Below are positions 1-64,000 of a stretch of 64,000 bases of DNA, in pieces. The position numbers were made by a program, and so were the translations under genes. The stretch is from positions 32,001-96,000 of the forward strand of contig CBDBLV010000001.1 in assembly GCA_965207225.1 (NCBI GenBank). Direction: 5' to 3'. This DNA comes from Dehalococcoidia bacterium (GTDB taxonomy: Bacteria; Chloroflexota; Dehalococcoidia; Plut-88900). The notes beneath the pieces were generated by a model. It saw nothing but the letters and a program-made list of their open reading frames with translations. It had not been told where the DNA came from and ran no database searches. How positions within the stretch are numbered: position 1 is the first letter of the stretch; each line of letters starts with the position of its first letter.

Positions 1-462
1 CATGACCGTGGCGGCAATCAGCATGATCACCGTACCCGACACCACCGGCGTGAATATCCGCCGCAGCAGCGACAATCGGGAGGCCAGCAAAAACTGAAAC
101 AGCGACGAGATGACGATGAGGCTCGCCATCGTAGAGGGCCCGGCCTCCGTGAGCGCCGCAACGCACACCGCTATGAACGCCCCAGACGTGCCCATTATCA
201 GCACGTGTCCCGACCCAACCCGCCCCACCCTGACCGCCTGGAGGGTCGTGGTGATGCCGCTCACCAGCAGGGCGGCGAATACGCCCCACGTGATGTAGCT
301 GTCGGGCTGGTCGGCGATCCGGGCCACGATGACCACCGTCAGCACCACCGGCGCCACGATGATCGCCGCCGCCTGCACCCCCGCCCCGAGGGCTACCGGA
401 AGCGGAGGCTTCTCATCCGGTTCGTAGCGTACGTTCTCGTTTTCGCTAACTACACTAGCCAA
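1..462 (-). CDS. Xanthine/uracil (NCS2-like) permease, N-terminal part; runs off the window edge
   Basis: Manual minus-strand translation: (M)ASVVSENENVRYEPDEKPPLPVALGAGVQAA...TTTLQAVRVGRVGSGHVLIMGTSGAFIAV...RRIFTPVVSGTVIMLI. These are typical NCS2 N-terminal motifs. TTG start is inferred. Confidence 0.75.
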   Translation of the reverse strand, partial: MASVVSENENVRYEPDEKPPLPVALGAGVQAAAIIVAPVVLTVVIVARIADQPDSYITWGVFAALLVSGITTTLQAVRVGRVGSGHVLIMGTSGAFIAVCVAALTEAGPSTMASLIVISSLFQFLLASRLSLLRRIFTPVVSGTVIMLIAATVM

Positions 463-544
463 AAGCTATCTGTTTTCCTATTCTTCTGGCGTCGCCATTT
501 ATATTCCCTGTGCAGGCTATTCCGTCGTGGGCGCATCTCTCCAT

Positions 545-572
545 GTCATCCCGAGGCCCCGCGAGGGACCTA
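545..572 (+). repeat. REP-like palindrome family GTCAT(T/C)CCG...GG(A/G)ATC (representative copy)
   Basis: Related copies near 4668, 5625, 25317, 28089, 28969, 31698, 31739, 49730, 57797, 57956, 58397 and 62676; all intergenic and co-oriented. Confidence 0.75.
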
Positions 573-611
573 GGACTTGCCCACTCACGCACTTCCTCTC
601 CCGACACCCTC

Positions 612-2486
612 CTACTGCGCGGGCTCGTACCACCCCGACCCGAATAACAGCCCATCGTGGAGCACGGCCCACGTGTGCTTCTGCTCTTCCTCCCCCGACT
701 CCGGGTTCCGGATGACGTATTCCACCCATTTCCCGGCATCTGTAGCCGACCGTAGATCATCGCCGTAGAAATATCCCGTGGCGTCGAATCGGAGGTTTGG
801 GTCTCGGAACCTGAGGGCCGGATTGTAGTGAGATATCGTGTAACCTTCATCGTTGATAATGAACACGTACCACTGGTCGTCTATGCTCTCCTCAGTATTG
901 TAGTACTCGACCGTCCGCTCAAGCCCGACCGCGTTGTACAGGTTTATCGCCGACTGCACGAAGGCCTGCGTGTAGGCCGTATTGTCCGACTTCATGGGCC
1001 CGGGCTCGTACCACCCCGACCCGAATATGAGTCCATCGTGCTCTACGAGCCATGAATGCTTGGTTTCCACCACCCCGGACTCGGGATTCGCGAAAGTGTA
1101 ATCGAACCATGCGCCGGTCTCCGAGGCGGAGGCGAGGATCGAGGCCCCAACAGGGTAACCGTTGGCCCCCACCACCTCCGATTCGTGCATGCCCACCAGC
1201 CCGGGATTGGCGGCAATCGCCACTTTGTAGCCGTTCTCGTCGATAATGAACACGTACCACTGACCGTCTATGCTCTCAGGCGTGTTGTAGTACGCAACGG
1301 TGTCTTTGAAGCCGATGGCGTCGTATAGATTTATCGCCGACTGCACGAAAGCCTGCGTGTAGGCCGCATTGTCGGACTTGCTGGGCCCCGGCTCGTACCA
1401 CCCCGACCCGAAAGTAAGCCCGTCATGCCTTACCATCCACGAATGCTTTGCCTGGATACCGCCCGTGGCCGGGTTGGGGAACGTGTAGCTGAACCACTCG
1501 CCATCCTCGTGGGCCACCGCTGCTACGGCGTCTCCGGCTGGGAAGTTGTTGGGCCCGACAGCCGCGGAGACCGGCCCGCCGACCAGGCTCGGGTCTGGGG
1601 CATAGGCGATGAAGTTGTCGTCCCCGTCCAGGATGAACGTGTACCACTGCCCGTCAATGCTGTCCTGCGTGTTGTAGTAGGCGACGGTGTCTTCTAGCCC
1701 GACTGCATCGTACAGGCCGATAGCCTGCTGCACGAATGCCTGGGTATAGGCGGGCTGGTCCGACTTGCTGGGCCCGGGCTCGTACCACCCCGAGGCAAAC
1801 AGAAGTCCATCGTACTCAACGGCCCAGGTGTGTTTTCGCTCCACGGCCCCTGTGCTTGGATTTCGGAAGCCGTAGGAATACCAGGTCCCATCTTCGTCTG
1901 CTACCGCCGCCACTGCTTTGCCCGCCGGGAAATTATTGTTCGGCCCTGGTATTTCATCCACCCTCTGGCCCACTAGTGCTGGATTGGCCGCCTGCGCAAT
2001 CATCAAGCCGTCCCTGTCGGCGATGAACACATACCACTGTCCATCGACGCTCTCCGGCCTGTTGTAGTAATCAACAATCGCGTCCAGCCCCTCGGCCTTG
2101 TACATATCGATGGCCTGCTTCACGTAGTACTGGGTGTACTCCTCGACCTCGTACCTGGCGGGCGCGGGTTCCGGCGCACCGTCCCCTATGGCTGCGCCCA
2201 ACCCGGCTCCAAACAGCTCCAGGAACCCCGAGACAAGTTCCTCGTCCACCTCCGTCATTTCCCCCGACGAACCTTGTGGCCCTGCCGGCCCCTGTGGCCC
2301 TTGCTCTCCGGCTGGCCCTTGTTCTCCCTGTGGGCCTTGCGCGCCCCGGGGCCCCTGCTGACCCGCCGGGCCCCGAGCCCCGGGTGGCCCCTGCTCCCCC
2401 GCAGGCCCCGCATCCCCCGCGCAAGCCACCGCCGCCAGGACCAGCGCAATTACCAGAGTAGCTGCGATAAGAATACGCATTATCAA
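612..2486 (-). CDS. Lipoprotein with a collagen-like Gly-X-Y tract and four tandem single-Cache-like domains
   Basis: Lipobox LAAVAC, about 18 GXY triplets, then four ~130-aa repeats (YTQAFVQxAIxLY...[10 protein letters not shown]...KHSW...FGSGWYEP). Confidence 0.8.
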
Positions 2487-2723
2487 TTCATCCTATTCAA
2501 TGTCGTGCAAAACCTAATTTTTCGACGATATCTTGTATCGATTTGAACTCAGCCCAATAAACCACGCAGTAGACTATCACAAAACCGATTGTTGGTGATT
2601 GCCCATCCATCACCTACTTCCCCAAGGAATTCCCCCATTTGACACCCCCCTCCCCCGACTATAATGTTCCCTCTATCTCCCCTTCTGTCGGAACTCGCAC
2701 AAGCAAAGCACCAGGAGCCCCCC

Positions 2724-4520
2724 ATGCCCGACAACCAACCCCTCCCCCCGACCCCCGTATACAAGGTCGCCGCCATCCAGTACGCCCCGACCCTCTTTGA
2801 AAAAGAGAAGAACCTGCTGGACCAGCTCGAAATGGTCGAAGAGGCCGCGAAGAACGACGCCAAACTTATAGTCATGGTCGAAATGGCCACCACCGCCTAC
2901 TGCTTCTTCGATCGCGCTGAGATCGCACCCTACGTCGAACCGATCCCCGGCCCGACCACCGACAGGTTTGGCGAAATCGCCGCCCGTTACGGCTGCTACA
3001 TAGTCGTCGGGATGCCCGAGGTCGACCCCGAGACCGACATCTACTACAACTCCCTGGCCCTGGTCGGCCCCGAGGGCGTGGTCGGCAAGTACCGCAAGAC
3101 CCACTCCTTCATCTCCGAAAACACCTGGGCCAAGGACGGCGACCTCGGCCTCCCTATATTCCGTACCGAGTTGGGAAACCTTGGCGGCCTTATCTGCATG
3201 GACGCCTCCTTCCCCGAGACCGCTCGGGTCCTCGCCCTCGAAGGTGCCGACGTCATCTGCTTCCCCACCAACTGGCTTCTCGAAAAGGCCCCCGCCCCAG
3301 CCTGGATAACCCGCGCCTTCGAAAATGGCGTCTTCCTGATTGCAGCCGACCGCTGGGGCAACGAACGCACCGTCGAGTTCTCCGGCGGCAGCGCCGTAAT
3401 CGACCCCGACGGCGCCGTCCAGTCATACCTCGACACCGGCAACGGCATCGTCTACGGCACCGTAGACATCTCCAGGGCCCGGGACAAGCGCTTCACCGAA
3501 GAAGAGACCGGCGACAAGCTCCTGGAACGCCGCCCGACCCTCTACCACGACTCCCTCCTGAACAGCTACCTCTTCAACCCCGACGACTATTTCAAGCTCT
3601 ACGGCCAGGAAGGACTCCCCGAAGGCAAGGAGTCCACAGTCGCAGTGTGCCAGCTTCAGGCCCGGGCCGCGACCGGTGAAGACGCCCTCTCTTCCGTACA
3701 AAAGATGATCGAGGGCCTCGACTCCCCAGCCGACATCGTCGTCCTCCCCGAGTTGGCCCTGTCGGCCCCCGTGACCACCGATTCTGAAGCCAATTCCCAC
3801 GCGGAAGACCTCCGCGACAGCAAATCCCTCCGCCTGTTGGCCGACCTCGCGCAGAAACATAACGCCCACGTCGTCACCACCATCATCGAAAAGGACCTGG
3901 GCAGGCTCTACAACACCGCCGTCCTCGTCGGCCCCGAGGGCTTCGTCGGCGCCTACCGTAAGGTCCACCTCTCCGAGGACGACCGCCCGTGGGAAACCCC
4001 CGGAGACGGCGGCTTCCCCGTCTTCGACATCCCCGCCGGACGAGTCGGCCTCATGGTCGGCCACGACGCCATGTTCCCCGAGGCCGCACGGGCCTTCGGC
4101 GTCAAGGGCGCCGACCTCGTGTGTGTGCCCGGCGCCCTCAGGTATCCCCGCATCATGCCCCTTGGCCCGACCGCCGTCCCCTTCGAAGACCCCATCATCA
4201 AGGACGCCGACGAAGTCCACTGGCACCTCCTCCGCTCCCGCAGCGAGGAAAACCACCTCTTCCTCGCCTTCGCCAACCTCTGCGGCGACGACTACATGGG
4301 CCGCAGCGGCATCTTCGACAAGCAGGGAGACGGCTCCCTCCGCCATGAAGTCGTAGCCTCCGAAGATAAGCCAGAGGCCGTGACCCTTACCCTATCCACC
4401 CTCCAGGCCCCCGGCCTCGAAAGACCAACCACCCCCGGCAGGCTCAAAGACATGGTAAGAATGCGCCAGACCTACTGGTACGGCCCCCTCGTCCGCCCCC
4501 AACCAACCCAAACCCCTTAA
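2724..4520 (+). CDS. Two-domain carbon-nitrogen hydrolase (nitrilase/amidase superfamily)
   Basis: Domain 1 has the E-K-C triad (VEMA, YRKTH, LICMD). Domain 2 has LPEL and YRKVH but MVGHD. The ATG at 2724 follows AGGAG. Confidence 0.85.
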   Translation: MPDNQPLPPTPVYKVAAIQYAPTLFEKEKNLLDQLEMVEEAAKNDAKLIVMVEMATTAYCFFDRAEIAPYVEPIPGPTTDRFGEIAARYGCYIVVGMPEVDPETDIYYNSLALVGPEGVVGKYRKTHSFISENTWAKDGDLGLPIFRTELGNLGGLICMDASFPETARVLALEGADVICFPTNWLLEKAPAPAWITRAFENGVFLIAADRWGNERTVEFSGGSAVIDPDGAVQSYLDTGNGIVYGTVDISRARDKRFTEEETGDKLLERRPTLYHDSLLNSYLFNPDDYFKLYGQEGLPEGKESTVAVCQLQARAATGEDALSSVQKMIEGLDSPADIVVLPELALSAPVTTDSEANSHAEDLRDSKSLRLLADLAQKHNAHVVTTIIEKDLGRLYNTAVLVGPEGFVGAYRKVHLSEDDRPWETPGDGGFPVFDIPAGRVGLMVGHDAMFPEAARAFGVKGADLVCVPGALRYPRIMPLGPTAVPFEDPIIKDADEVHWHLLRSRSEENHLFLAFANLCGDDYMGRSGIFDKQGDGSLRHEVVASEDKPEAVTLTLSTLQAPGLERPTTPGRLKDMVRMRQTYWYGPLVRPQPTQTP

Positions 4521-4570
4521 CCCTCCATTTCCGACTCCGATCGGGAGTCCACCCCCCGGGGCGGCGGGCC

Positions 4571-4602
4571 CGCTCACCCTGAGGCCACTCGAAGGGTCGA
4601 GC
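4571..4602 (+). repeat. REP-like family CGCTC..CTGAG....TCGAAGGGTCGAGCG (representative copy)
   Basis: Related copies near 29071, 41101, 57242 and 62719, each just past a gene end. Confidence 0.6.
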
Positions 4603-4712
4603 GGGGGGGTGGTCCACGCAGTGTTTATCCGTCACACCCTTCGACAACTGACCACACCTGCTCCACTGTCATTCCGACGCCCCGCGAGGAATCTGGGGTG
4701 GGGATGTTACTG

Positions 4713-4832
4713 CCCCCAGTACTGAACTAGAGGCCCACGTGGGTGCCTTGCACCCACGTGGGCCTCTGTTCTTCTCTCCCCCTCTCCCTCAATGGCCCTG
4801 AGGGAGAGGGGGACCAAGGGGGAGAGGGTTCC
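4713..4832 (+). repeat. CAGTAC-AACTAGAGG variable-hairpin repeat, copy A
   Basis: CCCCAGTACTGAACTAGAGG, then a hairpin, CCTCTGTT, and CCCCTCTCCCT..GGCCCT.AGGGAGAGGGG..CAAGGGGG.GAGGGTTCC. Confidence 0.85.
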
Positions 4833-4872
4833 CCTCCCGGGCAGCGGAGGGAGGCGGGGGTGCCACCCCCCA

Positions 4873-5586
4873 TCACACCGGCCACCTCTCCAGGCTGTAG
4901 CACATCTCCCAGAACAGGTACTCGTACCGGCTGCTCGTCAGGAACGCCTCCTCCATCAACCCCCTCGTCGCCGCCGATCCCTCCCTCCCCAGCCTGTCCA
5001 CCAGCTCCCGACACTTCCGCACCTCCTCCCCGTACTCAGGGTCCGTGTACTGCTTTATCCACCTCACGTACAGCTCGTCCTCGGGCATCCCCCTCTCCTC
5101 CAGCGACTTCCCCATCTCGTAGTAGCCCCAGAAGCACGGGAGAAGGGCCGCAATAATCGCCTCGAAAGGCTCCGTCGACGCAGTCCGCATCAGGAAGTCC
5201 GTGTACGCCTGGCACGTCGGCGCCTTCTTCTCCGCCACCAGCTCCTCCACCCCGATCCCGAAGTCCCGGGCATAGGACCTGTGCAGCGCCATCTCCTTGT
5301 TCAGTGTGTAGTCAGCGTGGAACGTCAACCATGCAGAAAGCTCGGGCCCCGGGGCCTTCGCCGCCGCCAGGTTGTACACCCGAGCGTAGTCGATCAGGTA
5401 CAGGTAGTCCTGCCTCACCCAGAACTTCAACCTCTCCACCTCTAAAGTCCCGTCCCCCACCCCCCTCACAAACGGATGATTGCGCTGCGCCTCCCATATC
5501 GAGTCCCCCAGCGCCCTTAAATGATCGCTGAATCTTTCCTGCAACTTGCTTCCTCCGGTCGAATTCTTCGTCAGTGTTCTGTTCAA
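4873..5586 (-). CDS. tenA: Thiaminase II / TenA family
   Basis: HPFV..GTL, QDYLYL, AALLPCFWGY (catalytic Cys), Y..WI..Y and SSRYEYLFWEM motifs. Start uncertain. Confidence 0.9.
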   Translation of the reverse strand: MNRTLTKNSTGGSKLQERFSDHLRALGDSIWEAQRNHPFVRGVGDGTLEVERLKFWVRQDYLYLIDYARVYNLAAAKAPGPELSAWLTFHADYTLNKEMALHRSYARDFGIGVEELVAEKKAPTCQAYTDFLMRTASTEPFEAIIAALLPCFWGYYEMGKSLEERGMPEDELYVRWIKQYTDPEYGEEVRKCRELVDRLGREGSAATRGLMEEAFLTSSRYEYLFWEMCYSLERWPV

Positions 5587-5735
5587 GTAAATTCTAACCC
5601 GCTTTTCCCCCGCCCCGGACCCCTGTCATTCCGATGCCCCGCGATGTCGTGGATGGGCCCAGTGCGTGAATCGGGGGCTGGGCCTCCCATTCCTCACTCC
5701 TTCACTCTCTACTACAACCATGCTATTATTGCCTC

Positions 5736-6122
5736 ATGACAATCACATCAGCCGACCCCACCCCCATCTTCGCCGACGCGCTCCAAATGCAGGAAGCCGC
5801 CCTCCGGCGCATGGCTGCCGGAGACATACGTGATGCCTCCGACAAAGCCTGGTGCGCCGCCAAGCGCGCCACCGATGCCCTCATCCTAGCCCGCACTGGT
5901 CAATTACCCCCCAAGTCCCCCGACACCACCCGCTCCCTCCTCAGGCTTGCTGAGGACAATGCCGAATTACGCGGACTACTGGGAGACTACACCACAAGGC
6001 GTGACGTTCTCCACGGAGACTGCTTCTACACTGGCCTCTGTGAGCCCGCAGACGCAATTGAACGACTCATCCGGGAAACAGCGGACTTCATCCAAGACGC
6101 CCAAACCCTCGCCCACGCTTAA
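5736..6122 (+). CDS. HEPN / PaREP1-family protein
   Basis: GDIRDASDKAWCAA and an Rx4H motif (RRDVLHGDCFY). TGCTATTAT lies 6 nt before the ATG, suggesting a leaderless transcript. Confidence 0.7.
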   Translation: MTITSADPTPIFADALQMQEAALRRMAAGDIRDASDKAWCAAKRATDALILARTGQLPPKSPDTTRSLLRLAEDNAELRGLLGDYTTRRDVLHGDCFYTGLCEPADAIERLIRETADFIQDAQTLAHA

Positions 6123-6189
6123 CCCCCAACTCGTCATTCCGGCCCCCGGGCCGGCTGAAAGTGCGCCTCTGGCGTGAATCCACCCCCTT

Positions 6190-6333
6190 CCCCCAGTACC
6201 GAACTAGAGGCCGACGTGGGTGTAGCGCACCCACGTCGGCCTCTGTTCTTCTCTTCCCCTCTCCCTTATAGGCCCTAAGAGCCTGCCCCGAGTCCCTCGA
6301 GGGGGAGAGGGGGATCAAGGGGGTGAGGGTTCC
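6190..6333 (+). repeat. CAGTAC-AACTAGAGG variable-hairpin repeat, copy B (small insertion in second hairpin)
   Basis: Same scaffold as copy A; directly precedes non-coding unit 1. Confidence 0.85.
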
Positions 6334-6377
6334 CCTATGGGGTCGAGGGGCATCCCCCCAAAGCCGCACATTTGCTC

Positions 6378-6406
6378 TTGACACACCTGTCCGACCGTAC
6401 TATCAT
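6378..6406 (+). promoter_or_regulatory. Sigma70-type promoter of non-coding unit 1
   Basis: TTGACA-N17-TATCAT. Confidence 0.7.
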
Positions 6407-6411
6407 GTTCT

Positions 6412-6975
6412 GCGTTCGGTCGAATACAAACTCACGTCATCAAAGGAGGAACCAAAAACCTAGGGAAGCCCACCCGACCCCACGGGTCCCGTGCCCCTTC
6501 CCCATCCATCCAGGCGATGGAAGGTCCATCTACTCTACGCGGTACACCCCTTTCCAGGGGCCTCTACCGAATCGGTGCTCCCTATCTTGGGACGCCTATG
6601 TCGCTGGCAATGGCTTGCCGGCGAAATTCTAACGGCCCGGCGTTACCGGGATTAGGGCCTCAGAGCCCCTACGCGGCTCCACTGCCGTCACCGTCCGCGG
6701 ACTCCGTTCCGCCCATGACGGTATCGAGCCGAATGCTGTCCCGCTCAGCGGTCGAGCGCTGATACGGAGAACAGAAGTCCCCGCGCAGAGACACCCTCGA
6801 CAACGGCAAGTCTCCCAAGGCATGCGTGAAGGGAAAGGCAGGACAACCGCCGATGCCACCAGCGTCGGCGTAGGTGCCATCGAGGTCCTGCATCCGAGTC
6901 CCGGACCTTCCATCGCCGACCCAAAACCCAACAGGCAGAACAAAATGCAAACCCAAACCCCACAACACAACATCC
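6412..6975 (+). ncRNA. Putative structured ncRNA unit 1 (undescribed family)
   Basis: AAAGGAGG at 6442, CACGGGTCCCGTG hairpin at 6481, closing IR GGCGATGGAAGGTCC (6513) / GGACCTTCCATCGCC (6903-6917), A/C-rich tail. No credible ORF. Transcription is inferred. Confidence 0.5.
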
Positions 6976-6983
6976 CCTCCCTT

Positions 6984-7130
6984 CCCCCCAGTACTGAACT
7001 AGAGGCAGAGGTCGGCGCTGTTCTTCTCTCCCCCTCTCCCTTCCCCCCAGTACCAAACTAGAGGCAAGCGCCTGCGCCATGGCGCAGGCGCTTGCCTCTG
7101 TTTTTTCTTCCCCCTCTCCCTCAGGGCCAT
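6984..7130 (+). repeat. CAGTAC repeat copy C (collapsed hairpin) and copy D (left part, interrupted by IS481)
   Basis: Two tandem CCCCAGTAC..AACTAGAGG starts. Copy D resumes at 8400-8440. Confidence 0.8.
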
Positions 7131-8399
7131 TGTATAGACCGGGGACATAGGTTACACATGTTCGGAGACATAGGTTACACCATTAGGCATAGCGATTCTG
7201 TAAGAGGAGGGTTTCTATGCCATGGAAGGTTGGAACGGTCATGTCTCAACGGGAAGAGTTTGTGGTCCTGGCCCAGTCCGAGGGTGTGAACATGAGTGAG
7301 CTGTGTCTGCGCAGCGGGATCAGCCGTAAGACCGGCTACAAGTGGCTGAGACGATACCTGGAAGGGGGTAAGGGGAGTCTGGAAGACCTTTCCAAGTGTC
7401 CCCATCACTCGCCGAACCGCACCAGCGCCGATATGGAGCAACTGGTAATAGACCTTCGAAGGGAGTTCCCCACCAAGGGGGGTCATGTGCTGGCCAAGAT
7501 GCTCAAGGACAGAGGGTACGGCGGTGTACCGGCCAAGAGCACCGTCACAGCCATCCTCAGTCGACATGGACTTATAGAGCCGGCCCAGAGCCTCAAGCAC
7601 AAGCCCTACCGCCGCTTTGAGCACCCCCGGCCCAACGACCTTTGGCAGATGGACTTCAAGGGACATATACCCATGTCCAGTGGTGGAAGATGTCACCCTC
7701 TGACGATCCTCGATGATCACTCCAGGTTCTCCCTGGCTGTAAGGGCTTGCCCAGATGAGAAGACTCCCACGGTCCGTGGCCACCTCACCTCTGTATTCCG
7801 CCGTTACGGCATGCCCGTCACTATGCTGGTAGACAACGGCGCCCCCTGGGGCCACGACCTCTACCATCCCTTCACGCCCTTGACCGTCTGGTTGCTGCAA
7901 CTGGGAGTCAGGGTGATCCACAGCAGACCCCACCACCCCCAGACTCTCGGCAAGCTTGAACGCTTCCACAAGTCCCTCAAGAGCGAACTGCTCCAGGGAA
8001 GCATCTACACAGACCTGCACCACTGCCAGGGCAGCTTCGACACCTGGAGAGACTTCTACAACCTCCAGCGTCCTCACCATGCCCTGGACCTCAATACCCC
8101 CTCCAGCCGATACACCCCCAGCCCCCGGCCCTTCCCCGAGGTCCTGCCTGCCATCGAGTACGACACCAATGACCAGGTGCGCAAGGTCGACGTCAACGGC
8201 CGCATATGGTTCAAGGGCAGAACCTTTAAGGTGGGGAAAGCCTTCCGAAGAAAGTGTGTCGCCCTTAGACCCGGGTCCAAAGACGGCACGTGGAAAGTCT
8301 TCTTCTCCGTACAACCCATTGCTACCATAGATCTAAGTAAGTAGGAAATGTGTTACCTATCTCCCCGAACAACTGTTACCCTTCTCCCCGGTCTATACA
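7131..8399 (+). mobile_element. IS481-family insertion sequence
   Basis: Terminal IRs TGTATAGACCGGGGA...TCCCCGGTCTATACA with internal repeated binding sites; single DDE transposase ORF. Confidence 0.92.
7217..8344 (+). CDS. IS481-family DDE transposase
   Basis: MPWK start, HTH (GISRKTGYKWLRRY), LWQMDFKG, LDDHSRF, VDNG, HPQTLGKLERFH. Confidence 0.95.
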   Translation: MPWKVGTVMSQREEFVVLAQSEGVNMSELCLRSGISRKTGYKWLRRYLEGGKGSLEDLSKCPHHSPNRTSADMEQLVIDLRREFPTKGGHVLAKMLKDRGYGGVPAKSTVTAILSRHGLIEPAQSLKHKPYRRFEHPRPNDLWQMDFKGHIPMSSGGRCHPLTILDDHSRFSLAVRACPDEKTPTVRGHLTSVFRRYGMPVTMLVDNGAPWGHDLYHPFTPLTVWLLQLGVRVIHSRPHHPQTLGKLERFHKSLKSELLQGSIYTDLHHCQGSFDTWRDFYNLQRPHHALDLNTPSSRYTPSPRPFPEVLPAIEYDTNDQVRKVDVNGRIWFKGRTFKVGKAFRRKCVALRPGSKDGTWKVFFSVQPIATIDLSK

Positions 8400-8474
8400 A
8401 TGGCCCTGAGGGAGAGGGGGATCAAGGGGGTGAGGGTTCCCCCCCGCACCAGGCGAAATTCCCAGAAACCCCTC

Positions 8475-8525
8475 TAGGCGTCATTCAATCAAACCAGCTA
8501 CGAGTTCAATCAATGTTCAATCAAT
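8475..8525 (-). repeat. TTGATTGAA array, inverted homolog of about 20500-20549
   Basis: Reverse complement reads ATTGATTGAACATTGATTGAACTCGTAGCTGGTTTGATTGAATGACGCCTA. Confidence 0.75.
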
Positions 8526-8666
8526 CCCCCGACCCCGAATCTTGACACTAAAATGCCTCTAATGTACACTTCGCGCCGGTTTGCGCCCTCCTCCCGAAGC
8601 CATTGGAGGATTCCATTAACGTCGGTTGTCGGGGATGGGCGGGCGTGAAAGCTCTTGGGGGTGCAC

Positions 8667-9089
8667 GTGACTGACAAAACCGTAATCTCTGAGGCGATGA
8701 AGAACGCCATCGGCGTATCCTCCGCGCCAGCTTCCTATGATGTTGAAAAGGGCCACGTCAAGCGCTTCACCGAGGCCATCGGTGACCCGAGCCCCCGCTG
8801 GAGCGGCAATGACGGCGTCATACCCCCAACCTTCCTCCGAATGTGCATCCCTAACGACCTCGAGGAGCTGGAGATGCCCTTCTCCCGTGGCCTCGACGGC
8901 GGCAGCGAGTGGGACTACTTCGTCCCTGTCCGCGCAGGAGACACGATAACTGTCACCCAGTCGATTATCGACTTCACCGAAAAGCACGGCAGGCTCGGCA
9001 CCATGCTCATCGAGACCCGCCAGAACTCCTTCGTAAATCAGCGCGGCGAACTCGTCGCCACCGAAAAGACCGTCAATATCAGCTACTAA
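8667..9089 (+). CDS. MaoC-like dehydratase N-terminal (HadA-like hotdog) protein
   Basis: VEKGHVKRFTEAIGD, PPTF, LDGGSEWDYFVPVRAGD. Start uncertain. Confidence 0.8.
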   Translation: MTDKTVISEAMKNAIGVSSAPASYDVEKGHVKRFTEAIGDPSPRWSGNDGVIPPTFLRMCIPNDLEELEMPFSRGLDGGSEWDYFVPVRAGDTITVTQSIIDFTEKHGRLGTMLIETRQNSFVNQRGELVATEKTVNISY

Positions 9090-9110
9090 CAATTCTTCGA
9101 GAGGTTGCCA

Positions 9111-9527
9111 ATGAGCGAAGCCATTTACCAGATGATGAGCAAGGACCTCGGCAAGTCCACAACACCCGTCACCTATGACGTCGAAAAAGGCCACGTCAAG
9201 CGTTTCGCCGAGGCCATCGGCGACGAAAACCGCCTGTGGAGGGGCGTCACCGTACCCCCAACCTTCACCCGGGCCTTCATCCCCAGCGATGAGGATGAAA
9301 GCCAGCCCCGTCCCGCCGGCATCCGCGTCCTCGACGGCGGGAGCGAGTACGAGTATTTCAAGGCCATCCACCCCGGCGACCAGATCACCGTCGTCTCCAA
9401 GATCGCCGAAGTATTCAAGAAGGAAGGCCGGCTCGGCACCATGACCTTCCAGGTCAAGGAGGTCTCTTTCACCAATCAGGACGGCGAACTCGTCGCCACC
9501 CGCCGCGACACCGGCATCTACTACTAG
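9111..9527 (+). CDS. MaoC-like dehydratase N-terminal protein (paralog)
   Basis: VEKGHVKRFAEAIGD, PPTF, LDGGSEYEYFKAIHPGD. Confidence 0.8.
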   Translation: MSEAIYQMMSKDLGKSTTPVTYDVEKGHVKRFAEAIGDENRLWRGVTVPPTFTRAFIPSDEDESQPRPAGIRVLDGGSEYEYFKAIHPGDQITVVSKIAEVFKKEGRLGTMTFQVKEVSFTNQDGELVATRRDTGIYY

Positions 9528-9575
9528 GACCCCAAGGGAATATCCCAGACAAAGCTGAAGGCAGGAGGATAGAGA

Positions 9576-10004
9576 ATGGGACAGGTCTATTTTGAAGACG
9601 TATCCGAGGGCATGGACATCCCCACCCTCGAAAAGAACCCCACCACCCGACAGCTGGTCCAGTACGCCGGCGCATCGGGCGACTTCTACGAGATCCACTA
9701 CGACAAGGACTACGCCATAGGCAACGAGCTACCCGGCCCCATCATCCACGGCGCTCTCAAGAACGCCTGGCTCGGCCAGGTCGTCACCGACTGGATGGGC
9801 GAAGAAGGTGTACTCAAGAAGCTCAGCTGCCAGTACCGCGGCATGGACGTCCCCGGCGTGCCCATGTACATCAAGGGCAAGGTCGTCGGTAAGTCCTCCG
9901 ACGGCGGAGAGAACCTCGTCGAGTGCGAGATCTGGGGCGAGAACAACGAAGGAAAGGTCACCACGCCCGGCAAGGCCACCGTGGCCCTTCCCTCCAGAGG
10001 CTAG
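9576..10004 (+). CDS. MaoC-family (R)-hydratase/dehydratase (HadB-like)
   Basis: Hydratase-2 motif YAGASGDFYEIHYD...IIHG. Confidence 0.85.
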   Translation: MGQVYFEDVSEGMDIPTLEKNPTTRQLVQYAGASGDFYEIHYDKDYAIGNELPGPIIHGALKNAWLGQVVTDWMGEEGVLKKLSCQYRGMDVPGVPMYIKGKVVGKSSDGGENLVECEIWGENNEGKVTTPGKATVALPSRG

Positions 10005-10085
10005 AAGAAAGTCCGCTTTAACTCAGGAACCTAGACCCAAATCGGCCGCACAAGGCCGCCCCGCAAGGGGGAGCAGGAGGAAAAT

Positions 10086-11000
10086 ATGGCCCAACCTTTA
10101 GAAGGAAAAGCAGCGGTCGTTACCGGCGCCGGCAGGGGCATCGGTCGGGGCATCGCCAAGGCCCTCGCCGCCCATGGCGCTAGCGTCGTCGTCGCCGACC
10201 TCGGAGCAGCCCTCGATGGCTCCGGCGGTGACCAGGGCCCTGCTGACGAAGTAGTTAGCGAGATTAAGGCAGCCGGCGGCAACGCCGTCGCCTGCTATAA
10301 CTCCGTCGCCACCATGGAAGGTGGCGAGAACATCATCCAGACCTGCGTCGACAACTTTGGCAAGATCGACATCCTGGTCTGCGTCGCCGGTATCTTGAGA
10401 GACCGCATGGTCTTCAACATGACCGAGCAGGAATGGGACGACGTCATTGCCGTCCACCTGAAGGGCACCTTCACCTGCGTGAAGCACGCCTCCATCCTGA
10501 TGCGGCAGCAGCGCGGCGGAAGGATTATCACCTTCTCCTCCAGCAGCGGCGTCATGGGCACCACCGGCCAGACCAACTATGGCGCTGCCAAGTCCGGCAT
10601 CGCCGGTCTCACCAAGGTCGTCGCCCGGGACCTCGGCAAGTACGGCGTCACTGCCAACTCCATTCTCCCCTCCGCCGACACCCGCATGACCATGACCGAA
10701 GAGGTGCGCAAGGCCCGGGAGATCCGGCAGGCCGCAGGTCTCCCCGAGGAGTTCTCTGACGAGCCCCAGGACCCCGAGGACATCGCCCCCTTCATCTGCT
10801 ACCTCGCCAGCGACAAGGCCGCCAACGTCAACGGCCAGACCTTCTCCGTCAGGGGCAGGCTCATCTCCCTGGTCAACCAGCCGAGAATCATCGGCGCGGT
10901 CACTAAGGATGGCCTCTGGACCGTCGACGAGCTCCTGGAGGCCATCCCCAACTCCTTCGGCAAGAAGGTTAAGAACCAGTACGTGGGCAAAGCCTCTTAG
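10086..11000 (+). CDS. SDR oxidoreductase (3-hydroxyacyl-CoA dehydrogenase-like)
   Basis: TGAGRGIG, AGILRD, NYGAAK. Confidence 0.9.
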   Translation: MAQPLEGKAAVVTGAGRGIGRGIAKALAAHGASVVVADLGAALDGSGGDQGPADEVVSEIKAAGGNAVACYNSVATMEGGENIIQTCVDNFGKIDILVCVAGILRDRMVFNMTEQEWDDVIAVHLKGTFTCVKHASILMRQQRGGRIITFSSSSGVMGTTGQTNYGAAKSGIAGLTKVVARDLGKYGVTANSILPSADTRMTMTEEVRKAREIRQAAGLPEEFSDEPQDPEDIAPFICYLASDKAANVNGQTFSVRGRLISLVNQPRIIGAVTKDGLWTVDELLEAIPNSFGKKVKNQYVGKAS

Positions 11001-11038
11001 GACGGACGCTTAATTCTTAGAACATCAGGGAGAACGGA

Positions 11039-11962
11039 ATGACAGATACACTTAAAGGGAAAGCGGCCGTCGTAACCGGCGCCGGCCGGGGCATCGGCCG
11101 GGGCATTGCTCTCCTCCTCGCCCAGGAAGGCGCCAGCGTCGTAGTCAACGACCTCGGTGGCGCAGTGGACGGCAGTGGGGCCTCGCAGAGCCCCGCCGAC
11201 GAAGTGGTCGCCGAGATCAAGGCAGCCGGCGGTGAGGCCGTAGCCAACTACGAGTCCGTCGCCACCATGGAAGGCGGCGAGCGCATCATCCAGTCCTGCG
11301 TCGACAACTACGGCAAGATTGATATCCTCGTCTGCGTTGCCGGTATCCTCCGGGACCGCATGGTCTTCAACATGACCGAGGAAGAATGGGACGATGTGAT
11401 TGCCGTCCACCTGAAGGGCACCTTCACCTGCGTCAAGCATGCCGCCATCCTCATGCGACAGCAGAGGGGCGGACGGATTGTCTGTTTCAGCTCCACCTCG
11501 GGGCTGTTCGGCAACTCCGGCCAGGCCAACTACGGCGCAGCCAAGGACGGCATCGCCGGGATAGTGCGCTGCGTATCCCAGGACCTGGGCAAGTACGGCG
11601 TAACCTGCAACGGAATCTCCCCCTCCGCCGCCACCCGCATGACCCTCACCGAGGAGGTCCGCAAGGCCCGGGAGATCCGCGCCGCCGCCGGACAGGCCGC
11701 CACCGAAGAGGAGAGGCTCGACCCGCCCGAGGGCATCGCCCCGGCCGTCGCCTTCCTCTGCACCGACCAGGCCCAGAACTTCAACGGCGAGATCCTCCAC
11801 GTCGCCGGCGGTTTCGTCGGCCTCATGAGCCATCCCGACGAGGTCAACGACCTCTACAAGCAGAGTGGACGCTGGACCTTCGATGAGATCGCGCGGGAGT
11901 TCCCGGTGGCCATCGGCGAGGACCTCGTCAACCCCGCCCCGCCCCAGCCCCCCAGGCAGTAA
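11039..11962 (+). CDS. SDR oxidoreductase (tandem paralog)
   Basis: TGAGRGIG, NYGAAK; very similar to the upstream gene. Confidence 0.9.
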   Translation: MTDTLKGKAAVVTGAGRGIGRGIALLLAQEGASVVVNDLGGAVDGSGASQSPADEVVAEIKAAGGEAVANYESVATMEGGERIIQSCVDNYGKIDILVCVAGILRDRMVFNMTEEEWDDVIAVHLKGTFTCVKHAAILMRQQRGGRIVCFSSTSGLFGNSGQANYGAAKDGIAGIVRCVSQDLGKYGVTCNGISPSAATRMTLTEEVRKAREIRAAAGQAATEEERLDPPEGIAPAVAFLCTDQAQNFNGEILHVAGGFVGLMSHPDEVNDLYKQSGRWTFDEIAREFPVAIGEDLVNPAPPQPPRQ

Positions 11963-11984
11963 CCCTTTCCCAAAGGCAAATACA

Positions 11985-12015
11985 AAGGGCCGCCGACCTT
12001 GGGTCGGCGGCCCTT
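11985..12015 (-). terminator. Intrinsic terminator between convergent genes
   Basis: AAGGGCCGCCGACC-TTG-GGTCGGCGGCCCTT, with a T-rich tract on the minus strand. Confidence 0.7.
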
Positions 12016-12044
12016 CGCCGCTTCAATATCCTTGGCGGCTTGCC

Positions 12045-12626
12045 CTAACCCCTGGTCTCCCCCACCCCCGACCGCTGCCCACCCTCCACCTGCCCGTTCA
12101 CCGCAACCGGGAACCTCTCCCACCTCGCCCGGGACAGCTCCATCAGCACGAACGTCTTCCCTTCTCTCCTCACCCTGTCCCTGGCCATGAACCCGCACTT
12201 CTCAAAGGACCGCTGTGCCCTGCGGTTCCACTCCAGTGTGTGCAGGTACACCGTCCGCAGCCCCTCTACGTTGAACAGGTGCCGCACCAGCAGCCTCACC
12301 GCCTCCGCCCCGTAGCCCTGCCCCCAGTACTCCTTGTCCCCTATCATGATCCCCACCTCGGCCTGACCCCTGTACGGGTCCAGGTCGTAGTACATGCAAT
12401 TGCCTATGTGCCTGCCCTGCAGGTCGTCTATGGCGAACTTGTACTTGTGAGGCTGCGGGAACTGCAGCTCGTCTGCGTAGAAGGCTTTGTAGCTGGCAAA
12501 CCTCGTTGTGAGCGGCTGAGTAGCGTCCAGCCGGGCCAGCTCCTCGTCCGTGCGCCACAGGTAGTCCTGGTAGGCGTCATCCAGCCTCTTCTCCCGCAAC
12601 ACCACCTTCTTCCCCCGAAGTATCAC
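12045..12626 (-). CDS. GNAT N-acetyltransferase (RimJ/RimL-like)
   Basis: AEVGIMIGDKEYWGQGYG, NRRAQRSFEKCGF. The GTG start overlaps the NUDIX stop. Confidence 0.85.
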   Translation of the reverse strand: MILRGKKVVLREKRLDDAYQDYLWRTDEELARLDATQPLTTRFASYKAFYADELQFPQPHKYKFAIDDLQGRHIGNCMYYDLDPYRGQAEVGIMIGDKEYWGQGYGAEAVRLLVRHLFNVEGLRTVYLHTLEWNRRAQRSFEKCGFMARDRVRREGKTFVLMELSRARWERFPVAVNGQVEGGQRSGVGETRG

Positions 12627-13111
12627 TCCCGACCCCTCAGCCGCTCTATCGCCTCGGCCACTATCCGCTCTTCGTTCTTGTAGGTCAGCGTCTTCCTCGC
12701 TTCCTCCGCTTCGAACCACTTCACAACGTCAAACTCGGGGTCGTGCTGCTCCATGGAGCCCCCCGTGGCCCGCATCAGGTAGAAATACACAGTCTTGTGG
12801 TTCCTCACCCCCGACGCCACGAACCAGTAGCTTATGCTCCCCAGGTCCTCCTCGATAACCGCCTCCAGCCCCGTCTCCTCCCGGGTCTCCCGCAGCGCCG
12901 TCTCCTCCCGGGTCTCCCCCGGGTCCGGAGTGCCTTTCGGCAGGCGCCAGCTCTTCGGGCGAAGGTGACCACACAGGGCGATCTCCACCCCTCCCCCGTT
13001 CTCTCGGTAGACCACGCCCCCCGCCGATACAGGGTGCGCTATCTTTAATGCTTGATTGCTCGTGGGTCTCCTCCCCGCCGAGATTTTAGGCGTGAGGCCA
13101 ATGCCGGTCAA
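12623..13111 (-). CDS. NUDIX hydrolase
   Basis: SAGGVV and Nudix box LPKGTPDPGETREETALRETREETG. Start uncertain. Confidence 0.88.
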   Translation of the reverse strand: MTGIGLTPKISAGRRPTSNQALKIAHPVSAGGVVYRENGGGVEIALCGHLRPKSWRLPKGTPDPGETREETALRETREETGLEAVIEEDLGSISYWFVASGVRNHKTVYFYLMRATGGSMEQHDPEFDVVKWFEAEEARKTLTYKNEERIVAEAIERLRGRE

Positions 13112-13134
13112 ATTGCGCCGGCTGCTCCCCCGGC

Positions 13135-14448
13135 CTAACCCTCCCCTTCCGTCCTCGCCACCGACACGTCGGTGCAATAAAGCGGCGGAGTCCTCAGCGA
13201 TCCCCCTCGCCACTTCGCCTCGCTTCCAATGGCTATCAGGTTGTTCAATGTCTCGTAGACGTTCCCGGACAACATGCTGTTCTTCACCCGACCCACTATC
13301 TGCCCGTTTTCCACCTTGTAGCCCAGCAGCACGTTCCCGCTGTAGTCGCCGGCCAGGATGTTGGTCTGCCCCGCCCCCAGGAACCTCTCCACCACCAGCC
13401 CCTCCTTCATGTCCGCAATCATCGCGTCGAAGGTCATGTCCCCCTCGGCAATGGAGATCACGCTCGTCGACGGTGATGGCAGAGACCCCGACCCCCTCGC
13501 CGCGTTGCCTGTGGTCTCCGCCCCGGCCTGTGCCGCCGTCTTCAGATCGTAGATGAAATTGCTGGCGACACCCTTGTCGATGAGCGGTGTGACCCTGGTG
13601 GGCACCCCCTCGTCGTCCCAGGGTCGGCTCCCAGGCCGGTAGGCAATCGTCCCGTCGTCATACAGGCTGAACCGCTCGTCCACTACCTTTTCTCCCAACC
13701 TCCCCACCAGCGGCGAAGACCCCTGCACAACGGTCTTGCCATTGAATCCCACCAGCAGCGGCGAAAGAAGCAGACCGGCCACCGCGTCGGGCGTGAAGAC
13801 CACCGGAAACTTCCCAGTGGTGACCTCCGCCTCTCGTTGTGCCATCTCCAGCTGCCCCCTCACCCGGGCCACGATCTCCGACGCATCCTCAATCGGCCTG
13901 CACGAGCTCTCCCCTTCCCCGACGAACAACATGTCCGTGCCCCGTACCAGCGTCCCGCTCAGCCCCAGGGAGAACACCGTCTTTTCGTAAGAGGCGTCCA
14001 CCCCCTCGCTGTTCATTATCCTCACCTTCACCACCGACTGCGACGCTCCCGCATCGCACAACACCTCCGGGTGCCCCTCCAGGATCCCCTCCACCATCTC
14101 CTGCGACAGCTCGACCATCTTCTCGATTGGCACCTGCGGTACTGCGGGGTCGAAGGTCGGGACCTCCGGGTGCTCCGCCGCCGAGGGTAGCCCGAACTCC
14201 GCCTTCGCCCCGTAGGGCGCCACCTCCACCGCCCGACTCACAATCCCTTCCACGTCTTCCACCTTGTTCGTGGCCGAAAAGCCTATCCGACCGTCCTTGA
14301 TTATCCTCAGCCCCACCCCCCGCGCCTCCTTGGTCTGCATATGCTTCAGCCTGTTAGTCTCAAAGGCCACGGGTATGGACCGGCTCTCGACCCAGAACAG
14401 GTCCGCTGCGTCTGCGACCTTGCGGGCGGCGTCCAGTATCTCTTCCAA
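13135..14448 (-). CDS. pmbA: TldE/PmbA family protein
   Basis: PWDDEGVP, TTGNAARG and GDYS motifs; lacks HExxxH; paired with tldD. Confidence 0.85.
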   Translation of the reverse strand: MEEILDAARKVADAADLFWVESRSIPVAFETNRLKHMQTKEARGVGLRIIKDGRIGFSATNKVEDVEGIVSRAVEVAPYGAKAEFGLPSAAEHPEVPTFDPAVPQVPIEKMVELSQEMVEGILEGHPEVLCDAGASQSVVKVRIMNSEGVDASYEKTVFSLGLSGTLVRGTDMLFVGEGESSCRPIEDASEIVARVRGQLEMAQREAEVTTGKFPVVFTPDAVAGLLLSPLLVGFNGKTVVQGSSPLVGRLGEKVVDERFSLYDDGTIAYRPGSRPWDDEGVPTRVTPLIDKGVASNFIYDLKTAAQAGAETTGNAARGSGSLPSPSTSVISIAEGDMTFDAMIADMKEGLVVERFLGAGQTNILAGDYSGNVLLGYKVENGQIVGRVKNSMLSGNVYETLNNLIAIGSEAKWRGGSLRTPPLYCTDVSVARTEGEG

Positions 14449-15816
14449 CTAGGCCCCTCCCACCAGGCATTTGGCTATTCTGATATGCGGGCTTCCGTTG
14501 GACACCGGCAGCGGCGACTGACCGCCCTTCCCGCACCCTCCGCCCTGGTTCATGTCCAGGTCGTTGCCCACTGCGTCCAGGTTCTTCAAAGTCTCGAACA
14601 CGTTGCCCGACAGGGTCACGGGCCGCAGTAGTTCGGCGACCTTCCCGTCCCGGATCATGTACGCCTCCCGAGCGGAGAACGTGAACATCTCCATGCTCGT
14701 CATCCCGCCGTACCAGTCGCAGGCATACACCCCCTCCTTCACGTCGGCGATCATCTCCTCGAAGGTCGTGGCCCCGGGCTCTATGAATGTGTTGGTCATG
14801 CGCACGATCGGTTCGTAACGGAAGTCGATGGCCCGGGCATTCCCCGAAGGCGCCTCACCCATCTTCGCCGCAGTCTCCCGAGAGTGCAGCCTCCCCACCA
14901 GATCCCCTTCCTTTATCAGGTACGACCGAGTGGATGGTACTCCCTCATCGTCGTATTTGTAGCTGCCCCTCAGGCCCGGCACCGCTGCCCCGTCCACGAT
15001 ATTTAGGTGTTCACCCCCGAACTTCCGACCCAGCACCATCACCTCTTTGAGCCGGTCGTTCTCGTATACGTGGTCCGACTCCGATAGGTGCCCGAAGGCC
15101 TCATGGGTGAACACCCCGGCCAGCACTGGGTCCAGGATCACAGTGTATTCGCCACCCTGCACCCTGGGCGCTGCCAGCAAACTCGCAGCCTTCTCCGCTA
15201 TCTCCCTCGAATCCTGGTGCAGCCCCTCTACCACCGAGAAATCACCGCTGCTCCCGAGGCTTACACCCGCCTGCTGCACCTCCGACCCGTCCCTCGCCGT
15301 CGCCGACAACCTCAGGCTCACGTCCACCCTCTGCTGCTCGATATAGCTACCATCCGAGTTGGCGAAGACTACTTTCTTGTGACCGTCCCCATAGGCGATC
15401 AGCGTGGTTTGGATGCCCCCTACCCCCCACATCACCTCGTTGTACTCATCCATCAGCCCTTTTTTCTCTGCCAGGGTCAGGGTCCTGGGGTCCTTCCCAA
15501 GCTGGGGCTCAACGATGTCCACTATAGGGTCGACACCCGCCAGCTCGCTGGTCTCCTGCCCCACAATCCGCGCCTGACGCACCGCATCTTCCACCCGTGC
15601 CCCGAGCCCCTCGATGGTGTTGAAGCTCACGAACCCCCACCCCCCGTTCACCAGCGCCCGGACGTTCCCGCCCAGGCTCGTCGTCATCCCCACGTCCTCC
15701 AGCTCCCGACCCCGGTAAAGCAGCCTCGTCGACTCCCCCTCCTCGATCCGCACTTCCACGTAGTCCGCCCCGTGACCCTTCAGGGCTTGGGATATCTGGT
15801 CGCGTAGGTCGGGCAT
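14449..15816 (-). CDS. tldD: TldD metalloprotease
   Basis: HEAFGH, YDDEG, PIVRMTNT, CGKGGQ..PVSNGSP. Confidence 0.9.
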   Translation of the reverse strand: MPDLRDQISQALKGHGADYVEVRIEEGESTRLLYRGRELEDVGMTTSLGGNVRALVNGGWGFVSFNTIEGLGARVEDAVRQARIVGQETSELAGVDPIVDIVEPQLGKDPRTLTLAEKKGLMDEYNEVMWGVGGIQTTLIAYGDGHKKVVFANSDGSYIEQQRVDVSLRLSATARDGSEVQQAGVSLGSSGDFSVVEGLHQDSREIAEKAASLLAAPRVQGGEYTVILDPVLAGVFTHEAFGHLSESDHVYENDRLKEVMVLGRKFGGEHLNIVDGAAVPGLRGSYKYDDEGVPSTRSYLIKEGDLVGRLHSRETAAKMGEAPSGNARAIDFRYEPIVRMTNTFIEPGATTFEEMIADVKEGVYACDWYGGMTSMEMFTFSAREAYMIRDGKVAELLRPVTLSGNVFETLKNLDAVGNDLDMNQGGGCGKGGQSPLPVSNGSPHIRIAKCLVGGA

Positions 15817-15921
15817 AGGGCTTCCTCCGAGTCGGGCCAAATCGGGCCGGAAGGGCAGTTTAACAGGCTCCCGCCTTATTGCGAAAGGGGCCGGACTTTT
15901 CGGTGACTTGTGAAATATTGT

Positions 15922-15960
15922 TTGATAGGATAATTCTGATGATATAATAAAACATATCAT
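15922..15960 (+). promoter_or_regulatory. AT-rich promoter/operator upstream of the Fic gene
   Basis: TGATATAAT extended -10 overlapped by the palindrome ATGATAT-N8-ATATCAT. Confidence 0.45.
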
Positions 15961-15967
15961 ATTAGTG

Positions 15968-17059
15968 ATGAATGATACTATCTTCGCTCCTCAATTTAAC
16001 ACTACCACGCTGTTGCGGCAGCGCCTCGAGGCCCTTGACCGTAACCACTGGCTCGTCGAGAACATGCTCCTTATGCCCAAGCACGAAGCCTGGCTCAAAC
16101 GCGATGTAACCGTCAGCCGCGCCTCAGGCACCACCAGGATCGAGGGTGCGGGTCTCGACGAAAGAGCCGTTGGCAGGTTACTCCGGGACGGCCGGCGCTC
16201 CCGGGACCAGGATGAGCAGGACAACGTCAACGCCTCCCGGGCTTACGAATTCGTCGACTATCTCAGCGATGAGACCGACATTCCTCTGGATGAGTTCGTC
16301 ATCCGACAGCTTAACCGGGAGTTCATGTACGCCGCCCCCGAGACTCTGACCCCGGGCATATACCGCAAGGGCCAGAACACCGTCGGTAGCTATACCCCGC
16401 CAAACCAGGGTGACGTGCCCGGCCTGATGAGGGCCTTCGGCCTATGGCTCAGGTCGGAGGATGGGACAGACCGTGTCCTTAAGTCGGGGATAGCCCATAT
16501 CCACCTTGTAGCCATTCATCCCTTCTGGGACGGGAACGGCCGCACGGCAAGGGCCCTGTCGACCCTTGTGCTCCAGAGGTCGCCCTACCACTTCAGGAGG
16601 CTCCTCTCCCTGGAGGCTGACCTATACCACGCCCGAGACCTCTATTTCTCCACCCTCGAGCGCACCCTCGGCCCAGCCTTCTCTGAGCCATACGACGTGA
16701 CCGGTTGGCTAGAGTTCTACACCGGCCTCATGCTGGAAAGCTCCCAGAAGCTGATTAACTGCCTGACCGACTGGCACAGGCTCACCGCCCCCGTCCTCAA
16801 CACCCTGGAGTGCCACGGCCTTAAGCCCAGGCAGGCCGATGGCTTATTGTACGCCGTTCGTGCGGGCAGCATTACTAGGGCAGAATACATAGAGGTGACC
16901 GGCGTCCTCCCCATTACCGCCTCCCGAGACCTGGCCCAGCTGACTGAGTTGGGCCTTCTGGCGGCCGTGGGTCGAGGCAGGGCAAGATACTACTTGCCTG
17001 TAAAGCAGCAACCGGGCGATCCTGACCCGCAACAGGAGCCTCTTCCTGGGTTAAGATAA
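15968..17059 (+). CDS. Fic-family protein with C-terminal wHTH
   Basis: HPFWDGNGRTAR; N-terminal inhibitory motif TTRIEG; C-terminal TASRDLAQL..GRGRARYY. Confidence 0.9.
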   Translation: MNDTIFAPQFNTTTLLRQRLEALDRNHWLVENMLLMPKHEAWLKRDVTVSRASGTTRIEGAGLDERAVGRLLRDGRRSRDQDEQDNVNASRAYEFVDYLSDETDIPLDEFVIRQLNREFMYAAPETLTPGIYRKGQNTVGSYTPPNQGDVPGLMRAFGLWLRSEDGTDRVLKSGIAHIHLVAIHPFWDGNGRTARALSTLVLQRSPYHFRRLLSLEADLYHARDLYFSTLERTLGPAFSEPYDVTGWLEFYTGLMLESSQKLINCLTDWHRLTAPVLNTLECHGLKPRQADGLLYAVRAGSITRAEYIEVTGVLPITASRDLAQLTELGLLAAVGRGRARYYLPVKQQPGDPDPQQEPLPGLR

Positions 17060-17091
17060 TATGCAGACCAGCACCATCACCGGAGACTCCC

Positions 17092-17844
17092 ATGCCCACC
17101 CCCCACCCCAAAACCCCCACCCGACGCCGCAAGCCCTCCCCCCTCTGCGGCCGCACCACAAAGCACATTCCCATCTCCGACCTCATAGCCCGTCTCGAGC
17201 CGCTCTACGGCCCCCCAGCCGCTCCCCGCCCCTACGACCCACTCTCCGAGCTTATCTTCACCGTCCTATCCCAGCACACCTCTGACATCAACTCCTACCG
17301 CGCCTTCGCCAAGCTCAGGGAGACTTTTCCTACCTGGGAAGAGGTCCTTGACGCCGATGTAGAAGCCCTCGCAGAGTCCATAAAGATGGGCGGTCTTTCG
17401 AAGGTCAAGGCCCCCAGGCTTCAGGAAATACTAACCGACGTCCTGGAGCGGAACGGTTCCTGGGACCTCTCCTTCCTCGGCGAAATGCCCATGCCGGAAG
17501 CCAAGAAATGGCTCCTGGAACTCCCGGGCGTCGGGCCCAAGACCGTGGGCTGCGTTCTCCTCTTCTCCCTCGGCATGCCCGCCATGATCGTCGACACCCA
17601 CGTCCACCGAGTCGCCAAACGCCTCAACCTAATAGGCCCCAAGGTCTCCGCCGACGATGCCCATGACATCCTCGAGGCCAAGGTCCCCCCCGACGACGTG
17701 CTCGGTGCCCATATCTATATCATCGCCCACGGCCGCCAGGTCTGTAAGGCCCAACGCCCCCTCTGCGACATCTGCGTCCTCGAAGACCAATGCCCCTCCA
17801 GCGAACTCCGCCGCAAGCCCAGGTCCCGCAAAGCCAAGACGTGA
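17092..17844 (+). CDS. nth: Endonuclease III (HhH-GPD, 4Fe-4S)
   Basis: LPGVGPKT, VDTHVHRV, HGRQVCKAQRPLCDICVLEDQC. Confidence 0.85.
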   Translation: MPTPHPKTPTRRRKPSPLCGRTTKHIPISDLIARLEPLYGPPAAPRPYDPLSELIFTVLSQHTSDINSYRAFAKLRETFPTWEEVLDADVEALAESIKMGGLSKVKAPRLQEILTDVLERNGSWDLSFLGEMPMPEAKKWLLELPGVGPKTVGCVLLFSLGMPAMIVDTHVHRVAKRLNLIGPKVSADDAHDILEAKVPPDDVLGAHIYIIAHGRQVCKAQRPLCDICVLEDQCPSSELRRKPRSRKAKT

Positions 17845-17914
17845 GCCTCCTCCTTGAATTCCCACCCGGATATTGGCAGACTATAGCCTCTTTCCAGGCT
17901 AGGGAGATTCCGAT

Positions 17915-18946
17915 ATGAAGACCGCCATCCTCAACGTTACCGGCTACGCAGGCGCCGAGCTCGCCCGACTCCTCCACAACCACCCCGAGATCGAGCTCAC
18001 CTCCGTCACAGGCCGCAGCGCCCAGGGCCAGATGCTCGGCGAGGTCTTCCCCCATCTGTCCGATATCGATCTGGTAATCGAAGCGGAGCCGGACGGGGAA
18101 GAGATGGTCTTCTCCGCCCTCCCCCACAAGTCCAGCGGCGAGAGGGTCGTGCCCCTCGTCGAGGACCGCTCCCGCGTCGTAGACCTCAGCGCCGACTTCC
18201 GTCTCCGCTCTCCCGCCGAATACGAGGAGTGGTACAACACCCCTCATGCCAGCGCCGCCCTCCAGGAAGAGGCTGTCTACGGCCTCACCGAGCTATACCG
18301 CTCCGAGATCGGCACGGCCCGGTTGGTGGCCAACCCCGGCTGCTATCCCACCTCAGCCATCCTGGCCCTTGCCCCCCTGGTCAAGGAGAAGCTCATCGAG
18401 CCGACCATCATCGTGGACAGCAAGTCCGGCGTGTCGGGGGCGGGCCGGGGCCTGAGCCTGAACACCCACTTCTCAGAGGTCAACGAAAACGTCAAAGCCT
18501 ATGGTATAGACGGCCACCGGCACCTCCCCGAAATCGTCCAGGAGGTCGCCCTCCTTGACCCGACCCTCGACGCCCGGATCACCTTCCTACCCCACCTCAT
18601 CCCCATGACCCGAGGCATCCTCAGCTCCTGCTACGCCACCCTCTCCGGCACATCCATCTCAATAGACGCCAGTGGCCGCCGGCAGCTGACCGACCTCTAC
18701 CGTGAATTCTACGCCGACGAGCCCTTCGTCCGTGTCGTCGACGTGCCACCCCAGACCAAGCAGACCTGGGGCAACAACTACTGCCTCGTCTACCCGACTC
18801 TCGACCTCCGCACCGGCCGCGTGATGGTCGTGAGTTGCATCGACAACCTCGTCAAGGGTGCCGCGGGCCAGGCCATCCAGAACATGAACGTCATGGCCGG
18901 CTACCCGGAAGAAACGGGCCTCGAGTCCCTCGCCCTCTTTCCCTAA
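17915..18946 (+). CDS. argC: N-acetyl-gamma-glutamyl-phosphate reductase
   Basis: TGYAGAEL, ANPGCYPT, SGVSGAGR, HRHLPEI, DNLVKGAAGQAIQNMN. Confidence 0.96.
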   Translation: MKTAILNVTGYAGAELARLLHNHPEIELTSVTGRSAQGQMLGEVFPHLSDIDLVIEAEPDGEEMVFSALPHKSSGERVVPLVEDRSRVVDLSADFRLRSPAEYEEWYNTPHASAALQEEAVYGLTELYRSEIGTARLVANPGCYPTSAILALAPLVKEKLIEPTIIVDSKSGVSGAGRGLSLNTHFSEVNENVKAYGIDGHRHLPEIVQEVALLDPTLDARITFLPHLIPMTRGILSSCYATLSGTSISIDASGRRQLTDLYREFYADEPFVRVVDVPPQTKQTWGNNYCLVYPTLDLRTGRVMVVSCIDNLVKGAAGQAIQNMNVMAGYPEETGLESLALFP

Positions 18947-19014
18947 GCCTGTTGCATCTCCCACCTCCCTGCGGTTTAATACCTCGGGCGTTTTTTCGCC
19001 CGACACCACCGCCA

Positions 19015-19091
19015 GCCCCTATCGTCTAGCGGCCTAGGACACCGCCCTTTCAAGGCGGAGATCACGGGTTCGAATCCCGTTGGGGGCACCA
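19015..19091 (+). tRNA. tRNA-Glu (TTC)
   Basis: Acceptor stem GCCCCTA/TGGGGGC, anticodon arm CCGCC-CTTTCAA-GGCGG, T-loop GGTTCGAATCC, encoded CCA. Confidence 0.95.
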
Positions 19092-19136
19092 GCTTTTTCG
19101 ACAGGGTCTAGTGCGTCTATTCAAAGGAGACCCACA

Positions 19137-20435
19137 TTGTCCGCCAATGACACCAAAGCCGACGTCGTAATCATCGGTGCAGGCATCGTCGGGTGCTGCA
19201 TCGCCTACTACCTCGCCAAGCGCGGCGTTAACGTCGTCCTCGTCGAAAAGGGCGAGGTCGCCGGCGAGCAGTCCTCCCGAGCCTGGGGCTGGGTCCGACA
19301 GCAGGGCCGGAACCCGAGGGAGATCCCCCTCGTCATGTTCGCCAAGCAGCTCTGGACCGGCCTGTCCGACGAAATAGGCGCCGACGTCGAGTGGATCGAG
19401 GGCGGCTCCCTCAAGCTCGCCTACACCGACGATGAACTCTCCGAGTTCGAAGCCTGGGCCCGGGAAGCCCGCGACCTCGGCCTCGATACCACCGTTCTCT
19501 CCAGGGAAGGTGTAAAACGTGAAGTCCCCGGCCTCAGCGGCCCCTTCCTCGGCGGCATATTCACCCCCGACGACGGCCAGACCGAGCCCCGTCGCGCCAC
19601 CGAGGCCATCGCCAATGCCGCCAGGGAAAACGGCGTCTCCCTTCGCACCGGCCACGCCGTCGAGAGCCTTGAAGTCGAGAACGGCGCCATCAAGGCCGTC
19701 GTCACCGAGAACGGCCGCATCGAGACCGACAAGGTCGTCTGCGCGGCCGGGGCCTGGACCGCCAAGGTCGCCCGGATGATCGGCGTCAACGTCCCCCAGC
19801 GGGTCGTCAAGGGCACAGTGGCCTGCACCGAGCCCGCCCCCTTCGTCTCCCACTGTACCGTCATGACCCCCGAGGTCACCTTCCGCCAGAAGCGCGACGG
19901 CACCTTCTACATCTCCAACGGCACCCATTCCGACTACTACATCGACCTGGAGGCCCTCCGGGACGTGGGCCTTTTCATGCGCAACTTCCTCCGCATCCGC
20001 AAGAGGACCAACGTACACCTGGGCAAGGACCTCCTGGACGACATCATGCGCACTCTTCCCGGCTCCCCCGCCCGCTCCCGACCCTTCGCCCACACCATCG
20101 GCGTCGAGCCCAAGCCCAACAACGACTTCGTAGACCGCTCCATCCGACACCTCCGCAGGCTCCTGCCCTCCGTCGGTCGATTGGAAGTCCAGCGCACCTG
20201 GGCAGGCCGCATAGACGCCAGCCCCGACGCCACCCCCATCCTCGGAGAGGCTCCCGGCGTGAAGGGCTTCTACGTCGCCACCGGCATGAGCGGCCACGGC
20301 ATCGCCATGGGCCCGGGTGTCGGCCTAGTCATGTCCCAGCTAATCATGGGCGAAACTCCCAGCGTCGACCTCCACCCCTTCCGTCTCTCTCGCTTCAAGG
20401 AGCGGGACGCCGCAGACTGGCGCAAGACCCTCTAG
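19137..20435 (+). CDS. FAD-dependent oxidoreductase (DadA / glycine oxidase family)
   Basis: IIGAGIVG, GEQSSRAWGWVRQQGR, WAGRIDASPD, GMSGHGIAMGP. TTG start follows AAAGGAG. Confidence 0.9.
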   Translation: MSANDTKADVVIIGAGIVGCCIAYYLAKRGVNVVLVEKGEVAGEQSSRAWGWVRQQGRNPREIPLVMFAKQLWTGLSDEIGADVEWIEGGSLKLAYTDDELSEFEAWAREARDLGLDTTVLSREGVKREVPGLSGPFLGGIFTPDDGQTEPRRATEAIANAARENGVSLRTGHAVESLEVENGAIKAVVTENGRIETDKVVCAAGAWTAKVARMIGVNVPQRVVKGTVACTEPAPFVSHCTVMTPEVTFRQKRDGTFYISNGTHSDYYIDLEALRDVGLFMRNFLRIRKRTNVHLGKDLLDDIMRTLPGSPARSRPFAHTIGVEPKPNNDFVDRSIRHLRRLLPSVGRLEVQRTWAGRIDASPDATPILGEAPGVKGFYVATGMSGHGIAMGPGVGLVMSQLIMGETPSVDLHPFRLSRFKERDAADWRKTL

Positions 20436-20448
20436 CCGACCTGCCCCG

Positions 20449-20549
20449 TTGATTGATCTCGATTGAATTTGATTGAGGTTGATTGAAGAATGAATGAACT
20501 TGATTGAACGTTGATTGAACTCATAGCTGTTTTGATTGAATGACGCCTA
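20449..20549 (+). repeat. Helically phased TTGATTGAA direct-repeat array
   Basis: GA(T/A)TGA cores at 20451, 20461, 20471, 20481, 20492, 20502, 20513 and 20534. Confidence 0.8.
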
Positions 20550-20778
20550 AAGTGCTGAGCAAAAGTTTTCGCGGCCCGGAGGGGCGGGGCGGCGGTTGTT
20601 TGGATGTGGTTGGGCATGGGTGGGATTATAGCATACAAGTTCGTATGATGGCAAAAGGGAGAGGTCACGGTTGGGGGGGAGGATGGGGTAGAAGTAGCTC
20701 CTATTAGCAACGATAGACTCTCCCAAACGATGGCTTAAAAGGGTAAAACTCATTGGGTAAGAAAAAAGAGTCCGACAA

Positions 20779-21487
20779 TATGCCGAAGGAATTAAAGGCA
20801 AATAAGGTTGATTATGGAGTAGCTCTAGTGCGCGGGAGTACAAGCCTTATCCCTTTGGCGGGGTCCGTTGTTTCCGAATTTATCGGAACGGTGGTGCCAA
20901 ACCAAAGGTTAGACAGACTTGCGAAATATATTGCCGAGCTTGAACGCAAGCTAAATCGCTTGGAAATAACACTCGAAGACGCTCCATATCACGATGAAGT
21001 ATTTTCGGATCTCTTTGAAGAGGCGTGTCGACAGGCGGCTCATTCAGTTAGCGAAGAAAGAAGATCCTACATTGCTACGCTGATTGCAAGTGGCATGAGC
21101 CCCGAAGGAATTGAGCTTGCCGAGTCGCGACATCTCTTGAGGATTTTGGGCGAACTGAGCGATGTAGAGGTGATATGGCTGCGATATTACAGACAGCCCA
21201 CAATAGGCGGAGATGAGGAATTCAGGGAAACGCATAAAACAACTTTGCATCCCGCCCCGCCAGGCATAAATTCTTCTCCGGAAGCCCATGCAAAGTACGC
21301 CTTGCAGCAGAGCTACAAGAAACACCTTGCCCAGGAGGGTTTGCTCGACCCTCGATACGAAACGGAGCATCAAACGGACATCCCAAAATTTGACACAATG
21401 ACCGGAGCAATGAAAATCCAAGGCTACCAACTATCTCCACTAGGTCGACTCCTATTGAAGGAAATTGGTCTTGGTGAGGATGAGTAG
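20779..21487 (+). CDS. Hypothetical protein (lower GC, likely horizontally acquired)
   Basis: Long ORF with atypical codon usage; SLIPLAGSVVSEFI N-terminus and wHTH-like end (LSPLGRLLL). Confidence 0.7.
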
Positions 21488-21560
21488 TTGGCAGTCTTTA
21501 ACAATACTCTTCACTCCCAGGCCCCAACATAAGGTAGCGACCCGAGACGATTAGAGCAGA

Positions 21561-21959
21561 GTGATTGAATTCTTAAATGGAGTCGCTGACGACGTAGTTG
21601 CTACGGTTGTCTCGTTTCTGATATTAGCTCTAATTGGGCTGTTAGCAGCGAAATTCCGACGCCCCCTCTGGCAACTTGTCCTCGCAAGCAAATGTCGTTT
21701 AGGCCATGCGGCCATTTGGTCTCATTGTGCAGTATTCACAAGGCATCGAATGGAAAGACATGTAAAAAAGTACGATTCTGTCTTCCTTGTTGGATGGGAC
21801 TCTCCGGATAGGCCAAAAGGCCGCTGGAGATGCAAATGCGGTATGCGCCGCAAGGTGGAAGACTTGCCGAACGACGATGCCGAAGTAATCGCATGGAGGC
21901 GTCAGACCATGCATCTCTGGTACAGTCAACAAAGGCACGGGAATTTGCAGTTAGATTAG
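21561..21959 (+). CDS. Hypothetical protein with an N-terminal TM helix
   Basis: 132-aa ORF in the lower-GC patch; hydrophobic N-terminus, WRCKCG. Confidence 0.45.
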   Translation: MIEFLNGVADDVVATVVSFLILALIGLLAAKFRRPLWQLVLASKCRLGHAAIWSHCAVFTRHRMERHVKKYDSVFLVGWDSPDRPKGRWRCKCGMRRKVEDLPNDDAEVIAWRRQTMHLWYSQQRHGNLQLD

Positions 21960-22128
21960 ATTCGGGAGGCTGGAAGCTACTGAATCCTCAAGCAACCGAT
22001 AAATACCGCAAGTGATAACTAACTGGACACATTGCGCGTATTATGCCTGCATATAGAAGACTCTGGTGCCCCTAGGTACCCGGGGATATCCCCACCCCCA
22101 GTGCCACCACCCCCTAGCCATCGACCCT

Positions 22129-22524
22129 CTACCGGATAGATGGATCGCCGGCGACCGTCGCCAATACCTGGTCGAAGGTCTTGATCTCCCGGACGCCGCG
22201 TCTGCGGCAACTGGCCAGGTGGCAAAGGCCCCGGGCTTGCAGTGCGGGGTGCCGCTCATGGAGACGCCTCGCAAGGGCCACGTCCGCCTCTTCCAGTGGC
22301 CAAACCTCAACCGCGGCGTTTGCTATCAGCCCCAGTGCCGCATCGAAGGTTTGCAGCCTTTCGCTGGGCAGGTACGCATGGGTCAGCTCCTGCATGACCT
22401 CTGCCGAGGTGCATAGCGGGGTGCTGCGCCGGTTGGCTTCGACGAAGAACTCCTGGGCATTTTTTCGAAGCGCGTGGGGGCGTCCCACCGCGTACATGAA
22501 AACGTTGGTGTCGACGAAGATCAC
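22129..22524 (-). CDS. vapC: VapC/PIN-domain toxin
   Basis: MIFVDTNVFMY, SAEVMQE, TFD. Confidence 0.88.
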   Translation of the reverse strand: MIFVDTNVFMYAVGRPHALRKNAQEFFVEANRRSTPLCTSAEVMQELTHAYLPSERLQTFDAALGLIANAAVEVWPLEEADVALARRLHERHPALQARGLCHLASCRRRGVREIKTFDQVLATVAGDPSIR

Positions 22525-22796
22525 GTTCCCGCAACTCCCCTTCCACGCGACTGGTTGATGACCTCCAGGTGCTCATCCCAGTCCGGCTCCTTACCCGGCC
22601 CTTCCAGAGAGGCACATGATCGGAAGAACTCCTCAACGTCTTCAGGGGTCTCGAATAGCTTCACGCGCCGGCGCATAGCAAGGCGCTCGCGGGCGGCGGC
22701 TCGCAGCCACGCACTCAGGGACATTCCCTCACGCCTCGCCTGCTCAACGAAACGTTCCCTATCTTCGTCTGCCATCACCAGCTGTACTCTGGCCAT
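22521..22796 (-). CDS. RHH-type antitoxin (VapB-like)
   Basis: ARREGMSLSAWLR; stop overlaps the vapC start; upstream palindrome TGTGTAA-N5-TTACACA (22824-22842). Confidence 0.75.
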   Translation of the reverse strand: MARVQLVMADEDRERFVEQARREGMSLSAWLRAAARERLAMRRRVKLFETPEDVEEFFRSCASLEGPGKEPDWDEHLEVINQSRGRGVAGT

Positions 22797-22941
22797 ATCG
22801 CTCTCCCGCAAATCTAAATAAAGTGTGTAACAAAATTACACATACTTTCGGCGCAGGTCAAGGGACCCTGCAGCTTGGCGCCACATGCAAGATGCTGACA
22901 CCCCACCCCTGCCATCCCCGAAAAGTCGGAAATCAATCTCT

Positions 22942-23062
22942 CCCCGAGTACTGAACTAGAGGGAGCCGCATGGGCGCAGCCCATGCGGCTCCCTCTGTTT
23001 TTCTCTCCCCCTCTCCCTTACAGGCCCTAAGGGAGAGGGGGATCAAGGGGGTGAGGGTTCCC
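22942..23062 (+). repeat. CAGTAC variable-hairpin repeat, copy E
   Basis: Hairpin GAGGGAGCCGCATGGGC-GCA-GCCCATGCGGCTCCCTC in the conserved scaffold. Confidence 0.85.
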
Positions 23063-23230
23063 CCGGGGAAGCGGGGATCTCCCCGCCCCAATGTGCCATC
23101 TCCCCCTTGCCCCCACCCTACCCCTCCCGCTATTGTAACCACCATCAAATCCCACCCCTCCCTTCACCCCCGAACCAACTAAAAGGCCTTTCCTCAAACA
23201 ATCAAAATCCCCGCCCGTAAGGAGACACCG

Positions 23231-24427
23231 ATGACTGACCTCCCCAACGAAAGGACCTTCGGCGCCGTCTTCCCCAACGAAGAATATGACACCCGACGCG
23301 CCAAGGTCCGCCAGCGCATGGCCGACCGAGGCATCGACGTCCTCTACGTCAGCTCCCCCCGCAACATCACCTACCTCACCGGCTTCGACATCATCTGGTT
23401 CTACCACGCCTCCCCCACCGGCCTCGTCATCCGCGCCGACGACCCGAAAGTCCTCTTCTTCGACTCCTACCATGAGCGCATGGTCAACGACTTCTGCTAC
23501 ATCGACGAGGCCGTCTTCTACGCCACCTTCCCCTTCCACCCCATGGGCCCCCAGCTCGACACCGTAATCGACACCATGAAAGACCGGGGCCTCCTCAAGG
23601 GCTGCGTCGGCATCGAGAAGTGGGCCTACGCCCCGTCACCCGCCATGATGCAGGCCATGGAAGAGAAGATGTCGGGCGCCGGGGCCCGGGTCGTTGACGG
23701 ATCCTGGATTGTCGACACCGTCGGCCTTACCAAGTCTCCCCTGGAGGTCGCCTGCGTACGTAAAGCCGCCGAGATCGCTGACACCGGCATTATGGCAGGT
23801 GTGGAAGCCGCCGCCCCCGGCATCACCGAGCTCGAGGTCAACGGCGCTATGCAGTACGCCATGGCCAGGGCCGGGGGCGAGGAGACCGCCATCCGGTGCG
23901 TAGTCAGCAAGGAGGGCTTCCGCATGCCTCACAAGCCCACCACCCGACTCCGCCTCGAGGCAGGCGAGATCATCTTCGCCGACGTGTGCGGCGTCTACAA
24001 CCGCTACCATGCCGATCTCTGCCGCTTCCTTTGCCTTGGCCAACCCGAGCAGAAGACCGTAGACCGCATGAAAGCCCTAGCCGAGAGCATCCCCTACGTC
24101 CAGGACAAGGTGAAGGTGGGAGATCCCCCCACCGCCATCGGCCGGGCCATCGACGAATATCTCGCCTCCATAGGCCTCACCGGCGAGGTCGACCGCGGCG
24201 GCTACGACGTCGGCCTCTCCCTCCCCCCCGACTGGGTCGGCCACACAAGAGTCGTGGGAGGCGGCTTCGTCGACGAGCCCATGCAGCCCGGTTTCGTCAC
24301 CAACTACGAAATCTTCTCCCGGGGCAAAGACCCCCGCTCCGCCGGCCTCATAGACACCTTCGTCATGACCGAAACCGGCCTCGAACTCCTCTCCAAGCTT
24401 CCCCTGGAGATACTGACCAAAAGCTGA
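23231..24427 (+). CDS. M24 peptidase-fold hydrolase, ectoine hydrolase EutD/DoeA-like
   Basis: EEYDTRRAKVR..MADRGID..SPRNITYLTG, GVYNRYHA, and GYDVGLSLPPDW resembling the EutD GYxIGLSYPPDW motif. Confidence 0.75.
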   Translation: MTDLPNERTFGAVFPNEEYDTRRAKVRQRMADRGIDVLYVSSPRNITYLTGFDIIWFYHASPTGLVIRADDPKVLFFDSYHERMVNDFCYIDEAVFYATFPFHPMGPQLDTVIDTMKDRGLLKGCVGIEKWAYAPSPAMMQAMEEKMSGAGARVVDGSWIVDTVGLTKSPLEVACVRKAAEIADTGIMAGVEAAAPGITELEVNGAMQYAMARAGGEETAIRCVVSKEGFRMPHKPTTRLRLEAGEIIFADVCGVYNRYHADLCRFLCLGQPEQKTVDRMKALAESIPYVQDKVKVGDPPTAIGRAIDEYLASIGLTGEVDRGGYDVGLSLPPDWVGHTRVVGGGFVDEPMQPGFVTNYEIFSRGKDPRSAGLIDTFVMTETGLELLSKLPLEILTKS

Positions 24428-24471
24428 CATCTGAAATAGACTGTATCCACCAAGAGACAGGAGATGGTGAC

Positions 24472-25305
24472 ATGTTCGTAAGAGCCGTAGACCAGCTCGC
24501 AGGTACCGACAAGGAAGTCAATTGGCAGGACGGAGACCTCTGGCTCCGAGCCGCCCGACTCGTTACCAAGGCCGACCTCGTAGGCTTCTCCCTCGCCGAC
24601 GTACGGCTCTCCGCAGGATGGGAGATCGACTGTCACTACAAGCACCACATAGAAGCCAGCTTCGTCATCTCCGGCAGCGCAACGGTTACGGAGTACGCCA
24701 CCGGCAACAGCTGGGACGTTGGCCCCGGCGACCTGTACGTCGTGGGGCCGAAGGACAAGCACCACGTCTCGACCAGGACCGAGTTGCACGGCGTCACCGT
24801 CTTCAACCCTGCCCTGGTTGGCAACGAAAAGCCCGACGAGGACGGCGCATACCCGCCTTCCGGCGAAGTACCCCCGGCCTGGGCTGGTGAGTCGGGCCGG
24901 ACGATGTTCCTGAAGCGGGTCGCCGACACCCGCGTGGTCGGCGTCAGCTACGGCGCCGCCAGGGCCTACCGATACCTCACCCAGGCCGACGAGTGCGGCT
25001 TCACCATCTCCACCCCCCGCTCCCCCGCCGGCGACGGCATCGTCCTCCACTACAAGAACCACGTGGAAGCCAACTACGTGATCGAGGGAGAGGGCACCGC
25101 CGAAGACCTGACTACCGGCGAGAAATGGGACCTCTACCCGGGCTCCATGTACTTCGTCGGCCCGAAGGACAGGCACCAGGTCAACACCCACACCGGCTTC
25201 TACCTTCTCAGCGTCTTCAACCCGCCCCTCGTCGGCGACGAGACCCACGACTCCGAGGGCGGCTACCCCTACACCGGCCCCCTCCCCGAAGCCTGGAGAC
25301 CCTAA
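24472..25305 (+). CDS. Tandem double ectoine-synthase (EctC-like cupin) protein 1
   Basis: ATG after GGAG; 277 aa; two units each with YKxHxE, Y..GPKDxH and VFNPxLxGxE..DxxGxYP. Confidence 0.85.
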   Translation: MFVRAVDQLAGTDKEVNWQDGDLWLRAARLVTKADLVGFSLADVRLSAGWEIDCHYKHHIEASFVISGSATVTEYATGNSWDVGPGDLYVVGPKDKHHVSTRTELHGVTVFNPALVGNEKPDEDGAYPPSGEVPPAWAGESGRTMFLKRVADTRVVGVSYGAARAYRYLTQADECGFTISTPRSPAGDGIVLHYKNHVEANYVIEGEGTAEDLTTGEKWDLYPGSMYFVGPKDRHQVNTHTGFYLLSVFNPPLVGDETHDSEGGYPYTGPLPEAWRP

Positions 25306-25466
25306 GTGTTCCCACTGTCATTCCGATGCCCCGCGAGGAATCTGGGGTGGTGTCCAATCCCCTCTCCCTCGACGGGAGAGGGCCAGAGCCTGTCCCGAGT
25401 CCCCGAGGGAGTGAGGGTGATCCCGAGGCGCGGTTACGAAAACCATATAACCGGAGGTGACACGAT

Positions 25467-26300
25467 ATGTTCGTAAGGACCATTGACCAGCTCGCAGGTT
25501 CCGACAAAGAAGTGAACTGGAGGGACGGAGACCTGTGGCTCAAGGCCGTACGTCTGGTCACAAAGACCGACGGCGCAGGCTTCTCCCTCGCCGACGTCCG
25601 GCTCTCCGCAGGCTGGGAGATCGACTGCCACTACAAGCACCACATTGAAGTCAGCATCGTCCTCTCCGGCAGCGCAACGGTTACGGAGTACGCCACCGGC
25701 AAAAGCTGGGAGGTCGGGCCGGGCGACGTGTACGTGGTCGGCCCGAAGGACAAGCACCACGTATCGACGAAAACCGAGCTTCACGGTGTCACAGTCTTCA
25801 ACCCCGCCCTCGTCGGCACCGAGACCCCTGACGAGGACGGCGCATACCCGCCTTCCGGCGAGGTCCCCCCGGCCTGGGCAGGCGAGTCTGGACGGACCAT
25901 GATGGTAAAGAGGCCCGAGGACGCCCAGTCAGTCGGCGTCCGGGGCACGGGCGCCACCGCCTCCCGGTATCTCACCCAGGCCGACCAGTGCGGCGTCACC
26001 GTATCCATGCCCCGCTCTTCCGAGGGCCACGGCAAGGAGCTCTGGTACCAGAACCACGTCGAGGCTAACTACGTTGTCGAAGGCCAGGGATCCGTCGAGG
26101 ACCTGAACACCGGCGAAAAGTGGGCCTTGGCCCCCGGTTCCATGTACTTCGTCGGGCCGAAGGACAGGCACCTCATGAGCTTCGACACCGCATTCTCCCT
26201 CATCAGCGTCTTCAACCCGCCCCTCGTCGGCAACGAGACCCACGATGACCTCGGCGGCTATCCCCCCACCGGCCCCCTCCCCGAAGCCTGGAGACCGTAG
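25467..26300 (+). CDS. Double EctC-like protein 2
   Basis: 277 aa; WYQNHVEANY, VFNPPLVGNETHD. Confidence 0.85.
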   Translation: MFVRTIDQLAGSDKEVNWRDGDLWLKAVRLVTKTDGAGFSLADVRLSAGWEIDCHYKHHIEVSIVLSGSATVTEYATGKSWEVGPGDVYVVGPKDKHHVSTKTELHGVTVFNPALVGTETPDEDGAYPPSGEVPPAWAGESGRTMMVKRPEDAQSVGVRGTGATASRYLTQADQCGVTVSMPRSSEGHGKELWYQNHVEANYVVEGQGSVEDLNTGEKWALAPGSMYFVGPKDRHLMSFDTAFSLISVFNPPLVGNETHDDLGGYPPTGPLPEAWRP

Positions 26301-26371
26301 CAAGAAAATAGAGAGTCGGGGTCGAATAGGTCCGCACGCCAGTAATAGACAAATAACCTGGAGGTAAGAGG

Positions 26372-27205
26372 ATGTTCGTAAGAAGGCTGGAAGAGCTCAA
26401 CGGTACCCCAAATGAAATGATCAGGATGGCCGGCGAAGGACAACTCCATTCCCGACGCATCCTGACCAAAGCCGACGGTTGCGGCTTCTCCCTTTCCGAT
26501 GTGCTCGCTGCCACCGGCATGTCCATCGACCTCTGGTACAAGCACCAGGTCGAGGCAAACCTGATTGTCACGGGGGAACTGGAGGTCACCGACCTGTCCA
26601 ACAACGCGAAGTGGCTGCTTGGCGCCGGGGACGCATACATGGTCGGGCCTAAGGACAGGCACCGCATCACGGCAAAGAGCGACGTCCATCTCGTCAGCGT
26701 CTTCTGTCCGCCGGTGCTCGGCAACGAGAGGCACGACGAAGACGGCTCCTTCCCCCCGACCGGCGACATCCCGCCTGCCTGGCAAGGAGAATCGGGGCGG
26801 ACCATGTTCATCAAACGGCTGGCCGACACCCGTGTCGTGCGCATCGGCCATGACAGGGCAAACGCGTACAGGTACCTGACCCAGGAAGACGGATGTGGAT
26901 TCACCGTATCCACGCCCCGGGGCGAGGGAGGCAAGAGCATAGTTCTCTGGTACCAGAACCACGTGGAGGCCAACTATATCCTGGAGGGTGAAGGCACGGT
27001 GGAGGACAAGTCGACCGGGGAGACGTGGGACCTGGCCCCCGGCACGGTGTATGTAGTAGGCCCCAAGGACCGGCACCAGCTTTACTCCGAGAAGGGTTTC
27101 TACTTGCTCAGCATCTTCAACCCGCCCCTCGTCGGCGATGAAACCCACGACGAGCTCGGCGGCTATCCCCCAAACGGCCCCATCCCCGAGGCCTGGAGAC
27201 CGTAA
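26372..27205 (+). CDS. Double EctC-like protein 3
   Basis: 277 aa; SRRILTKADGCGFS, WYKHQVEAN, WYQNHVEANY. Confidence 0.85.
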   Translation: MFVRRLEELNGTPNEMIRMAGEGQLHSRRILTKADGCGFSLSDVLAATGMSIDLWYKHQVEANLIVTGELEVTDLSNNAKWLLGAGDAYMVGPKDRHRITAKSDVHLVSVFCPPVLGNERHDEDGSFPPTGDIPPAWQGESGRTMFIKRLADTRVVRIGHDRANAYRYLTQEDGCGFTVSTPRGEGGKSIVLWYQNHVEANYILEGEGTVEDKSTGETWDLAPGTVYVVGPKDRHQLYSEKGFYLLSIFNPPLVGDETHDELGGYPPNGPIPEAWRP

Positions 27206-27229
27206 ACTACAGATTCCGGAGGCAACCCC

Positions 27230-28063
27230 ATGTTCGTAAGAAGAGTCGAAGACCTGGCAGGCACCGACAAACAGATGGTCCGAACTGAAGGGGCCACGAG
27301 GTTACAGTCCACCCGACTCCTCACCCAGTCCGACGGCTGCGGCTTCTCCGTCTCTGACGTCCAGGTCTCCGCAGGTTCCACCGCCGACCTCTGGTACAAG
27401 AACCACGTCGAAGGCAACCTCATTATCTCGGGAGAAATGGAACTGACCGACCTTACCAGCGGCCAGAGCTGGGAACTGGGCGCCGGAGACCTCTACGTCG
27501 TCGGTCCCTGGGACCGGCACCGCATCACCACCACTACCGACCTGCATGCGGTCAGCGTTTTCAACCCCGCCACCCTCGGCGGCGAGCGCCACGACGCGGA
27601 CGGCTCCTACCCTCCCACCGGCGACATTCCACCTGCCTGGCAGGGTGAATCGGGCCGCACAATGATCGTAAAGCGACTCTCGGACACCAGGGTCGTCCCC
27701 ATAGGGCATGGCCGCACCAACGCCTACCGCTACCTACTCCATGATGACGAATGTGGCTTCACCATCTCCACCCCCCGGGCCCCGGGAGGCAAAAGCATCG
27801 TTCTCTGGTACCAGAACCACGTCGAGGCCAACTACATCCTGGATGGCGAGGGTGCCGTCGAAGACGTAACCACCGGCGAAAGATGGGACCTCGCTCCCGG
27901 CACCCTATACGTCGTAGGCCCCAAGGACCGCCACTTCATCGAGTCCGAAAACGGCCTGTACGTCATGAGCATCTTCAACCCCCCAATCTACGGCCACGAG
28001 ACCCACGACGAACAGGGCACCTACACACCGTCGGGCCCCATCCCCGAAGCGTGGGAACCCTAA
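27230..28063 (+). CDS. Double EctC-like protein 4
   Basis: 277 aa; WYKNHVEGN, WYQNHVEANY, IFNPPIYGHETHD. Confidence 0.85.
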   Translation: MFVRRVEDLAGTDKQMVRTEGATRLQSTRLLTQSDGCGFSVSDVQVSAGSTADLWYKNHVEGNLIISGEMELTDLTSGQSWELGAGDLYVVGPWDRHRITTTTDLHAVSVFNPATLGGERHDADGSYPPTGDIPPAWQGESGRTMIVKRLSDTRVVPIGHGRTNAYRYLLHDDECGFTISTPRAPGGKSIVLWYQNHVEANYILDGEGAVEDVTTGERWDLAPGTLYVVGPKDRHFIESENGLYVMSIFNPPIYGHETHDEQGTYTPSGPIPEAWEP

Positions 28064-28308
28064 CCGCAATCCGCTCCCGCCGCCCACTGTCATCCCGATG
28101 CCCCGCGAGGGATCTGGGGTGAGGGTGCTCCCCTTCTCTTTTCTCCCCCTCCCCCCTGATAATTCAATAAAACAGGGCGGGTGGGCGGGACTGCAATTAC
28201 TCCTTAGGGGTTGGGAGGGGCACCCCCTCCCCACATTGCAACCCCACCCCCCATTTGCTAAGCTTTCACCCACTATTTCCCCAAGCCCACCACCCTTGGA
28301 GGGACGCC

Positions 28309-28947
28309 ATGCCCGTATTGCATAAAGACGAAAACATCGAAATCAGGAAGATCGTCACCGGCGACTACGTCAACAACGCCTACCTCGTCGTCTGCCCCAG
28401 GACCAACCAGAGCGTCATGATCGACGCCCCCGCCGAGCCCGAGCGCGTCCTTGAGCAGGCCAAGGACACCAACGTCCAGGCCGTCCTCTTCACCCACACC
28501 CACTTCGACCACATCGACGGCGCCCAGGCCATCAAGGACGCCCTCGGCGTGCCGTTCATTGTCCACCCCGACGACGAGGGTGAGCTTCCCTTCAAAGCTG
28601 ACCAGCACCTCGGAGATGACGGCAGCTACTCCTTCGGCAACATCACCTTCAGGACCATCCACAACCCTGGCCACACGCCCGGGGCAACTTCCCTCGTCTG
28701 GGGCAAGCACCTCTTCAGCGGCGACACCCTGTTCCCCGGCGGCCCCGGCTACACCGAGTCCCCCGAGAACTTCCAGCAGCTCCTCCACCACGTCGACAAT
28801 AAGCTCATCAACCTGGGCGACGATGTCAACATCTACCCGGGCCACGGCGACGAAGGCGTCCTCGGCGAGACCAGGCGCCTCCACGCCGGCTTCAAGTCCC
28901 GCTCCCACCCCGACGACATCCACGGCCACGTCTCCTGGGAAGATTGA
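28309..28947 (+). CDS. MBL-fold metallohydrolase (glyoxalase II-like)
   Basis: THTHFDHI, PGHTPG, SGDTLF, PGHG. Confidence 0.9.
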   Translation: MPVLHKDENIEIRKIVTGDYVNNAYLVVCPRTNQSVMIDAPAEPERVLEQAKDTNVQAVLFTHTHFDHIDGAQAIKDALGVPFIVHPDDEGELPFKADQHLGDDGSYSFGNITFRTIHNPGHTPGATSLVWGKHLFSGDTLFPGGPGYTESPENFQQLLHHVDNKLINLGDDVNIYPGHGDEGVLGETRRLHAGFKSRSHPDDIHGHVSWED

Positions 28948-29031
28948 TCTCCTCCTGCTGTCTCCCCTGTCATCCCGATGCCCCGCGAGGGATCTGGGGC
29001 GGGATCCCATCCCCTCTCCCTCCTTCCTCCC

Positions 29032-29055
29032 GTAGGGGCGACCGGCTGGTCGCCC
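29032..29055 (+). repeat. GTAG-type REP GTAGGGGCGACC...GGTCGCCC (representative copy)
   Basis: Copies at 29032, 31807, 34847, 57863 and 58987. GTAG plus a hairpin is the RAYT-associated REP pattern. Confidence 0.75.
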
Positions 29056-29152
29056 TCCCCGCAGTGGTCCCGCTCATCGTGAGCGGAGTCGAAGGGTCGA
29101 GCGGAGGGGTGGCCCACGTACACAACCTACCGAGATCCCCGGAGGCCCCTGA

Positions 29153-30460
29153 ATGTCCCTGACTGAAACCCAAACCGTCCCATCCATCGCCGACCAGACC
29201 TACCAAAAGACCACCCTGGACTCCGGCCTGCGGGTCATCACCTGCAACATGCCCCACACCCGATCCGCCACCATGGCCATCCTCGTCGGCACCGGCTCCC
29301 GATACGAGGACGAAGCCCAGGCCGGCATCTCCCACTTCATCGAGCACATCTGCTTCAAGGGCACCGAGAAGCGGCCCCTCCCCCAACAGATCTCCGAGAC
29401 CGTCGAGGGTGTCGGAGGCGCACTCAACGGCTCCACCGACCAGGAGATCACGACCTACTGGGCCAGGGTCGCCCTCCCCCACTTCCCCCAGGCCCTCGAC
29501 CTCCTCGTCGACATGCTCCGCAATTCCCGCTTCGACCCCGAGGACATCGAAAAAGAGCGCCGCGTCATCCTCGAAGAGCTCAACATGGTCAAGGACGCCC
29601 CCAACCAGTGGATCGAAGTCCTCCTTGACCAGCTCGTCTGGCCCGACCACCCCCTCGGCCGCGACATCGGCGGCACCCGGGACTCCATCAACGCCATCAC
29701 CCGCAACCAGCTCCTCGACTACTTCCACGCCCACTACTCCCCCGGCAACACCGTCGTATCCGTCGCCGGTGCAATAGACCACGACGAAGTCGTCGACGCC
29801 CTCGCCTCCCGCCTCGACGACTGGCTCCCGACCGAACCTCGCACCTTCGCCCCCGCACCCGGGCCCCAGGACTCGGCCCGTATGGACCTTGAGTACCGCA
29901 AGATAGAACAGGTCCACCTCAACCTCGCCGTCCGGGGCCTCCCCGTCACCCACCCCGACCGCTACGCCCTCGACCTCCTCAACGTCGTCCTCGGCGATGG
30001 CATGAGCAGCCGACTCTTCGTGGAGCTGCGGGAAAACCGGGGCCTCGCCTACAGCGTCTTCAGCTACAACAACCACTACATCGACTGCGGCGCCCTCTGC
30101 GTAGCCGCCGGCACCGACCCCTCCCGCACCTCCGAAACCCTCGGCGGCATTATGAATGAGCTTCAGAAAATCAAGGACGGCATCACCGAGGCCGAGCTCG
30201 AAAAGTCCAAGGAGCTGGTCAAGGGCCGGCTCCTTCTCCGCACCGAGGACACCCGCAGCGTCGCCGGCTGGTACGGCGCCCAGGAGATCATCACCGGCCA
30301 GGTCCTCATGGTCGACGACGTAGTCCAGCGAGTAGACGCCGTCACCCTCGAAGACACCCGACGCGTAGCCCAGACCCTCCTCACCACAGACAACCTCAAC
30401 CTCGCCGTAGTCGGTCCCACCAGAGCCCGCAAGGGCCTCCAGTCCCTTCTGAAGCTCTAG
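29153..30460 (+). CDS. M16 family zinc peptidase
   Basis: GISHFIEHICFKGT (HxxEH), GMSSRLFVELRENRGLAYSV. Confidence 0.93.
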   Translation: MSLTETQTVPSIADQTYQKTTLDSGLRVITCNMPHTRSATMAILVGTGSRYEDEAQAGISHFIEHICFKGTEKRPLPQQISETVEGVGGALNGSTDQEITTYWARVALPHFPQALDLLVDMLRNSRFDPEDIEKERRVILEELNMVKDAPNQWIEVLLDQLVWPDHPLGRDIGGTRDSINAITRNQLLDYFHAHYSPGNTVVSVAGAIDHDEVVDALASRLDDWLPTEPRTFAPAPGPQDSARMDLEYRKIEQVHLNLAVRGLPVTHPDRYALDLLNVVLGDGMSSRLFVELRENRGLAYSVFSYNNHYIDCGALCVAAGTDPSRTSETLGGIMNELQKIKDGITEAELEKSKELVKGRLLLRTEDTRSVAGWYGAQEIITGQVLMVDDVVQRVDAVTLEDTRRVAQTLLTTDNLNLAVVGPTRARKGLQSLLKL

Positions 30461-31612
30461 CTACAACCCATAAAACCCCATCGGGTTGTCCCACAGCACC
30501 TTCCTCTTCGTCTCCTCGGATATCGACTCCAGCGCCAGGAACTCCTCCGTCGCGTGCGGGTACCCGGCGTCCGGGTGCGGGTAGTCCGACGCCCATAGTA
30601 GCCGGTCGTTCCCGTACATCTCCACGTAGTACTTCACCCCCGGCTCATCCCCCTCCATCGACACGTAGCACTGCTCCATGAAGTACTCGCTGGGCTTCTT
30701 CTTCAGCCACGGCACCTCGTGCCAGCCCCACGCCTCCAGCTCCTCGTCCAGCCTCCACAGCCAGTAGACCAGCCAGCTGCACCCGCACTCCAGGAACGCC
30801 ACCCTCAGCTTCGGATGCCGCTCCAGCACACCCCCGACCACTATGCTCTCGCTCCCCAGCATCTGCTCCAGCGGGTGCGCCGCCATGTGCATCATCACCC
30901 AGTTCCCCAGGAACCGCTGGTCGGCCCCCGGCGGCCCGCCCGCCGTCCCCTCGTGTACCACCAGCGGGATGTCCAGCTCCTCCAGTGTCGAGTACAGCGG
31001 CTCATAGTAGGCGTCGTGCAGGTTCCGACCGTTTATCACGTTCGGCCGGATATACGCCGCTATCATCGAGTTCTCCTTCACCGCCCGACTGATCTCCACC
31101 ACCGACTCCTCAACCCCGTGTATCGGCGTAGCCGCGACTCCCTTCATCCGAGAGCTGTCAGCCGAGCAGAAGTCCGTCAGCCAGTCGTTGTACCCTTTGC
31201 ATATCGCTGCCGACAGCTTCGGGTCCAGCCCGCTGGTCTTCGGCGTCGGAAAGCTCAGTATCGTCGACGAAGGGTACATCGCCGCGATGTCTATCCCCTC
31301 AGTCTCCAGGGCCAGCATCTGCGACTTCGGCCCGAACCCGTCCGCCCGACCCTCGTCATACTTCGCCATCCCCTCGGCGAAGGACTTCCGGGACAACGCC
31401 GCGTTCGGTCGCATCTCGGGCGTGGGATAAATCCGCCCCGGCCCCGACAGCTGTGCTCCCTCCAGCGTCGACCCCGTGAAGTCCGGGAAACTCTCATCGG
31501 GAGGAATCGCCTTCGGCCCCCGGTCCCGGTACTCCGCCGGTATATATTCCACGAACTTCAGGTCCTCCATGATGTGCATATCCGCATCAAAAATCCTGTA
31601 CCCGTTCTTCAT
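30461..31612 (-). CDS. Amidohydrolase_2 family protein
   Basis: DADMH, YNDWL, GGVLERHPKLRVAFLECG, WASDYPHPD. Confidence 0.9.
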   Translation of the reverse strand: MKNGYRIFDADMHIMEDLKFVEYIPAEYRDRGPKAIPPDESFPDFTGSTLEGAQLSGPGRIYPTPEMRPNAALSRKSFAEGMAKYDEGRADGFGPKSQMLALETEGIDIAAMYPSSTILSFPTPKTSGLDPKLSAAICKGYNDWLTDFCSADSSRMKGVAATPIHGVEESVVEISRAVKENSMIAAYIRPNVINGRNLHDAYYEPLYSTLEELDIPLVVHEGTAGGPPGADQRFLGNWVMMHMAAHPLEQMLGSESIVVGGVLERHPKLRVAFLECGCSWLVYWLWRLDEELEAWGWHEVPWLKKKPSEYFMEQCYVSMEGDEPGVKYYVEMYGNDRLLWASDYPHPDAGYPHATEEFLALESISEETKRKVLWDNPMGFYGL

Positions 31613-31889
31613 ACCTGCCCCCTGTTATTTCCTGGTATCTGCACCTGTGCCACCAGCCCCTCCCCCGTCCCCCTATAATATCCCACCTCCCATCATTGTC
31701 ATTCCGGCCTGCGAAGCGGAATCCACCCCTTCTAATTCGTCATTCCCGACCCCGATCGGGAATCCATCCCGAGGGACGGGGCCGGGTGTCCGGCTCCCTT
31801 TCCCCTGTAGGGGCGACCGGCGGGTCGCCCAGGGGCGGGGTTCTCACCACTGTACGCACACCAACAACAAGTGCTAATATAGGCACTTA

Positions 31890-32078
31890 ATGGAAGTCAG
31901 CAGGCGTAAGATCTTGCAAAGGTTGGAGCGCGAGGGCTGGTATTTGGCCCGACACGGCGGGAACCACGATATTTACAAGCACCCTGATCGCAAGGGCAGA
32001 ATCACCCTTCCGCGCCATAAGACTATTGCAATACCAGTTGCAGCAGACATTTCGAAGGTAGCAGGCTGGAATGAATAG
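31890..32078 (+). CDS. hicA: HicA toxin
   Basis: EGWYLARHGGNHDIYKHP..ITLPRH; upstream palindrome AAGTGC-N8-GCACTT (31869-31888). Confidence 0.9.
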   Translation: MEVSRRKILQRLEREGWYLARHGGNHDIYKHPDRKGRITLPRHKTIAIPVAADISKVAGWNE

Positions 32079-32088
32079 GAGCGCCATT

Positions 32089-32487
32089 ATGACCAATGAG
32101 ACACTCCGTTACCCCGCCCTTGTAGCCGGACGGGAAGGCGCGTATGGAGTCGTCTTCCCTGACCTGCCGGGTTGTGTTGCTATGGGCTACACCGTTGACG
32201 ACGCCCTGGTAAACGCCGAGGATGCCTTGCGTGACTATACCTTGGATGTAGAAGAAGACGGAGAAGTCCTGCCCGGTCCCAGCCTCTTCCAGTCGATTGA
32301 CGTTCCAAAGGGTAGCCAGCTAGTCTCCATACCCCTCCTAAGAATCTCGGGCCGCAAGGTCCGTGCAAACCTCACCCTGGACGAGGGCGTAGCCGCCTTC
32401 ATCGACAGCGAAGCCCGACGCCGCAAAATGACCCGCACCGCCTACATCACCTGGATGGCCCGGCGCATCGCCCAAATGGGCGGATAA
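32089..32487 (+). CDS. hicB: HicB antitoxin
   Basis: YGVVFPDLPGCVAMG..A..NAEDAL; C-terminal RHH. Confidence 0.9.
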   Translation: MTNETLRYPALVAGREGAYGVVFPDLPGCVAMGYTVDDALVNAEDALRDYTLDVEEDGEVLPGPSLFQSIDVPKGSQLVSIPLLRISGRKVRANLTLDEGVAAFIDSEARRRKMTRTAYITWMARRIAQMGG

Positions 32488-32583
32488 CCCACCCCCCTCC
32501 CAAATCAGTCATTGCATAGTTTGCATCGCGTATAAGCTTCAACCAAACACAGCTGAACTTTGAGGCAGAGAGGGTAATTCTAT

Positions 32584-34608
32584 TTGAGCTATGGACACGC
32601 GTCATCCGTAAGAGAGTTCATAAGCACTGCAGAAGACACCTTAATAGGTCGGTTAACCAGTGGTATTGCCTCTACCGGGGTGCCCAATCAAAGGACGGCT
32701 CAAATTGAAGCTTGGAGGCGGGAGATACGTCTCCTCAAAGAGCAACTAGCATCTCCGCAGTTCCAACACTGGCACATTATTCTGGAGTATGAGATACCTC
32801 GTCGCTCTCGCCGACCCGACGTAGTCCTCTTGAACTCTACGACGGTCTTTGTGATCGAGTTCAAGATGGGTGCGCGAGCCTTTGACTCCACTTCTCGCTG
32901 GCAAGCAACGTCCTACGCCCGAGATCTCCGGGATTTTCACGCAGAGTCCCACGACCGGAGAATCGTTCCCATGCTGTGCGCTACAGATGCCGAAACGGGC
33001 CTGTCCGGCTTTTCCGGCTTGGTGGAGAGCAATCCGGATGTCACCACCTTAGTTAAGACTAATGGAACAAATCTGGGCCAGCACCTTCTTAGTGTGCAGA
33101 GTGACGGTGACCATGCTCCAGCAGAATTTATAACTCCAAGGAGGTGGCTGAATTCTCCCTACCGTCCGACGCCCACGATAATCGAGGCTGCAACACTTCT
33201 CTACGATGGGCACGATGTTCGCGAATTGTCTCATAGGCATGCGCGCAACCTCGATCAAACTACACAGATGCTCTTCGAAGCCATCCAGGATGCTCAACGG
33301 AATAGCCGCCGAACAGTCTGCTTCGTCACGGGCATCCCAGGAGCCGGGAAGACCCTGACTGGTCTCAATGTCGTTCACGGCCAAGGAATGCGACACTCAT
33401 CCTCTCTCTCTGGAATATTTCTGTCCGGCAACGGACCGTTGGTTAAAGTGGTACGCGAGGCCTTAGTCCAGAATCAGGTCGGCAAAGGTCGTAAGCGGAA
33501 AGAATGTGAACATGAAGTCACTACTTTCATTCAAAACGTGCACAATTTCCTCCGATTTCACTTGGAACGGCCCGAAGAGCTTCCACATGAGAATGTAGTA
33601 ATTTTCGATGAGGCCCAACGGGCATGGGACAGTAAGCAGATGGCCCGCAAACGTGACGTAAACTCCTCGGAAGCTTCACTACTTTGCGAGGTAATGGAGC
33701 GTTTGCCTGACTGGACTGTAATCGTTGCTTTGGTGGGTGGCGGGCAAGAGATATTCCTAGGTGAGGCTGGATTGGAGGAATGGGGCCGAGCGCTCCAAGA
33801 TCGACCTGTTCCCTGGCAAGTGATTGCTTCCCCGGAAGTACTAATTGGTGGTGAGAGCGTAGCAGGGCACAAGTTGTTCGACGGTGCCATTCCCGCAAAC
33901 GTTGCATTTAAAGAAGAACCTCTAGCTCACCTTGATGTTGTGGTTAGGAATCACCGCGCTCAGCGTTGGATCGAGTGGGTCAACGAGTTTCTGTCACTTC
34001 GCTTCGATATCGCAAGAACGCACTTCCCCGTTACGGAAGATTTTCCGTGCTACGTAACTCGTGAACTGACGACGGCGCGTGCATGTTTGCGGATGCATCA
34101 TCGTCTTGACCCAATGGATAGGACTGGTCTGGTCGCAACATCTATGGACCTGAGATTGAGAGCCGATGGGCTTGAACGATCCAGCGGGTTTCGGTTGAAC
34201 TTTCCTTACGAAAAGTGGTTTTTGGAGCCAGGCCTAGACGTTCGTTCTAGCTACTCCTTGGAAGTGGCCGCATCGGAATTCGAATGTCAGGGACTGGAGT
34301 TGGACTGGGTTGGCTTGTGTTGGGGCCTCGACCTAACACCACTTGAATTGGGAGATGCATGGGACTATCGCAAATTCCGCGGCGCCCGTTGGCAAAATGT
34401 ACAAAATGAGGCCGAGCGCGATTTCACGCTCAACAGGTATCGGGTTCTGTTGACGCGAGCGCGAAAGGGCCTCGTGATATGGGTACCCAAGGGTGACCAT
34501 AGCGACCCTACCCGTGACCCCACACAATACGATCGTGTATATGATGCCCTGCGATGCGCAGGAGTACCGGATCTGCCCTCGGATCACTCCGATGGGTGGT
34601 CTCTCTGA
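32584..34608 (+). CDS. DUF2075 (Schlafen group 3-like) ATPase/helicase with N-terminal PD-(D/E)xK-like domain
   Basis: RRPDVVLL..VIEFK, Walker A GIPGAGKT, LSGNGPLV, FDEAQRAW, QGLELDW, YRVLLTRAR; lower GC. Confidence 0.85.
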   Translation: MSYGHASSVREFISTAEDTLIGRLTSGIASTGVPNQRTAQIEAWRREIRLLKEQLASPQFQHWHIILEYEIPRRSRRPDVVLLNSTTVFVIEFKMGARAFDSTSRWQATSYARDLRDFHAESHDRRIVPMLCATDAETGLSGFSGLVESNPDVTTLVKTNGTNLGQHLLSVQSDGDHAPAEFITPRRWLNSPYRPTPTIIEAATLLYDGHDVRELSHRHARNLDQTTQMLFEAIQDAQRNSRRTVCFVTGIPGAGKTLTGLNVVHGQGMRHSSSLSGIFLSGNGPLVKVVREALVQNQVGKGRKRKECEHEVTTFIQNVHNFLRFHLERPEELPHENVVIFDEAQRAWDSKQMARKRDVNSSEASLLCEVMERLPDWTVIVALVGGGQEIFLGEAGLEEWGRALQDRPVPWQVIASPEVLIGGESVAGHKLFDGAIPANVAFKEEPLAHLDVVVRNHRAQRWIEWVNEFLSLRFDIARTHFPVTEDFPCYVTRELTTARACLRMHHRLDPMDRTGLVATSMDLRLRADGLERSSGFRLNFPYEKWFLEPGLDVRSSYSLEVAASEFECQGLELDWVGLCWGLDLTPLELGDAWDYRKFRGARWQNVQNEAERDFTLNRYRVLLTRARKGLVIWVPKGDHSDPTRDPTQYDRVYDALRCAGVPDLPSDHSDGWSL

Positions 34609-34697
34609 AGTGATATGGCTCCCAACCCCTTAAAATATTCAATCATCTCCCCCGATTGCTGAGCTCCTGTAGTCCTACTCGTATCACAAACCCCCCT

Positions 34698-34819
34698 CCC
34701 CCCAGTACCAAACTAGAGGGAGACACCTGCGCCAGGGCGCAGGTGTCTCCCTCTGTTTTTTCCTCCCCCTCTCCCTTAATGGCCCTAAGGGAGAGGGGGA
34801 TCAAGGGGGTGAGGGTTCC
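34698..34819 (+). repeat. CAGTAC variable-hairpin repeat, copy F
   Basis: Hairpin GAGGGAGACACCTGCGCC-AG-GGCGCAGGTGTCTCCCTC; precedes non-coding unit 2. Confidence 0.85.
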
Positions 34820-34913
34820 TCAGTGGGGCCGGGGGCATCCCCTCCCGTAGGGGCGACCGGCTGGTCGCCCTGGGGCGGGGCACATCCCCTCCCCCCAAAT
34901 GTGACTTTGCCCC

Positions 34914-34942
34914 TTGACAGGCAAACATTTGAGCCTTATATT
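34914..34942 (+). promoter_or_regulatory. Sigma70-type promoter of non-coding unit 2
   Basis: TTGACA-N17-TATATT, followed by AAGGAGGAACCAAAAACCCAGGGAAGCCC. Confidence 0.65.
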
Positions 34943-35166
34943 TGTTCTAAGTCTAGACCCGACACCAACCTTAAGGAGGAACCAAAAACCCAGGGAAGCC
35001 CCCGAGACCCGACCCGAGGACTCAACGCCCTAGCCCATCCCAACGGCCCCGCGCAGGCCCGAGGCTCAAGCTGTCGTTACCCAAGATCTTTGAGCCAGGT
35101 TACCCACGAACATTGAGCCACCCTGAACGCCGATGATACGGATTATGACAGGATGCTATCGGCGGT

Positions 35167-35961
35167 TCAATCACCTCCCTTCTTGCCGAGGATTTTGGCC
35201 ACTTTGCCCAGTAGGGCGCGGTGAGGAGAGAGCCTCTCCCGGTAGCTGGTGCCCTCGATGACGATCTGGTAGCTGGTGTTGGCCAGACGGTCCAGGGCGC
35301 TGTTGCCCAGGATGGGATCGTTGAAGAGGCCGAGCCACTCCTCGATGGCGCGGTTGGAGGTGATGACGAAGCTGGAGGCCCGATGCTTGCCGACGATGAG
35401 CTGGTAGAGGTCCGATGACTGTTGTGCGTTGAGACGGTGCAGGCCCAGGTCGTCGAGGATGAGCAGGTCGGGGGAGAGGAAGGAGCGGAAGGCTTTGTCC
35501 ACCGAGTTGTCCACCCTGGCTTGGGACATGGCTTTGAAGAAGTCGTATGCGTGGATGAAGCGGACGGAGTATCCGGCTCTGACGGCGGCGTAGCCGAGGG
35601 CCTGGGCCAGGAAGCTCTTGCCGACGCCCGCCGGTCCCATGAGCAGGACGTGCTCGTGCCTGGGGATGAAGTCCAGGGAGAAGGCGGCGTCAAGGAGGCG
35701 GCGGTCCAGGGTGATTTCGGACGTCCAGTCGAAGTCCTCCAGGCGGCAGGTCTCCTCGAAGCCGGCCCGGTTCAGGCGGGTCTCGATGCGCCGGTTCTCC
35801 CTGCGGCTGACCTCGTCGGCTAGGATGATCTCCAGGAAGGCGGCATAGTCCAACTGGTCCCTTCGGGCCAGGGCGATGCGCTCGGGCAGGGTGTCCAGCA
35901 TGCCGCTGAGCTTGAGGGTCTTGAGCAGCGGGGCCAGATCGACGTTGCGGTTGCGGGTCAT
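35167..35961 (-). CDS. istB: IS21 helper ATPase IstB
   Basis: LEDFDW, GPAGVGKS, LLILDDLG, ITSN, LDRL, GTSYR. Confidence 0.95.
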   Translation of the reverse strand: MTRNRNVDLAPLLKTLKLSGMLDTLPERIALARRDQLDYAAFLEIILADEVSRRENRRIETRLNRAGFEETCRLEDFDWTSEITLDRRLLDAAFSLDFIPRHEHVLLMGPAGVGKSFLAQALGYAAVRAGYSVRFIHAYDFFKAMSQARVDNSVDKAFRSFLSPDLLILDDLGLHRLNAQQSSDLYQLIVGKHRASSFVITSNRAIEEWLGLFNDPILGNSALDRLANTSYQIVIEGTSYRERLSPHRALLGKVAKILGKKGGD

Positions 35962-37538
35962 AGCGTAACTCCTTCGGTTGGGTGATGGCCGTTGACCAGG
36001 GCGAAGACGGAGCCGGGCCTGGCGAAGCGCCCCGGCGGTATGAGGTCGGCAAGGGGCGGCGCATCCTGCTGCTCCAGGGCTTCAACCAGGATGCGCTCGA
36101 CGCGGTGCACGTCGATGAGGTCCACGTCCAAGGCCTTGCGGCAGGCGTCGTTCAGCCGGTCGGGGGTGTAGCGCTGGGCGAGGCGGAGCAGCTTGTGTCC
36201 CTGCCGCACCTTGGCCCAAGGCGTGGGGCCTTCGAAGAGCCGGTCGGCGAAGGCGGCCACCGCCTCTCCCAGCTCCGCCGCGCTCTGCTTGATCTTGTCG
36301 GGCCCTCGCAGGGTGTAGGCGATGAACTCCTTTGGGTAGTCGTCGGTGTCGGTGGAGCGTTTGCCCCTGGGCTGACGGGGATGGACCTTGATCAGCTTGC
36401 CCCGGTGGTAGATGCGCACCAGCTTGCTGTCCAGCGCGATCTCCACCTGCTGCCCCGGAGGGCACAGGGCCGACGGCACCGAGTAGAGGGCGTGCTGGCA
36501 GGTCACGTGGTGGTCGCGCTGCACCTTGGCGTTGCGCCAGCGGGTAACCTCGTAGGGATCGCCGTCCCAGGGCAGCAACGTCTGGCGCTCCTCTGTGTCG
36601 AAGACCTCCACGGGCTTGCGCCTGGTGGTGCCGTGCACCCGCTGTCCGGCCACCTCACGGCACCAGTGGAGCGCTTCCTTCCGCATGTGAGGCAGGTCCC
36701 TGAAGGAGGCTCCCTTGAAGAAGCGCTCTCTCACGTACTGGACTCCCCGCTCCACCTTGGGCTTATCCCTGGGGTGGCGCACCCGGGCCGGGTCGGTGAT
36801 GAAGCCCCGGCGCTGCGAGTACTCCAGGAAGCCCCTGGTCAGCCTGGGGTGCAGGGCGTCGGCCCCGGCCACCGCCGCCGGGAAGTTGTCGATGACCAGG
36901 TACTTGGGTATGCCGTCGAAGAAAGCCCAGGCCGCCTCCAGTCCGGCGACCACGTCCTCCAGCTTCTGCCCGTGGGTGGGCCAGACGAAGCTGTGCCGCG
37001 AGTAGGCCAGCACCACGATCAGCGCCCACACCGTCCGGCGGCGTCCCGTCTCCGGGTCCTCCAGCGGCCCCAGCCGACCGAAGTCCAGCTCCGCCACCTC
37101 GCCCGGAGGACTCTCCTCCATCCGCACCGTCCGAAGACTGCGGCCTCGCCAGTTGCGGCGGGCCACGAAGCGCTGTAACGACGAATAGGGCACATCGCAG
37201 CCCCGCTCCAAGAGCAACTCCCGGATGCGGGTCAGTTGCAGCCGGTCCCCGATGAGCCACTGCTGAATCTGGTCGGCCCAGGGGGACAGCCTCTCCTCTA
37301 TGGGCATCTTGGTCTGCCGCGGTCCCGCACGGCCGATGGCCGCCAGCTTGCTCAGCTGCTCCTCGCTGGGACCCGGTCCGTCCCGGGACAGCCCCAACCT
37401 CTCCGCCGAGGAGATGTATTTGACCACCGTGTTCCGGGACAGGCCCGTCCCAGTCGCTATGTGGCGCTGGCTCTCTCCAGCCTGCCAGCGCCGGATGACT
37501 TCTTCTATCTCCACTCTGAGTACCTCCTTGTAGGCCAT
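35958..37538 (-). CDS. istA: IS21 transposase IstA
   Basis: N-terminal HTH, AELDFG, LVIDN, PRDKPKVER, HGTT, YSVP. Confidence 0.95.
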   Translation of the reverse strand: MAYKEVLRVEIEEVIRRWQAGESQRHIATGTGLSRNTVVKYISSAERLGLSRDGPGPSEEQLSKLAAIGRAGPRQTKMPIEERLSPWADQIQQWLIGDRLQLTRIRELLLERGCDVPYSSLQRFVARRNWRGRSLRTVRMEESPPGEVAELDFGRLGPLEDPETGRRRTVWALIVVLAYSRHSFVWPTHGQKLEDVVAGLEAAWAFFDGIPKYLVIDNFPAAVAGADALHPRLTRGFLEYSQRRGFITDPARVRHPRDKPKVERGVQYVRERFFKGASFRDLPHMRKEALHWCREVAGQRVHGTTRRKPVEVFDTEERQTLLPWDGDPYEVTRWRNAKVQRDHHVTCQHALYSVPSALCPPGQQVEIALDSKLVRIYHRGKLIKVHPRQPRGKRSTDTDDYPKEFIAYTLRGPDKIKQSAAELGEAVAAFADRLFEGPTPWAKVRQGHKLLRLAQRYTPDRLNDACRKALDVDLIDVHRVERILVEALEQQDAPPLADLIPPGRFARPGSVFALVNGHHPTEGVTL

Positions 37539-37661
37539 CGCGGCACCTCCTTATCAAGTGCTGCAATGGTCTAAGCTGGGGCGCTCAGGGTGGCTCAAAG
37601 ACCCTGGTTATCTGGCTCAATGTTAGTGGGTATTGTGGCTCAATGTTCCTGGGTATTGACA

Positions 37662-38085
37662 AAGCCGAAGGTGTTATCTCCTCAACACGGGTCCCGTGCC
37701 CCTTCCCTGCCCCCCAGGCGATGGAAAGACGTTCTGGCCTAAGCTGTTCCCGTCAGGCCTAACCCCGCAGAAGCGGGCCCAGGCCTTGCCCCAGGCGCGT
37801 TGGTGGCGCGCCAAGTGGGCCGGCGTCGATATGGCGTCCGGCGGCAGTAACCTTCCGTTCCTGCTCACCACAGGAGCAGGTATGGCCGTAACCTGATTGA
37901 ACACGGCTGATAGAATTTCATTCCTACGGCCCCTGGGCCGGTGCGCCTCTCCCCTGGGCGCATGTCTAAAATCTGCCCGAATGGGAACAGGGGCACAGCC
38001 TCCGGCCAGCGTCTTCCATCGCCGACCCAAAACCCGACAAACAGAACGAAAACCGGAAACCCCACAACCGAATAGAGACCCGGCC
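37662..38085 (+). ncRNA. Putative structured ncRNA unit 2, 3' part (5' part about 34948-35071; split by IS21)
   Basis: CACGGGTCCCGTG at 37686; closing IR GGCGATGGAAAGACGTTCTGGCC (37717) / GGCCAGCGTCTTCCATCGCC (38004-38023); A/C-rich tail. Confidence 0.5.
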
Positions 38086-38181
38086 TGCCGGGCAGACCCC
38101 CACCCTTCCCCCTCCCCCCGACCCGGTGATAAAATCACCTTTGGCCCTCGGTACTCCCTTTAGCTAAGGTGTCTGCCTCTC

Positions 38182-41079
<2,898 letters not shown>

Positions 41080-41280
41080 ACCTTCCCGGGGGATGGGCCG
41101 ATCACCCTGAGCGGAGTCGAAGGGTCGAGCGGGGGGTAGTCCAAGAAAGCCGGACCGCCGCGACCTTCCCACAAATCCACTCTTCACCCCCCTTGACAGC
41201 GGTATTAATGATGATAAACTAATTTATATCACAAACTATATTGGCATCTGAAGACCGGAAAAAACACAAGGAGGCTCACC

Positions 41281-41904
41281 ATGCAAGACGTCAAACGTGA
41301 ACTCACCCCCGAGGAAAGCTGGAACGCAATCCACGCCACCTTCGACCGGGCCCGGGCCTCCATGTACATCGCAGGAATTACCAACATCCTGCTCTACAGC
41401 GGCGCCCTCGTAGCCCTCGCTTTCTTCACCCACTACGCCATCGAGACCTTCGCCCCCAACTTCGCCTCTGAGCACCCCTGGTATCCCGGAATCGTCTGGG
41501 GAGTCATGGGCGCCCTCGCAATGATCGGCAACTCCATAATCGGCCACAGCGCCGGCAAGAAACTGTCGCAAGGTGATGCCGCCCGCAACGCCGGCATCCG
41601 CATCTTCGCCTTCTGGATGACCGTCGTGGCTGCCTGTTTCCTGATCCCTGCCGCAGCCGGCATGTGGAACTCCGACTCCGGAGAAATGATTCCCGGTGTC
41701 ACCGTGGGCGTAATAGCCCTCGGGTACATCCTCTTCGGCATCCTGTTCCGGCCCATGCTGGTCGCGGTTGGCGCAGGTCTCGCAGCCTCTTACTACCTTC
41801 CCGCACATTACGCTGGCGACAACGCCCTGGCTTTTCAGGGAGCGGCCACCCTTGCAGTATGTGTCCTGGGAGCCTTGTGGCTTCGAAGGAGCAGCGCCTC
41901 GTGA
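41281..41904 (+). CDS. Hypothetical integral membrane protein
   Basis: About six hydrophobic helices; SD AAGGAGG; upstream TTGACA..TAAACT; stop overlaps the next gene. Confidence 0.75.
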   Translation: MQDVKRELTPEESWNAIHATFDRARASMYIAGITNILLYSGALVALAFFTHYAIETFAPNFASEHPWYPGIVWGVMGALAMIGNSIIGHSAGKKLSQGDAARNAGIRIFAFWMTVVAACFLIPAAAGMWNSDSGEMIPGVTVGVIALGYILFGILFRPMLVAVGAGLAASYYLPAHYAGDNALAFQGAATLAVCVLGALWLRRSSAS

Positions 41905-42215
41905 TCGACCAGTATGTAAACCTCGACGAGACCATCCACCAGCCCACCCGACTCCGCATTATGACTATGCTCGTCGCCCAGTCCCCCTCGGACCGCCTTG
42001 CCTACCCCTTCATTCAGAAGACCCTGGGCCTCACCGGAGGCAACCTAACTATCCACCTCCGGAAGCTCGAAAATGCCGGCTTTCTCTCCATCACCAAGGA
42101 ATTCCTGGACTCCAAGCCGCGCACTTGGGTGGAAGCCACCCCCGAGGGTCGACGTGCCTTCACCGACTACCTCTCCAACCTGCTGGAAACCCTGAACTGG
42201 AAACCCCCTCCCTAA
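41901..42215 (+). CDS. Winged-helix transcriptional regulator (HTH_34/MarR-ArsR-like)
   Basis: LDETIHQPTRLRIM, LTGGNLTIHLRKLENAG, KPRTW..TPEGRRAF; GTG start. Confidence 0.88.
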   Translation: MIDQYVNLDETIHQPTRLRIMTMLVAQSPSDRLAYPFIQKTLGLTGGNLTIHLRKLENAGFLSITKEFLDSKPRTWVEATPEGRRAFTDYLSNLLETLNWKPPP

Positions 42216-42274
42216 CCCCGACCCAAACCCCACCCCCATTTGACACCCTTCCCGTCAATCCCTACGATTCCACC

Positions 42275-42808
42275 ATGCCTCCCGACAAAGCACCGGACCT
42301 CGGCCGCATCCTCGTATCTGAGTCTCAAATCTCCGAAGCAATCGCCCGCCTCTCCTCCGAAATCGCCCGGGACTACGACCTTTCCACCCTGGTCCTCGTT
42401 GGCGTTATGGATGGTTCCGTCCCCTTCCTCGCCGACCTCATGCGCTCCTTCGAGCAGTCAGTGATCGTGACAACGGCCCGGATTCGCAGCTACTACGGGA
42501 CCACGGGCGGCCAGCTGATTATCGACTCCTTGCCATTGCGCGACAGGATCCAGGGTAGGCACGTCCTCATCGTTGAGGACATCCTCGATAGCGGCGCCAC
42601 CTGTGAGCTGTTTACTCGAAGGCTAACGGAGATGGGCGCGTTGTCCGTTAAGATTTGCGCCATGCTGGACAAGCCCTCGCGGCGCATCCACAACGTCAAG
42701 GCTGACTACTTCGGCTTCGAAGTCCCTGACACCTTCGTCGTCGGCTACGGCCTCGACCACGATGGCAAGTACCGCAACCTCCGCAACATCCACGCCCTCA
42801 AGAAATAG
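42275..42808 (+). CDS. hpt: Hypoxanthine phosphoribosyltransferase
   Basis: VLIVEDILDSGAT, LDKPSRR, FVVGYGLD..YRNL. TTGACA-N17-TACGAT lies 6 nt before the ATG. Confidence 0.88.
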   Translation: MPPDKAPDLGRILVSESQISEAIARLSSEIARDYDLSTLVLVGVMDGSVPFLADLMRSFEQSVIVTTARIRSYYGTTGGQLIIDSLPLRDRIQGRHVLIVEDILDSGATCELFTRRLTEMGALSVKICAMLDKPSRRIHNVKADYFGFEVPDTFVVGYGLDHDGKYRNLRNIHALKK

Positions 42809-42883
42809 ACTGACAAAGCTTTACTAGTCAGGCATACCGGACTAGTTGAGCGACCGCTCCCTCCACCTCCCTCAGTATCTCCC

Positions 42884-44101
42884 CTAAATCCTCACCCCCG
42901 TGGCCCGGGCCACCGTATCGATGTCCTTGTCCCCTCGCCCCGACAGGTTCACTAGCACTATGTCGTCCCTGCTCAAAGTCCTCGCCAGCTCCACGCCGTA
43001 GTACACTGCATGAGCCGACTCCAGCGCCGGGATTATCCCCTCTGATTCGCTCAGAAGCTTGAATCCCTCCAGCGCTTCATCGTCCGTCACTGAGACATAC
43101 GTCGCCCGACCCGTCGACTTCAAGTGACTGTGCTCGGGCCCGACGCCCGGGTAGTCCAGCCCCGCCGATATGCTGTGCGCCTCCAACACCTGCCCGTTCT
43201 GGTCTTGCAGCAGGTACGAGTTAGACCCGTGCAGCACCCCCGGCCTTCCATGTCCCAGTGACGAGGCATGTTTCCCGCTCTCGATCCCCTCGCCCGCCGC
43301 CTCCACCCCGACCAACCCCACCTCCTCATCACCGATAAAAGGGTGGAACATCCCCATCGCGTTGCTCCCTCCGCCCACGCAAGCCACCGCATAGTCCGGC
43401 AGACGGCCCTCTGCCTCCAGCATCTGTTCCCTGGCCTCCCTGCCTATCACCGACTGGAAGTCTCTCACCAGCATCGGATAAGGGTGCGGCCCGACCACGC
43501 TTCCCAGCAGGTAGTGTGTCGTCTGGACGTTGGTCACCCAGTCCCGGATCGCTTCGTTGATCGCATCCTTCAGAGTCCTGCTCCCCGACTTAACGCTCAC
43601 TACCTCCGCACCCAGCAATTTCATCCTGTACACGTTGAGCGCCTGCCGTTCCACGTCCTTCTCACCCATATATACGATGCACTCCAGCCCGAGCATTGCG
43701 CAGATTGTGGCCGTTGCCACCCCGTGCTGCCCCGCACCCGTCTCCGCGATGATCCGCTTCTTCCCCATCCGCTCCGCCAGCAGCCCCTGCCCCAGCACGT
43801 TGTTGATTTTGTGCGCCCCCGTGTGCGCTAGGTCCTCCCTCTTCAGGTAGACCTTGGTCCCGCCGGCTCTCTCCGTGAGCGTCGCGGCCAGGTACAGGGG
43901 TGTTGGGCGGCCGGCATAGGTCTTGGAAAGCTCCTCCACCCGTGCCCCGAACCCCGGGTCCACCCTTGCCGCCCGATATTCTTCTTCCAGCTCGTCCAGA
44001 GCGGGCATCAGGGTCTCGGGGATGAACTTCCCCCCGAAGTCCCCGTACCGCCCCGACTCATCAGGGCACGCGTAGGTCGATGCCGCGTCGGAGCCAGTCA
44101 T
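42884..44101 (-). CDS. trpB: Tryptophan synthase beta chain (TrpB1 type)
   Basis: [56 protein letters not shown]. Confidence 0.97.
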
Positions 44102-44781
44102 ACTGGCTCCCGGATCGCCTTGTCCGCCTGCTCCACCGCCCGTGCGAAAGCCTTGATCTTCCCAAGGTCCTTCTTCCCATCCGTTTCCACACCGCTCGAA
44201 ACGTCCACCACCGATGGCCCGACCTGCTCAATCGCCCTGCCAACGTTCTCCGGGTTCAACCCCCCCGACAATACGAAGTCGAACTTCTTGGCCAGCTCAG
44301 TCGCCAGCCCCCAGTCGAAGGTCTCGCCCGTGCCCCCGTAGTAGGGCCCCTTGGAGACGGTGTCGAGCATCGGCGTGTGCCCTGCGTCCACGATCGCCCC
44401 AAGCTCTTCTTCCAAGGTGCGAAGAAGCCCCTCCCCCCTCGCCCCCGCCTCGATCCTGACCACCTTGAAAACCGGCCTCTCAATACCCGAGCAATACTCC
44501 AGGGTCTCATCCCCATGAAGCTGAATCCTGTCTAACCCGCAGTATTCGGCGGTACGGTTGACCTCGTCGGCAAGGGCATTTACGAAGACTCCAACGGCCT
44601 CAGGCATCTTGCTATCCGACCCATATGCCGTCCGAGCTTCCTCCAATATCCCATGCGCCGCCTCTGCCGTTAGCTGCCTCTTGCTCGGCGCGAAGATCAG
44701 GCCAATGAAGCTCGCCCCTTCGCCGATGGCGGTAACGGCGTCCTCGGCTCGCCTGAGCCCGCACACCTTGAATCTAGTCAC
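44098..44781 (-). CDS. trpF: Phosphoribosylanthranilate isomerase
   Basis: [39 protein letters not shown]. Confidence 0.95.
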
Positions 44782-45595
44782 GGGCCACCCGCTCAAGGCT
44801 CGCCGACGCCAGCTCCCGTACCTTCGCTCCCACGTCCCCCGACTTCACCAGCCCCTCCCCGACCAGCACCGCATCCACCCCCCACCCCGCCACCATCGCC
44901 ACGTCGTCCCGCGTGAATATCCCACTCTCCGCCACCACCGGGACATCCGCGGGGACCAGGGGCCTCAGCCTCCACGTGGTCTCTAAATCCACCTCGAAAG
45001 TCGCCAGGTCCCGATTGTTGATCCCGATTAGAGACGCCCCCGCGGAAATCGACATCTCCACCTCGGCCTCCGTATGCGTCTCCACGAGAGCGTCCATCCC
45101 CAGCCCCCGAGCTTCGGCTATAAGCGACTTCATTTCCTCCTCTTCCAGTATCGACGCGATAAGCAATATCGCATCCGCCCCCCACGCCCGAGCCTCCCAC
45201 ACCTGGTACTCGTCAAATATGAAGTCTTTTCGCAACAACGGAGGACAACTGGCCCCGATGTCCTCTTTGATAGCAGCCATGAATTCCAGCCGACCCTGGA
45301 AGTGCGGCGTCTCCGTCAACACTGATATCGCCGATGCCCCGTTCTCCGCATAAGTGCGGGCCAGGGCCACGGGGTCGAAGTCGGGGGCCAGCAGACCCCG
45401 GGACGGCGAGGCCTTCTTCACCTCAGCAATCAGTGACACCCCTTCACCCTGCAGCGCTCTGGTCAATGACCTTGCCCCAGTCTGCCCAAGCGCCCGCGCC
45501 TCGACCTCCGCCCGCGGCATCTCCGCCTTCGCCCTCGCGAGGTCCTTCCTCTTTACCGCCACTATCTTGTCGAGAATCGTCCCAGTCTTAGCCAT
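44774..45595 (-). CDS. trpC: Indole-3-glycerol phosphate synthase
   Basis: IAEVKKASPSRG, LRKDFI, IGINNRDL, VAESGI. Confidence 0.96.
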   Translation of the reverse strand: MAKTGTILDKIVAVKRKDLARAKAEMPRAEVEARALGQTGARSLTRALQGEGVSLIAEVKKASPSRGLLAPDFDPVALARTYAENGASAISVLTETPHFQGRLEFMAAIKEDIGASCPPLLRKDFIFDEYQVWEARAWGADAILLIASILEEEEMKSLIAEARGLGMDALVETHTEAEVEMSISAGASLIGINNRDLATFEVDLETTWRLRPLVPADVPVVAESGIFTRDDVAMVAGWGVDAVLVGEGLVKSGDVGAKVRELASASLERVARD

Positions 45596-45609
45596 GTCCC
45601 TGGTTTCCG

Positions 45610-46623
45610 CTACTCCAGCCCCTGGCTCACATCTCTCAATTTCTCAAGCCTCTTCATCGCTTCCCCACTGTCAATTGACTCCTGCGCCACCCGTACCCCT
45701 TCTCGAAGGTCGACCGCTTTGCCCCCCGCCAGGATCCCCCCCGCCGCATTCGCCACCACCACGTCCCTTGGAGATCCTCTCTCTCCACTTAGCACCGCTG
45801 TCATTATCTCTGCGTTCTCTTCAACCGACCCCCCGGCCAGCGACTCCAGAGACGCCGCGCCCAGCCCCAAGTCCCCCGCCGATATCTTGTAGTGGCTAAC
45901 CTCTCCGTCTCTCAGTTCCCACACGCCCGTCTTGCCGTTCAGCGATATCTCGTCCAGCCCGTCTTCCGCATGCACCACCAGCACCCTCTCTGAACCGAGC
46001 CTCTGGAGCACCTGTACCATCTTCTCCCCTACCGCATCCGTCGGCACCCCCAGCACCTGCGCCTTCGCCCCAGCCGGGTTGGTCAAAGGTCCCAGAATGT
46101 TGAACACCGTCCTGACCCCTATCTCCCGTCGGGGCTGAACCGCAAACTTCATCGCGGGATGGAACCGAGGCGCGAACATGAACCCGATGCCCGCCTCTTC
46201 CATGCACCGCTTCACCCCATTCGGCCCGAGGTCTATCTTGATCCCCTGCTGTTCCAGAACGTCGGCGCTGCCGCTCTTGGACGTCATTGCCCGGTTCCCG
46301 TGCTTCGCAACCGCAATTCCCGCCCCCGCCACCACGAAAGCCGCCACCGTAGATATATTGAACGTCCCCGAGTCGTCGCCCCCCGTGCCGCAGGTGTCGA
46401 CGCTCGGGCCCCGGTAGTCCACCTTCAACGACTTCGCCCGCATCACCGTCGCCAGGCCCGTCATCTCGTCTACCGTCTCGCCCTTCAGCCTCAGCGCAAT
46501 CACGAACGCCCCGAACTGCGCGGGCGTCGCCTCCCCGGTCATGATCTCTTCCATGACCTGCGCCGCCGCCTCCTCGGTCAGGTCCGACCCCCTCGTCAGT
46601 TTTTCGATCGCTTCTCTTATCAT
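45610..46623 (-). CDS. trpD: Anthranilate phosphoribosyltransferase
   Basis: DTCGTGGD..TFNIST, KHGNR..SKSGSAD, RTVFNILGPLTNP. Confidence 0.96.
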   Translation of the reverse strand: MIREAIEKLTRGSDLTEEAAAQVMEEIMTGEATPAQFGAFVIALRLKGETVDEMTGLATVMRAKSLKVDYRGPSVDTCGTGGDDSGTFNISTVAAFVVAGAGIAVAKHGNRAMTSKSGSADVLEQQGIKIDLGPNGVKRCMEEAGIGFMFAPRFHPAMKFAVQPRREIGVRTVFNILGPLTNPAGAKAQVLGVPTDAVGEKMVQVLQRLGSERVLVVHAEDGLDEISLNGKTGVWELRDGEVSHYKISAGDLGLGAASLESLAGGSVEENAEIMTAVLSGERGSPRDVVVANAAGGILAGGKAVDLREGVRVAQESIDSGEAMKRLEKLRDVSQGLE

Positions 46624-46627
46624 CAGC

Positions 46628-47209
46628 CTACGCCGGGACCGGGATTTCTTGCCCCAGGAAATTCCTGAGCAGGTTTTTCCCCTCAGGGGTCATTATCGAC
46701 TCCGGGTGGGCCTGGAATCCCTCAACCTGGTACTCCTTGTGCCTGACTCCCATGATGATCCCGTTCGCCGTCCGGGCGGTCACCTCCAGACAGTCAGGGA
46801 ATCCCTCCTCCTGGATTGCCAGCGAATGGTACCTGATCGCCTCGAAGGGGTTGGATAGGCCCCTGTAAACGCCCTTCCCGTCGTGGTGTACCATCGACGA
46901 CTTCCCGTGCATGATCTCTCCCGCATACCCGACCACACCCCCATACGCCGCCCCGATGCACTGGTGCCCCAGGCACACCCCCAGCACCGGGAGTCGGGGC
47001 CCGAAGTGCCGTATCACGTCCACCGAGATCCCCGCCTCCTTTGGCGTGCACGGCCCCGGCGACACGATGATCCGCTCCGGGCCCCAGCTGGCAATCTCCT
47101 CCAGTGAGGTCTTGTCGTTCCGCACAACCTCCACTTCTTGCCCCAGTTCGCAGAGGTACTGGTACAGGTTGTAGGTGAAGCTGTCGTAGTTGTCTATCAG
47201 CGCCAACAT
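46628..47209 (-). CDS. trpG: Anthranilate synthase component II
   Basis: IDNYDSFTYNL, SPGP, GVCLGHQ, RYHSL, HPES. Confidence 0.95.
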   Translation of the reverse strand: MLALIDNYDSFTYNLYQYLCELGQEVEVVRNDKTSLEEIASWGPERIIVSPGPCTPKEAGISVDVIRHFGPRLPVLGVCLGHQCIGAAYGGVVGYAGEIMHGKSSMVHHDGKGVYRGLSNPFEAIRYHSLAIQEEGFPDCLEVTARTANGIIMGVRHKEYQVEGFQAHPESIMTPEGKNLLRNFLGQEIPVPA

Positions 47210-47221
47210 TGGTGACTAGTC

Positions 47222-48013
47222 CTATTCCTGCGGCAAATAATTGCGCGGCAACTCCGCACCGACCGCCGCCCTCACGTATATAACCTCCCCGGATATGTGG
47301 CTCCCCTCCTCCGACGCCAGGAATACGCACAGGTTGCCTATGTCCTCGGACCTCACCATCCTGCCCAGCGGCATGCCCTTGTCAACCTCTTCGAAGGTGT
47401 CTTTGCCCGTGGTCCGGGATATCCCTCCCCATGCCATGTCCGTCGGTACGAGACCCGGGTTCACCGCGTTCACCCGCACCCCCTGGTACCGCTCCTCCTT
47501 CGCCACCCCTTTGGCCAGTGCATCAATCGCTGCCTTGGCCGCGTTGTAGTCCGAGTCATTTGCCATCAGCATGTCCGTGCTTCGGGACGAAATGAGGATT
47601 AAGTCTCCCCTTACGTTGTTCCTCAGGTGTGGAAGCGCCGCCCGGGAGCAGTTGAACGCCCCTATAAGGTGGTTCCGGATCGTGTAGGCGAACTCGTCGT
47701 GGGTAAGCTCGATAAGCGGCTTCCCGTGTCCCTTGGTTCCCGCATTCGCCACCATGATGTCCAGCTTCCCGAACCTCGACACCGTCTCCTCCACCATCGA
47801 CTCCACCTCCCCGTAGTCCCCCACATCCGCCTTCATGGCGACCGCCGTTCCTCCCGCCGCCTCTATGTCCGCCACCACCTCCGCTGCGGGCCCCGGCGAC
47901 TTGAAGTAGTTCACAACTACCTTCGCCCCCTCACGGGCCATGCACCTGGCTATCCCGGAGCCTATACCCCTGGAACCCCCGCTTACTATCGCTACTCTTC
48001 CTTGCAGTCTCAT
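47222..48013 (-). CDS. SDR oxidoreductase (5th of trp-embedded array)
   Basis: SGGSRGIG, ANAG, YNAAK. Confidence 0.9.
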   Translation of the reverse strand: MRLQGRVAIVSGGSRGIGSGIARCMAREGAKVVVNYFKSPGPAAEVVADIEAAGGTAVAMKADVGDYGEVESMVEETVSRFGKLDIMVANAGTKGHGKPLIELTHDEFAYTIRNHLIGAFNCSRAALPHLRNNVRGDLILISSRSTDMLMANDSDYNAAKAAIDALAKGVAKEERYQGVRVNAVNPGLVPTDMAWGGISRTTGKDTFEEVDKGMPLGRMVRSEDIGNLCVFLASEEGSHISGEVIYVRAAVGAELPRNYLPQE

Positions 48014-48059
48014 ATTTCCCCTGTCTTATCTTTGTGTTTTTCTTACCTCGTGGTAACGC

Positions 48060-48869
48060 TTAAGCCGAGTAATAGGGCTTTGGCCCGTTCACGTAGAAAG
48101 AGGGCGGCTCTCCCCCCACCGCACCCCGCACATATATCACCTCGCCCGAGATGTGACTCCCCTGCTCCGATGCCAGGAATGTACACAGGTTCCCGATGTC
48201 CTCCGGCCTCATCATCCGCCCAAAGGGCATCACTTTGTCCACCTCCTCGACGCTGTCCTTGCCCGTGGTTGCCATCAGCTCTTCCATCAGGATGTCCGTC
48301 GGGACCAGGCCCGGCGCCACCACATTCACCCGTATCCCGTTGTAACGTTCCTCTTTCGCAAGTCCTTGCGCCATGCCGTCCATCCCCGCCTTTGCAGCGT
48401 TATACGGCGAGGAGTTTGGTGGGAAGAAGTCGGTCTGCCGGGACGAAATGAATATGATGTCGCCCCTCTCCTGCTCTCTCATGTGGTGCAGCAGGCAGTG
48501 TGAAGTGTTGAATGACCCTATCAGGTGATTGTTGACAACCCCTTCAAATTCCTCGGGTGTGATATCTGCCATCGGGCCGTATGGCCCCGCTATGCCCGCG
48601 TTGTTCACCAGGATGTCCACCTTGCCGAACTCCGCTATCGATCGCTCCACCATAGACTTCACCTGTGCATAGTTCCCCACGTCCGCCTGGATCGCAATCG
48701 CCCGACCCCCCTTCCCCTGGATCCCTTCCACCACCTCGTTCGCCAGCCTTTCCGACTGCACGTAGTTCACCACCACCGCCGCCCCCTCCTCCGCCATGCA
48801 CCGCGCTATCCCCGCCCCGATTCCTCGTGACCCGCCCGTGACCAGTGCTACCCGACCTTCCAGTCTCAT
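48060..48869 (-). CDS. SDR oxidoreductase (4th)
   Basis: TGGSRGIG, NNAG, YNAAK; ATG overlaps the upstream stop. Confidence 0.9.
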   Translation of the reverse strand: MRLEGRVALVTGGSRGIGAGIARCMAEEGAAVVVNYVQSERLANEVVEGIQGKGGRAIAIQADVGNYAQVKSMVERSIAEFGKVDILVNNAGIAGPYGPMADITPEEFEGVVNNHLIGSFNTSHCLLHHMREQERGDIIFISSRQTDFFPPNSSPYNAAKAGMDGMAQGLAKEERYNGIRVNVVAPGLVPTDILMEELMATTGKDSVEEVDKVMPFGRMMRPEDIGNLCTFLASEQGSHISGEVIYVRGAVGGEPPSFYVNGPKPYYSA

Positions 48870-49687
48870 ATTCCACTCCTCTGCGACGCCGATGAGAAGA
48901 ACTCCTGCGTCGGCTTTCTGTCCTGCGATGCGTCCACGTAGATCACCTGCCCCGAGATATGACCCCCCGCCTCCGACGCCAGGAACGCACACAGGTTACC
49001 CGTGTCCCGGGGTTGGGCTATCCGACCCAACGGCAGGTATGGGTCAACCTCCCTGAAGCTGGAGAAGCCGTACCTCTTCAACAGACCCGTGGCCATGTCC
49101 GTCTCCGTAGTCGTCGGCGCTATAACGTTCACCCGGATCCCGTGGCCCTGCTCCTCCTTCGAAAGCACCCGGCCCATCACTTCTATGCCTGCCTTGGCCA
49201 CGTTGTAGGAGGTCAGCCCCACGGGGAGCATCTTCGCGTTCGTAGATCCTATCAGTTGGATGTCCCCCCGGGCCTGCACCCTCATGTGCGGCAATACCGC
49301 CTGCACACAGGTGAATGCCCCCATTATGTGGTTCTCAATGACCTCCCGAAACTCTTCCAGGTCCGCCTCGTGTACGTGGCTGTCCCGACGTATGATCCCC
49401 GCATTGCAGACCAGGATGTCTACCTTCCCCAACCCCTCCACCCCTGCCCCGACCATCGCCTTTACCGCATCCACGTCCCCCACGTCTGCCCTGTAAGTAA
49501 GAGCCCTACGGCCCAACGCCCGAATTTCCTCGGCCGTGGCTTCTGCGGCCGTCGCATTGCTCACGTAGTTCACCATCACGTCAGCGCCGGCCTCAGCCAT
49601 AGCTAGCGAGATCGCCTTCCCAATCCCCCGGGACCCGCCCGTCACCAGGGCAACCCGCCCTTCCAACGACCTTCCCGAATCAGTCAT
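48866..49687 (-). CDS. SDR oxidoreductase (3rd)
   Basis: TGGSRGIG, CNAG, YNVAK. Confidence 0.9.
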   Translation of the reverse strand: MTDSGRSLEGRVALVTGGSRGIGKAISLAMAEAGADVMVNYVSNATAAEATAEEIRALGRRALTYRADVGDVDAVKAMVGAGVEGLGKVDILVCNAGIIRRDSHVHEADLEEFREVIENHIMGAFTCVQAVLPHMRVQARGDIQLIGSTNAKMLPVGLTSYNVAKAGIEVMGRVLSKEEQGHGIRVNVIAPTTTETDMATGLLKRYGFSSFREVDPYLPLGRIAQPRDTGNLCAFLASEAGGHISGQVIYVDASQDRKPTQEFFSSASQRSGI

Positions 49688-49796
49688 TATTTGATCTTCT
49701 CTCCTGTCATACAGCGGCCCTCCCCAATGTCATTCCGATGCCCTGCGAGGAATCTGGGGTGGGGCTCCCCTCCTGGCAAAGGCCTCCCACCCATGC

Positions 49797-50603
49797 CTAC
49801 CTCTGCGCCCGGGCCTCGGGCGTCACGAACTCCCGCAGCGACGACGGCCCTATGCCGCAGTCTAGGTAGATCACCTGCCCCGACACATGGCTGGCCTTGT
49901 CACTGCAGAGCCATACGCACATGTTCCCCACGTCGTAGGGCTGGATCAGCCTGTCGAAGGGCACTATGCCGTCCAGGTTCCGGGGGTCGTCTATCTGTGC
50001 CCAGTCCAGCACCAGCTTCAACCCCATGTCCGACTCCACGATGGTCGGTGCAATGGCGTTCACCCGGATCCCGTGCCAGCTCAGCTCCTTGGATATCGTC
50101 TTAACGAACGTCCCCATCCACGCCTTCGCGCTGGCATAGGCCCATTCGTCGGGCCACAGCTGCTGAGTCGCCAGCGAGCTTATAAAGTGGATGTCGCCCC
50201 TTTTCTGCTCCTTCATGTGCGGCAGTACCGCCTGCGTGCAGTAGAACGACCCCGCAATGTGAGTCCCGTAAACATCGTGGAACACGGCCATCGCATCTTC
50301 TGCCATTATCGACTTCGAATAATGCTGACCGGCGTTGTTGACCAGGATGTCCACCCGACCGAAGGTCGCAATGGTCTCGTCCACCATCGCCTGCACCTCG
50401 TCGTAGTTCTGCACGTTGGCCTGGTACAGCAGCGCCTTCCTCCCCCGGGCCTCGACGTCCGACGCCGTCTGCTCCGCACCCTCCTTGTTGCGTTGGTAGT
50501 TCACCACAATGTCCGCCCCTTCATCCGCCATGCTCTGCGCAATCCCCTGGCCTATGCCCCGGGACGCCCCCGTTATCAGCGCAACTCTTCCTTCAAGCTC
50601 CAT
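49797..50603 (-). CDS. SDR oxidoreductase (2nd)
   Basis: TGASRGIG, NNAG, YASAK. Confidence 0.9.
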   Translation of the reverse strand: MELEGRVALITGASRGIGQGIAQSMADEGADIVVNYQRNKEGAEQTASDVEARGRKALLYQANVQNYDEVQAMVDETIATFGRVDILVNNAGQHYSKSIMAEDAMAVFHDVYGTHIAGSFYCTQAVLPHMKEQKRGDIHFISSLATQQLWPDEWAYASAKAWMGTFVKTISKELSWHGIRVNAIAPTIVESDMGLKLVLDWAQIDDPRNLDGIVPFDRLIQPYDVGNMCVWLCSDKASHVSGQVIYLDCGIGPSSLREFVTPEARAQR

Positions 50604-50628
50604 GATTAGCCTCCAAATTGCTCCTTGG

Positions 50629-51390
50629 TCACCGCGCCATCCCACCGTCCAGATGAATAACGTGCCCCGAGATATACCCCCCGTCCTCCGACGCCAGGAA
50701 TGCTGACAGCTTCGCTATGTCCTCCGGCTGGCACACCCTCCCGAACGGGTAGTCCGGGTATATATCCTTGATGTCGTCGACGCCCTGGGTCGCCTTCACC
50801 AGCCTCTTCCCCATCTCCGTCTCCACCAGCCCCGGCGCTATTACGTTCACCCGTATCCCGTGCTGGCGCTCGTCCTTCGCCATCGACATCGCCAATGCTT
50901 CCAGGCACGCCTTTGCCGTGGCGTAAGGCCCGTGCCCAGCCTCCGCCCTGAACGGCGACGTCGACGAAATGAAATGCACGTCCCCCCGACTCCGCTCCCG
51001 CATCCCGGGCAACAACGCCCTTGCGAAATGCAGCGCTCCGAAAAGGTGCACGTCCAGCACCCGGCGCATCTCCCTCGGCTCAGTCTCTCCCAGGTGGTTC
51101 CCCCGGGAAGCGACCCCCGCATTGCACACCAGGATGTCTACCCCACCGAACAACTCGATAGCCTCCGACACCATGGCCTCCACCGCAGCGTTGTCCGTCA
51201 CATCCGTCTGTCGGGCCAGCACCCGACGCCCTAACCCTTCGATCTCCGCCGCTGTCTCCCGCGCCGACTCCTCATCCTTGCGATAATTGAACGCCACGTC
51301 CGCACCCTGCGCGGCCAGCTCCAGGGCCACCGCTTTCCCGATGCCCCGGTTGCCGCCTGTGACTATGGCTGCTCTGCCTTTCAGCTTCAT
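50629..51390 (-). CDS. SDR oxidoreductase (1st)
   Basis: TGGNRGIG, CNAG, YATAK. Confidence 0.9.
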   Translation of the reverse strand: MKLKGRAAIVTGGNRGIGKAVALELAAQGADVAFNYRKDEESARETAAEIEGLGRRVLARQTDVTDNAAVEAMVSEAIELFGGVDILVCNAGVASRGNHLGETEPREMRRVLDVHLFGALHFARALLPGMRERSRGDVHFISSTSPFRAEAGHGPYATAKACLEALAMSMAKDERQHGIRVNVIAPGLVETEMGKRLVKATQGVDDIKDIYPDYPFGRVCQPEDIAKLSAFLASEDGGYISGHVIHLDGGMAR

Positions 51391-51421
51391 TTCTGGGGTG
51401 TCCTCCAGGACGGCCCAAATA

Positions 51422-52894
51422 CTACCATGACCGCGCCTCCGCCTCATCGATTGCCCTCATGATCGCACCCGCCTTGTGTACCGTTTCCATGTACTCCAGG
51501 TGCGGGACGCTGTCGTACACGATTCCTGCCCCTGCCTGCATGTGGGCCACCCCTTTGTGAAACACCATAGTCCGTAGGGTTATGCAGGTGTCCATGTTCC
51601 CCGAAAAGCTGAAATACCCCACCGACCCCGAGTACGGCCCCCTCTTGATCGGCTCCAGCTCCGCAATGATCTCCATCGCCCTCAGCTTCGGCGCCCCCGA
51701 GACCGTACCCGCAGGGAAGCACGACCAGAAAGCATCGTAGATTGAGGCGTCGGGCTTCAGTTTCCCTTTCACGTGGGATACCAGGTGGATTACGTGCGAA
51801 TACCGCTCGATGTCCATGATCTGCGTCACCTGTACCGACCCCGGAACGCTCACCCGGCCGATGTCGTTCCGACCCAGGTCCAGCAGCATGATGTGTTCCG
51901 CCCGGTCCTTCTCGTCGGCCAAGAGCTCTTGCTCATTTGCCTGGTCCTCTTCTTCATCTTTACCCCGGGGCCTCGTGCCTGCCAGCGGGTGATAGTCCAA
52001 CTGACCCTCCTCCTCCCTCACCAGCAACTCCGGCGACGCCCCAACAAGCTGGAATATCCCCAAATCCAGGTAGAACATGTAGGGCGAGGGGTTCACCGTC
52101 CTCAAGGCGCGGTAGATGTTGAACGGGTGGACATCCGTCTTCCTGGAAAACCTCTGCGAAATCACCGCCTGGATGATGTCCCCCGCTTTGATGTACTCCT
52201 TTGTGACCTCCACGTTTCTCTCGTACTGCTCTTTGGTCACGTTGGGCTCTATCTGGTAGCCCGACGTCGGCCCTCCCCTCAGCGGGGCGAGGAACGGCTC
52301 TATCGGCTGCCGCAGCCTGTCCACCAGCTCGTCTATCTTCTCCGTCGCCCGACGGTACGCCGAGGCTAGGTCCCCTTCATCCATCCTCACGTGGGAGACC
52401 ACCTTGATGCTGTGCTTGATGTGGTCAAAGACCAGCAGGGTGTCGGCGAACATGAATATCGCCTCCGGCAGCCCCAGCGTGTCTACCTCCGGCGATGGCA
52501 CATCCTCGTAGTGGTGCATCGCCTCATAGCTGATGTACCCCACCCCTCCCCCGTGGAACCTCGGCACCCCCGACGCCCCCGCCACCGACCACCTTTCCAT
52601 CTCCTCTCGTACCAACTCCAACGGGTTCGCCTCGTCGTCCTGCTGCCCTCGCCCCGTCACTATCTTCTTGTAAGGCTCCGTTCCGATGAAGCTGTAGCGC
52701 GCCATCCGTTCCCCGCCCTCCACGCTCTCCAGCAGGAACGAGTAGTTCCCGCGCGCCACCTTCAGGTACGCCGACACCGGAGTCTCCAGGTCGGCCTCAA
52801 TCTCTCTGTACACCGGCACAAGATTCCCCAGCCCCGAGAGTCCTTCCAGCGCCTCCAGGTTCGGCGTATATGCGCTCTTTGTAACTGTGGTCAT
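51422..52894 (-). CDS. trpE: Anthranilate synthase component I
   Basis: [58 protein letters not shown]. Confidence 0.96.
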
Positions 52895-52913
52895 GGCACT
52901 TTCCCGTTCTCGA

Positions 52914-53262
52914 CGAACAAACCCCCCTCGTCCTCAGGGGCGAGGGGGGTTCTCGCGGTGCCACCCTAATTTATCCGGCCGCACCCGCTTCACGGCATGT
53001 AACCGCGAATCGGGCACTGCACTGCGGCTGGCCGGCTAATCTCTAACAGGTACGTCCTCGGTCAGGCTTTCGGCCTGCCTCGGAGATACCCTGGGCCCTG
53101 GTAACGGCGCCCCTTCCGTCCAAGCCTACTCCCCCGACTCCCGTCGGCCTTTCGGTTGGCGACTCCCGGGTCCATTCAGCCTCCGCGCTGAGGTCGGCTC
53201 TCACCTGCCCCGACTCTCTGGCCCCCGCTTCAGGCTTACTACTCCCGTTCGCTGTCTTTATT
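52914..53262 (-). promoter_or_regulatory. T-box riboswitch with Trp (UGG) specifier and intrinsic terminator
   Basis: Minus strand: stem I AGTAG..AGAGA..GGTGAGAG..GCTGAA-TGG-A (codon at 53172-53174), CCGTTA, T-box AATTAGGGTGGCACCGCG, terminator AACCCCCCTCG..CGAGGGGGGTTTGTT. Confidence 0.9.
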
Positions 53263-53454
53263 TCGATTTTGCTGTAGCTAAAAGGCTAATACGTCTATGC
53301 CCAAACGTCAAACCCAGACATCGTTTGACTCTCCAACCGGCAGAGCCCCCGTCCCCGGTTTTGCACTAGGAACGGGGGCCTCCTTTGCTGAAGCGACCTC
53401 TTAAGGAACGCTTCTATTGATTTTGGCAGCCTTCACCCCGACCCTATGCCCTGC

Positions 53455-54789
53455 TTACTGCGTCGCCAGCAGGTACTGCTCGTTGGCCCAGTCCAGGTTT
53501 TCACCCAGCCAGACTTCGTCCCACAGAATCGAGTACGGAATGTTGGCGCCGGAGGTCGGCAGTTCGTCTCTGACCTCGTCGTACGCGGGATCATCCATGA
53601 AAGCGAAGGACTTCTTGTTGATGGGGCCGTAGGTGATGAACTGGGCTATCCTGACGTTCTTTTCGGGGAAGGTCGCCCATGCTATGGCAAGATTGACCAG
53701 GTCGAATTTCTCCGGGTCCTGCTCTTTGAGCCCCTTCGCCACCGTCCATCCGCCTGTTCCGGTCATGAAACCGCACTCCCAGCATATCTCGATGGGCGCT
53801 CCTGTCTGCTGGGCGTCGAAGATTCTGCCGTTCCATGCGCTGCACATATCGACTTCGCCCGATATCAGAAATTCTGGGCACTGCGAGCCCGTGTCCCAGT
53901 AAATGATGTTGTTTCCGGCTTCCTTAGTCCATTCGGCAAACCAGGCGAAGTCCTCTTCCATCTGCTCCCGAGAAGGCGTCGCGATCTCCAGCTTTCCTTC
54001 GGGGGTGTTCAGCAGATCGGGATTCCTGGCCAGTCTCTGGATTTGAATCTGTCCGCCGTAGGAAACTTCGTTCCGCAGAGAGCGTCGTCCGGGGAAATTC
54101 TCCAGATCGAAGAAGTCGGCCCAGGTCTTGGGCCCTGTGTCGCCTGGGTACACCTCAGTGTTGTAGGCCAGGATTGTGGACCAGGTAATGCCTCCTCCCG
54201 CTATGTAGGGGCCCGGCGCCCTGACGATATCCAGCAGGTCATCGGCGTTTACGATCGCCGGATCGTATGCCCCCAGACTGTCCGTCTTCAGCAGGGCGGC
54301 AACCTGGTCGGTCCCCAGGTCGATGATGTCCCAGGCGATATTGCCGGTCTCGGCCTGGGTTCGCACCCTGGCTACTCCCGGACCTGGGCTCTCTTCGATT
54401 ATCTCCAGGCCGAACATCTCCCTGAGGGGGTCCAGCCACGCCCGCCTGACCGCCGCCTGGAACGCCCCGCCCTCGGATATGAACGTAAAGCTAGAACCTC
54501 TGCGCTTCTCCAGTTCCGCCTCTATCTCCTCCAGGGTTGCAGGGTTGTCCGCGGTCCACTCGGACAAGGGTCTGATGCCTGTCTCGGGCTCTTCAGGTTC
54601 GGGCTCGGAGGGTGGAGTGGTTGCTGTCGGTTGCGGTGCGGGAGCCGCTTCATCCGGTACGGGCGTCGCCGTCGCCGACGCCCCACACCCCGCCGCCACC
54701 ACCCCTAGGACCACAAGCAACGTGAGAACACCCAGGGAAATCCGTCGCCTCTTGGCGCTCTTGACTCTTTGCCATGCTTCTCGTTTCAT
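53455..54789 (-). CDS. ABC transporter substrate-binding lipoprotein (PotD/polyamine-GABA type)
   Basis: Lipobox VAAGC, Pro/Thr linker, GGAFQ, PKTWADFFDLENFPGRRSL, SGEVDM..AWNGR. Confidence 0.85.
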   Translation of the reverse strand: MKREAWQRVKSAKRRRISLGVLTLLVVLGVVAAGCGASATATPVPDEAAPAPQPTATTPPSEPEPEEPETGIRPLSEWTADNPATLEEIEAELEKRRGSSFTFISEGGAFQAAVRRAWLDPLREMFGLEIIEESPGPGVARVRTQAETGNIAWDIIDLGTDQVAALLKTDSLGAYDPAIVNADDLLDIVRAPGPYIAGGGITWSTILAYNTEVYPGDTGPKTWADFFDLENFPGRRSLRNEVSYGGQIQIQRLARNPDLLNTPEGKLEIATPSREQMEEDFAWFAEWTKEAGNNIIYWDTGSQCPEFLISGEVDMCSAWNGRIFDAQQTGAPIEICWECGFMTGTGGWTVAKGLKEQDPEKFDLVNLAIAWATFPEKNVRIAQFITYGPINKKSFAFMDDPAYDEVRDELPTSGANIPYSILWDEVWLGENLDWANEQYLLATQ

Positions 54790-55238
54790 TCGACTCCCTC
54801 CTCGTCTGACCGCAGACCGGAGTCCCGTGCCTGCTGCCCCTAGCTACTTCCCACCAGCCGACTTACCTCCATTTACTGCCCTCCTCTCCCCAACATGAAG
54901 CGTTCTCTTCTACACTCTTCCGCCCCAAGTACCCTGGATTTAGTTTTCGGATTTCACTTATTGGTCTGGGTAGATTGTCTTCTCTCGTCTCGTTGCTGAC
55001 CGCGGTCCTGTAATCGATTGAAAGCAAAGTCACTCGGATCAGGGTATTGGTCGTCTGCACACGACCCCGTCGTGCCCCACCCCTCCCGTCCCCACCCCCG
55101 TCTGCTATCTTGCCACAACCTCCCCACTCTTGCTACTTAAGCCTCAAAAATGCAAATTGAAAACAAGCGCATCGAGCCTCGGGCCCAAAAGGAAAACGCG
55201 TGAAGAAGTTTCGGGACTAAGGGTGTGGACTTGCGAGG

Positions 55239-56198
55239 CTAACAGAGCCCGTTCGGAGAAGCTTTCCGCCGGATAACGCTCTTCGCCGCCTGAGTTATCC
55301 GCTCCGGCGTAAGCCCCCGCAGCTTCAACAGCTGTTCCGCCTCCCCCGACGGACTGTAGACCTCGTCTATCGCCACCATTGACAGCGGGACAGGGCAGTG
55401 CTCACCCAGCACCTCCGCCACTATGCTCCCGAGACCCCCGTGCTTCAGATGCTCCTCTGCCGTCACCACCGCTCCCGTGTCCCGGGCGCACTGCAGCACC
55501 GTCTCCCGGTCCAGGGGTTTCAGCGTCGAGACGTTCACCACCCGCGCCCCGATCGACTCCCGAGCCAGGGCCTCCGCCGCTTCCAGCGCCATGCCCACCA
55601 TTATCCCGGTGGCCAGAATCGTCACGTCCGTGCCCGGCCCGAATACCTCCGCCTTCCCAATCTGGAACCGGTAGCCTTCGGGACATACCAGTGGTGTAGC
55701 CGGCCGGTTCAGCCGCAGGTAGCAGGGGCCCTTCATCTCGGCCAGGGCCCGGACCGCCTGTGTAGTCTCCTCTGCATCCGCCGGCACCACCACCGTGAAC
55801 CCGACCAGCGAGCACATCAATGCCAGGTCCTCGATCCCGTGCGCCGACATCCCGTCCGGGCCCGTGATTATCCCCGCATGAGTGACAACTATCTTAACGT
55901 TTGCCCGGGCCTGCGCTATCGATATCCTGATCTGGTCGAACGGCCTACCCGACCCAAAAACCGCAAACGTGCTCACGAAAGGAATCTTCCCCACCGCCGC
56001 CAGCCCCGAGGCTATCCCCATCATGTTCTGCTCCGCCGCCCCGCAGTCGAAGAACCTGTCCGGGAACTCCTTCGCGAACAGCGTTGTCATCGTCGACTTG
56101 TTAAGGTCCCCACCGATGACCACAATGTCGGGGTTGCTTCGCCCCAGCTCCACCAGGGCCTCGCCGTAGGCCTGTCGGGTGGCGACCTTCGTTACCAA
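55239..56198 (-). CDS. Transketolase, C-terminal subunit
   Basis: ATRQAYGEAL, AEQNM, GPDGMSAH, TAEEH..GGLGS. Confidence 0.92.
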   Translation of the reverse strand: MVTKVATRQAYGEALVELGRSNPDIVVIGGDLNKSTMTTLFAKEFPDRFFDCGAAEQNMMGIASGLAAVGKIPFVSTFAVFGSGRPFDQIRISIAQARANVKIVVTHAGIITGPDGMSAHGIEDLALMCSLVGFTVVVPADAEETTQAVRALAEMKGPCYLRLNRPATPLVCPEGYRFQIGKAEVFGPGTDVTILATGIMVGMALEAAEALARESIGARVVNVSTLKPLDRETVLQCARDTGAVVTAEEHLKHGGLGSIVAEVLGEHCPVPLSMVAIDEVYSPSGEAEQLLKLRGLTPERITQAAKSVIRRKASPNGLC

Positions 56199-56202
56199 GG
56201 CT

Positions 56203-57042
56203 CTAACCTATCTCCGCGAGAGCGGCCTTGAGTTCGTCCGCGTTGGGGGCCTTGCCGTGAAAGTCGGGGTTGTTCTCCATGAAGCTGATCCCCTTCCCTT
56301 TCACCGTCCGGGCGATGATCGTGTGCCGCTTCCCATCCCTCTCCGAAGCATTGCTCAATGCCTCCACCATCTGCCTCAGGTTGTGCCCGTCCGCCTCATG
56401 CACCTCCCACCCGAAGGCCCGCCATTTGTCGGGCAGCGGCTCCAGGTTCATCGCCTCGTGAGTCCACCGGTCGTTTTGGATGCCGTTCCGGTCCACCACC
56501 ACCGTGATGTTGTCTAGCCCGAAATGCGACGCCGCCATCGCAGCCTCCCAGATCTGTCCCTCGTCGCACTCCCCGTCCCCGACCAGCACGTAAACGTTGT
56601 GCTCGCTCCCGTCCAACCGGCCCCCCAGCGCCATCCCCACCCCTACGGACAAACCCTGCCCCAGCGAGCCGGAGCAGTGTTCGACGCCCGGCGTCGAGTT
56701 GTGGCAGTGCCCGTGCAGCCGGCTGTCAACCTTGCGGAAAGTCGCCAGTTCCTCCACCGGAAAGTACCCCGCTTCCGCCAGCGTCGAATACAGGACAGGA
56801 GTACAGTGGCCCTTGCTCAGGATGAACCTGTCGCGGCCTGACCACTCGGGGTTGTCGGGGTCGTGCCTGAGCACATTGAAATAGAGCGCCGTCAGGATTT
56901 CAACTGCAGAAAGGGAACCGCCCGGGTGTCCACTCCCCGCGGCCGCCGTCATTTCGACAATGTGTCGGCGTATAGCCCTGGTCAGGCCCGACATATCCTC
57001 CATGGACAGCTTTGCGCGCGCTCGTTGGCCGTTCGTCATCAA
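56203..57042 (-). CDS. Transketolase, N-terminal subunit
   Basis: SGHPGGSLS, DRFILSKGH, GSLGQG, GDGECDEGQIWEA. Confidence 0.92.
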   Translation of the reverse strand: MMTNGQRARAKLSMEDMSGLTRAIRRHIVEMTAAAGSGHPGGSLSAVEILTALYFNVLRHDPDNPEWSGRDRFILSKGHCTPVLYSTLAEAGYFPVEELATFRKVDSRLHGHCHNSTPGVEHCSGSLGQGLSVGVGMALGGRLDGSEHNVYVLVGDGECDEGQIWEAAMAASHFGLDNITVVVDRNGIQNDRWTHEAMNLEPLPDKWRAFGWEVHEADGHNLRQMVEALSNASERDGKRHTIIARTVKGKGISFMENNPDFHGKAPNADELKAALAEIG

Positions 57043-57314
57043 TTTGCTGGCAGTGGAGTTAGGGCCGAGAAGTGTGTAATCGAAGCTTCAGTCATTTGGT
57101 GTCAGGGCGCCGCCGTCGCCTCTGTGATGACCCATTATAGGGCCCTCTTCCGGCCACTGTCCATAATATGCCGCCCTAATTTGCACTTGACTCTCAGTGC
57201 CAAAACGGAAGTACAGCGAGTCCCTCTCCGGGTGGAGGGGCCGCTCGTGCTGATGCTCCTCTTAAGCCTGCCCCGATTCCCTCGAGGGGTATGAGCGGGG
57301 GGATGCACGCGTTC

Positions 57315-57728
57315 CTACCCCGCTCCCTCCTCGCACGCCTCCCGGTAGCTCTCCAGGAAGGGACTCAGCAGGGGCACGAACCTCATCAGCTTGTGCATCG
57401 GCACGCCCTTCAGCTTTATCTGCCCCGACAAAAACATCTTCGCCATGTTCCCCCGACCGTATACCACCTGGTGCAGCCGCTCCGCATCCATCGTGATATG
57501 CGCATCCGCCGACCCATCTATCGATTCTGCATACCCGAAGTTCCCCTCCGAGTCGAGCACCGTGTACGCCGAAAGCTCGTAGTCCGGGAAGTCCCACCGC
57601 AGCGACTTGAAAATCTTGTACAGCTTCCCCACGCTCTCCGTCGACACCTTGCCTCCCGTCAGCTCCAGCGTCCGACGCATCACCTTCGGGAACTCCTCTT
57701 TGACCGGTATCTCTACTGCCTCAGGCAT
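57315..57728 (-). CDS. SCP2 sterol-binding-domain-like protein
   Basis: ADAHITMDAE.L..GRGNMAKMFLSGQIKLKG. Confidence 0.7.
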   Translation of the reverse strand: MPEAVEIPVKEEFPKVMRRTLELTGGKVSTESVGKLYKIFKSLRWDFPDYELSAYTVLDSEGNFGYAESIDGSADAHITMDAERLHQVVYGRGNMAKMFLSGQIKLKGVPMHKLMRFVPLLSPFLESYREACEEGAG

Positions 57729-58146
57729 GCCCTTTCCCTTCTGCCCAATGCTCTGACTCCTATAGTATATATCCTCCCACCCCGCCCTCCCCTTCCGTCA
57801 TTCCCGAGTAGTCGGGAATCTAGGGGTGTGATGGTGTGGGGAAGTCCAGTCTTCTCTCTCCCGTAGGGGCGACCCGCCGGTCGCCCTGGGGAGGTGGGTG
57901 GCCCACGCATCTACGGATTCTCGCATGCTTCCACCACCAAACCGCACCCCTCCATGTCACCCCGAGGCCCCGCGAAGAATCTCCAGCACACCTCCCTAAA
58001 CCCACCCCTGCAATCCCACTCACCCCTCCCCCCCTTGGCAAAGACATACCAAAAATGCACTGCATTCTTGGTATGTCAATAAATCAGGGCGGGTGGTCGG
58101 GACTCCATTTAGTCCGGGGGGATAGGGAGAAGCGCTCCCCCTCCCT

Positions 58147-58330
58147 CCCAGTACTGAACTAGAGGCCCACGTGGGTGCGTCGCACCCACGTGGGCCTCTG
58201 TTCTTTTTCATTCCCTCTCCCTCGATGGGAGAAGGTTAGGGTGAGGGTGAGACGAGTGCCGAGAGACCAGTCATGCAAAGCCCTCTTAGTGGCCCTATGG
58301 GAGAGGGAGACCAAAAGGGGTAAGGATTCC
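58147..58330 (+). repeat. CAGTAC variable-hairpin repeat, copy G (with insertion)
   Basis: Hairpin stem identical to copy A with a different loop (GTC). Confidence 0.8.
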
Positions 58331-58592
58331 CGCCCTCGGCGGCGGGGATGCTTCTGGACCCCGTCGCCTCTGCCATCTCCAAGCACGCCCTATTGTGTCA
58401 TCCCGAGGCCCCGCGAGGGATCTCCAGCACCCCTCCCCAAATCCACTTCTATTTCACACCGCTCCCGGCCGTTCCCCCTTGCCAACGAATTACCAGAAAT
58501 TTGCCGAGGCAAATTTCTGGTAATTCAAAAGACCGGGCGGGCGGGTGGGACTCATATTATTTCCGGGGGGTTGGGAAGGGCACTCTTCCCTT

Positions 58593-58713
58593 CCCCCAGT
58601 ACCAAACTAGAGGGAAGCGCCTGCGCCATGGCGCAGGCGCTTCCCTCTGTTTTTTCCTCCCCCTCTCCCTTACAGGCCCTAAGGGAGAGGGGGAGGAAGG
58701 GGGAGAGGGTTCC
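58593..58713 (+). repeat. CAGTAC variable-hairpin repeat, copy H
   Basis: Hairpin GAGGGAAGCGCCTGCGCCATGGCGCAGGCGCTTCCCTC; precedes non-coding unit 3. Confidence 0.85.
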
Positions 58714-58815
58714 CTCGTGGGGCTGGGGGTATCCCTCCCCCCAACAAATCAGACCAATCCGTCAATCCCATGAAGCACAGTTCAGATATTCCTCCCAAAA
58801 GCCGCACATTTGCTC

Positions 58816-58844
58816 TTGACACATCTGTCCGGCAGTACTATCAT
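58816..58844 (+). promoter_or_regulatory. Sigma70-type promoter of non-coding unit 3
   Basis: TTGACA-N17-TATCAT; context nearly identical to 6360-6406. Confidence 0.7.
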
Positions 58845-58849
58845 ATCCT

Positions 58850-59640
58850 GCGACAGAACAAATATCTCACTATCAAAGGAGGAAACCAAAACCCAGGGAA
58901 ACCCCCGAGACCCGACCCAAGGCATCGCCCCCGAGAAATCGGGGGACTCAACGCCCTAACCCATCCCAATACCTATCTCCTCTCTTGTAGGGGCGACCGG
59001 CCAATCGCCCCCCTTGCGAGGCAGGCAGGTTGCGGCACAAGCGACAGCGTTATCCCCGAGACGTCGGGGACGCCACCTCCTCATCCCACGGGTCTCGTGC
59101 CCCCTTCCCTGTCCCCCGGGCGATGGAAAGACGCCCTGGATAGAAGCCAAGCAGACCGGCCATCCCCCGCCGAGAGACCGTCTCGGAGGTCGGTCTGTAG
59201 CGAACTTGCGCTATATCAAGATAGGGGTGGCGGGCTGGCTAGCCCCGCTCCGGACAAGTTACCGGTGGTTGGCCCGTCGGCGAGCTTACGCCACACCGAA
59301 TCAAGCATAACCTGGGGTCGCTGGGGCACTCGGGACCTGCGGGTGCGCCACGTAATAGAAACTCCCGGGGGCTAACGGCCCGATCACTGGCCCTCACTGC
59401 GCCCTGAGGGCGCCTGGGAGCGGGTCAAGGCCCGGCTGTCCGCCCGAACAGCCGGAGCACAAATCGAGCAGAAGGGTGCGGCCGGCTGCAATCCGCCCCC
59501 GGCGGACCTCCATGGCCCCGGACAGCTGGAACACCGCATGGTAGGGACCACCGGCTCACCAGGTGCGTCTTCCATCGCCGCCCCAAAACCCAACAGACAG
59601 ACCCAAAACCCGAAACCCCACAACTGAATAAAAACCCGGC
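58850..59640 (+). ncRNA. Putative structured ncRNA unit 3
   Basis: AAAGGAGG at 58875, CACGGGTCTCGTG at 59087, closing IR GGCGATGGAAAGACGCCCTGG (59119) / CCAGGTGCGTCTTCCATCGCC (to 59579), A/C-rich tail. Confidence 0.5.
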
Positions 59641-59842
59641 GTGTCACCAGCCTTCCGAACGAGTACACCCCTTGAACCCGACACCCAACACCCTGTACAA
59701 TCGCCCCCGCAGCCGACCGCGAGCGGCGGTAAGCATCTACCGGGCAACCCTACAAAAAGCCCAATGGCCGGTATCATCGGGAACCGGACCGGGCGCTGAA
59801 TAGCATCTTGTGAACCCTCGCGGTCGGTTTGCGAGGGTTTTG

Positions 59843-60817
59843 TTGTACGACACGATAACCGACGTACCCGGCATCCGGGTGGGCCACTACACTGACTCCG
59901 AGGCCGTCACCGGCTGCACCGTAGTCCTCGCCCTTGAGGGCGCAGTCGCAGGCGTCGACGTACGGGGTGCGGCCCCCGGCACCCGTGAGACCGACCTCCT
60001 CCGACCCCTCAACCTCGTCCAGGAGGCCCACGCCGTCGTCCTCAGCGGTGGCAGTGCCTACGGTCTCGCTGCCGCCGACGGTGTGATGACCTGGCTCGAA
60101 GAGCAGGGAGTCGGCTTTCCCGTGGGCGTGGGTGTCGTTCCTATCGTCGCCTCCGCCATCCTTTTCGACCTCGCCATCGGCGACCCCACCACCCGCCCCC
60201 GCCCCGAGCACGGCTACCAGGCCAGCGCTGCCGCCGATTCTTCCGCCCCGGCCCAGGGCTCCGTAGGTGCAGGCACGGGCGCAACCGTAGGTAAGGCCCT
60301 CGGCCAGGAACGCGCCGTCAAGGGTGGCCTCGGGTGCGCCAGCCGACGCGTGGGCGAATACACCGTCGGGGCCCTCGTCGCAGTCAATGCCCTCGGCAGT
60401 GTCGTAGACGCCGAAACAGGTGAAGTCATCGCCGGCCCCCGTGAACCGAGCGGTCTCGGCTTCCTGGACAGCGTAGACATCCTGGAAGACGTGAAGACTC
60501 CCGTTGCGGCCTCGGCCCTCCAGAACACCACCCTCGCCGTCGTCGCCACCGACGCCCCTCTCACCAAGGAGCAGGCCAACAAGCTCGCCCAGATGGCCCA
60601 CGACGGACTCGCCCTTGCCATCCGACCCGCCCACACCATGTTTGACGGCGACGTCGTATTCGCACTGTCCACAGGCAAAGCCGTCCCCGTCCCCGACGTC
60701 ACCCCCTTCGGCGCCGCCGCCGCCCGGGCCCTCAGCAGCGCCATTGTCAAAGCCCTAACCCACGCCTCTAGCCTCGGAGGCGTCCCCTCAATCACATGCC
60801 TAAACCAGAACTCGTAA
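59843..60817 (+). CDS. P1/S58 (DmpA-like) aminopeptidase
   Basis: ITDVPGIRVGH, VDVRGAAPGTRETDLL, LSGGSAYGL, NTTLAVVATD, HTMFDGD. Start uncertain. Confidence 0.9.
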   Translation: MYDTITDVPGIRVGHYTDSEAVTGCTVVLALEGAVAGVDVRGAAPGTRETDLLRPLNLVQEAHAVVLSGGSAYGLAAADGVMTWLEEQGVGFPVGVGVVPIVASAILFDLAIGDPTTRPRPEHGYQASAAADSSAPAQGSVGAGTGATVGKALGQERAVKGGLGCASRRVGEYTVGALVAVNALGSVVDAETGEVIAGPREPSGLGFLDSVDILEDVKTPVAASALQNTTLAVVATDAPLTKEQANKLAQMAHDGLALAIRPAHTMFDGDVVFALSTGKAVPVPDVTPFGAAAARALSSAIVKALTHASSLGGVPSITCLNQNS

Positions 60818-60970
60818 CAGGGAGAACACAGAAGAATCGGGGTGTGCAGAGGGGCAGCGCCCCTCGCCGGGAGTCTGAGGGTGTCCCTCAGAATAACTTC
60901 TTTTCTCCCGGGGTGGGGGGCCATGAGAAAGTGTCTAAGCATCCTTCCATAGGTAGCAAGGAGAGTCGTA

Positions 60971-61807
60971 ATGCGTAAGACCACTGCGTCCATCATCAAG
61001 ATGAAACGGGACGGTGAGAAGATCCCCATGCTCACCGCCTACGACTATCCTACCGCCAGAGCCCTCGACGAACTGGGCATCCCCATGATCCTCGTCGGCG
61101 ACAGCCTGGGCATGGTAGTCCTCGGCTACGAGTCCACCGTCTACGTCACCATGGACGACATGGTCCACCACACGAAGGCCGTGGCCCGGGGCGCCAAGCG
61201 CTCCCTCATCGTCTCAGACCTCCCCTTCATGAGCTACCGATGCGGCAACGACGAGGCCCTCAAGAACTCAGCCCGGCTCCTCCAGGAGGGCGGCGCCCAG
61301 GCCGTCAAGATGGAGGGTGGGGTCTCGGTGGCCGACACCGTCCGCCATATAGTCGAGAGTGGCATCCCGGTCATGGGCCATATTGGCCTAACCCCTCAGT
61401 CGGTGAATCAGCTCGGCGGGTACCGCATCCAGGGCAAGACCCCCGAGAAGGCTGCCCAGCTACTCCGCGACGCCAAGGCCCTTGAAGACGCTGGAGTGTT
61501 CTCCATCGTACTCGAATGCGTCCCCGCCCCCCTCGCCCGACTCATCACCGAGCGCGTTTCCGTCCCCACCATCGGCATCGGCGCAGGAGCCCACTGCGAC
61601 GGCCAGGTCCAGGTCATCAATGACATCCTCGCCACCTGCCCCGACTTCACCCCCCGCCACGCCCGCACCTACGCCTCCATAGGCGCCGCCACCGCCGACG
61701 CCATAGCCCGCTACCGTGACGACGTCCGGTCCTCCCAATTCCCCACCGATAAACAGAGCTTCAACATGGATCCCAGCGTCCTCTCCGAGTTGATGCAGTA
61801 CGCGTAG
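60971..61807 (+). CDS. panB: 3-methyl-2-oxobutanoate hydroxymethyltransferase
   Basis: MLTAYD, LVGDSLGM, AVKMEGG, MGHIGLTPQS, TIGIGAG..CDGQVQV. Confidence 0.97.
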   Translation: MRKTTASIIKMKRDGEKIPMLTAYDYPTARALDELGIPMILVGDSLGMVVLGYESTVYVTMDDMVHHTKAVARGAKRSLIVSDLPFMSYRCGNDEALKNSARLLQEGGAQAVKMEGGVSVADTVRHIVESGIPVMGHIGLTPQSVNQLGGYRIQGKTPEKAAQLLRDAKALEDAGVFSIVLECVPAPLARLITERVSVPTIGIGAGAHCDGQVQVINDILATCPDFTPRHARTYASIGAATADAIARYRDDVRSSQFPTDKQSFNMDPSVLSELMQYA

Positions 61808-61826
61808 CCTGCTCTCTCCATATCCC

Positions 61827-62663
61827 ATGCAGGTCCTGGAGACTATCTCTGACTTTCGAGCCGCCCGGGCCTCGACCCCCGGTTCCCTCGGCCTCGTCCC
61901 GACTATGGGCTACCTCCACCGCGGCCACATGGCCCTCGTCGAACGTGCAGCCGTCGAGAACGACGCCGTAGCCGCCTCCATTTTCGTCAACCCCACCCAG
62001 TTCGGCCCCGACGAGGACTTCATGTCCTACCCCCGTGACCTCGACCGTGACCTCAAGATGCTCGACGAGGCCGGCGTCAGCCTCGTCTTCACCCCAACCC
62101 CTGAGGAGATGTACCGCCCCGGCTCCCACACCAGGGTCGACCCCGGCCCCATCGCCAATCTCCACGAAGGCGCCTCGAGGCCCGGCCACTTCATCGGCGT
62201 CGCCACCGTTGTTTCCAAGCTCTTCCACATCGTCCAGCCCGACCGTGCCTACTTCGGCCAGAAGGACGCTCAGCAGCTCGTCATCATCCGACGTATGGTC
62301 GGGGACCTCGACTTCCCCCTCGAAGTCGTCGGCGTACCCACCGTTCGCGAGCCCGACGGCCTCGCCATCAGTAGCCGCAACGTCTACCTGACGCCCGATC
62401 AACGCCAGGCCGCTACAGTTCTCTGGAAAGCCCTCTCTCGTGCCCAGGCTCTCTGCAACGAAGGTGTCCTCTCCTGCCCCGACATCACCTCCGAGATGGC
62501 CCGCATCATCAACTCCCAACTCCTCGCCCAACTCGACTACGCCACCATCGCCCACCCCGAAACCCTCCTACCCCTCACCGCAGCCCAAAACGGCGCCCTC
62601 GCCCTGCTCGCTGTCCAAATAGGTGACACCCGCCTCATAGACAACCTCCCCCTGATCATCTAA
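61827..62663 (+). CDS. panC: Pantoate-beta-alanine ligase
   Basis: VPTMGYLHRGH, SIFVNPTQF, RPGHF, FGQKDAQQ, REPDGLAISSRN, RLIDN. Confidence 0.97.
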   Translation: MQVLETISDFRAARASTPGSLGLVPTMGYLHRGHMALVERAAVENDAVAASIFVNPTQFGPDEDFMSYPRDLDRDLKMLDEAGVSLVFTPTPEEMYRPGSHTRVDPGPIANLHEGASRPGHFIGVATVVSKLFHIVQPDRAYFGQKDAQQLVIIRRMVGDLDFPLEVVGVPTVREPDGLAISSRNVYLTPDQRQAATVLWKALSRAQALCNEGVLSCPDITSEMARIINSQLLAQLDYATIAHPETLLPLTAAQNGALALLAVQIGDTRLIDNLPLII

Positions 62664-62840
62664 CCCCCTTTTCCCGTCATTCCTGACTCCAATCGGGAGT
62701 CCATCCCCGGTTGCGGGGCCGCTCGTGCTGAGGCACTCGAAGTATGAGCGGTGGGCGGTTCGCGTTCACCCATCCGTCACCTACGACGACCCCCACTATG
62801 CTAAACTCTCCCCGCATTTCACCACGGAGCACCCCCGACC

Positions 62841-63629
62841 TTGAAAATCCTCGTAACCAACGACGACGGCATCTCCTCCCCCGGCCTCTGGGCCCTCGCC
62901 GAGAGCCTTAAGAAGGTCGGCGAAGTCGTAGTCGTCGCCCCCGACAGGCAGCAGAGTGGCGTCGGCAGTTCTGTGACCCTCCACCACGCAGTCCGCATGG
63001 CCCCGACTATGTTCAACCGCGACGGCATCAAGTCCTACGCCGTCGAGGGCACCCCCGGCGACAGCGTCATCCTCGCCACCGAAAAGCTCGTCAAAGGCCC
63101 CATCGACCTTCTGGTCTCGGGCATCAATACCGGCTCCAACATGGGCAACGATGTCTTTGTCTCCGGGACCGTCGGGGCCGCCTTCCACGGCTTCTTCCGC
63201 GGCATCACGTCCATGGCCGTCTCCGTCACCGCTCTCTACGACGTCCACTTCGAACCCGCCGCCCGAGTCGCCTACCTCCTCGCCCTCAAGGCCCGGGACG
63301 GCCTCTTCCCGCCCCGAGCCCTCATCAACGTCAACGTCCCCAACAAGCCCCTCTCCCAGCTCAAGGGCCTCCGGGTCACCCGACTCGCCGACGGCTCCTA
63401 CACCGAGGTTGTCGACGAAGGCAACGATCCCCGACGCCTCTACTACTGGATCAACCGCTCCCGTCCCAACTGGACATCCCAGCCCGGCACCGACATCTGG
63501 GCTGCAGAAAACGACCTCATCTCCATCACCCCTCTACACAACGACGTCACCGCTCACTCATCCCTCCCCAACTTGACCGGCCTCACCGACAATATATTCC
63601 ATGACCTCCGCAACGGCCTGGAGAAGTAG
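62841..63629 (+). CDS. surE: 5'/3'-nucleotidase SurE
   Basis: ILVTNDDG, VAP..QSG, GTPGDSV, VSGIN.G.N, SGTVGAA. Confidence 0.95.
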   Translation: MKILVTNDDGISSPGLWALAESLKKVGEVVVVAPDRQQSGVGSSVTLHHAVRMAPTMFNRDGIKSYAVEGTPGDSVILATEKLVKGPIDLLVSGINTGSNMGNDVFVSGTVGAAFHGFFRGITSMAVSVTALYDVHFEPAARVAYLLALKARDGLFPPRALINVNVPNKPLSQLKGLRVTRLADGSYTEVVDEGNDPRRLYYWINRSRPNWTSQPGTDIWAAENDLISITPLHNDVTAHSSLPNLTGLTDNIFHDLRNGLEK

Positions 63630-63696
63630 TTCATCTTTCGGCCTCCGAGCCGGAACCTATCTCTGGGCAGGGCGGGGGTGAAGTCCTGCCCCCTCT

Positions 63697-63816
63697 CCCC
63701 AGTACCAAACTAGAGGCATACGCCTGCGCCGAGGCGCAGGCGTATGCCTCTGTTTTTTCCTCCCCCTCTCCCTTAAAGGCCCTAAGGGAGAGGGGGATCG
63801 AGGGGGTGAGGGTTCC
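63697..63816 (+). repeat. CAGTAC variable-hairpin repeat, copy I
   Basis: Hairpin GAGGCATACGCCTGCGCC-GA-GGCGCAGGCGTATGCCTC. Confidence 0.85.
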
Positions 63817-63892
63817 TCCGGTGGCGTGGGGTGATTTGAGATATCCCGCAACCCGCGATACCCTTCTTCATATCCCTCCGGAGGTAACCACC

Positions 63893-64000
63893 ATGGCCCC
63901 CGAAATCCAAGGCTACTCAGACTTCATAGACATGCTTCTGGAAAAAGCCGACTCCCACGCCGCATCTCTGTCAACCGACGCCCTTAACTGGCAACCCCTG
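63893..64000 (+). CDS. Partial CDS, possibly DinB-like; runs off the window
   Basis: SD GGAGG then MAPEIQGYSDFIDMLLEKADSHAASLSTDALNWQPL; LS...LNWxP is common in DinB proteins. Confidence 0.5.
   Translation, partial: MAPEIQGYSDFIDMLLEKADSHAASLSTDALNWQPL

Follow-up and report, generated by a model that had tools for sequence, protein, structure and literature searches.

Correia, ERIC, REPIN and BIME elements are dispersed intergenic repeats of 30–160 bp with terminal inverted repeats. Some of them carry promoters, BIMEs are mosaic, and Correia elements give a TA duplication. RNase III can act on inverted repeats once they are transcribed. Integron gene cassettes are interchangeable and are expressed from a fixed promoter. 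The OLE, ROOL, GOLLD and raiA RNAs are, in the partial accounts available, highly structured RNAs of several hundred nucleotides with unknown function, each forming a single, widely distributed family that as a rule has a single copy or a few. Putative mobile promoters, which are highly similar non-coding promoter-bearing repeats upstream of unrelated genes in one genome, have been described in a paper that also names the Correia, ERIC, REPIN and BIME classes of repeat (Nijveen, Matus-Garcia and van Passel 2012; PMC3575422). They are defined by similarity over 50–100 nt, most examples have no Rfam match, and their mode of movement is unknown (PMC3575422). The available part of another source describes STAB-SD of the Bacillus cry3A mRNA as a perfect, non-initiating Shine-Dalgarno-like sequence near the 5' end (PMC4113751).

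The window, which is the whole 64,000-nt stretch of DNA analysed here, contains three loci with the same ordered parts, as a sequence-only reading had proposed, and every part listed in that reading is found in its place (Table 1). The promoters are TTGACA-N17-TATCAT in units 1 and 3 and TTGACA-N17-TATATT in unit 2, the leader AAGGAGGAA..AGGGAA starts at 6443, 34973 and 58876, and the hairpin CACGGGTC(C/T)CGTG lies at 6481–6493, 37686–37698 and 59087–59099. The segments bounded by inverted repeats have the proposed lengths of 405, 307 and 461 nt, and the inner parts of the closing stem differ among the three copies yet remain complementary. These segments, hereafter called cargos, could not be aligned by eye and are truly unrelated, belonging to families B, C and D. 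The count of three copies holds for the window, whereas profile searches of the 4.03-Mb genome with paired head and tail frames give 41 units, and a further six have a different, F-type leader. Each unit is a composite of 600–1000 nt in the order of promoter module, leader, small hairpin with a C-rich box, closing stem, cargo and tail. The closing stem, with the consensus GGCGATGGA(A)/(T)TCCATCGCC, is 15–21 bp long, and its outer 9 bp are identical across all cargo families. The genome contains 105 occurrences of the stem 10-mer where 9.4 are expected from composition, and the repetition of the frame is therefore not due to chance. The leader is nearly invariant and Shine-Dalgarno-like, with AAGGAGG about 40 nt past the −10 and with ATG, GTG and TTG absent at the proper spacing. 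The tail is A/C-rich, about 55 nt long and predicted to be unpaired. No terminal inverted repeats are found at the ends of the whole unit; unlike that of Correia-type repeats, its inverted repeat is internal, preceded by the promoter and leader and followed by the tail, and encloses an RNA structure of 200–550 nt. No described counterpart has been found for a layout in which a shared promoter-leader-stem-tail frame carries swappable structured RNAs upstream of housekeeping genes.

Table 1. Parts of the three units and of their surroundings, in window positions.
Feature	Position	Strand	Basis or remark
CAGTAC hairpin, terminator-like, upstream of unit 1	6196–6255	+	19-bp stem 6205–6245, then T-rich run
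Unit 1 promoter, module P-I, TTGACA-N17-TATCAT	6378–6406	+	11/12 consensus matches; 0.3 sites expected in shuffles
Unit 1 constant leader, SD-like AAGGAGG without start codon	6443–6471	+	Short version: 70 nt from SD-like box to stem
Unit 1 head: hairpin CACGGGTCCCGTG and C-rich box CCCCTTCCCC	6481–6503	+	Sequence reading; head profile match
Family B cargo of unit 1 (405 nt) with closing stem GGCGATGGAAGGTCC / GGACCTTCCATCGCC	6513–6917	+	No Rfam match
Unit 1 A/C-rich tail	6918–6975	+	Tail profile match
Pair of CAGTAC hairpins behind unit 1, of which the second is clearly terminator-like	6980–7110	+	Stem 7059–7100, then TTTTTT
CAGTAC hairpin upstream of unit 2	34703–34765	+	Sequence reading
Unit 2 promoter, module P-II, TTGACA-N17-TATATT, then palindrome GTCTAGAC	34914–34942	+	Sequence reading
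5' portion of the unit 2 constant leader, interrupted by IS21	34973–35064	+	
IS21-family insertion, not part of the unit	35065–37660	-	Ends approximate
Unit 2 leader 3' part and head (hairpin 37686–37698, C-rich box)	37661–37716	+	
Unit 2 cargo, family C, 307 nt, closing stem of 20–21 bp	37717–38023	+	Fold z-score −4.8
Unit 2 A/C-rich tail	38024–38085	+	Tail profile match
uvrA own extended −10, TGaTAAAAT	38127–38135	+	Kept in 9/9 species, unit-less one included
uvrA, gene served by or adjoining unit 2	38182–41079	+	Pfam UvrA domains
CAGTAC terminator-like hairpin upstream of unit 3	58608–58649	+	
Unit 3 promoter, module P-I, TTGACA-N17-TATCAT	58816–58844	+	11/12 consensus matches; 0.3 sites expected in shuffles
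Leader of unit 3, with SD-like box, small REP-like hairpin inserts, hairpin 59087–59099 and C-rich box	58876–59118	+	
Unit 3 cargo, family D, 461 nt	59119–59579	+	Fold z-score −4.2
A/C-rich tail of unit 3 with a 3' extension that ends in CGAACGAGTACAC	59580–59668	+	
Promoter-like site of downstream operon, TTGAAC-N18-TACAAT, directly after unit 3	59672–59701	+	
Downstream co-oriented genes of unit 3: Peptidase_S58 (59810–60817), panB (60971–61807)	59810–61807	+	

Three sigma-70-type promoter modules are distinguished among 40 typed units, namely P-I (18 units), P-II (11 units) and P-III (11 units), and cargo families A and D are each seen with all three. Each module has its own palindrome just downstream of the −10, and that of P-II, GTCTAGAC, is present in 11 of 11 P-II units. 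These palindromes are putative operators, and GTTCGAAC and GTCTAGAC could be sites for regulator binding. The CAGTAC hairpin, which looks like an intrinsic terminator, had been said to lie shortly upstream of every unit, but only 25 of the 41 units have one within 700 nt. It follows the tail in 11 units including unit 1 of the window, and 30 of the 41 have no CAGTAC terminator between tail and gene.

The cargos are 200–550 nt in size. The 40 cargos of the genome fall into 10 unrelated families with 1–14 copies each, and 107 distinct cargos across the genus fall into 14 families; a search for a core shared among the families found just one 9-mer common to at least four of them. Membership of an Rfam family was defined by a covariance-model score at or above the gathering threshold of that family. 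With Rfam 15 and E-values up to 10, nothing in units 1 and 3 is over the threshold, the sole in-cargo match having 20.6 bits against a cut-off of 100, and 12 loci with other cargo families give two sub-threshold matches, both outside the cargos. A strong Rfam match, which the sequence-only reading had named as evidence that would count against it, has thus arisen for no cargo family, in line with its remark that it recognised no described family. The only Rfam feature over the whole window is a tRNA at 19015–19088. The possibility that a known stable RNA is hidden as cargo was discarded, the RNase P RNA being normal and located elsewhere in the genome and the cargos having no Rfam match. Compared with OLE, ROOL, GOLLD and raiA as partially described, the units combine many unrelated multi-copy cargo families, none with an Rfam match, with one frame in one genus.

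The cargo of unit 1 folds with a z-score of −6.5, and 0 of 100 shuffles fold as well. Reverse strands, too, give better folds than their shuffles (z-scores −5.4 and −3.1), so that asymmetry of folding energy between the strands is uninformative and it is the promoters and G-U pairs that assign the strand. The covariation tests use structures taken from the same alignments, and independent compensatory events are few because many of the aligned sequences are close kin; on these terms, 96.6% of the cells in family D (12 sequences) are paired, against 36–50% in slid controls, both sides have changed in 9 pairs (26 cells), and the covariation score is reached by 0 of 500 shuffles. The cargo of unit 3 in this family contains two tandem modules of about 82 nt, at about 59139–59233 and 59218–59313. 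Across 23 copies of this D module, 94.5% of the cells are paired, double changes occur in 5 pairs (30 cells), and many cells are G-U pairs that would be mismatches if read on the opposite strand. RNA structure is thus conserved on the sense strand. In family A, a double change is found in just 8 of 57 predicted pairs. When 39 units are folded whole, the closing stem has a pairing probability above 0.95 in all 39, and the mean unpaired probability is 0.78 in the tail versus 0.46 overall. The Shine-Dalgarno-like box resembles STAB-SD, as far as the available part of that source goes, in lying near the predicted 5' end without a start codon. In contrast to STAB-SD as described there, the box is predicted to be mostly base-paired (unpaired probability 0.31) with partners that vary, no constant pairing partner being found among the units, which weakens the idea of a putative 30S binding. 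A search of the genome for targets complementary to the cargos gave three short matches outside the units and no binding partner or target; one of the three, a 46-nt antisense fragment of a G cargo, looks like a remnant.

The frame is present in nine of nine genomes of one uncultured Dehalococcoidia genus, with about 250 units in total. None of 392 further genomes from the class has it, and the plasmid, phage and viral-contig collections searched contain no match. Beyond the genus, the D module gives two matches of about 27 bits in 144 other genomes, as against more than 72 bits within the genus, and these two are treated as chance. Immediately downstream of the units are the native promoters of housekeeping genes that are unrelated to one another, such as uvrA, rpoB, gyrB, nusA, pnp, leuS and others including aminoacyl-tRNA synthetases. 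The first downstream gene is co-oriented with 38 of the 41 units, and with 31 of the 33 that have confident ORFs (binomial p = 1e-7), while on the upstream side 22 neighbours are plus and 18 minus. Family A units, which are 90–97% identical over about 308 nt and stand before non-paralogous genes, reach the level of at least 80% identity over at least 50 nt used for putative mobile promoters, as compared over those 308 nt and not over the −150 to −50 window of those authors. What sets the units apart from mobile promoters is that their 600–1000 nt combine a constant frame with a choice of three promoter modules and at least 14 swappable structured cargos, and that they lie upstream of the gene's own promoter, not in its place.

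The occupancy and content of these sites vary within the genus. A unit lies upstream of uvrA in eight of the nine genomes, of gyrB in six, and of nusA and rpoB in four each. The uvrA cargos across the genomes belong to families C, A, K, J, A, D and M, with one outside the assigned families, and 13 of 21 orthologous downstream-gene groups contain mixed cargo families. Conversely, family A units precede rpoB, nusA, leuS, a katG-like gene, a moaA-like gene and other genes. A gene-specific riboswitch or cis leader, which would link one aptamer class to one functional class of downstream genes, was rejected, since the same gene has different cargos and one cargo family stands before unrelated genes. 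Comparison of filled with empty sites shows replacement of about 28 nt at nusA and about 95 nt at uvrA, with no target-site duplication at either; the combination of terminal inverted repeats and target-site duplication that defines MITE and Correia elements is thus not seen in the units. At uvrA the points at which similarity breaks off fall within the tail, a position that speaks for homologous recombination. Whether heads and tails are grouped by locus or by cargo makes little difference to their similarity (0.72–0.80), and site-specific exchange exactly at the stem was rejected on the basis of these similarities and the uvrA breakpoints. The units differ from integrons in that their cargos are RNAs placed at about 40 separate sites, and breakpoints inside the shared frame fit homologous recombination. 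When the ORFs lying up to 3.5 kb from any of the 41 units were compared all against all, only small metabolic paralogue groups and spurious ORFs over the units emerged, and hence no recurrent protein partner.

The proposal of a dispersed, promoter-driven cassette with a fixed frame and a variable structured-RNA cargo is supported by the lack of Rfam matches and of coding signals, by compensatory and G-U changes, and by the absence of a reverse transcriptase nearby. The units are best read as modular, self-promoted structured-RNA cassettes that have probably been spread and shuffled by recombination, and we lean, with some reserve, towards self-contained modular RNA expression cassettes with the cargo RNAs as their functional product. 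The transcript would start about 40 nt before the nearly invariant leader and would contain the structured cargo RNA enclosed by the closing stem and followed by the unpaired tail. This arrangement resembles an rRNA operon leader with an RNase III stalk, in which a strong promoter, a leader, a long-range stem around a structured RNA and a spacer are combined. A stalk of the rRNA type has a helix of about 15–20 bp or more in a genome encoding RNase III; the closing stem has 15–21 bp, and an RNase III gene is located at C4:260228-260614. The closing stem is a putative processing site for a double-strand-specific nuclease, e.g., RNase III, and cleavage there would free the cargo as a stable RNA in the manner of the rRNA operon. 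In contrast to rRNA operons, the 41 copies are dispersed and the cargos are not rRNA; the frame shares nothing with the genome's own 16S flanks, and an rRNA-derived frame was rejected accordingly. The Shine-Dalgarno-like box would protect the 5' end, either by 30S binding as in STAB-SD or by a 5' hairpin, and the C-rich, G-poor tail would load Rho, the gene for which is encoded in the genome. Where no terminator stands behind the unit, read-through into the next gene would provide it with a second, separately regulated promoter. Recombination via the shared frame would bring units to new intergenic sites and exchange modules and cargos between units.

A farther-reaching version of the cassette reading, which we put forward tentatively and with more doubt than confidence, is a dedicated RNA-cassette system of the genus, in which about 20–47 fixed sites lie against housekeeping promoters, at least 14 RNAs are swappable by recombination, the cargos act in trans and their synthesis is coupled to the neighbouring gene. 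Each site would consist of an operator-bearing promoter, a leader with a protective role, a stem that a nuclease can cleave and a tail that loads Rho, and coupling would occur via read-through or via hand-over of RNA polymerase to the adjacent promoter. The tandem arrangement of modules in family D points to a scaffold, or to a sponge that takes up a binding partner, and the cargos of such a system may be, e.g., multimeric scaffolds or partner sponges. If the cassette reading is correct, one frame reused about 40 times before core genes would be a new organisation of bacterial non-coding RNA genes, and an uncultured Chloroflexota lineage would contribute at least 14 new structured RNA families. 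The units would also be a natural case in which promoter and leader modules pass from gene to gene as copies and are shuffled inside one genus, making the long-standing question of promoter spread directly testable across nine sister genomes, and a natural design for the expression and excision of structured RNA.

Much of the gene context would also be expected if the unit acted in cis as a portable strong promoter with a long processed 5' leader that tunes the next gene, the cargo serving stability, processing or insulation with no role in trans. The co-orientation with the next gene, the lack of a CAGTAC terminator behind most units, and a unit 3' end that abuts the −35 of the nusA promoter, and likewise promoters at several loci with a CGAACGAGTACAC end, agree with this, as do the distinct palindromes of the three modules, which resemble regulatory inputs, and the precedent of putative mobile promoters (PMC3575422). 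However, the genes retain their own conserved promoter even in unit-less species, 11 of the 41 units have a terminator-like hairpin directly after the tail, and a convergent gene lies behind two or three units. Compensatory changes keep the structure of the cargo, which a mere spacer would not need, and one and the same gene has different cargos in different species, which leaves no gene-specific signal in them. A purely cis-acting role is on the unlikely side. We regard as somewhat less probable again that the unit is a selfish non-autonomous element, a large MITE-like or composite repeat with RNA useless to the cell, which spreads within the genus and is tolerated only where its outward promoter would transcribe the next gene in sense orientation. 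Selection against antisense transcription can explain the orientation bias, and the presence/absence polymorphism between species at nusA, rpoB, gyrB and uvrA, the confinement to one genus, the association of units with other small repeats and IS insertions, and a decayed second unit at uvrA of G003 all fit such an element. The family A copies within the genome are 90–97% identical over about 308 nt, which could reflect recent spread or gene conversion without RNA function. Against a selfish element stand the lack of any recurrent neighbouring ORF, and hence of a cognate transposase, at the 41 loci, the missing whole-unit terminal inverted repeats and the missing target-site duplications at two sites, together with the near-invariance of the leader, the closing stem kept in all species and the RNA-type covariation of the cargo. 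A TnpB/omega-RNA-like system was rejected, as no TnpB domain is present in the genome, and this absence also speaks against a selfish element, as does the distance of at least 16 kb between any unit and the four reverse transcriptase genes of the genome. Even a merely selfish repeat would be unusually large and modular, and would rewire the upstream regions of essential genes.

These reverse transcriptase genes (C2:158087, C5:1548409, C5:1553980 and C5:1671488) bring to mind an RT-templated RNA, because a retron msr-msd is likewise a self-promoted ncRNA closed by inverted repeats, with a1/a2 as the putative counterpart of the closing stem; the stem here encloses 200–550 nt, in which no msr/msd features are recognised. 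None of the 41 units has a reverse transcriptase beside it, however, the nearest pair (unit C5:1655366 and gene C5:1671488) being about 16 kb apart, and the dozens of units far outnumber these genes. Moreover, the cargos of 200–550 nt in 10 families are much larger and more varied than those of retrons, and no retron-type Rfam match is obtained, so that a retron-like origin is very improbable. Hardly any weight falls on a decayed protein gene or remnants of a known insertion sequence, the other explanation that the sequence-only reading had set against its own. In the F-type leader the Shine-Dalgarno box is followed by an ATG and a frame open into the stem, and long ORFs overlap units, as in any GC-rich DNA. 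However, the ATG is gone in one of the six F-type copies, 1-nt indels lie directly behind the Shine-Dalgarno-like box among unit copies, 0 of 8 unit-overlapping ORFs match Pfam, and the variable columns lack 3-nt periodicity (p = 1.0, 0.59 and 0.77). Gap runs are mostly not multiples of three (38 vs 10, 21 vs 3 and 35 vs 2), in agreement with the original judgement that the units contain no credible ORF, and the plasmid and phage collections yield no match.

The window had also been said to contain no reverse transcriptase or transposase partner of the units. The former holds, no reverse transcriptase lying near any unit, whereas transposases of the IS21 and IS481 families are present. The IS21 copy splits unit 2 within its leader, as had been noticed, and encodes IstB (35167–35961; Pfam IstB_IS21, 7e-58) and IstA (35958–37538; rve and Mu-transposase C domains) on the minus strand. 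An IS481-family ORF at 7217–8344 follows unit 1 and is absent from the syntenic locus in a sister species. Both are secondary insertions unrelated to the units. Unit 2 tolerates the IS21 copy inside its leader, an observation that counts against a functional reading.

The unit is a genus-specific, high-copy modular cassette that is set against the promoters of core genes in the orientation of these genes. Gain, loss and exchange of the stem-enclosed segment have taken place as the species of the genus diverged, and this segment is probably a structured RNA, conserved on the strand that the unit's own promoter would transcribe. The three window loci contain all of the parts listed by the sequence-only reading, in the order and at the coordinates that it had reported, with stem-bounded segments of 405, 307 and 461 nt in units 1, 2 and 3, respectively. 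Unit 2 is split by IS21, as had been noted, and the break lies within the leader; Pfam confirms IstB and IstA. The stem-enclosed segments (cargos) of units 1, 2 and 3 belong to families B, C and D. The CAGTAC hairpins at these units resemble intrinsic terminators, each being a GC-rich 19-bp stem with a T run behind it. An IS481-family transposase ORF (rve, HTH_32, LZ_Tnp_IS481) between the terminators of unit 1 and the next gene is missing at the syntenic locus of a sister genome, G005 (stretch L015).

The genome scan for the shared frame that the sequence-only reading had proposed was carried out on the window's own genome (G000; 4.03 Mb, five contigs, C1 to C5, the window being C1:32001-96000), to which the whole-genome analysis refers, the other genomes of the genus (G001 to G008) being viewed through fetched loci (L-numbers). 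The stem 10-mer occurs 105 times on both strands of G000, compared with 9.4 occurrences expected from composition. Profiles made from the regions just 5' of the stem (head) and just 3' of it (tail) give 48 and 41 matches, respectively, which pair into 41 units. The 40 excisable cargos cluster into ten families, namely A (14 copies of about 308 nt), B2 (6), D (5), B (4), C, E, G, I and J (2 each) and H (1). The closing stem is of two types, GGCGATGGAAGGTCC or GGCGATGGAAAGACGYYCTGG, and its first 9 bp are identical in 40 of the 41 units. Six more elements, named family F, have only this stem in common with the units, and their promoter and leader differ; the cargo has a B-like 5' end, the promoter is a fourth one with an extended -10 (TGcTATACT), and the leader carries a real Shine-Dalgarno (SD) box and an ATG, from which a short open frame (MSRTSL...) reads into the stem. 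This ATG is replaced by ACG in one of the six copies; the arrangement could represent a leader peptide or the ancestral form. An F-type element is also found upstream of gyrB in G004 (L012/L153).

Coordinates of the units and associated features (window positions unless a contig or stretch is named)
Feature	Position	Strand	Remark
Unit 1	6360-6975		
Unit 2	34900-38085		
Unit 3	58795-59640		
Unit 1 promoter, TTGACA-N17-TATCAT	6378-6406	+	11/12 consensus matches; 0.3 sites expected in shuffles
Unit 2 promoter, TTGACA-N17-TATATT	34914-34942	+	
Unit 3 promoter, TTGACA-N17-TATCAT	58816-58844	+	11/12 consensus matches; 0.3 sites expected in shuffles
Promoter-like site past unit 3	59672-59701		sigma-70 scan
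CAGTAC hairpins	6196-6255, 6980-7110, 34703-34765, 58608-58649		
Small hairpin repeats	58930-59075, 34848-34875; L157		L157, upstream of nusA in G000
IS481-family transposase ORF	7217-8344	+	
tRNA gene	19015-19088	+	sole Rfam match in window
CGAACGAGTACAC motif	59656-59668; units at G000 C4:508612, C4:404402, C5:1035924; L141		L141, from G004, the most divergent species
F-type units, G000	C3:167328-167681, C3:255807-256154, C5:1330718-1331071, C5:1737119-1737472, C5:1005080-1005543, C5:1189888-1190351		
HicB-like ORF, G003	L125 190-450		upstream of uvrA
46-nt stretch antisense to G cargo	G000:C3:216515-216560 (L181 1216-1261)		
16S rRNA gene	G000:C4:510741-512337 (L117)		

Three unrelated promoter modules have been found upstream of the near-invariant leader, AAGGAGGAACCAAAAACCCAGGGAAGCCC. 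Among 40 typed units, P-I (TTGACA-N17-TATCAT) is present in 18, and P-II (TTGACA-N17-TATATT) and P-III (TTGACT-N16-TAAACT) in 11 each. Short palindromes lie directly downstream of the -10 element: GTCTAGAC in all 11 P-II units, and GTTCGAAC-like palindromes in 10 of the 11 P-III units and 8 of the 18 P-I units. Cargo family and promoter module combine freely, with A and D found behind P-I, P-II and P-III alike and B2, C, E and I behind two of these. The SD-like box lies 70 to 308 nt from the stem, and leader lengths vary through inserted small hairpin repeats, whose families, in leaders and in intergenic DNA, include CCCCGAGAnnTCGGGG, GTAGGGGCGACCGGnnnnTCGCCCC and GTCATTCCCGAnnnnnnTCGGGAATCC. 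Indels of 1 nt occur 3' of the SD-like box, and there is no start codon at proper spacing.

Genes around the units were called by our own ORF heuristic, with a stricter count restricted to high-GC3 ORFs of 200 aa or longer. The first downstream gene is co-oriented with the unit in 38 of 41 cases (31 of 33 strict ORFs; binomial p = 1e-7), and on the upstream side the closest gene is plus in 22 cases and minus in 18. Judged by their N-terminal sequences, the genes behind the units are unrelated housekeeping genes. Pfam confirms uvrA downstream of unit 2, and we take others, outside the window, to be rpoB, gyrB, nusA, pnp, leuS, glnS, secD, a catalase-peroxidase, folD, moaA, lgt and rnhB. The interval between tail and gene usually holds a promoter-like site and then a normal ribosome-binding site, and a strict sigma-70 scan finds a site 40 to 200 nt past the stem in 12 of 41 units compared with 2% of shuffles. 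A CAGTAC terminator-like hairpin follows the tail in 11 of 41 units, unit 1 among them, and in seven of the 11 it lies 65 to 78 nt past the stem; the other 30 units have none there. Hairpins of the form CAGTAC...CTAGAGG-stem-CCTCTGTTYTT are dispersed genome-wide with variable stems, in the manner of REP-type repeats, and are often trailed by a CCCCTCTCCC...GGGAGAGGGG hairpin and then a G-rich stretch. At several unrelated loci the motif CGAACGAGTACAC forms the end of the unit, 2 to 4 nt before the TTGNNN -35 of the downstream promoter. It may serve as a binding site, positioned at roughly -40 to -55 relative to the gene promoter.

The upstream regions of uvrA, gyrB, nusA and rpoB have been scored in all nine genomes of the genus. 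At uvrA, eight of the nine carry a unit, with cargos C, A, K, J, A, D and M and one unassigned, and the unit is absent in G004. At gyrB, six of nine carry a unit, with B in three, a B-like cargo with an F-type leader in G003 and G004, and K in G005; a lone 3' stem half is present in two further genomes. At nusA and at rpoB, units are found in four of nine genomes, with cargos A, A, A and H and cargos A, A, E and J, respectively, and these four genomes are the closest relatives of G000. In a wider sample, orthologues of the genes behind units were sorted into 21 groups (60% amino-acid identity or more, some groups possibly being paralogues); between species, 13 of these differ in cargo family, 7 have the same one and 1 is unassigned. 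The syntenic orthologue of unit 1 in G005 is 79% identical, the flanking gene being 89% identical. The extended -10 region of uvrA itself is conserved in each of the nine genomes, the one with the empty site among them. In the four genomes with empty nusA sites, about 28 nt separate the upstream region of a divergent tRNA gene from the nusA -35, and in G000 about 990 nt take their place, stopping 1 to 2 nt before the same -35. This insert consists of small repeats, two CAGTAC hairpins, a C/G-rich hairpin, P-II, the leader, an A cargo and the tail, and comparison of filled with empty nusA sites reveals no target duplication.

At uvrA of G003, a full unit and terminator precede what remains of a second, decayed unit, namely an orphan tail. 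A small HicB-like antitoxin-type ORF separates the full unit there from the divergent promoter region, one more sign that the intergenic regions holding units collect insertions. At uvrA of G000, G008 and G007, the distal half of the tail goes by locus and the proximal half by cargo, and in 19 units head and tail similarity (0.72-0.80) is about equal by locus or by cargo. Recombination at variable positions in the shared frame, rather than at one fixed site, therefore seems to account for the exchange.

BLAST with unit 1 gives 21 to 34 matches per genome in all eight other genomes of the genus, and none in three of three other genera of the family or in 29 genomes of 29 other families. The 29-nt leader, with up to three mismatches, is present in all nine genus genomes, with 15 to 33 copies in eight and only 2 in the most divergent, G004, and in none of 392 genomes from elsewhere in the class. 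Across the genomes of 185,579 species, an exact 25-mer scan returned 92 stretches, and the 80 of these 92 that were listed all come from Dehalococcoidia bacterium MAGs. With a covariance model of the family D module, the analysis detects 12 copies in G000, none of them outside the five D units, 2 to 23 copies per genome in six other genus genomes sampled, and, in 144 genomes outside the genus, only two matches of about 27 bits. Plasmid, phage and viral-contig collections yield no match. The single-contig genomes among G001 to G008 have completeness values of only 91-93% and contamination values of 4-11%; marker-gene sets probably fit this lineage poorly.

The absence of a credible ORF noted by the sequence-only reading is borne out: eight ORFs overlapping units have no Pfam match, and families A (33 sequences), B/B2 (20) and D (15) carry no codon signal. 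Variable columns are even across the three phases (p = 1.0, 0.59 and 0.77, respectively), and distinct gap runs that are not multiples of three outnumber those that are by 38 to 10, 21 to 3 and 35 to 2. Its failure to recognise a described family likewise agrees with Rfam, which gives nothing but one tRNA on the whole window, no above-threshold match for units 1 and 3 and their surroundings even with E relaxed to 10, and no match within the cargos of other families. A 46-nt stretch with which a small ORF ends matches part of a G-family cargo in antisense, at 93% identity; it is probably a unit remnant or, less probably, a target site.

The window cargos fold with z-scores of -6.5, -4.8 and -4.2 (units 1, 2 and 3) relative to dinucleotide shuffles, none of 100 shuffles being as good. 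Reverse strands also fold well (z of -5.4 and -3.1), and so folding energy alone does not assign the strand. In family D (12 sequences from 6-7 species), the consensus structure has 112 pairs with 96.6% of cells paired, and nine pairs (26 cells) are altered on both sides; the covariation score is reached by none of 500 shuffles, and slid controls are 36-50% paired. The D cargo contains a module of about 82 nt, repeated in tandem two or three times. The module is predicted to form a 10-bp helix with internal loop and two hairpins, and a CCCC/GGGG pairing would add a pseudoknot. Across 23 module copies, 94.5% of cells pair, five pairs (30 cells) show double changes, and G-U pairs, which the opposite strand would show as A-C mismatches, make up about one tenth of cells. 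Family A has strongly conserved blocks and double changes in 8 of 57 pairs. These covariation figures, for consensus structures derived from the same alignments as tested, with many rows from close relatives, support but do not prove a conserved RNA structure on the sense strand. In 39 whole units folded from the inferred start to the tail, the closing stem always has a pairing probability above 0.95, and the tail is 0.78 unpaired compared with 0.46 overall. The SD-like box is just 0.31 unpaired, and its pairing partner varies among units.

In the scheme proposed here, the unit's own promoter would transcribe the cassette and the invariant closing stem may be a processing site; an RNase III gene is present in the genome. 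The start-less SD-like box may stabilise the 5' end, by analogy with STAB-SD as described in PMC4113751, and the C-rich unpaired tail may either be an entry site for Rho, whose gene is present, or let transcription pass into the gene. We lean, at slightly better than even chances, towards cargo RNAs that act in trans. That the cassette chiefly serves the gene behind the unit appears unlikely, and that it is chiefly selfish is somewhat less probable still. The three readings are not mutually exclusive.

Comparison with known systems leaves the putative mobile promoter (PMC3575422) as the nearest described concept, and the units fall within its operational definition, which is silent on mechanism. 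The units do not fit a MITE or Correia-type element, as they have neither terminal repeats nor, at the filled and empty nusA and uvrA sites compared, a target duplication; nor do they fit a retron, as no RT adjoins them, or a riboswitch-type leader, as cargo and gene are not linked, and Rfam has no family that matches them. No account of such a cassette has been found in the open-access papers searched.

G000 has a single 16S rRNA gene, with a family A unit some 1.7 kb upstream of it, before an ORF of 479-488 aa. Behind the 16S gene come a terminator-like hairpin and the gene of a small protein but no 23S gene, and so the rRNA genes of G000 appear to be unlinked.

Follow-up and report, generated by a model that had tools for sequence, protein, structure and literature searches.

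A stretch of Dehalococcoidia DNA of 64 kb (referred to here, at its full length, as the window) carries four tandem genes, each of which specifies two complete ectoine synthase (EctC) units in a single chain. The reading that we prefer, to which we would give a probability of roughly 0.5, is that these double-EctC genes are paralogues of long standing, each maintained in its own right, within a distinct family derived from EctC, and that their products act as metal-dependent enzymes that open or close C–N rings in the breakdown of nitrogen-rich solutes. The substrate of the fused family is probably a nitrogen-rich small molecule other than ectoine.

Anatomy and maintenance of the four-gene array

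The array comprises the following genes, where L numbers denote related loci used for comparison:

24472-25305, + strand: double-EctC gene 1; two Ectoine_synth stretches, iron triad in both halves, orthologues in L001-L007, dN/dS 0.09-0.19
25467-26300, + strand: double-EctC gene 2; 78% identity with gene 1, dN/dS 0.06-0.12 against L005, L006 and L007
26372-27205, + strand: double-EctC gene 3; 58% identity with gene 1, dN/dS about 0.10
27230-28063, + strand: double-EctC gene 4; 57% identity with gene 1, dN/dS 0.12-0.14

All four are exactly 834 bp long including the stop codon, and their 277 aa products begin ATGTTCGTA, with a GGAG-type Shine–Dalgarno sequence 6-10 nt upstream of the start. For gene 1 the longest ORF opens at 23896; ATG 24472 is the start common to paralogues and homologues. 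Pfam Ectoine_synth (PF06339) matched two stretches in each of the four proteins (E 1e-60 to 5e-65; 204-218 bits against a cut-off of 27), and all four also cleared the 128-bit cut-off of the NCBIfam ectoine synthase model PRK13290, scoring 214-226 bits; matches this strong lie far outside what chance would give. Generic cupins were ruled out by the comparison of these Ectoine_synth scores with those of Cupin_2, which reached only 44-48 bits. An earlier note on this DNA had described four 834-bp genes, each with two ectoine-synthase-like cupins of the EctC family, and had named a double Ectoine_synth match per gene as the check; on each of these points it was borne out.

That each protein joins two complete EctC units head to tail is evident from the halves themselves (residues 1-144 and 145-277 in gene 1), as the second opens at a conserved Met145 in 'MF[LVI]KR', echoing the N-terminal 'MFVR', both close with a P-x-A-W tail, and the N and C halves of one protein share 38-46% identity. 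Canonical EctC (P. lautus 5ONM/5ONN/5ONO, S. alaskensis 5BXX) belongs to the same Pfam and NCBIfam families, and each half aligns over its whole chain with E about 1e-22. Canonical EctC is, however, a single domain of ~130 aa that forms a head-to-tail homodimer of separate chains (described in PMC6344544), whereas here two full units occupy one chain of 277 aa, encoded in tandem arrays without linkage to ectAB. The predicted structure of the double-EctC protein is a single compact body (pLDDT 95.6, pTM 0.93), and this bicupin would represent a covalent version of the EctC dimer. In a domain tree built by a quick method (140 columns, LG+G4), N and C halves separated within Dehalococcoidia (values of 99 and 97), whilst single-domain proteins nested among proteobacterial C halves; the tree leaves the deep order, and hence one versus several fusion events, unsettled.

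Mutual identity among the four paralogues is 52-78%. Position-matched orthologues were found in related Dehalococcoidia MAGs, with each paralogue represented in both L005 and L007, and genes 1 and 2 in further MAGs as well. Comparison of the window genes with these orthologues gave dN/dS values of 0.04-0.21 in both halves, showing purifying selection on all four genes. Because each has its own orthologues and such low ratios, all four are, by these measures, kept as distinct functional genes. The same three observations (divergence, position-matched orthologues and dN/dS) ruled out a recent amplification or an assembly artefact. An Rfam scan of the window matched only a tRNA and returned no riboswitch ahead of the double-EctC cluster; promoter and terminator scans remained at chance level, and a folding test on a repeated intergenic element was not significant in three of its four copies.

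The fused form is widespread, occurring in 253 protein clusters and 351 genomic stretches from Dehalococcoidia, Alpha- and Gammaproteobacteria, Rokubacteria and others, where the sources annotate it solely as "ectoine synthase". Arrays in related loci hold 3-6 copies; overlapping-frame matches make the counts for L028, L036, L043 and L054 a little too high. The literature searched, including the available portions of PMC5924519, PMC6344544, PMC13188858 and PMC13342039, holds no description of fused or arrayed EctC. As such, the earlier claim that no double-EctC array had been described stands for this literature, but not for public genomes, in which the fused family and its arrays are common.

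Metal site and substrate pocket

Residues are numbered here as in P. lautus EctC, with roles as given in PMC6344544. Upon alignment to this protein, the iron triad Glu57/Tyr84/His92 was present in all eight domains of the window, in agreement with the Glu/Tyr/His metal-ligand pattern noted earlier, and Arg25, Tyr52 and Phe106, likewise common to canonical EctC, were retained in all eight. Across the family the triad was intact in 202 of 214 halves (103/107 N halves and 99/107 C halves), few members having lost triad residues. In contrast, Trp21, Asn38 and Thr40, which in canonical EctC hold N-gamma-ADABA and ectoine by their alpha-amino group, carboxylate and ring (PMC6344544), were replaced in 8/8 domains by small or hydrophobic residues, a Trp displaced by one residue being confined to the N halves of genes 1 and 2. 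Family-wide, neither Trp21 nor Thr40 occurred in any of the 214 halves, and Asn38 was found in 14/107 N halves and 0/107 C halves; Ser23 (mostly) and Cys104 were also replaced. The pocket has thus lost precisely the residues to which the amino-acid end of N-gamma-ADABA and ectoine binds, and the ectoine-like cyclic amidines put forward in the earlier note are candidate substrates at most.

According to PMC6344544, Trp21, Arg25, Asn38, Thr40, Tyr52 and Glu57 are strictly conserved in 437 EctCs from ect clusters, and the P. lautus enzyme needs Trp21, as a W21A variant keeps 9.7% activity. From this N-gamma-ADABA-binding set of bona fide ectoine synthase (EC 4.2.1.108), the double-EctC proteins keep only Arg25, Tyr52 and Glu57. 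Since Trp21, Asn38 and Thr40 are gone from all eight domains and are rare or absent among the 214 halves, the double-EctC proteins, judged by their pockets, are not canonical ectoine synthases, and the departure from canonical EctC put forward previously is thereby upheld. The further suggestion that the fused proteins had 'diversified for different substrates' found little backing at the known pocket positions. These barely differ among the four paralogues, with C-terminal pockets nearly identical and N-terminal pockets of two types; therefore, substrate diversification at those positions does not explain the array.

Genomic setting of double-EctC genes

The array is surrounded in the window by these genes:

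19092-20435, + strand: FAD-dependent oxidoreductase of the DAO family (SoxB/ThiO/MTOX-like); Pfam DAO, E 1.7e-79
23231-24427, + strand: DoeA/EutD-like M24-fold hydrolase with Creatinase_N and Peptidase_M24 domains, a relative of DoeA (6twk)
28255-28947, + strand: MBL-fold hydrolase (glyoxalase II/SolJ-like); Pfam Lactamase_B, NCBIfam matches below cut-offs
29153-30460, + strand: M16 (insulinase-type) peptidase, in the same position in L005 and L007
30461-31612, - strand: Amidohydro_2 (PF04909) protein, convergent with the array; Pfam E 2e-35

The best solved relative of the M24 protein is the ectoine hydrolase DoeA (6TWK; E 6.5e-30), to which it aligns end-to-end over 384 of 398 residues, GGYDVGLSLPPDW in the former corresponding to GYPIGISYPPDW in the latter. 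Both contain a G-Y-x-x-G-[LI]-S-x-P-P-D-W stretch and a Tyr at the peptidase His ligand, but DoeA has Glu and Pro where the M24 protein keeps the prolidase Asp positions D251 and D262. In the alignment to 1PV9, D251, D262 and E360 are kept, Tyr stands at the His position, and Ile374 occupies the place of the last Glu with Asp375 adjoining; the five-ligand set of M24 metallopeptidases (prolidase/aminopeptidase P: Asp, Asp, His, Glu, Glu) is therefore incomplete. Because it scores 142.4 bits against a cut-off of 575 with NF038259 (DoeA_2), and similarly 123.9 against 613 with TIGR02993, the protein is, on these model scores, DoeA-like and not DoeA. Additionally, DoeA/EutD is encoded with the deacetylase DoeB/EutE and doeCD/eutABC, whereas no DoeB/EutE, DoeC or DoeD gene adjoins the M24 gene, and the window cluster contains no AstE/aspartoacylase-type, aminotransferase or aldehyde dehydrogenase gene. 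The M24 gene lies directly 5' of double-EctC in L001-L007 and in the window, a linkage confined to this single group of close relatives (MAGs of 82-92% identity) and amounting to about one evolutionary event. The earlier description of an EutD/DoeA-like hydrolase ahead of the array accordingly holds for its fold and best solved relative, but the protein falls below the DoeA cut-off and its linkage is confined to close relatives.

For the DAO gene, the best NCBIfam matches (MTOX, ThiO and SoxB) were all below cut-off. Its listed ORF starts at 19080 and overlaps a tRNA-Glu (19015-19091), so the true start must lie further downstream. The gene adjoins or lies near M24 in L002-L007, and is a conserved upstream partner of the M24 gene in related Dehalococcoidia. 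Within Chloroflexota the most constant neighbour is Amidohydro_2: of the 14 sources, 13 carry it close to double-EctC, namely the window and L001-L012, whereas L013 does not. An MBL-fold gene 3' of the array was seen only in the window, L005 and L007, and it is doubtful that the M16 peptidase is a member of the module. In several Chloroflexota loci an agmatinase-family protein and an ArgE/DapE-type M20 follow. The window cluster contains no transporter gene; L008 and L009 carry ABC-2 type proteins, which are usually exporters. With the SoxB-like oxidase, M24 and Amidohydro_2, the neighbours in the Dehalococcoidia lineage are hydrolases and oxidases, in line with the catabolic or recycling module proposed earlier.

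In Proteobacteria, 11 loci have a GbcA-like Rieske oxygenase gene immediately ahead of double-EctC and in the same orientation, and seven have TauD immediately behind it. Proteobacterial neighbours further include AstE/aspartoacylase-type and GcvT-like aminomethyltransferase genes and ABC importers; GFA and MttB-like genes and Lys/Arg/Orn-type or PotD-like binding proteins occur beside family members as well. Hydrolase/demethylation-type neighbours were absent from 17 of the 53 loci with at least six called flanking genes, in counts made without a random-locus control. No EctA-like or EctB-like gene was present among the 51 ORFs scanned in the window, as the earlier note had stated, nor did any ectAB-like gene turn up around the 71 related loci, where the scan took in the recurrent neighbour clusters and 111 of the 169 other flanking ORFs.

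Candidate reactions and relation to orphan EctC

Since both halves keep the triad and catalytic-core residues, each protein would probably have two active sites, in which the putatively Fe(II)-binding Glu/Tyr/His stands together with Tyr52, Glu57, Arg25 and Phe106. The metal may act as a Lewis acid that activates an amide or amidine carbon, for a dehydrating ring closure or, in reverse, a hydrolytic ring opening. N-gamma-ADABA would not be the substrate, as Trp21, Asn38 and Thr40 have given way to small or hydrophobic residues. EctC itself can hydrolyse synthetic ectoine analogues, and its equilibrium for ectoine lies on the ring-closed side (both from PMC6344544). Most likely, the array would serve to break down a nitrogen-rich solute that the cell imports or recycles, with the upstream DoeA-like M24 hydrolase and the SoxB-like flavin oxidase as probable partners; the Amidohydro_2 and MBL-fold hydrolases may act downstream.

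Among the alternatives, the one that fares best, although we consider it improbable, is that fold and metal site were recruited for another reaction, of the oxygenase, lyase, isomerase or decarboxylase type, following the pattern of other bicupins or of KdgF and DddK, both EctC-like cupins. Whole-chain structural neighbours of the model are indeed bicupin enzymes of the same two-barrel architecture (TM about 0.63-0.65), namely quercetin dioxygenase (YxaG quercetinase), oxalate decarboxylase (OxdC) and ureidoglycine aminohydrolase. Moreover, PMC6344544 names DddK and KdgF as the characterised proteins structurally nearest to EctC, and the partners in Proteobacteria are oxygenases and enzymes that remove C1 units, as is typical when osmolytes are broken down. 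The bicupin neighbours share, however, just 9-18% sequence identity with the double-EctC protein, and they have other metal ligands: the double-EctC halves remain recognisable EctC units that keep the unusual Glu/Tyr/His triad and Tyr52 in place of His-rich sites.

Somewhat less probable still is that the proteins are biosynthetic cyclases that close rings to build, and not to degrade, a different cyclic amidine-type solute or metabolite, or several of these. The ring-closing preference of EctC chemistry and the intact catalytic core would suit such a role, as would the methyltransferase genes that adjoin family members in L040, L046, L063 and L068; in disagreement with this, no acyltransferase or aminotransferase partner recurred in the flanks scanned, and the partners that do recur are hydrolases, oxygenases and binding-protein importers. 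Very unlikely, in our view, are ordinary multi-copy ectoine synthases served by ectA/ectB elsewhere in the genome. The "ectoine synthase" annotation of relatives, the PRK13290 match, and the retained triad, Tyr52 and Glu57 would fit, and a solitary P. syringae EctC complemented an ectC mutant (PMC5924519), yet the loss of Trp21, Asn38 and Thr40, when W21A alone is so damaging, and the lack of ectAB-like genes in the window and scanned flanks speak against it, and arrays of 3-6 copies beside hydrolases are ill-suited to a one-step biosynthetic role. Ligand-binding or regulatory bicupins without catalysis are just as improbable, given that weak AraC-type ligand-binding cupin matches (22-28 bits) and the few triad losses are set against 202/214 intact triads, strong purifying selection on both halves and the lack of a DNA-binding domain by Pfam.

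Extending the catabolic reading, we tentatively propose, at odds well short of even, that the fused proteins could be an unrecognised enzyme class that opens or closes the rings of cyclic amidine-/guanidine- or N-acylated diamine-type solutes in which the free amino-acid end found in ectoine is missing. Together with DoeA-like M24, SoxB-like oxidase and Amidohydro_2, the arrays of Dehalococcoidia from marine or host-associated settings, with as many as six paralogues, might then constitute a new pathway for the catabolism of osmolytes that are rich in nitrogen and possibly N-methylated, and a function for the long-unexplained 'orphan EctC' might follow too. Should such enzymes indeed open the rings of cyclic nitrogen compounds, dissolved organic nitrogen would be turned over by a route that has gone unrecognised.

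EctC is a widely used marker gene for ectoine producers. Because the fused proteins pass the family models yet lack the residues that bind the substrate, ectoine synthesis in Dehalococcoidia and many Proteobacteria will be over-called by genome and metagenome surveys based on counts of EctC hits. Orphan or solitary EctC-type proteins (Czech et al. 2018, 2019) resemble double-EctC in lying outside ect clusters and in Ser104, which is frequent among them (PMC6344544); the accounts in PMC5924519 and PMC6344544, in their available portions, mention no fused form and openly state that what EctC-type proteins do outside ect clusters is an unsolved question. For that question the fused family offers testable material: its arrays are conserved, oxygenase and hydrolase partners recur beside it, and its pocket carries a clear signature. 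The same altered pocket is present in single-domain relatives of ~138 aa (P0133-P0154), which come from Alphaproteobacteria MAGs where the source names the organism.

The fused EctC genes and their relatives

Five co-directional genes form the region under study, an M24-fold gene and then four double-EctC genes, and a GGAG-type ribosome-binding site lies ahead of each start.

23231-24427, + strand: M24-fold gene
24472-25305, + strand: double-EctC gene 1, exactly 834 bp, 277 aa
25467-26300, + strand: double-EctC gene 2, exactly 834 bp, 277 aa
26372-27205, + strand: double-EctC gene 3, exactly 834 bp, 277 aa
27230-28063, + strand: double-EctC gene 4, exactly 834 bp, 277 aa

The intergenic gaps are, in order, 44, 161, 71 and 24 nt. 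The tandem arrangement described in the earlier note is borne out by these coordinates and lengths and by the Pfam Ectoine_synth model, which, as that note expected, matches each of the four products twice (204-218 bits). The NCBIfam model PRK13290 ('ectoine synthase') likewise scored 214-226 bits on all four (cut-off 128), compared with only 44-48 bits for generic cupin models, and for one half the closest solved structures (E about 6e-22) were 5BXX and 5ONO, both ectoine synthases. Judged by sequence, each gene joins two complete EctC units head to tail, since the halves of one protein are 38-46% identical, a conserved Met opens the C half within 'MF[LVI]KR' (the counterpart of the N-terminal 'MFVR') and a P-x-A-W tail closes both halves. 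For gene 1, AlphaFold2 gave a confident model (pLDDT 95.6, pTM 0.93) from 59 aligned sequences. Its whole-chain neighbours in the PDB were the bicupin enzymes YxaG quercetinase, oxalate decarboxylase and ureidoglycine aminohydrolase, which resemble it in fold (TM about 0.63-0.65) but not in sequence (9-18% identity); this predicted likeness fits a covalent pseudo-dimer.

A word-indexed search (E ≤ 0.001) returned 253 protein clusters related to the fused form, mostly of 274-286 aa, with a top match 90% identical and, where the source gives a name, that of 'ectoine synthase'. Of 30 feature matches in the ESM Atlas, 24 were clusters of ~275 aa named putative ectoine synthase, and the whole EctC superfamily gave 459 matches in a library clustered at 50% identity. 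The earlier claim that no double-EctC array had been described holds to the extent that the parts of the literature searched, those of the main EctC review and structure papers included, describe neither fused nor arrayed EctC proteins; the fused form itself, however, occurs widely in databases, under a wrong name. Two main EctC papers describe as unresolved the role of EctC-type proteins encoded away from ect clusters (PMC5924519, PMC6344544), and the fused family offers a useful way into this orphan-EctC question.

Relatives are encoded in 351 stretches picked up by a genome scan; the 71 loci drawn from the best 80, every one in a MAG, are the basis of our neighbourhood and copy counts. The carriers among these best 80 of 351 were Dehalococcoidia/Chloroflexota (up to 92% identity), Alpha- and Gammaproteobacteria, Rokubacteria, Binatia, Gemmatimonadales and Thermodesulfobacteriota. 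Across 72 sources (the 71 loci and the window), 50 had one full-length copy and 22 had two to six, some counts being slightly high from overlapping-frame matches. Dehalococcoidia (loci L001-L007) and Rhodospirillaceae-type MAGs (L018, L020, L028 and L054) had the longest arrays.

Within Dehalococcoidia, the domain tree that the earlier note proposed placed N halves in one clade (support 99) and C halves in another (97). L005 and L007 share with the window the order M24, four double-EctC genes, MBL, M16 and Amidohydro_2, and in the tree every window paralogue groups with its positional counterpart from these two loci. Set against these orthologues, whole genes gave dN/dS of 0.06-0.19 and single halves 0.04-0.21, and the four window paralogues are 52-78% identical to one another. 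As judged from position-matched orthologues, low dN/dS and paralogue divergence, the four copies are old and individually maintained. Gene 1 is a mosaic (24472-24890 compared with 25467-25885): its N half is 87% identical to that of gene 2, the C halves are 69% identical, and dS against L005 and L007 is 0.8-1.0 in the N half and 0.25-0.36 in the C half. This pattern suggests gene conversion or recombination inside the array.

A conserved catalytic core in an altered pocket

Residues were mapped using the printed alignment to solved EctC relatives together with a MAFFT alignment, and roles were taken from the work on Paenibacillus lautus EctC structures (PMC6344544), whose numbering is used here. 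The iron ligands Glu57, Tyr84 and His92, as well as Arg25, Tyr52 and Phe106, are kept in all eight window domains. Trp21, Asn38 and Thr40, which according to the same source touch the carbon chain, carboxylate and alpha-amino group of the substrate (PMC6344544), are each kept in none; the N halves instead have Leu, Ala/Ser and Val, and the C halves Ala/Thr, Ser and Pro. A Trp one position off Trp21 is confined to the N halves of genes 1 and 2. The Cys104 position is Ser or Thr, a replacement likewise reported for many orphan EctCs in that paper (PMC6344544). Among 107 fused proteins, neither Trp21 nor Thr40 was found in any of the 214 halves, and Asn38 occurred in 14/107 N halves and 0/107 C halves; the iron triad was intact in 103/107 N halves and 99/107 C halves. 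Single-domain relatives of ~138 aa, from Alphaproteobacteria MAGs where the source names the organism, have the same altered pocket, and the canonical Trp/Ser/Arg...Thr...Cys pattern appears in a few more distant single-domain relatives. The four window C-half pockets are nearly identical at the known positions and the N-half pockets have one form in genes 1 and 2 and another in genes 3 and 4, so that the proposed diversification of the paralogues for different substrates is not seen at these positions.

One alphaproteobacterial subgroup of double-EctC genes has lost triad residues in both halves (L015 12910-13722, L018 1187-2023, L020 10652-11464 and L033 7505-8326). In its N halves, which sit on very long branches, His92 is Tyr in all four and Glu57 is also Lys in three (all but L018); in its C halves Tyr84 is Phe. 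These copies may be inactive or re-purposed members of arrays.

The conserved EctC core in both halves would imply the same type of chemistry as in EctC: a metal would help attack the carbon of an amide or amidine, leading either to ring closure with loss of water or to the reverse ring opening. As far as sequence can tell, N-gamma-ADABA, the substrate of canonical EctC, is excluded as the natural substrate because its binding residues are replaced, and these same replacements suggest a ligand without the free amino-acid end of ectoine. Canonical ectoine synthesis, against which the replaced residues also argue, is thus very improbable.

Gene neighbourhoods and the likely function

ORFs were called in all loci and clustered, and clusters were named by Pfam and NCBIfam. 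Ahead of the array, Dehalococcoidia carry an FAD oxidase of SoxB/ThiO-like type and the M24 gene; the M24 gene lies upstream in L001-L007 and the window, and its linkage to double-EctC is based on closely related MAGs. A convergent Amidohydro_2 gene, present in 13 of 14 Chloroflexota sources, follows the array, often with an agmatinase-family ureohydrolase (304 bits, cut-off 302), DUF1801 and ArgE/DapE-type M20 deacylases beyond it. Alphaproteobacteria show two arrangements. The first combines 2-3 AstE/aspartoacylase-type genes, a small cupin, a GcvT-like aminomethyltransferase and 1-6 double-EctC genes with a Lys/Arg/Orn-type binding protein and ABC transporter and sometimes a Rieske oxygenase. 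In the second, a Rieske oxygenase (top match GbcA, 137-165 bits against a cut-off of 670) precedes double-EctC, amid TauD, ferredoxin, GFA, PhyH, SDR, AsnC and a PotD-like ABC system; Gammaproteobacteria also have a Rieske gene and then double-EctC. Overall, a Rieske gene lies immediately 5' on the same strand at 11 loci and TauD immediately 3' at seven, and none of the listed partners occurs at 17 of 53 loci with enough flank, all as raw counts with no random-locus control. No EctA- or EctB-like protein was found among the recurrent neighbour clusters or in 111 of 169 further flanking ORFs (the 58 shortest were left out).

The solved relative closest to the M24 protein was DoeA (E 6.5e-30), followed by prolidases (E 3e-17); creatinase matched at the N-terminal domain only (E 3e-5). 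It shares with DoeA the stretch G-Y-x-x-G-[LI]-S-x-P-P-D-W. In alignment to prolidase 1PV9, read with what we take to be the metal-ligand numbering of that enzyme, both Asp positions and one Glu are kept, and a Tyr stands at the His ligand position, as in DoeA. The earlier description as EutD/DoeA-like thus stands as regards kinship, but the scores against the DoeA/EutD models (142 with a cut-off of 575; 124 with a cut-off of 613) are far under both, and the protein is best called a putative DoeA-like, non-peptidase M24 hydrolase.

The recurrent hydrolase, oxidase, oxygenase, C1-handling and importer genes, together with the lack of biosynthetic partners, favour a role for double-EctC in the catabolism of nitrogen-rich, possibly N-methylated, solutes, to which we assign a probability of about 0.5. 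Some other reaction on the same EctC scaffold is rather unlikely, and biosynthesis of a different cyclic solute, whose partner genes are absent from the neighbourhoods, is somewhat less likely again. Non-catalytic binding by the fused proteins is highly improbable.

Repeats, mobile elements and other features of the window

An intergenic element with a 33-nt core is repeated at 4666-4698, 25315-25347, 28087-28119 and 28967-28999, all on the + strand (four copies against none expected), with longer copies at 25307-25370, 28079-28142 and 28959-29022. All lie just 3' of + strand genes, three of them within the cluster, where they follow double-EctC genes 1 and 4 and the MBL gene, and the element looks REP-like. 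Compared with shuffled sequence, better folding was seen for the 4656-4776 copy alone, owing to an adjoining long hairpin.

A tRNA-Glu(UUC) gene (19015-19091) lies just 5' of the FAD oxidase gene. Oxidase and M24 genes are adjacent in L002-L004, and in the window are parted by a 52% GC stretch (20400-23000) holding a PIN/VapC-type gene (22129-22524, - strand) and a small upstream ORF. A perfect hairpin with a 19-bp stem and then a T run (22957-22997, + strand) occupies the divergent gap between this VapBC-like pair and the M24 gene. A phage-type integrase lies 5' of the oxidase gene in L002 and L004, and the stretch downstream of the window cluster (32071-37538) has HicB, a Schlafen-like helicase and IS21 istA/istB. 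The double-EctC cluster may be on, or beside, a mobile island.

Elsewhere, the trp operon (trpE, trpG, trpD, trpC, trpF, trpB; 42884-52894, - strand) has four short-chain dehydrogenase genes (47222-48992, 49797-51447) between trpE and trpG. Another doubled-domain enzyme, of 618 aa, has two CN_hydrolase (nitrilase/amidase) stretches (2664-4520, + strand). A tandem run of paralogues at 8655-11962 (+ strand) comprises two FAS1-type dehydratase hotdog genes, one MaoC hotdog gene and two SDR genes, and adjoins an IS481-type transposase (7217-8344). Finally, one protein (612-2486, - strand) combines collagen triple-helix repeat and Cache sensor domains.

Follow-up and report, generated by a model that had tools for sequence, protein, structure and literature searches.

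The segment at 37717-38023 of the window (the whole 64,000-nt stretch of DNA analysed here) is best explained as a core that belongs to one member of a genus-specific family of non-coding transcription units with promoters of their own, a reading to which we give about an even chance. The copies would differ in their cores because whole cores have been exchanged among units. Three units lie in the window, with conserved flanks and unrelated interiors (Table 1). The assembly as a whole holds 41, whose cores of 198-553 nt fall into 10 sequence classes, and 116 units sampled from the genus gave 17 core clusters. The claim of the sequence-only reading that the interiors differ in sequence thus extends from the window to the family.

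Distribution and anatomy of the family

Profile searches with the flank modules of both sides recovered 41 complete units from the 4.03-Mb assembly; at ~700 nt per unit the family makes up an estimated 0.7 % of the 4-Mb genome. All 41 matches to the 3′ module paired with a 5′ module located 164-511 nt upstream, and seven weak partial 5′ matches were left unpaired. The profile search of the assembly recovered neither a lone strong module nor an empty module pair. BLAST searches with the flanks produced 12-32 matches in each of the eight other genomes of the genus (8/8), none in three other genera of the family (0/3) and none in 29 genomes from other families of the class (0/29). In an exact-pattern scan of species-representative genomes, 79 of the 80 matches listed belong to Dehalococcoidia MAGs and one to a contig labelled Peregrinibacteria; the unit pattern had 0 matches in viral contigs. 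Several records with a low share carry the label sponge or marine metagenome. Searches of the units against Rfam 15 returned no match at the gathering score, at E ≤ 10 (37600-38200, 601 nt) or at E ≤ 5 (whole window). Other intergenic repeat modules are also abundant in the genome.

The units are modular. A promoter is followed by a leader with a Shine-Dalgarno-like box, optional modules, a CT-rich box, the small hairpin CACGGGTCCCGTG and a C tract; then comes a closing helix of 20-27 bp around the core and finally a G-poor C/A tail. Promoters of the form TTGAC-N16-18-TAnnnT, of three types, are located 58-65 nt before the leader box in 40 of the 41 units, and in the remaining one, unit 2, promoter and leader box lie across an insertion sequence from the core. 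The leader box (AAGGAGGAACC, also written AAGGAGGAACCAAAAACC; core AAGGAGG) is present in the same number of units (40/41) and in the split leader of unit 2, and none of the leaders read has an ATG, GTG or TTG start codon behind it. Core classes 1, 2, 3, 6, 7 and 9 each occur with two or more promoter types.

The closing helix is intact in all 41 units. It comprises 16-27 Watson-Crick and 0-3 G-U pairs in the outer 32 nt of each end, with energies of -28 to -49 kcal/mol, and a near-perfect helix of about two turns, as for RNase III processing, is therefore present in every unit (41/41). The inner extension of the helix varies on both arms by superfamily (GGTCC/GGACC versus GACGC..CTGG/CCAG..GCGTC). 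As the conserved sequence reaches 130-370 nt beyond the arms on the 5′ side and ~60 nt on the 3′ side, the inverted repeats are internal and are not the ends of the element.

In composition, the conserved G-poor tails fit a candidate Rho loading (rut) site, for which ~60-80 nt of C-rich, G-poor, unstructured RNA would be expected. Ten of the 41 units have a terminator-like repeat module at most 140 nt behind them and so look like free-standing RNA genes; the tail of unit 1 is followed by such a module. In 31 of 40 units the gene that comes next downstream points the same way as the unit (p 0.0007, binomial test, with crude longest-ORF gene calls), and at the uvrA site and at a second site the host genes retain their own promoter directly after the tail. 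Genes for RNase III, RNase J and Rho were identified in the genome, each above the family cut-off.

Table 1. Features of unit 2 and its surroundings, and the two other units of the window (window coordinates)
Feature	Position	Strand	Basis or remark
Unit 2 sigma-70-like promoter, type C (TTGACA, 17 nt, TATATT)	34915..34943	+	read in sequence; type and leader spacing match other units
Unit 2 leader, 5′ part with optional leader modules	34944..35071	+	sequence reading
Shine-Dalgarno-like box AAGGAGGAACCAAAAACCCAGGGAAGCCC, without start codon behind	34973-35001	+	exact pattern match at G000:C1:66973-67001
IS21-family insertion sequence	35072..37661	-	Pfam; junctions read
IS terminal inverted repeats	35072-35120 and 37613-37661		inverted-repeat detection
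IstB-like ORF of IS	35167-35961		Pfam IstB_IS21 E 7e-58
IstA-like ORF of IS	35958-37538		Pfam rve and Mu-transpos_C_2
Target duplication AAGC flanking IS	35068-35071 and 37662-37665		junctions read
Unit 2 leader, 3′ part	37662..37685	+	alignment with other units
CT-rich box ATCTCCTCA in unit 2 leader	37676-37684	+	alignment with other units
Small hairpin CACGGGTCCCGTG (37686-37698), then C-rich tract	37686..37716	+	kept in the three window units and the 5′ module profile
Closing helix of unit 2, 5′ arm	37717..37739	+	pairs with 38004-38023
Class 6 hairpin-rich core of unit 2	37740..38003	+	fold and class comparison
Closing helix of unit 2, 3′ arm	38004..38023	+	fold
G-poor C/A-rich tail, ending in AAACCCCACAACCGAATAGAGACCCGG	38024..38090	+	conserved 3′ module; GC skew
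uvrA, co-oriented, downstream of unit 2	38182..41079	+	Pfam UvrA domains
TG-extended -10 box of uvrA itself	near 38126-38135	+	region kept in genome without unit
Unit 1	6378..6975	+	promoter type A 6378-6406, leader box 6443, then core and tail
Unit 1 core, class 1, terminase-derived	6513-6917	+	homology to terminase gene
Unit 3 with tail	58816..59640	+	promoter type A ~303 nt before helix
Unit 3 core, class 9	59119-59579	+	

Folding and interruption of unit 2

The sequence-only reading held that each interior folds into nested hairpins and proposed dinucleotide-shuffled controls on both strands. These controls bear it out. The plus strand of 37717-38023 has a minimum free energy (MFE) of -153.9 kcal/mol, compared with -125.7 +/- 5.8 for 100 dinucleotide shuffles (z -4.83), and 0 of the 100 shuffles reach the native energy; the minus strand gave -159.8 kcal/mol (z -5.31). 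Units 1 and 3 and all other classes likewise fold beyond chance. Representatives of the 10 classes, with 30 shuffles each, have z-scores of -2.7 to -8.9 on the plus strand and -2.7 to -8.5 on the minus strand, so in none of the classes are the energies as poor as those of shuffled sequence.

The complementary arms GGCGATGGAAAGACGTTCTGGCC and GGCCAGCGTCTTCCATCGCC are the two ends of the segment, and the closing helix that they form has 25 Watson-Crick pairs in the outer 32 nt per end. Inside it, nearly all the stems that had been listed for unit 2 from the letters alone were recovered in the MFE or the centroid fold, namely CTGTTCCC/GGGAACAG, CCCGC-AGAA-GCGGG, GCGCG/CGCGC, GCCGG/CCGGC, CCTGCTC/GAGCAGG and TGCGCC/GGCGCA. 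The exception was GGCCGTA..TACGGCC, which is replaced by a local GCCGU/ACGGC hairpin. The observation that the interiors lack the strong C skew of the flanks was also correct, as GC skew is -0.16 to +0.10 inside the core, compared with -0.33 for the flank on the 5′ side and -0.26 to -0.49 for the tail on the 3′ side.

An 11-mer, CTAACGGCCCG, had been reported as common to units 1 and 3. It is indeed found at 6629 and 59372, and it turned out not to be a family motif. CTA(A)CGGCC occurs in 6 of the 116 sampled units (3/11, 2/4 and 1/8 by class), mononucleotide shuffles gave a mean of 2.0 and a maximum of 7, and the motif is not kept within the three classes. We therefore consider the sharing a coincidence.

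An IS21-family element of 2,590 bp, with a 4-bp target duplication (AAGC), interrupts unit 2. As the promoter and leader box of the unit lie on the far side of this insertion, 37717-38023 is the core of an interrupted copy, which, being cut off from its own promoter, is probably silent or misregulated. Neither an intrinsic terminator nor a promoter was predicted within 37500-38300. The RNA contigs of two metatranscriptome runs (X21 and X22) lie over 37686-37731 and over parts of uvrA only, and none covers the core of unit 2. The covered stretch 37686-37731 is the conserved 5′ module that units of relatives also carry, DNA carry-over may contribute to it, and the contigs do not make start, end or strand visible. 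A contig joint in the DNA run X1 that links 37738 to 38009 was discarded, as it has only 24 letters on one side and probably stems from another unit.

Probable exchange of cores at orthologous sites

The site upstream of uvrA was compared in nine genomes of the genus. Eight carry a unit there and one is empty, and the promoter region of uvrA is kept in the empty one. At this site the flanks are the same in all units, as is the junction to the promoter region of uvrA, and the core is different in each; even a genome with a 97 % identical uvrA carries a different core. A second orthologous site is filled in six of the nine genomes, with at least four core classes, and empty in the other three. 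Since different cores sit between the same flanks at orthologous sites, and promoter types are shuffled relative to core classes, we infer that cores are exchanged, with the conserved flanks serving recombination that swaps whole cores. The alternative to such exchange would be that hot spots received insertions repeatedly. Whole-core swaps between fixed flanks at orthologous sites would be unusual among bacterial intergenic repeats.

The core of unit 2 belongs to class 6, with seven known copies, two in this genome (G000) and five in genome G005; an intact class 6 unit with its leader lies at G000:C3:161834-162260. Its outer ~75 nt and ~58 nt are common to class 7 and its middle is class-specific. 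We searched it by blastn and tblastx against the masked genome and found no match outside its own class; a hairpin mosaic, as suggested earlier, is not seen here in the sense of an assembly of reusable hairpins. The term cargo, applied to the interiors in the same reading, seems apt as far as whole cores swap between conserved flanks, and less so for the closing stem, which should be counted with the core since both derive from one gene segment.

Origin from a terminase gene

Sequence comparison traces the closing helix and the class 1-4 cores, as decayed copies, to a segment of 408 nt in a phage-type gene for a terminase large subunit. The parent gene encodes a protein of 462 aa (G000:C1:233687-235075) and has a paralogue on contig C5, inside a duplicated 2.2-kb three-gene block. 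A tblastn search with the parent protein matched unit 1 with 35 % identity over 147 aa (E 3e-12) and 7 of the 41 units at E ≤ 0.001, all of classes 1, 2 and 4. Class 3 is connected through class 4 and class 2, with z 13.3 and 6.6 in local alignment, and together these matches place 27 of the 41 units in the terminase lineage. In the DNA alignment with the gene both helix arms fall inside the homologous stretch; the unit arms GGCGATGGAAGG / CCTTCCATCGCC correspond to GACGATGGAAGG / CC(T)TCCATCGTC in eight of nine gene copies of the genus. The unit copies are sense-oriented relative to the gene. The terminase frame is interrupted by stops or frameshifts in all ten class-1 copies and is broken in unit 2 too; none of the copies examined has it open.

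The situation was different for the remaining cores. In classes 5-10 (14/41 units) similarity to the terminase gene is limited to the arms of the closing helix, and for the core of unit 2 none was found by tblastn with the two paralogues, by a profile of 29 homologues or by local alignment (z -0.3). Cores of this kind, with no detectable similarity to the parent gene, fold at z -2.7 to -8.3. The possibility that the interiors match ordinary coding fragments, which had been named as evidence against selection for structure, is thus borne out by the terminase and genome searches for the class of unit 1 and not for that of unit 2.

The parent protein alone had no Pfam match, no PDB sequence match and a single chance-level match in NCBIfam, and its identity as a terminase is based on homologues and profiles. 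Pfam Terminase_6C was recognised in 9 of 24 homologues, all three PDB profile matches of the family are terminase nuclease domains, and the family has two weak PHROG terminase matches; its relatives among viral contigs number 315. Of 41 genomes of the class, 33 carry the gene.

In the gene itself GACGATGGAAGGTTCCTGGA pairs with TCTGGGAACCTCCATCGTC 408 nt downstream, forming a 19-bp helix in both the MFE and the centroid fold. The 408-nt segment folds with z-scores of -4.1 to -8.4 in all nine copies of the genus, whereas another part of these genes, used as a control, has -0.05 to -2.3; a second folding run gave -4.10 versus -1.53. The corresponding segment of seven orthologues from other genera lacks the inverted repeat and has z-scores of -2.0 to +1.4; in eight viral homologues the range is +0.9 to -4.4, with one of the eight below -2. 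The terminase segment is therefore strongly folded in this genus only, which makes the origin of new structured RNAs testable with the sister genera as natural controls. The family offers a traceable route from a protein-coding segment to a set of structured non-coding units.

Selection on structure and strand

We compared variation in paired and unpaired alignment columns, with the structure taken from a single sequence. In the class of unit 2, 19 of 202 paired columns vary (0.09) and 31 of 105 unpaired ones (0.30; Fisher p 1.4e-5). The means over all references were 0.33 paired versus 0.50 unpaired in class 1 and 0.29 versus 0.42 in the largest class of the second lineage, and paired columns varied less under every choice of reference sequence in all three classes. 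Compensatory pairs were few. The class of unit 2 has none among 99 predicted pairs. Class 1 has 8 of 94, compared with 0-4 in slid controls, and 164 of 500 shuffles reached 8; the other class has 7 of 118, compared with 0-1 in slid controls, and 3 of 500 shuffles reached that number. The tested structures come from the same sequences, which gives them an advantage over slid controls. Selection for structure rather than sequence, as had been suggested, is therefore supported by stems that are steadier than loops, and less so by the compensatory pairs, which are above the slid controls and scarce. Overall, the support for selection on stems is real and modest.

The argument that G-U pairs favour RNA from the plus strand did not hold. 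When the count is limited to pairs that the predictions for the two strands have in common, G-U variants arise at 29 sites for the plus strand and at 21 for the minus strand (p 0.32). The MFE is lower on the minus strand in 36 of the 41 units, as its G excess would lead one to expect, and z-scores of the 10 class representatives are similar on both, so neither MFE, z-scores nor the counts of G-U versus A-C tell the strands apart. It is the promoters and the sense orientation to the parent gene that point to transcription of the plus strand.

Possible function and alternative explanations

If the units are non-coding transcription units as proposed, each would be transcribed on the plus strand from its own promoter. 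By analogy with STAB-SD sequences, the Shine-Dalgarno box without a start codon may dock a 30S subunit and shield the 5′ end from RNase J. The long helix could isolate the core as a double-stranded site for RNase III-type processing or insulation, as in Correia elements, and the unstructured G-poor tail might serve as a spacer or as the place where Rho loads. Overall, the units would act mostly in cis, on the downstream co-oriented gene, and about a quarter of the units would stop at their own terminator-like module and yield free RNAs. As the family lies directly upstream of housekeeping genes, e.g. uvrA, it probably shapes their expression.

Action in trans has also to be considered. Free RNAs could imitate the folded terminase mRNA domain and titrate its binder (a repressor, a nuclease or the terminase), with the consequence that the phage-derived packaging gene is controlled or related phages are blunted. 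The descent of the helix and of classes 1-4 from a terminase segment folded only in this genus would agree with this, as would the sense orientation of the copies, the free-standing look of the 10 units with a terminator-like module and the strong promoters kept in 40 of 41. However, the 14 units of classes 5-10 share only the closing helix with the gene, so that the helix would have to act on its own, and a role in trans has no need of the downstream co-orientation bias. We regard such mimicry as quite unlikely. There is likewise only a slim chance that a helix-closed RNA domain evolved within the coding sequence of the terminase gene and was multiplied by the host genome to ~40 promoter-driven copies with freely exchangeable cores, as an RNA decoy or sponge that serves to regulate the packaging gene or to ward off related phages; if true, a decoy for a factor recognising this helix-closed domain would be a mechanism with no earlier description.

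The same arms would look different if the units were non-autonomous, MITE-like mobile DNA, in which they would be terminal inverted repeats recognised by a transposase and the folding a by-product. Inverted repeats of 15-27 bp, ~40 copies per genome and polymorphic orthologous sites, empty in 1/9 and 3/9 genomes, are what one would expect of such elements. Against this, the conserved unit exceeds the arms by the long flanks on both sides, the flanks are never empty or alone, and a long element with matching ends did not turn up, the two modules being separated by 164-511 nt in each of the 41 pairs. Moreover, filled orthologous sites hold the same junctions while the core changes, the arms occur inside a conserved protein-coding gene, and no target duplication could be read, the 5′ borders lying in repeat-rich DNA. 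Mobility of this kind therefore seems doubtful to a similar degree as mimicry.

The units could also be functionless debris, i.e. duplicated pieces of genes and repeat modules that recombination has dispersed, under no present selection, with a fold that goes back to the parent segment and to G+C-rich palindromes. We consider this unlikely, since 40 of 41 units retain promoter and leader and the helix is intact in all 41 despite class-specific sequences on both arms. Stems that vary less than loops in three classes, the significant folding of cores that have no similarity to the parent, and the persistence of units at orthologous sites across species also argue against it. In its favour are the broken terminase frame of all class-1 copies, the paucity of compensatory changes, the wealth of other intergenic repeat modules in the genome and the fact that one copy tolerates an insertion sequence. 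That the cores encode small proteins is hardly credible. Open frames of 66-154 aa do overlap unit 2, but four of its frames have no Pfam or PHROG family, the one match being at chance level (Ribosomal_L23eN, E 0.02), and the longest frames switch strand and phase among near-identical copies. The terminase frame is lost, as described above, both in class 1 and in unit 2, and no start codon stands behind the leader box.

Comparison with known elements

A literature search found no description of such multicopy structured or intergenic elements. Several large bacterial RNAs (OLE, GOLLD, ROOL, HEARO and raiA) were found by sequence analysis, span several hundred nucleotides with many hairpins and have mostly unknown functions. 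Unlike them, the units described here are multicopy, their cores are non-homologous and they have no match in Rfam.

Processing stems of rRNA are helices of ~20 bp or more, formed by distant sequences, that enclose a structured RNA behind a strong promoter and leader. The units may resemble these and other long-range RNase III helices in having a long-distance helix around a structured core, with a gene for RNase III present in the genome; they differ in that the enclosed RNA is not conserved.

Correia elements have a length of about 100-150 bp. One account of these elements in Neisseria (CREE/NEMIS; PMC2649163) describes them as multicopy and intergenic, with inverted-repeat ends and a possible long RNA stem, and as capable of creating promoters, of binding RNase III with cleavage or protection as the outcome, and thereby of controlling adjacent genes. 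The units are similar in being multicopy and intergenic with long stem-forming inverted repeats. In contrast to CREE, which have one conserved core, they are 450-900 nt long and have at least 17 unrelated cores, terminase-derived ones included, and a complete promoter and leader lie outside the inverted repeats.

The STAB-SD of cry3A in Bacillus thuringiensis binds the 30S subunit and blocks RNase J1, according to PMC4113751 and PMC5737220. Going by sequence, the units appear to share with it a perfect Shine-Dalgarno-like box close to where the transcript begins and without a translation start, in a genome with a gene for RNase J. The box differs from STAB-SD in that it recurs as a component of a repeated unit, here in a Chloroflexota genome, and stabilisation by it is putative.

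Reused or mobile promoters, as outlined in PMC3575422, are near-identical promoter regions ahead of unrelated genes in prokaryotes. The three promoter types of the family are similarly found upstream of many unrelated genes, 31/40 of them co-oriented. Unlike mobile promoters, however, each promoter of the family brings along a long structured non-coding segment, and the host genes keep their proximal promoter.

Terminator-like modules and possible regulatory leaders around the units

The window contains repeat modules composed of CCCAGTAC(T/C)(G/A)AACTAGAGGC, a long perfect hairpin and CTGTTCTTCTCTCCCCCTCTCCC, often with a second hairpin, GGGAGAGGGGGA, on their 3′ side. These modules are placed after stop codons, including those of terminase genes, and the same modules lie 3′ of 10 of the 41 units. 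They resemble shared terminators.

The region separating unit 3 from the next gene carries a conserved leader, GCAGCCGACCGCGAGCGGCGGTAAGC ... CCCTCGCGGTCGGTTTGCGAGGG and then a run of Ts. Its alternative pairing resembles a terminator/antiterminator switch. This leader was found in all four genus genomes examined, three of which have it without a unit, and no Rfam family matched it at E <= 5. A T-box leader match on the minus strand (52933-53261; E 2.6e-14) scored 74.6 bits, below the gathering score of 93.

The leader of unit 2 is interrupted by an intact-looking IS21-family element encoding IstA-like (526 aa) and IstB-like (264 aa) proteins. Its terminal repeats are imperfect and 49 nt long, and the insertion is accompanied by a 4-bp duplication, AAGC.

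Coordinates of the features (window positions, or contigs C1-C5 of the studied assembly, G000)
Feature	Location	Strand
Terminator-like modules	4702-4847, 6179-6348, 6974-7122, 22931-23076, 34688-34834, 58134-58234, 58582-58728, 63685-63831	
Conserved leader after unit 3	~59700-59850	+
IS21-family element	35072-37661	
Short TGTCAT(C/T)CCGA(T/G)... repeat	532-571, 4655-4694, 25304-25343, 28076-28115, 28956-28995, 49716-49755, 57943-57982, 58384-58423	
Tandem coding arrays	617-1889, 24469-28021, 47273-51384	
Terminase three-gene block	G000:C1:232946-235075, C5:241269-243406	
Second family, terminase pieces	G000:C4:456243-457418, C5:1617003-1618472, C2:254359-255789, C3:315299-316774, C5:1307607-1309421	

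Terminase-like genes and a second repeat family

The terminase-like gene stands in a 2.2-kb block downstream of two small ORFs. The two copies of this block share 78% identity; no obvious prophage surrounds it and one copy adjoins rpmH. Partial terminase matches number 8-32 per genome in this genus vs 0-3 in the other genera searched. Outside the window, we also observed a second repeat family with its own distinct conserved leader. In this family the terminase pieces (aa ~194-375, identity up to 63%) are longer and show less decay, and some of them contain a tandemly duplicated sub-segment (aa ~261-370).

Other observations

Among the matches listed, the only exact match of the unit 5′ pattern outside Dehalococcoidia records lay on a contig labelled Candidatus Peregrinibacteria, and could reflect chance, mis-binning or transfer. 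In three regions of the window, coding repeats that are diverged paralogues of one another form tandem arrays with periods of ~387 nt, ~414-995 nt and ~800-930 nt, and a short repeat, TGTCAT(C/T)CCGA(T/G)GCCCCGCGAGG(G/A)ATCTGGGG, occurs in eight copies across the window.
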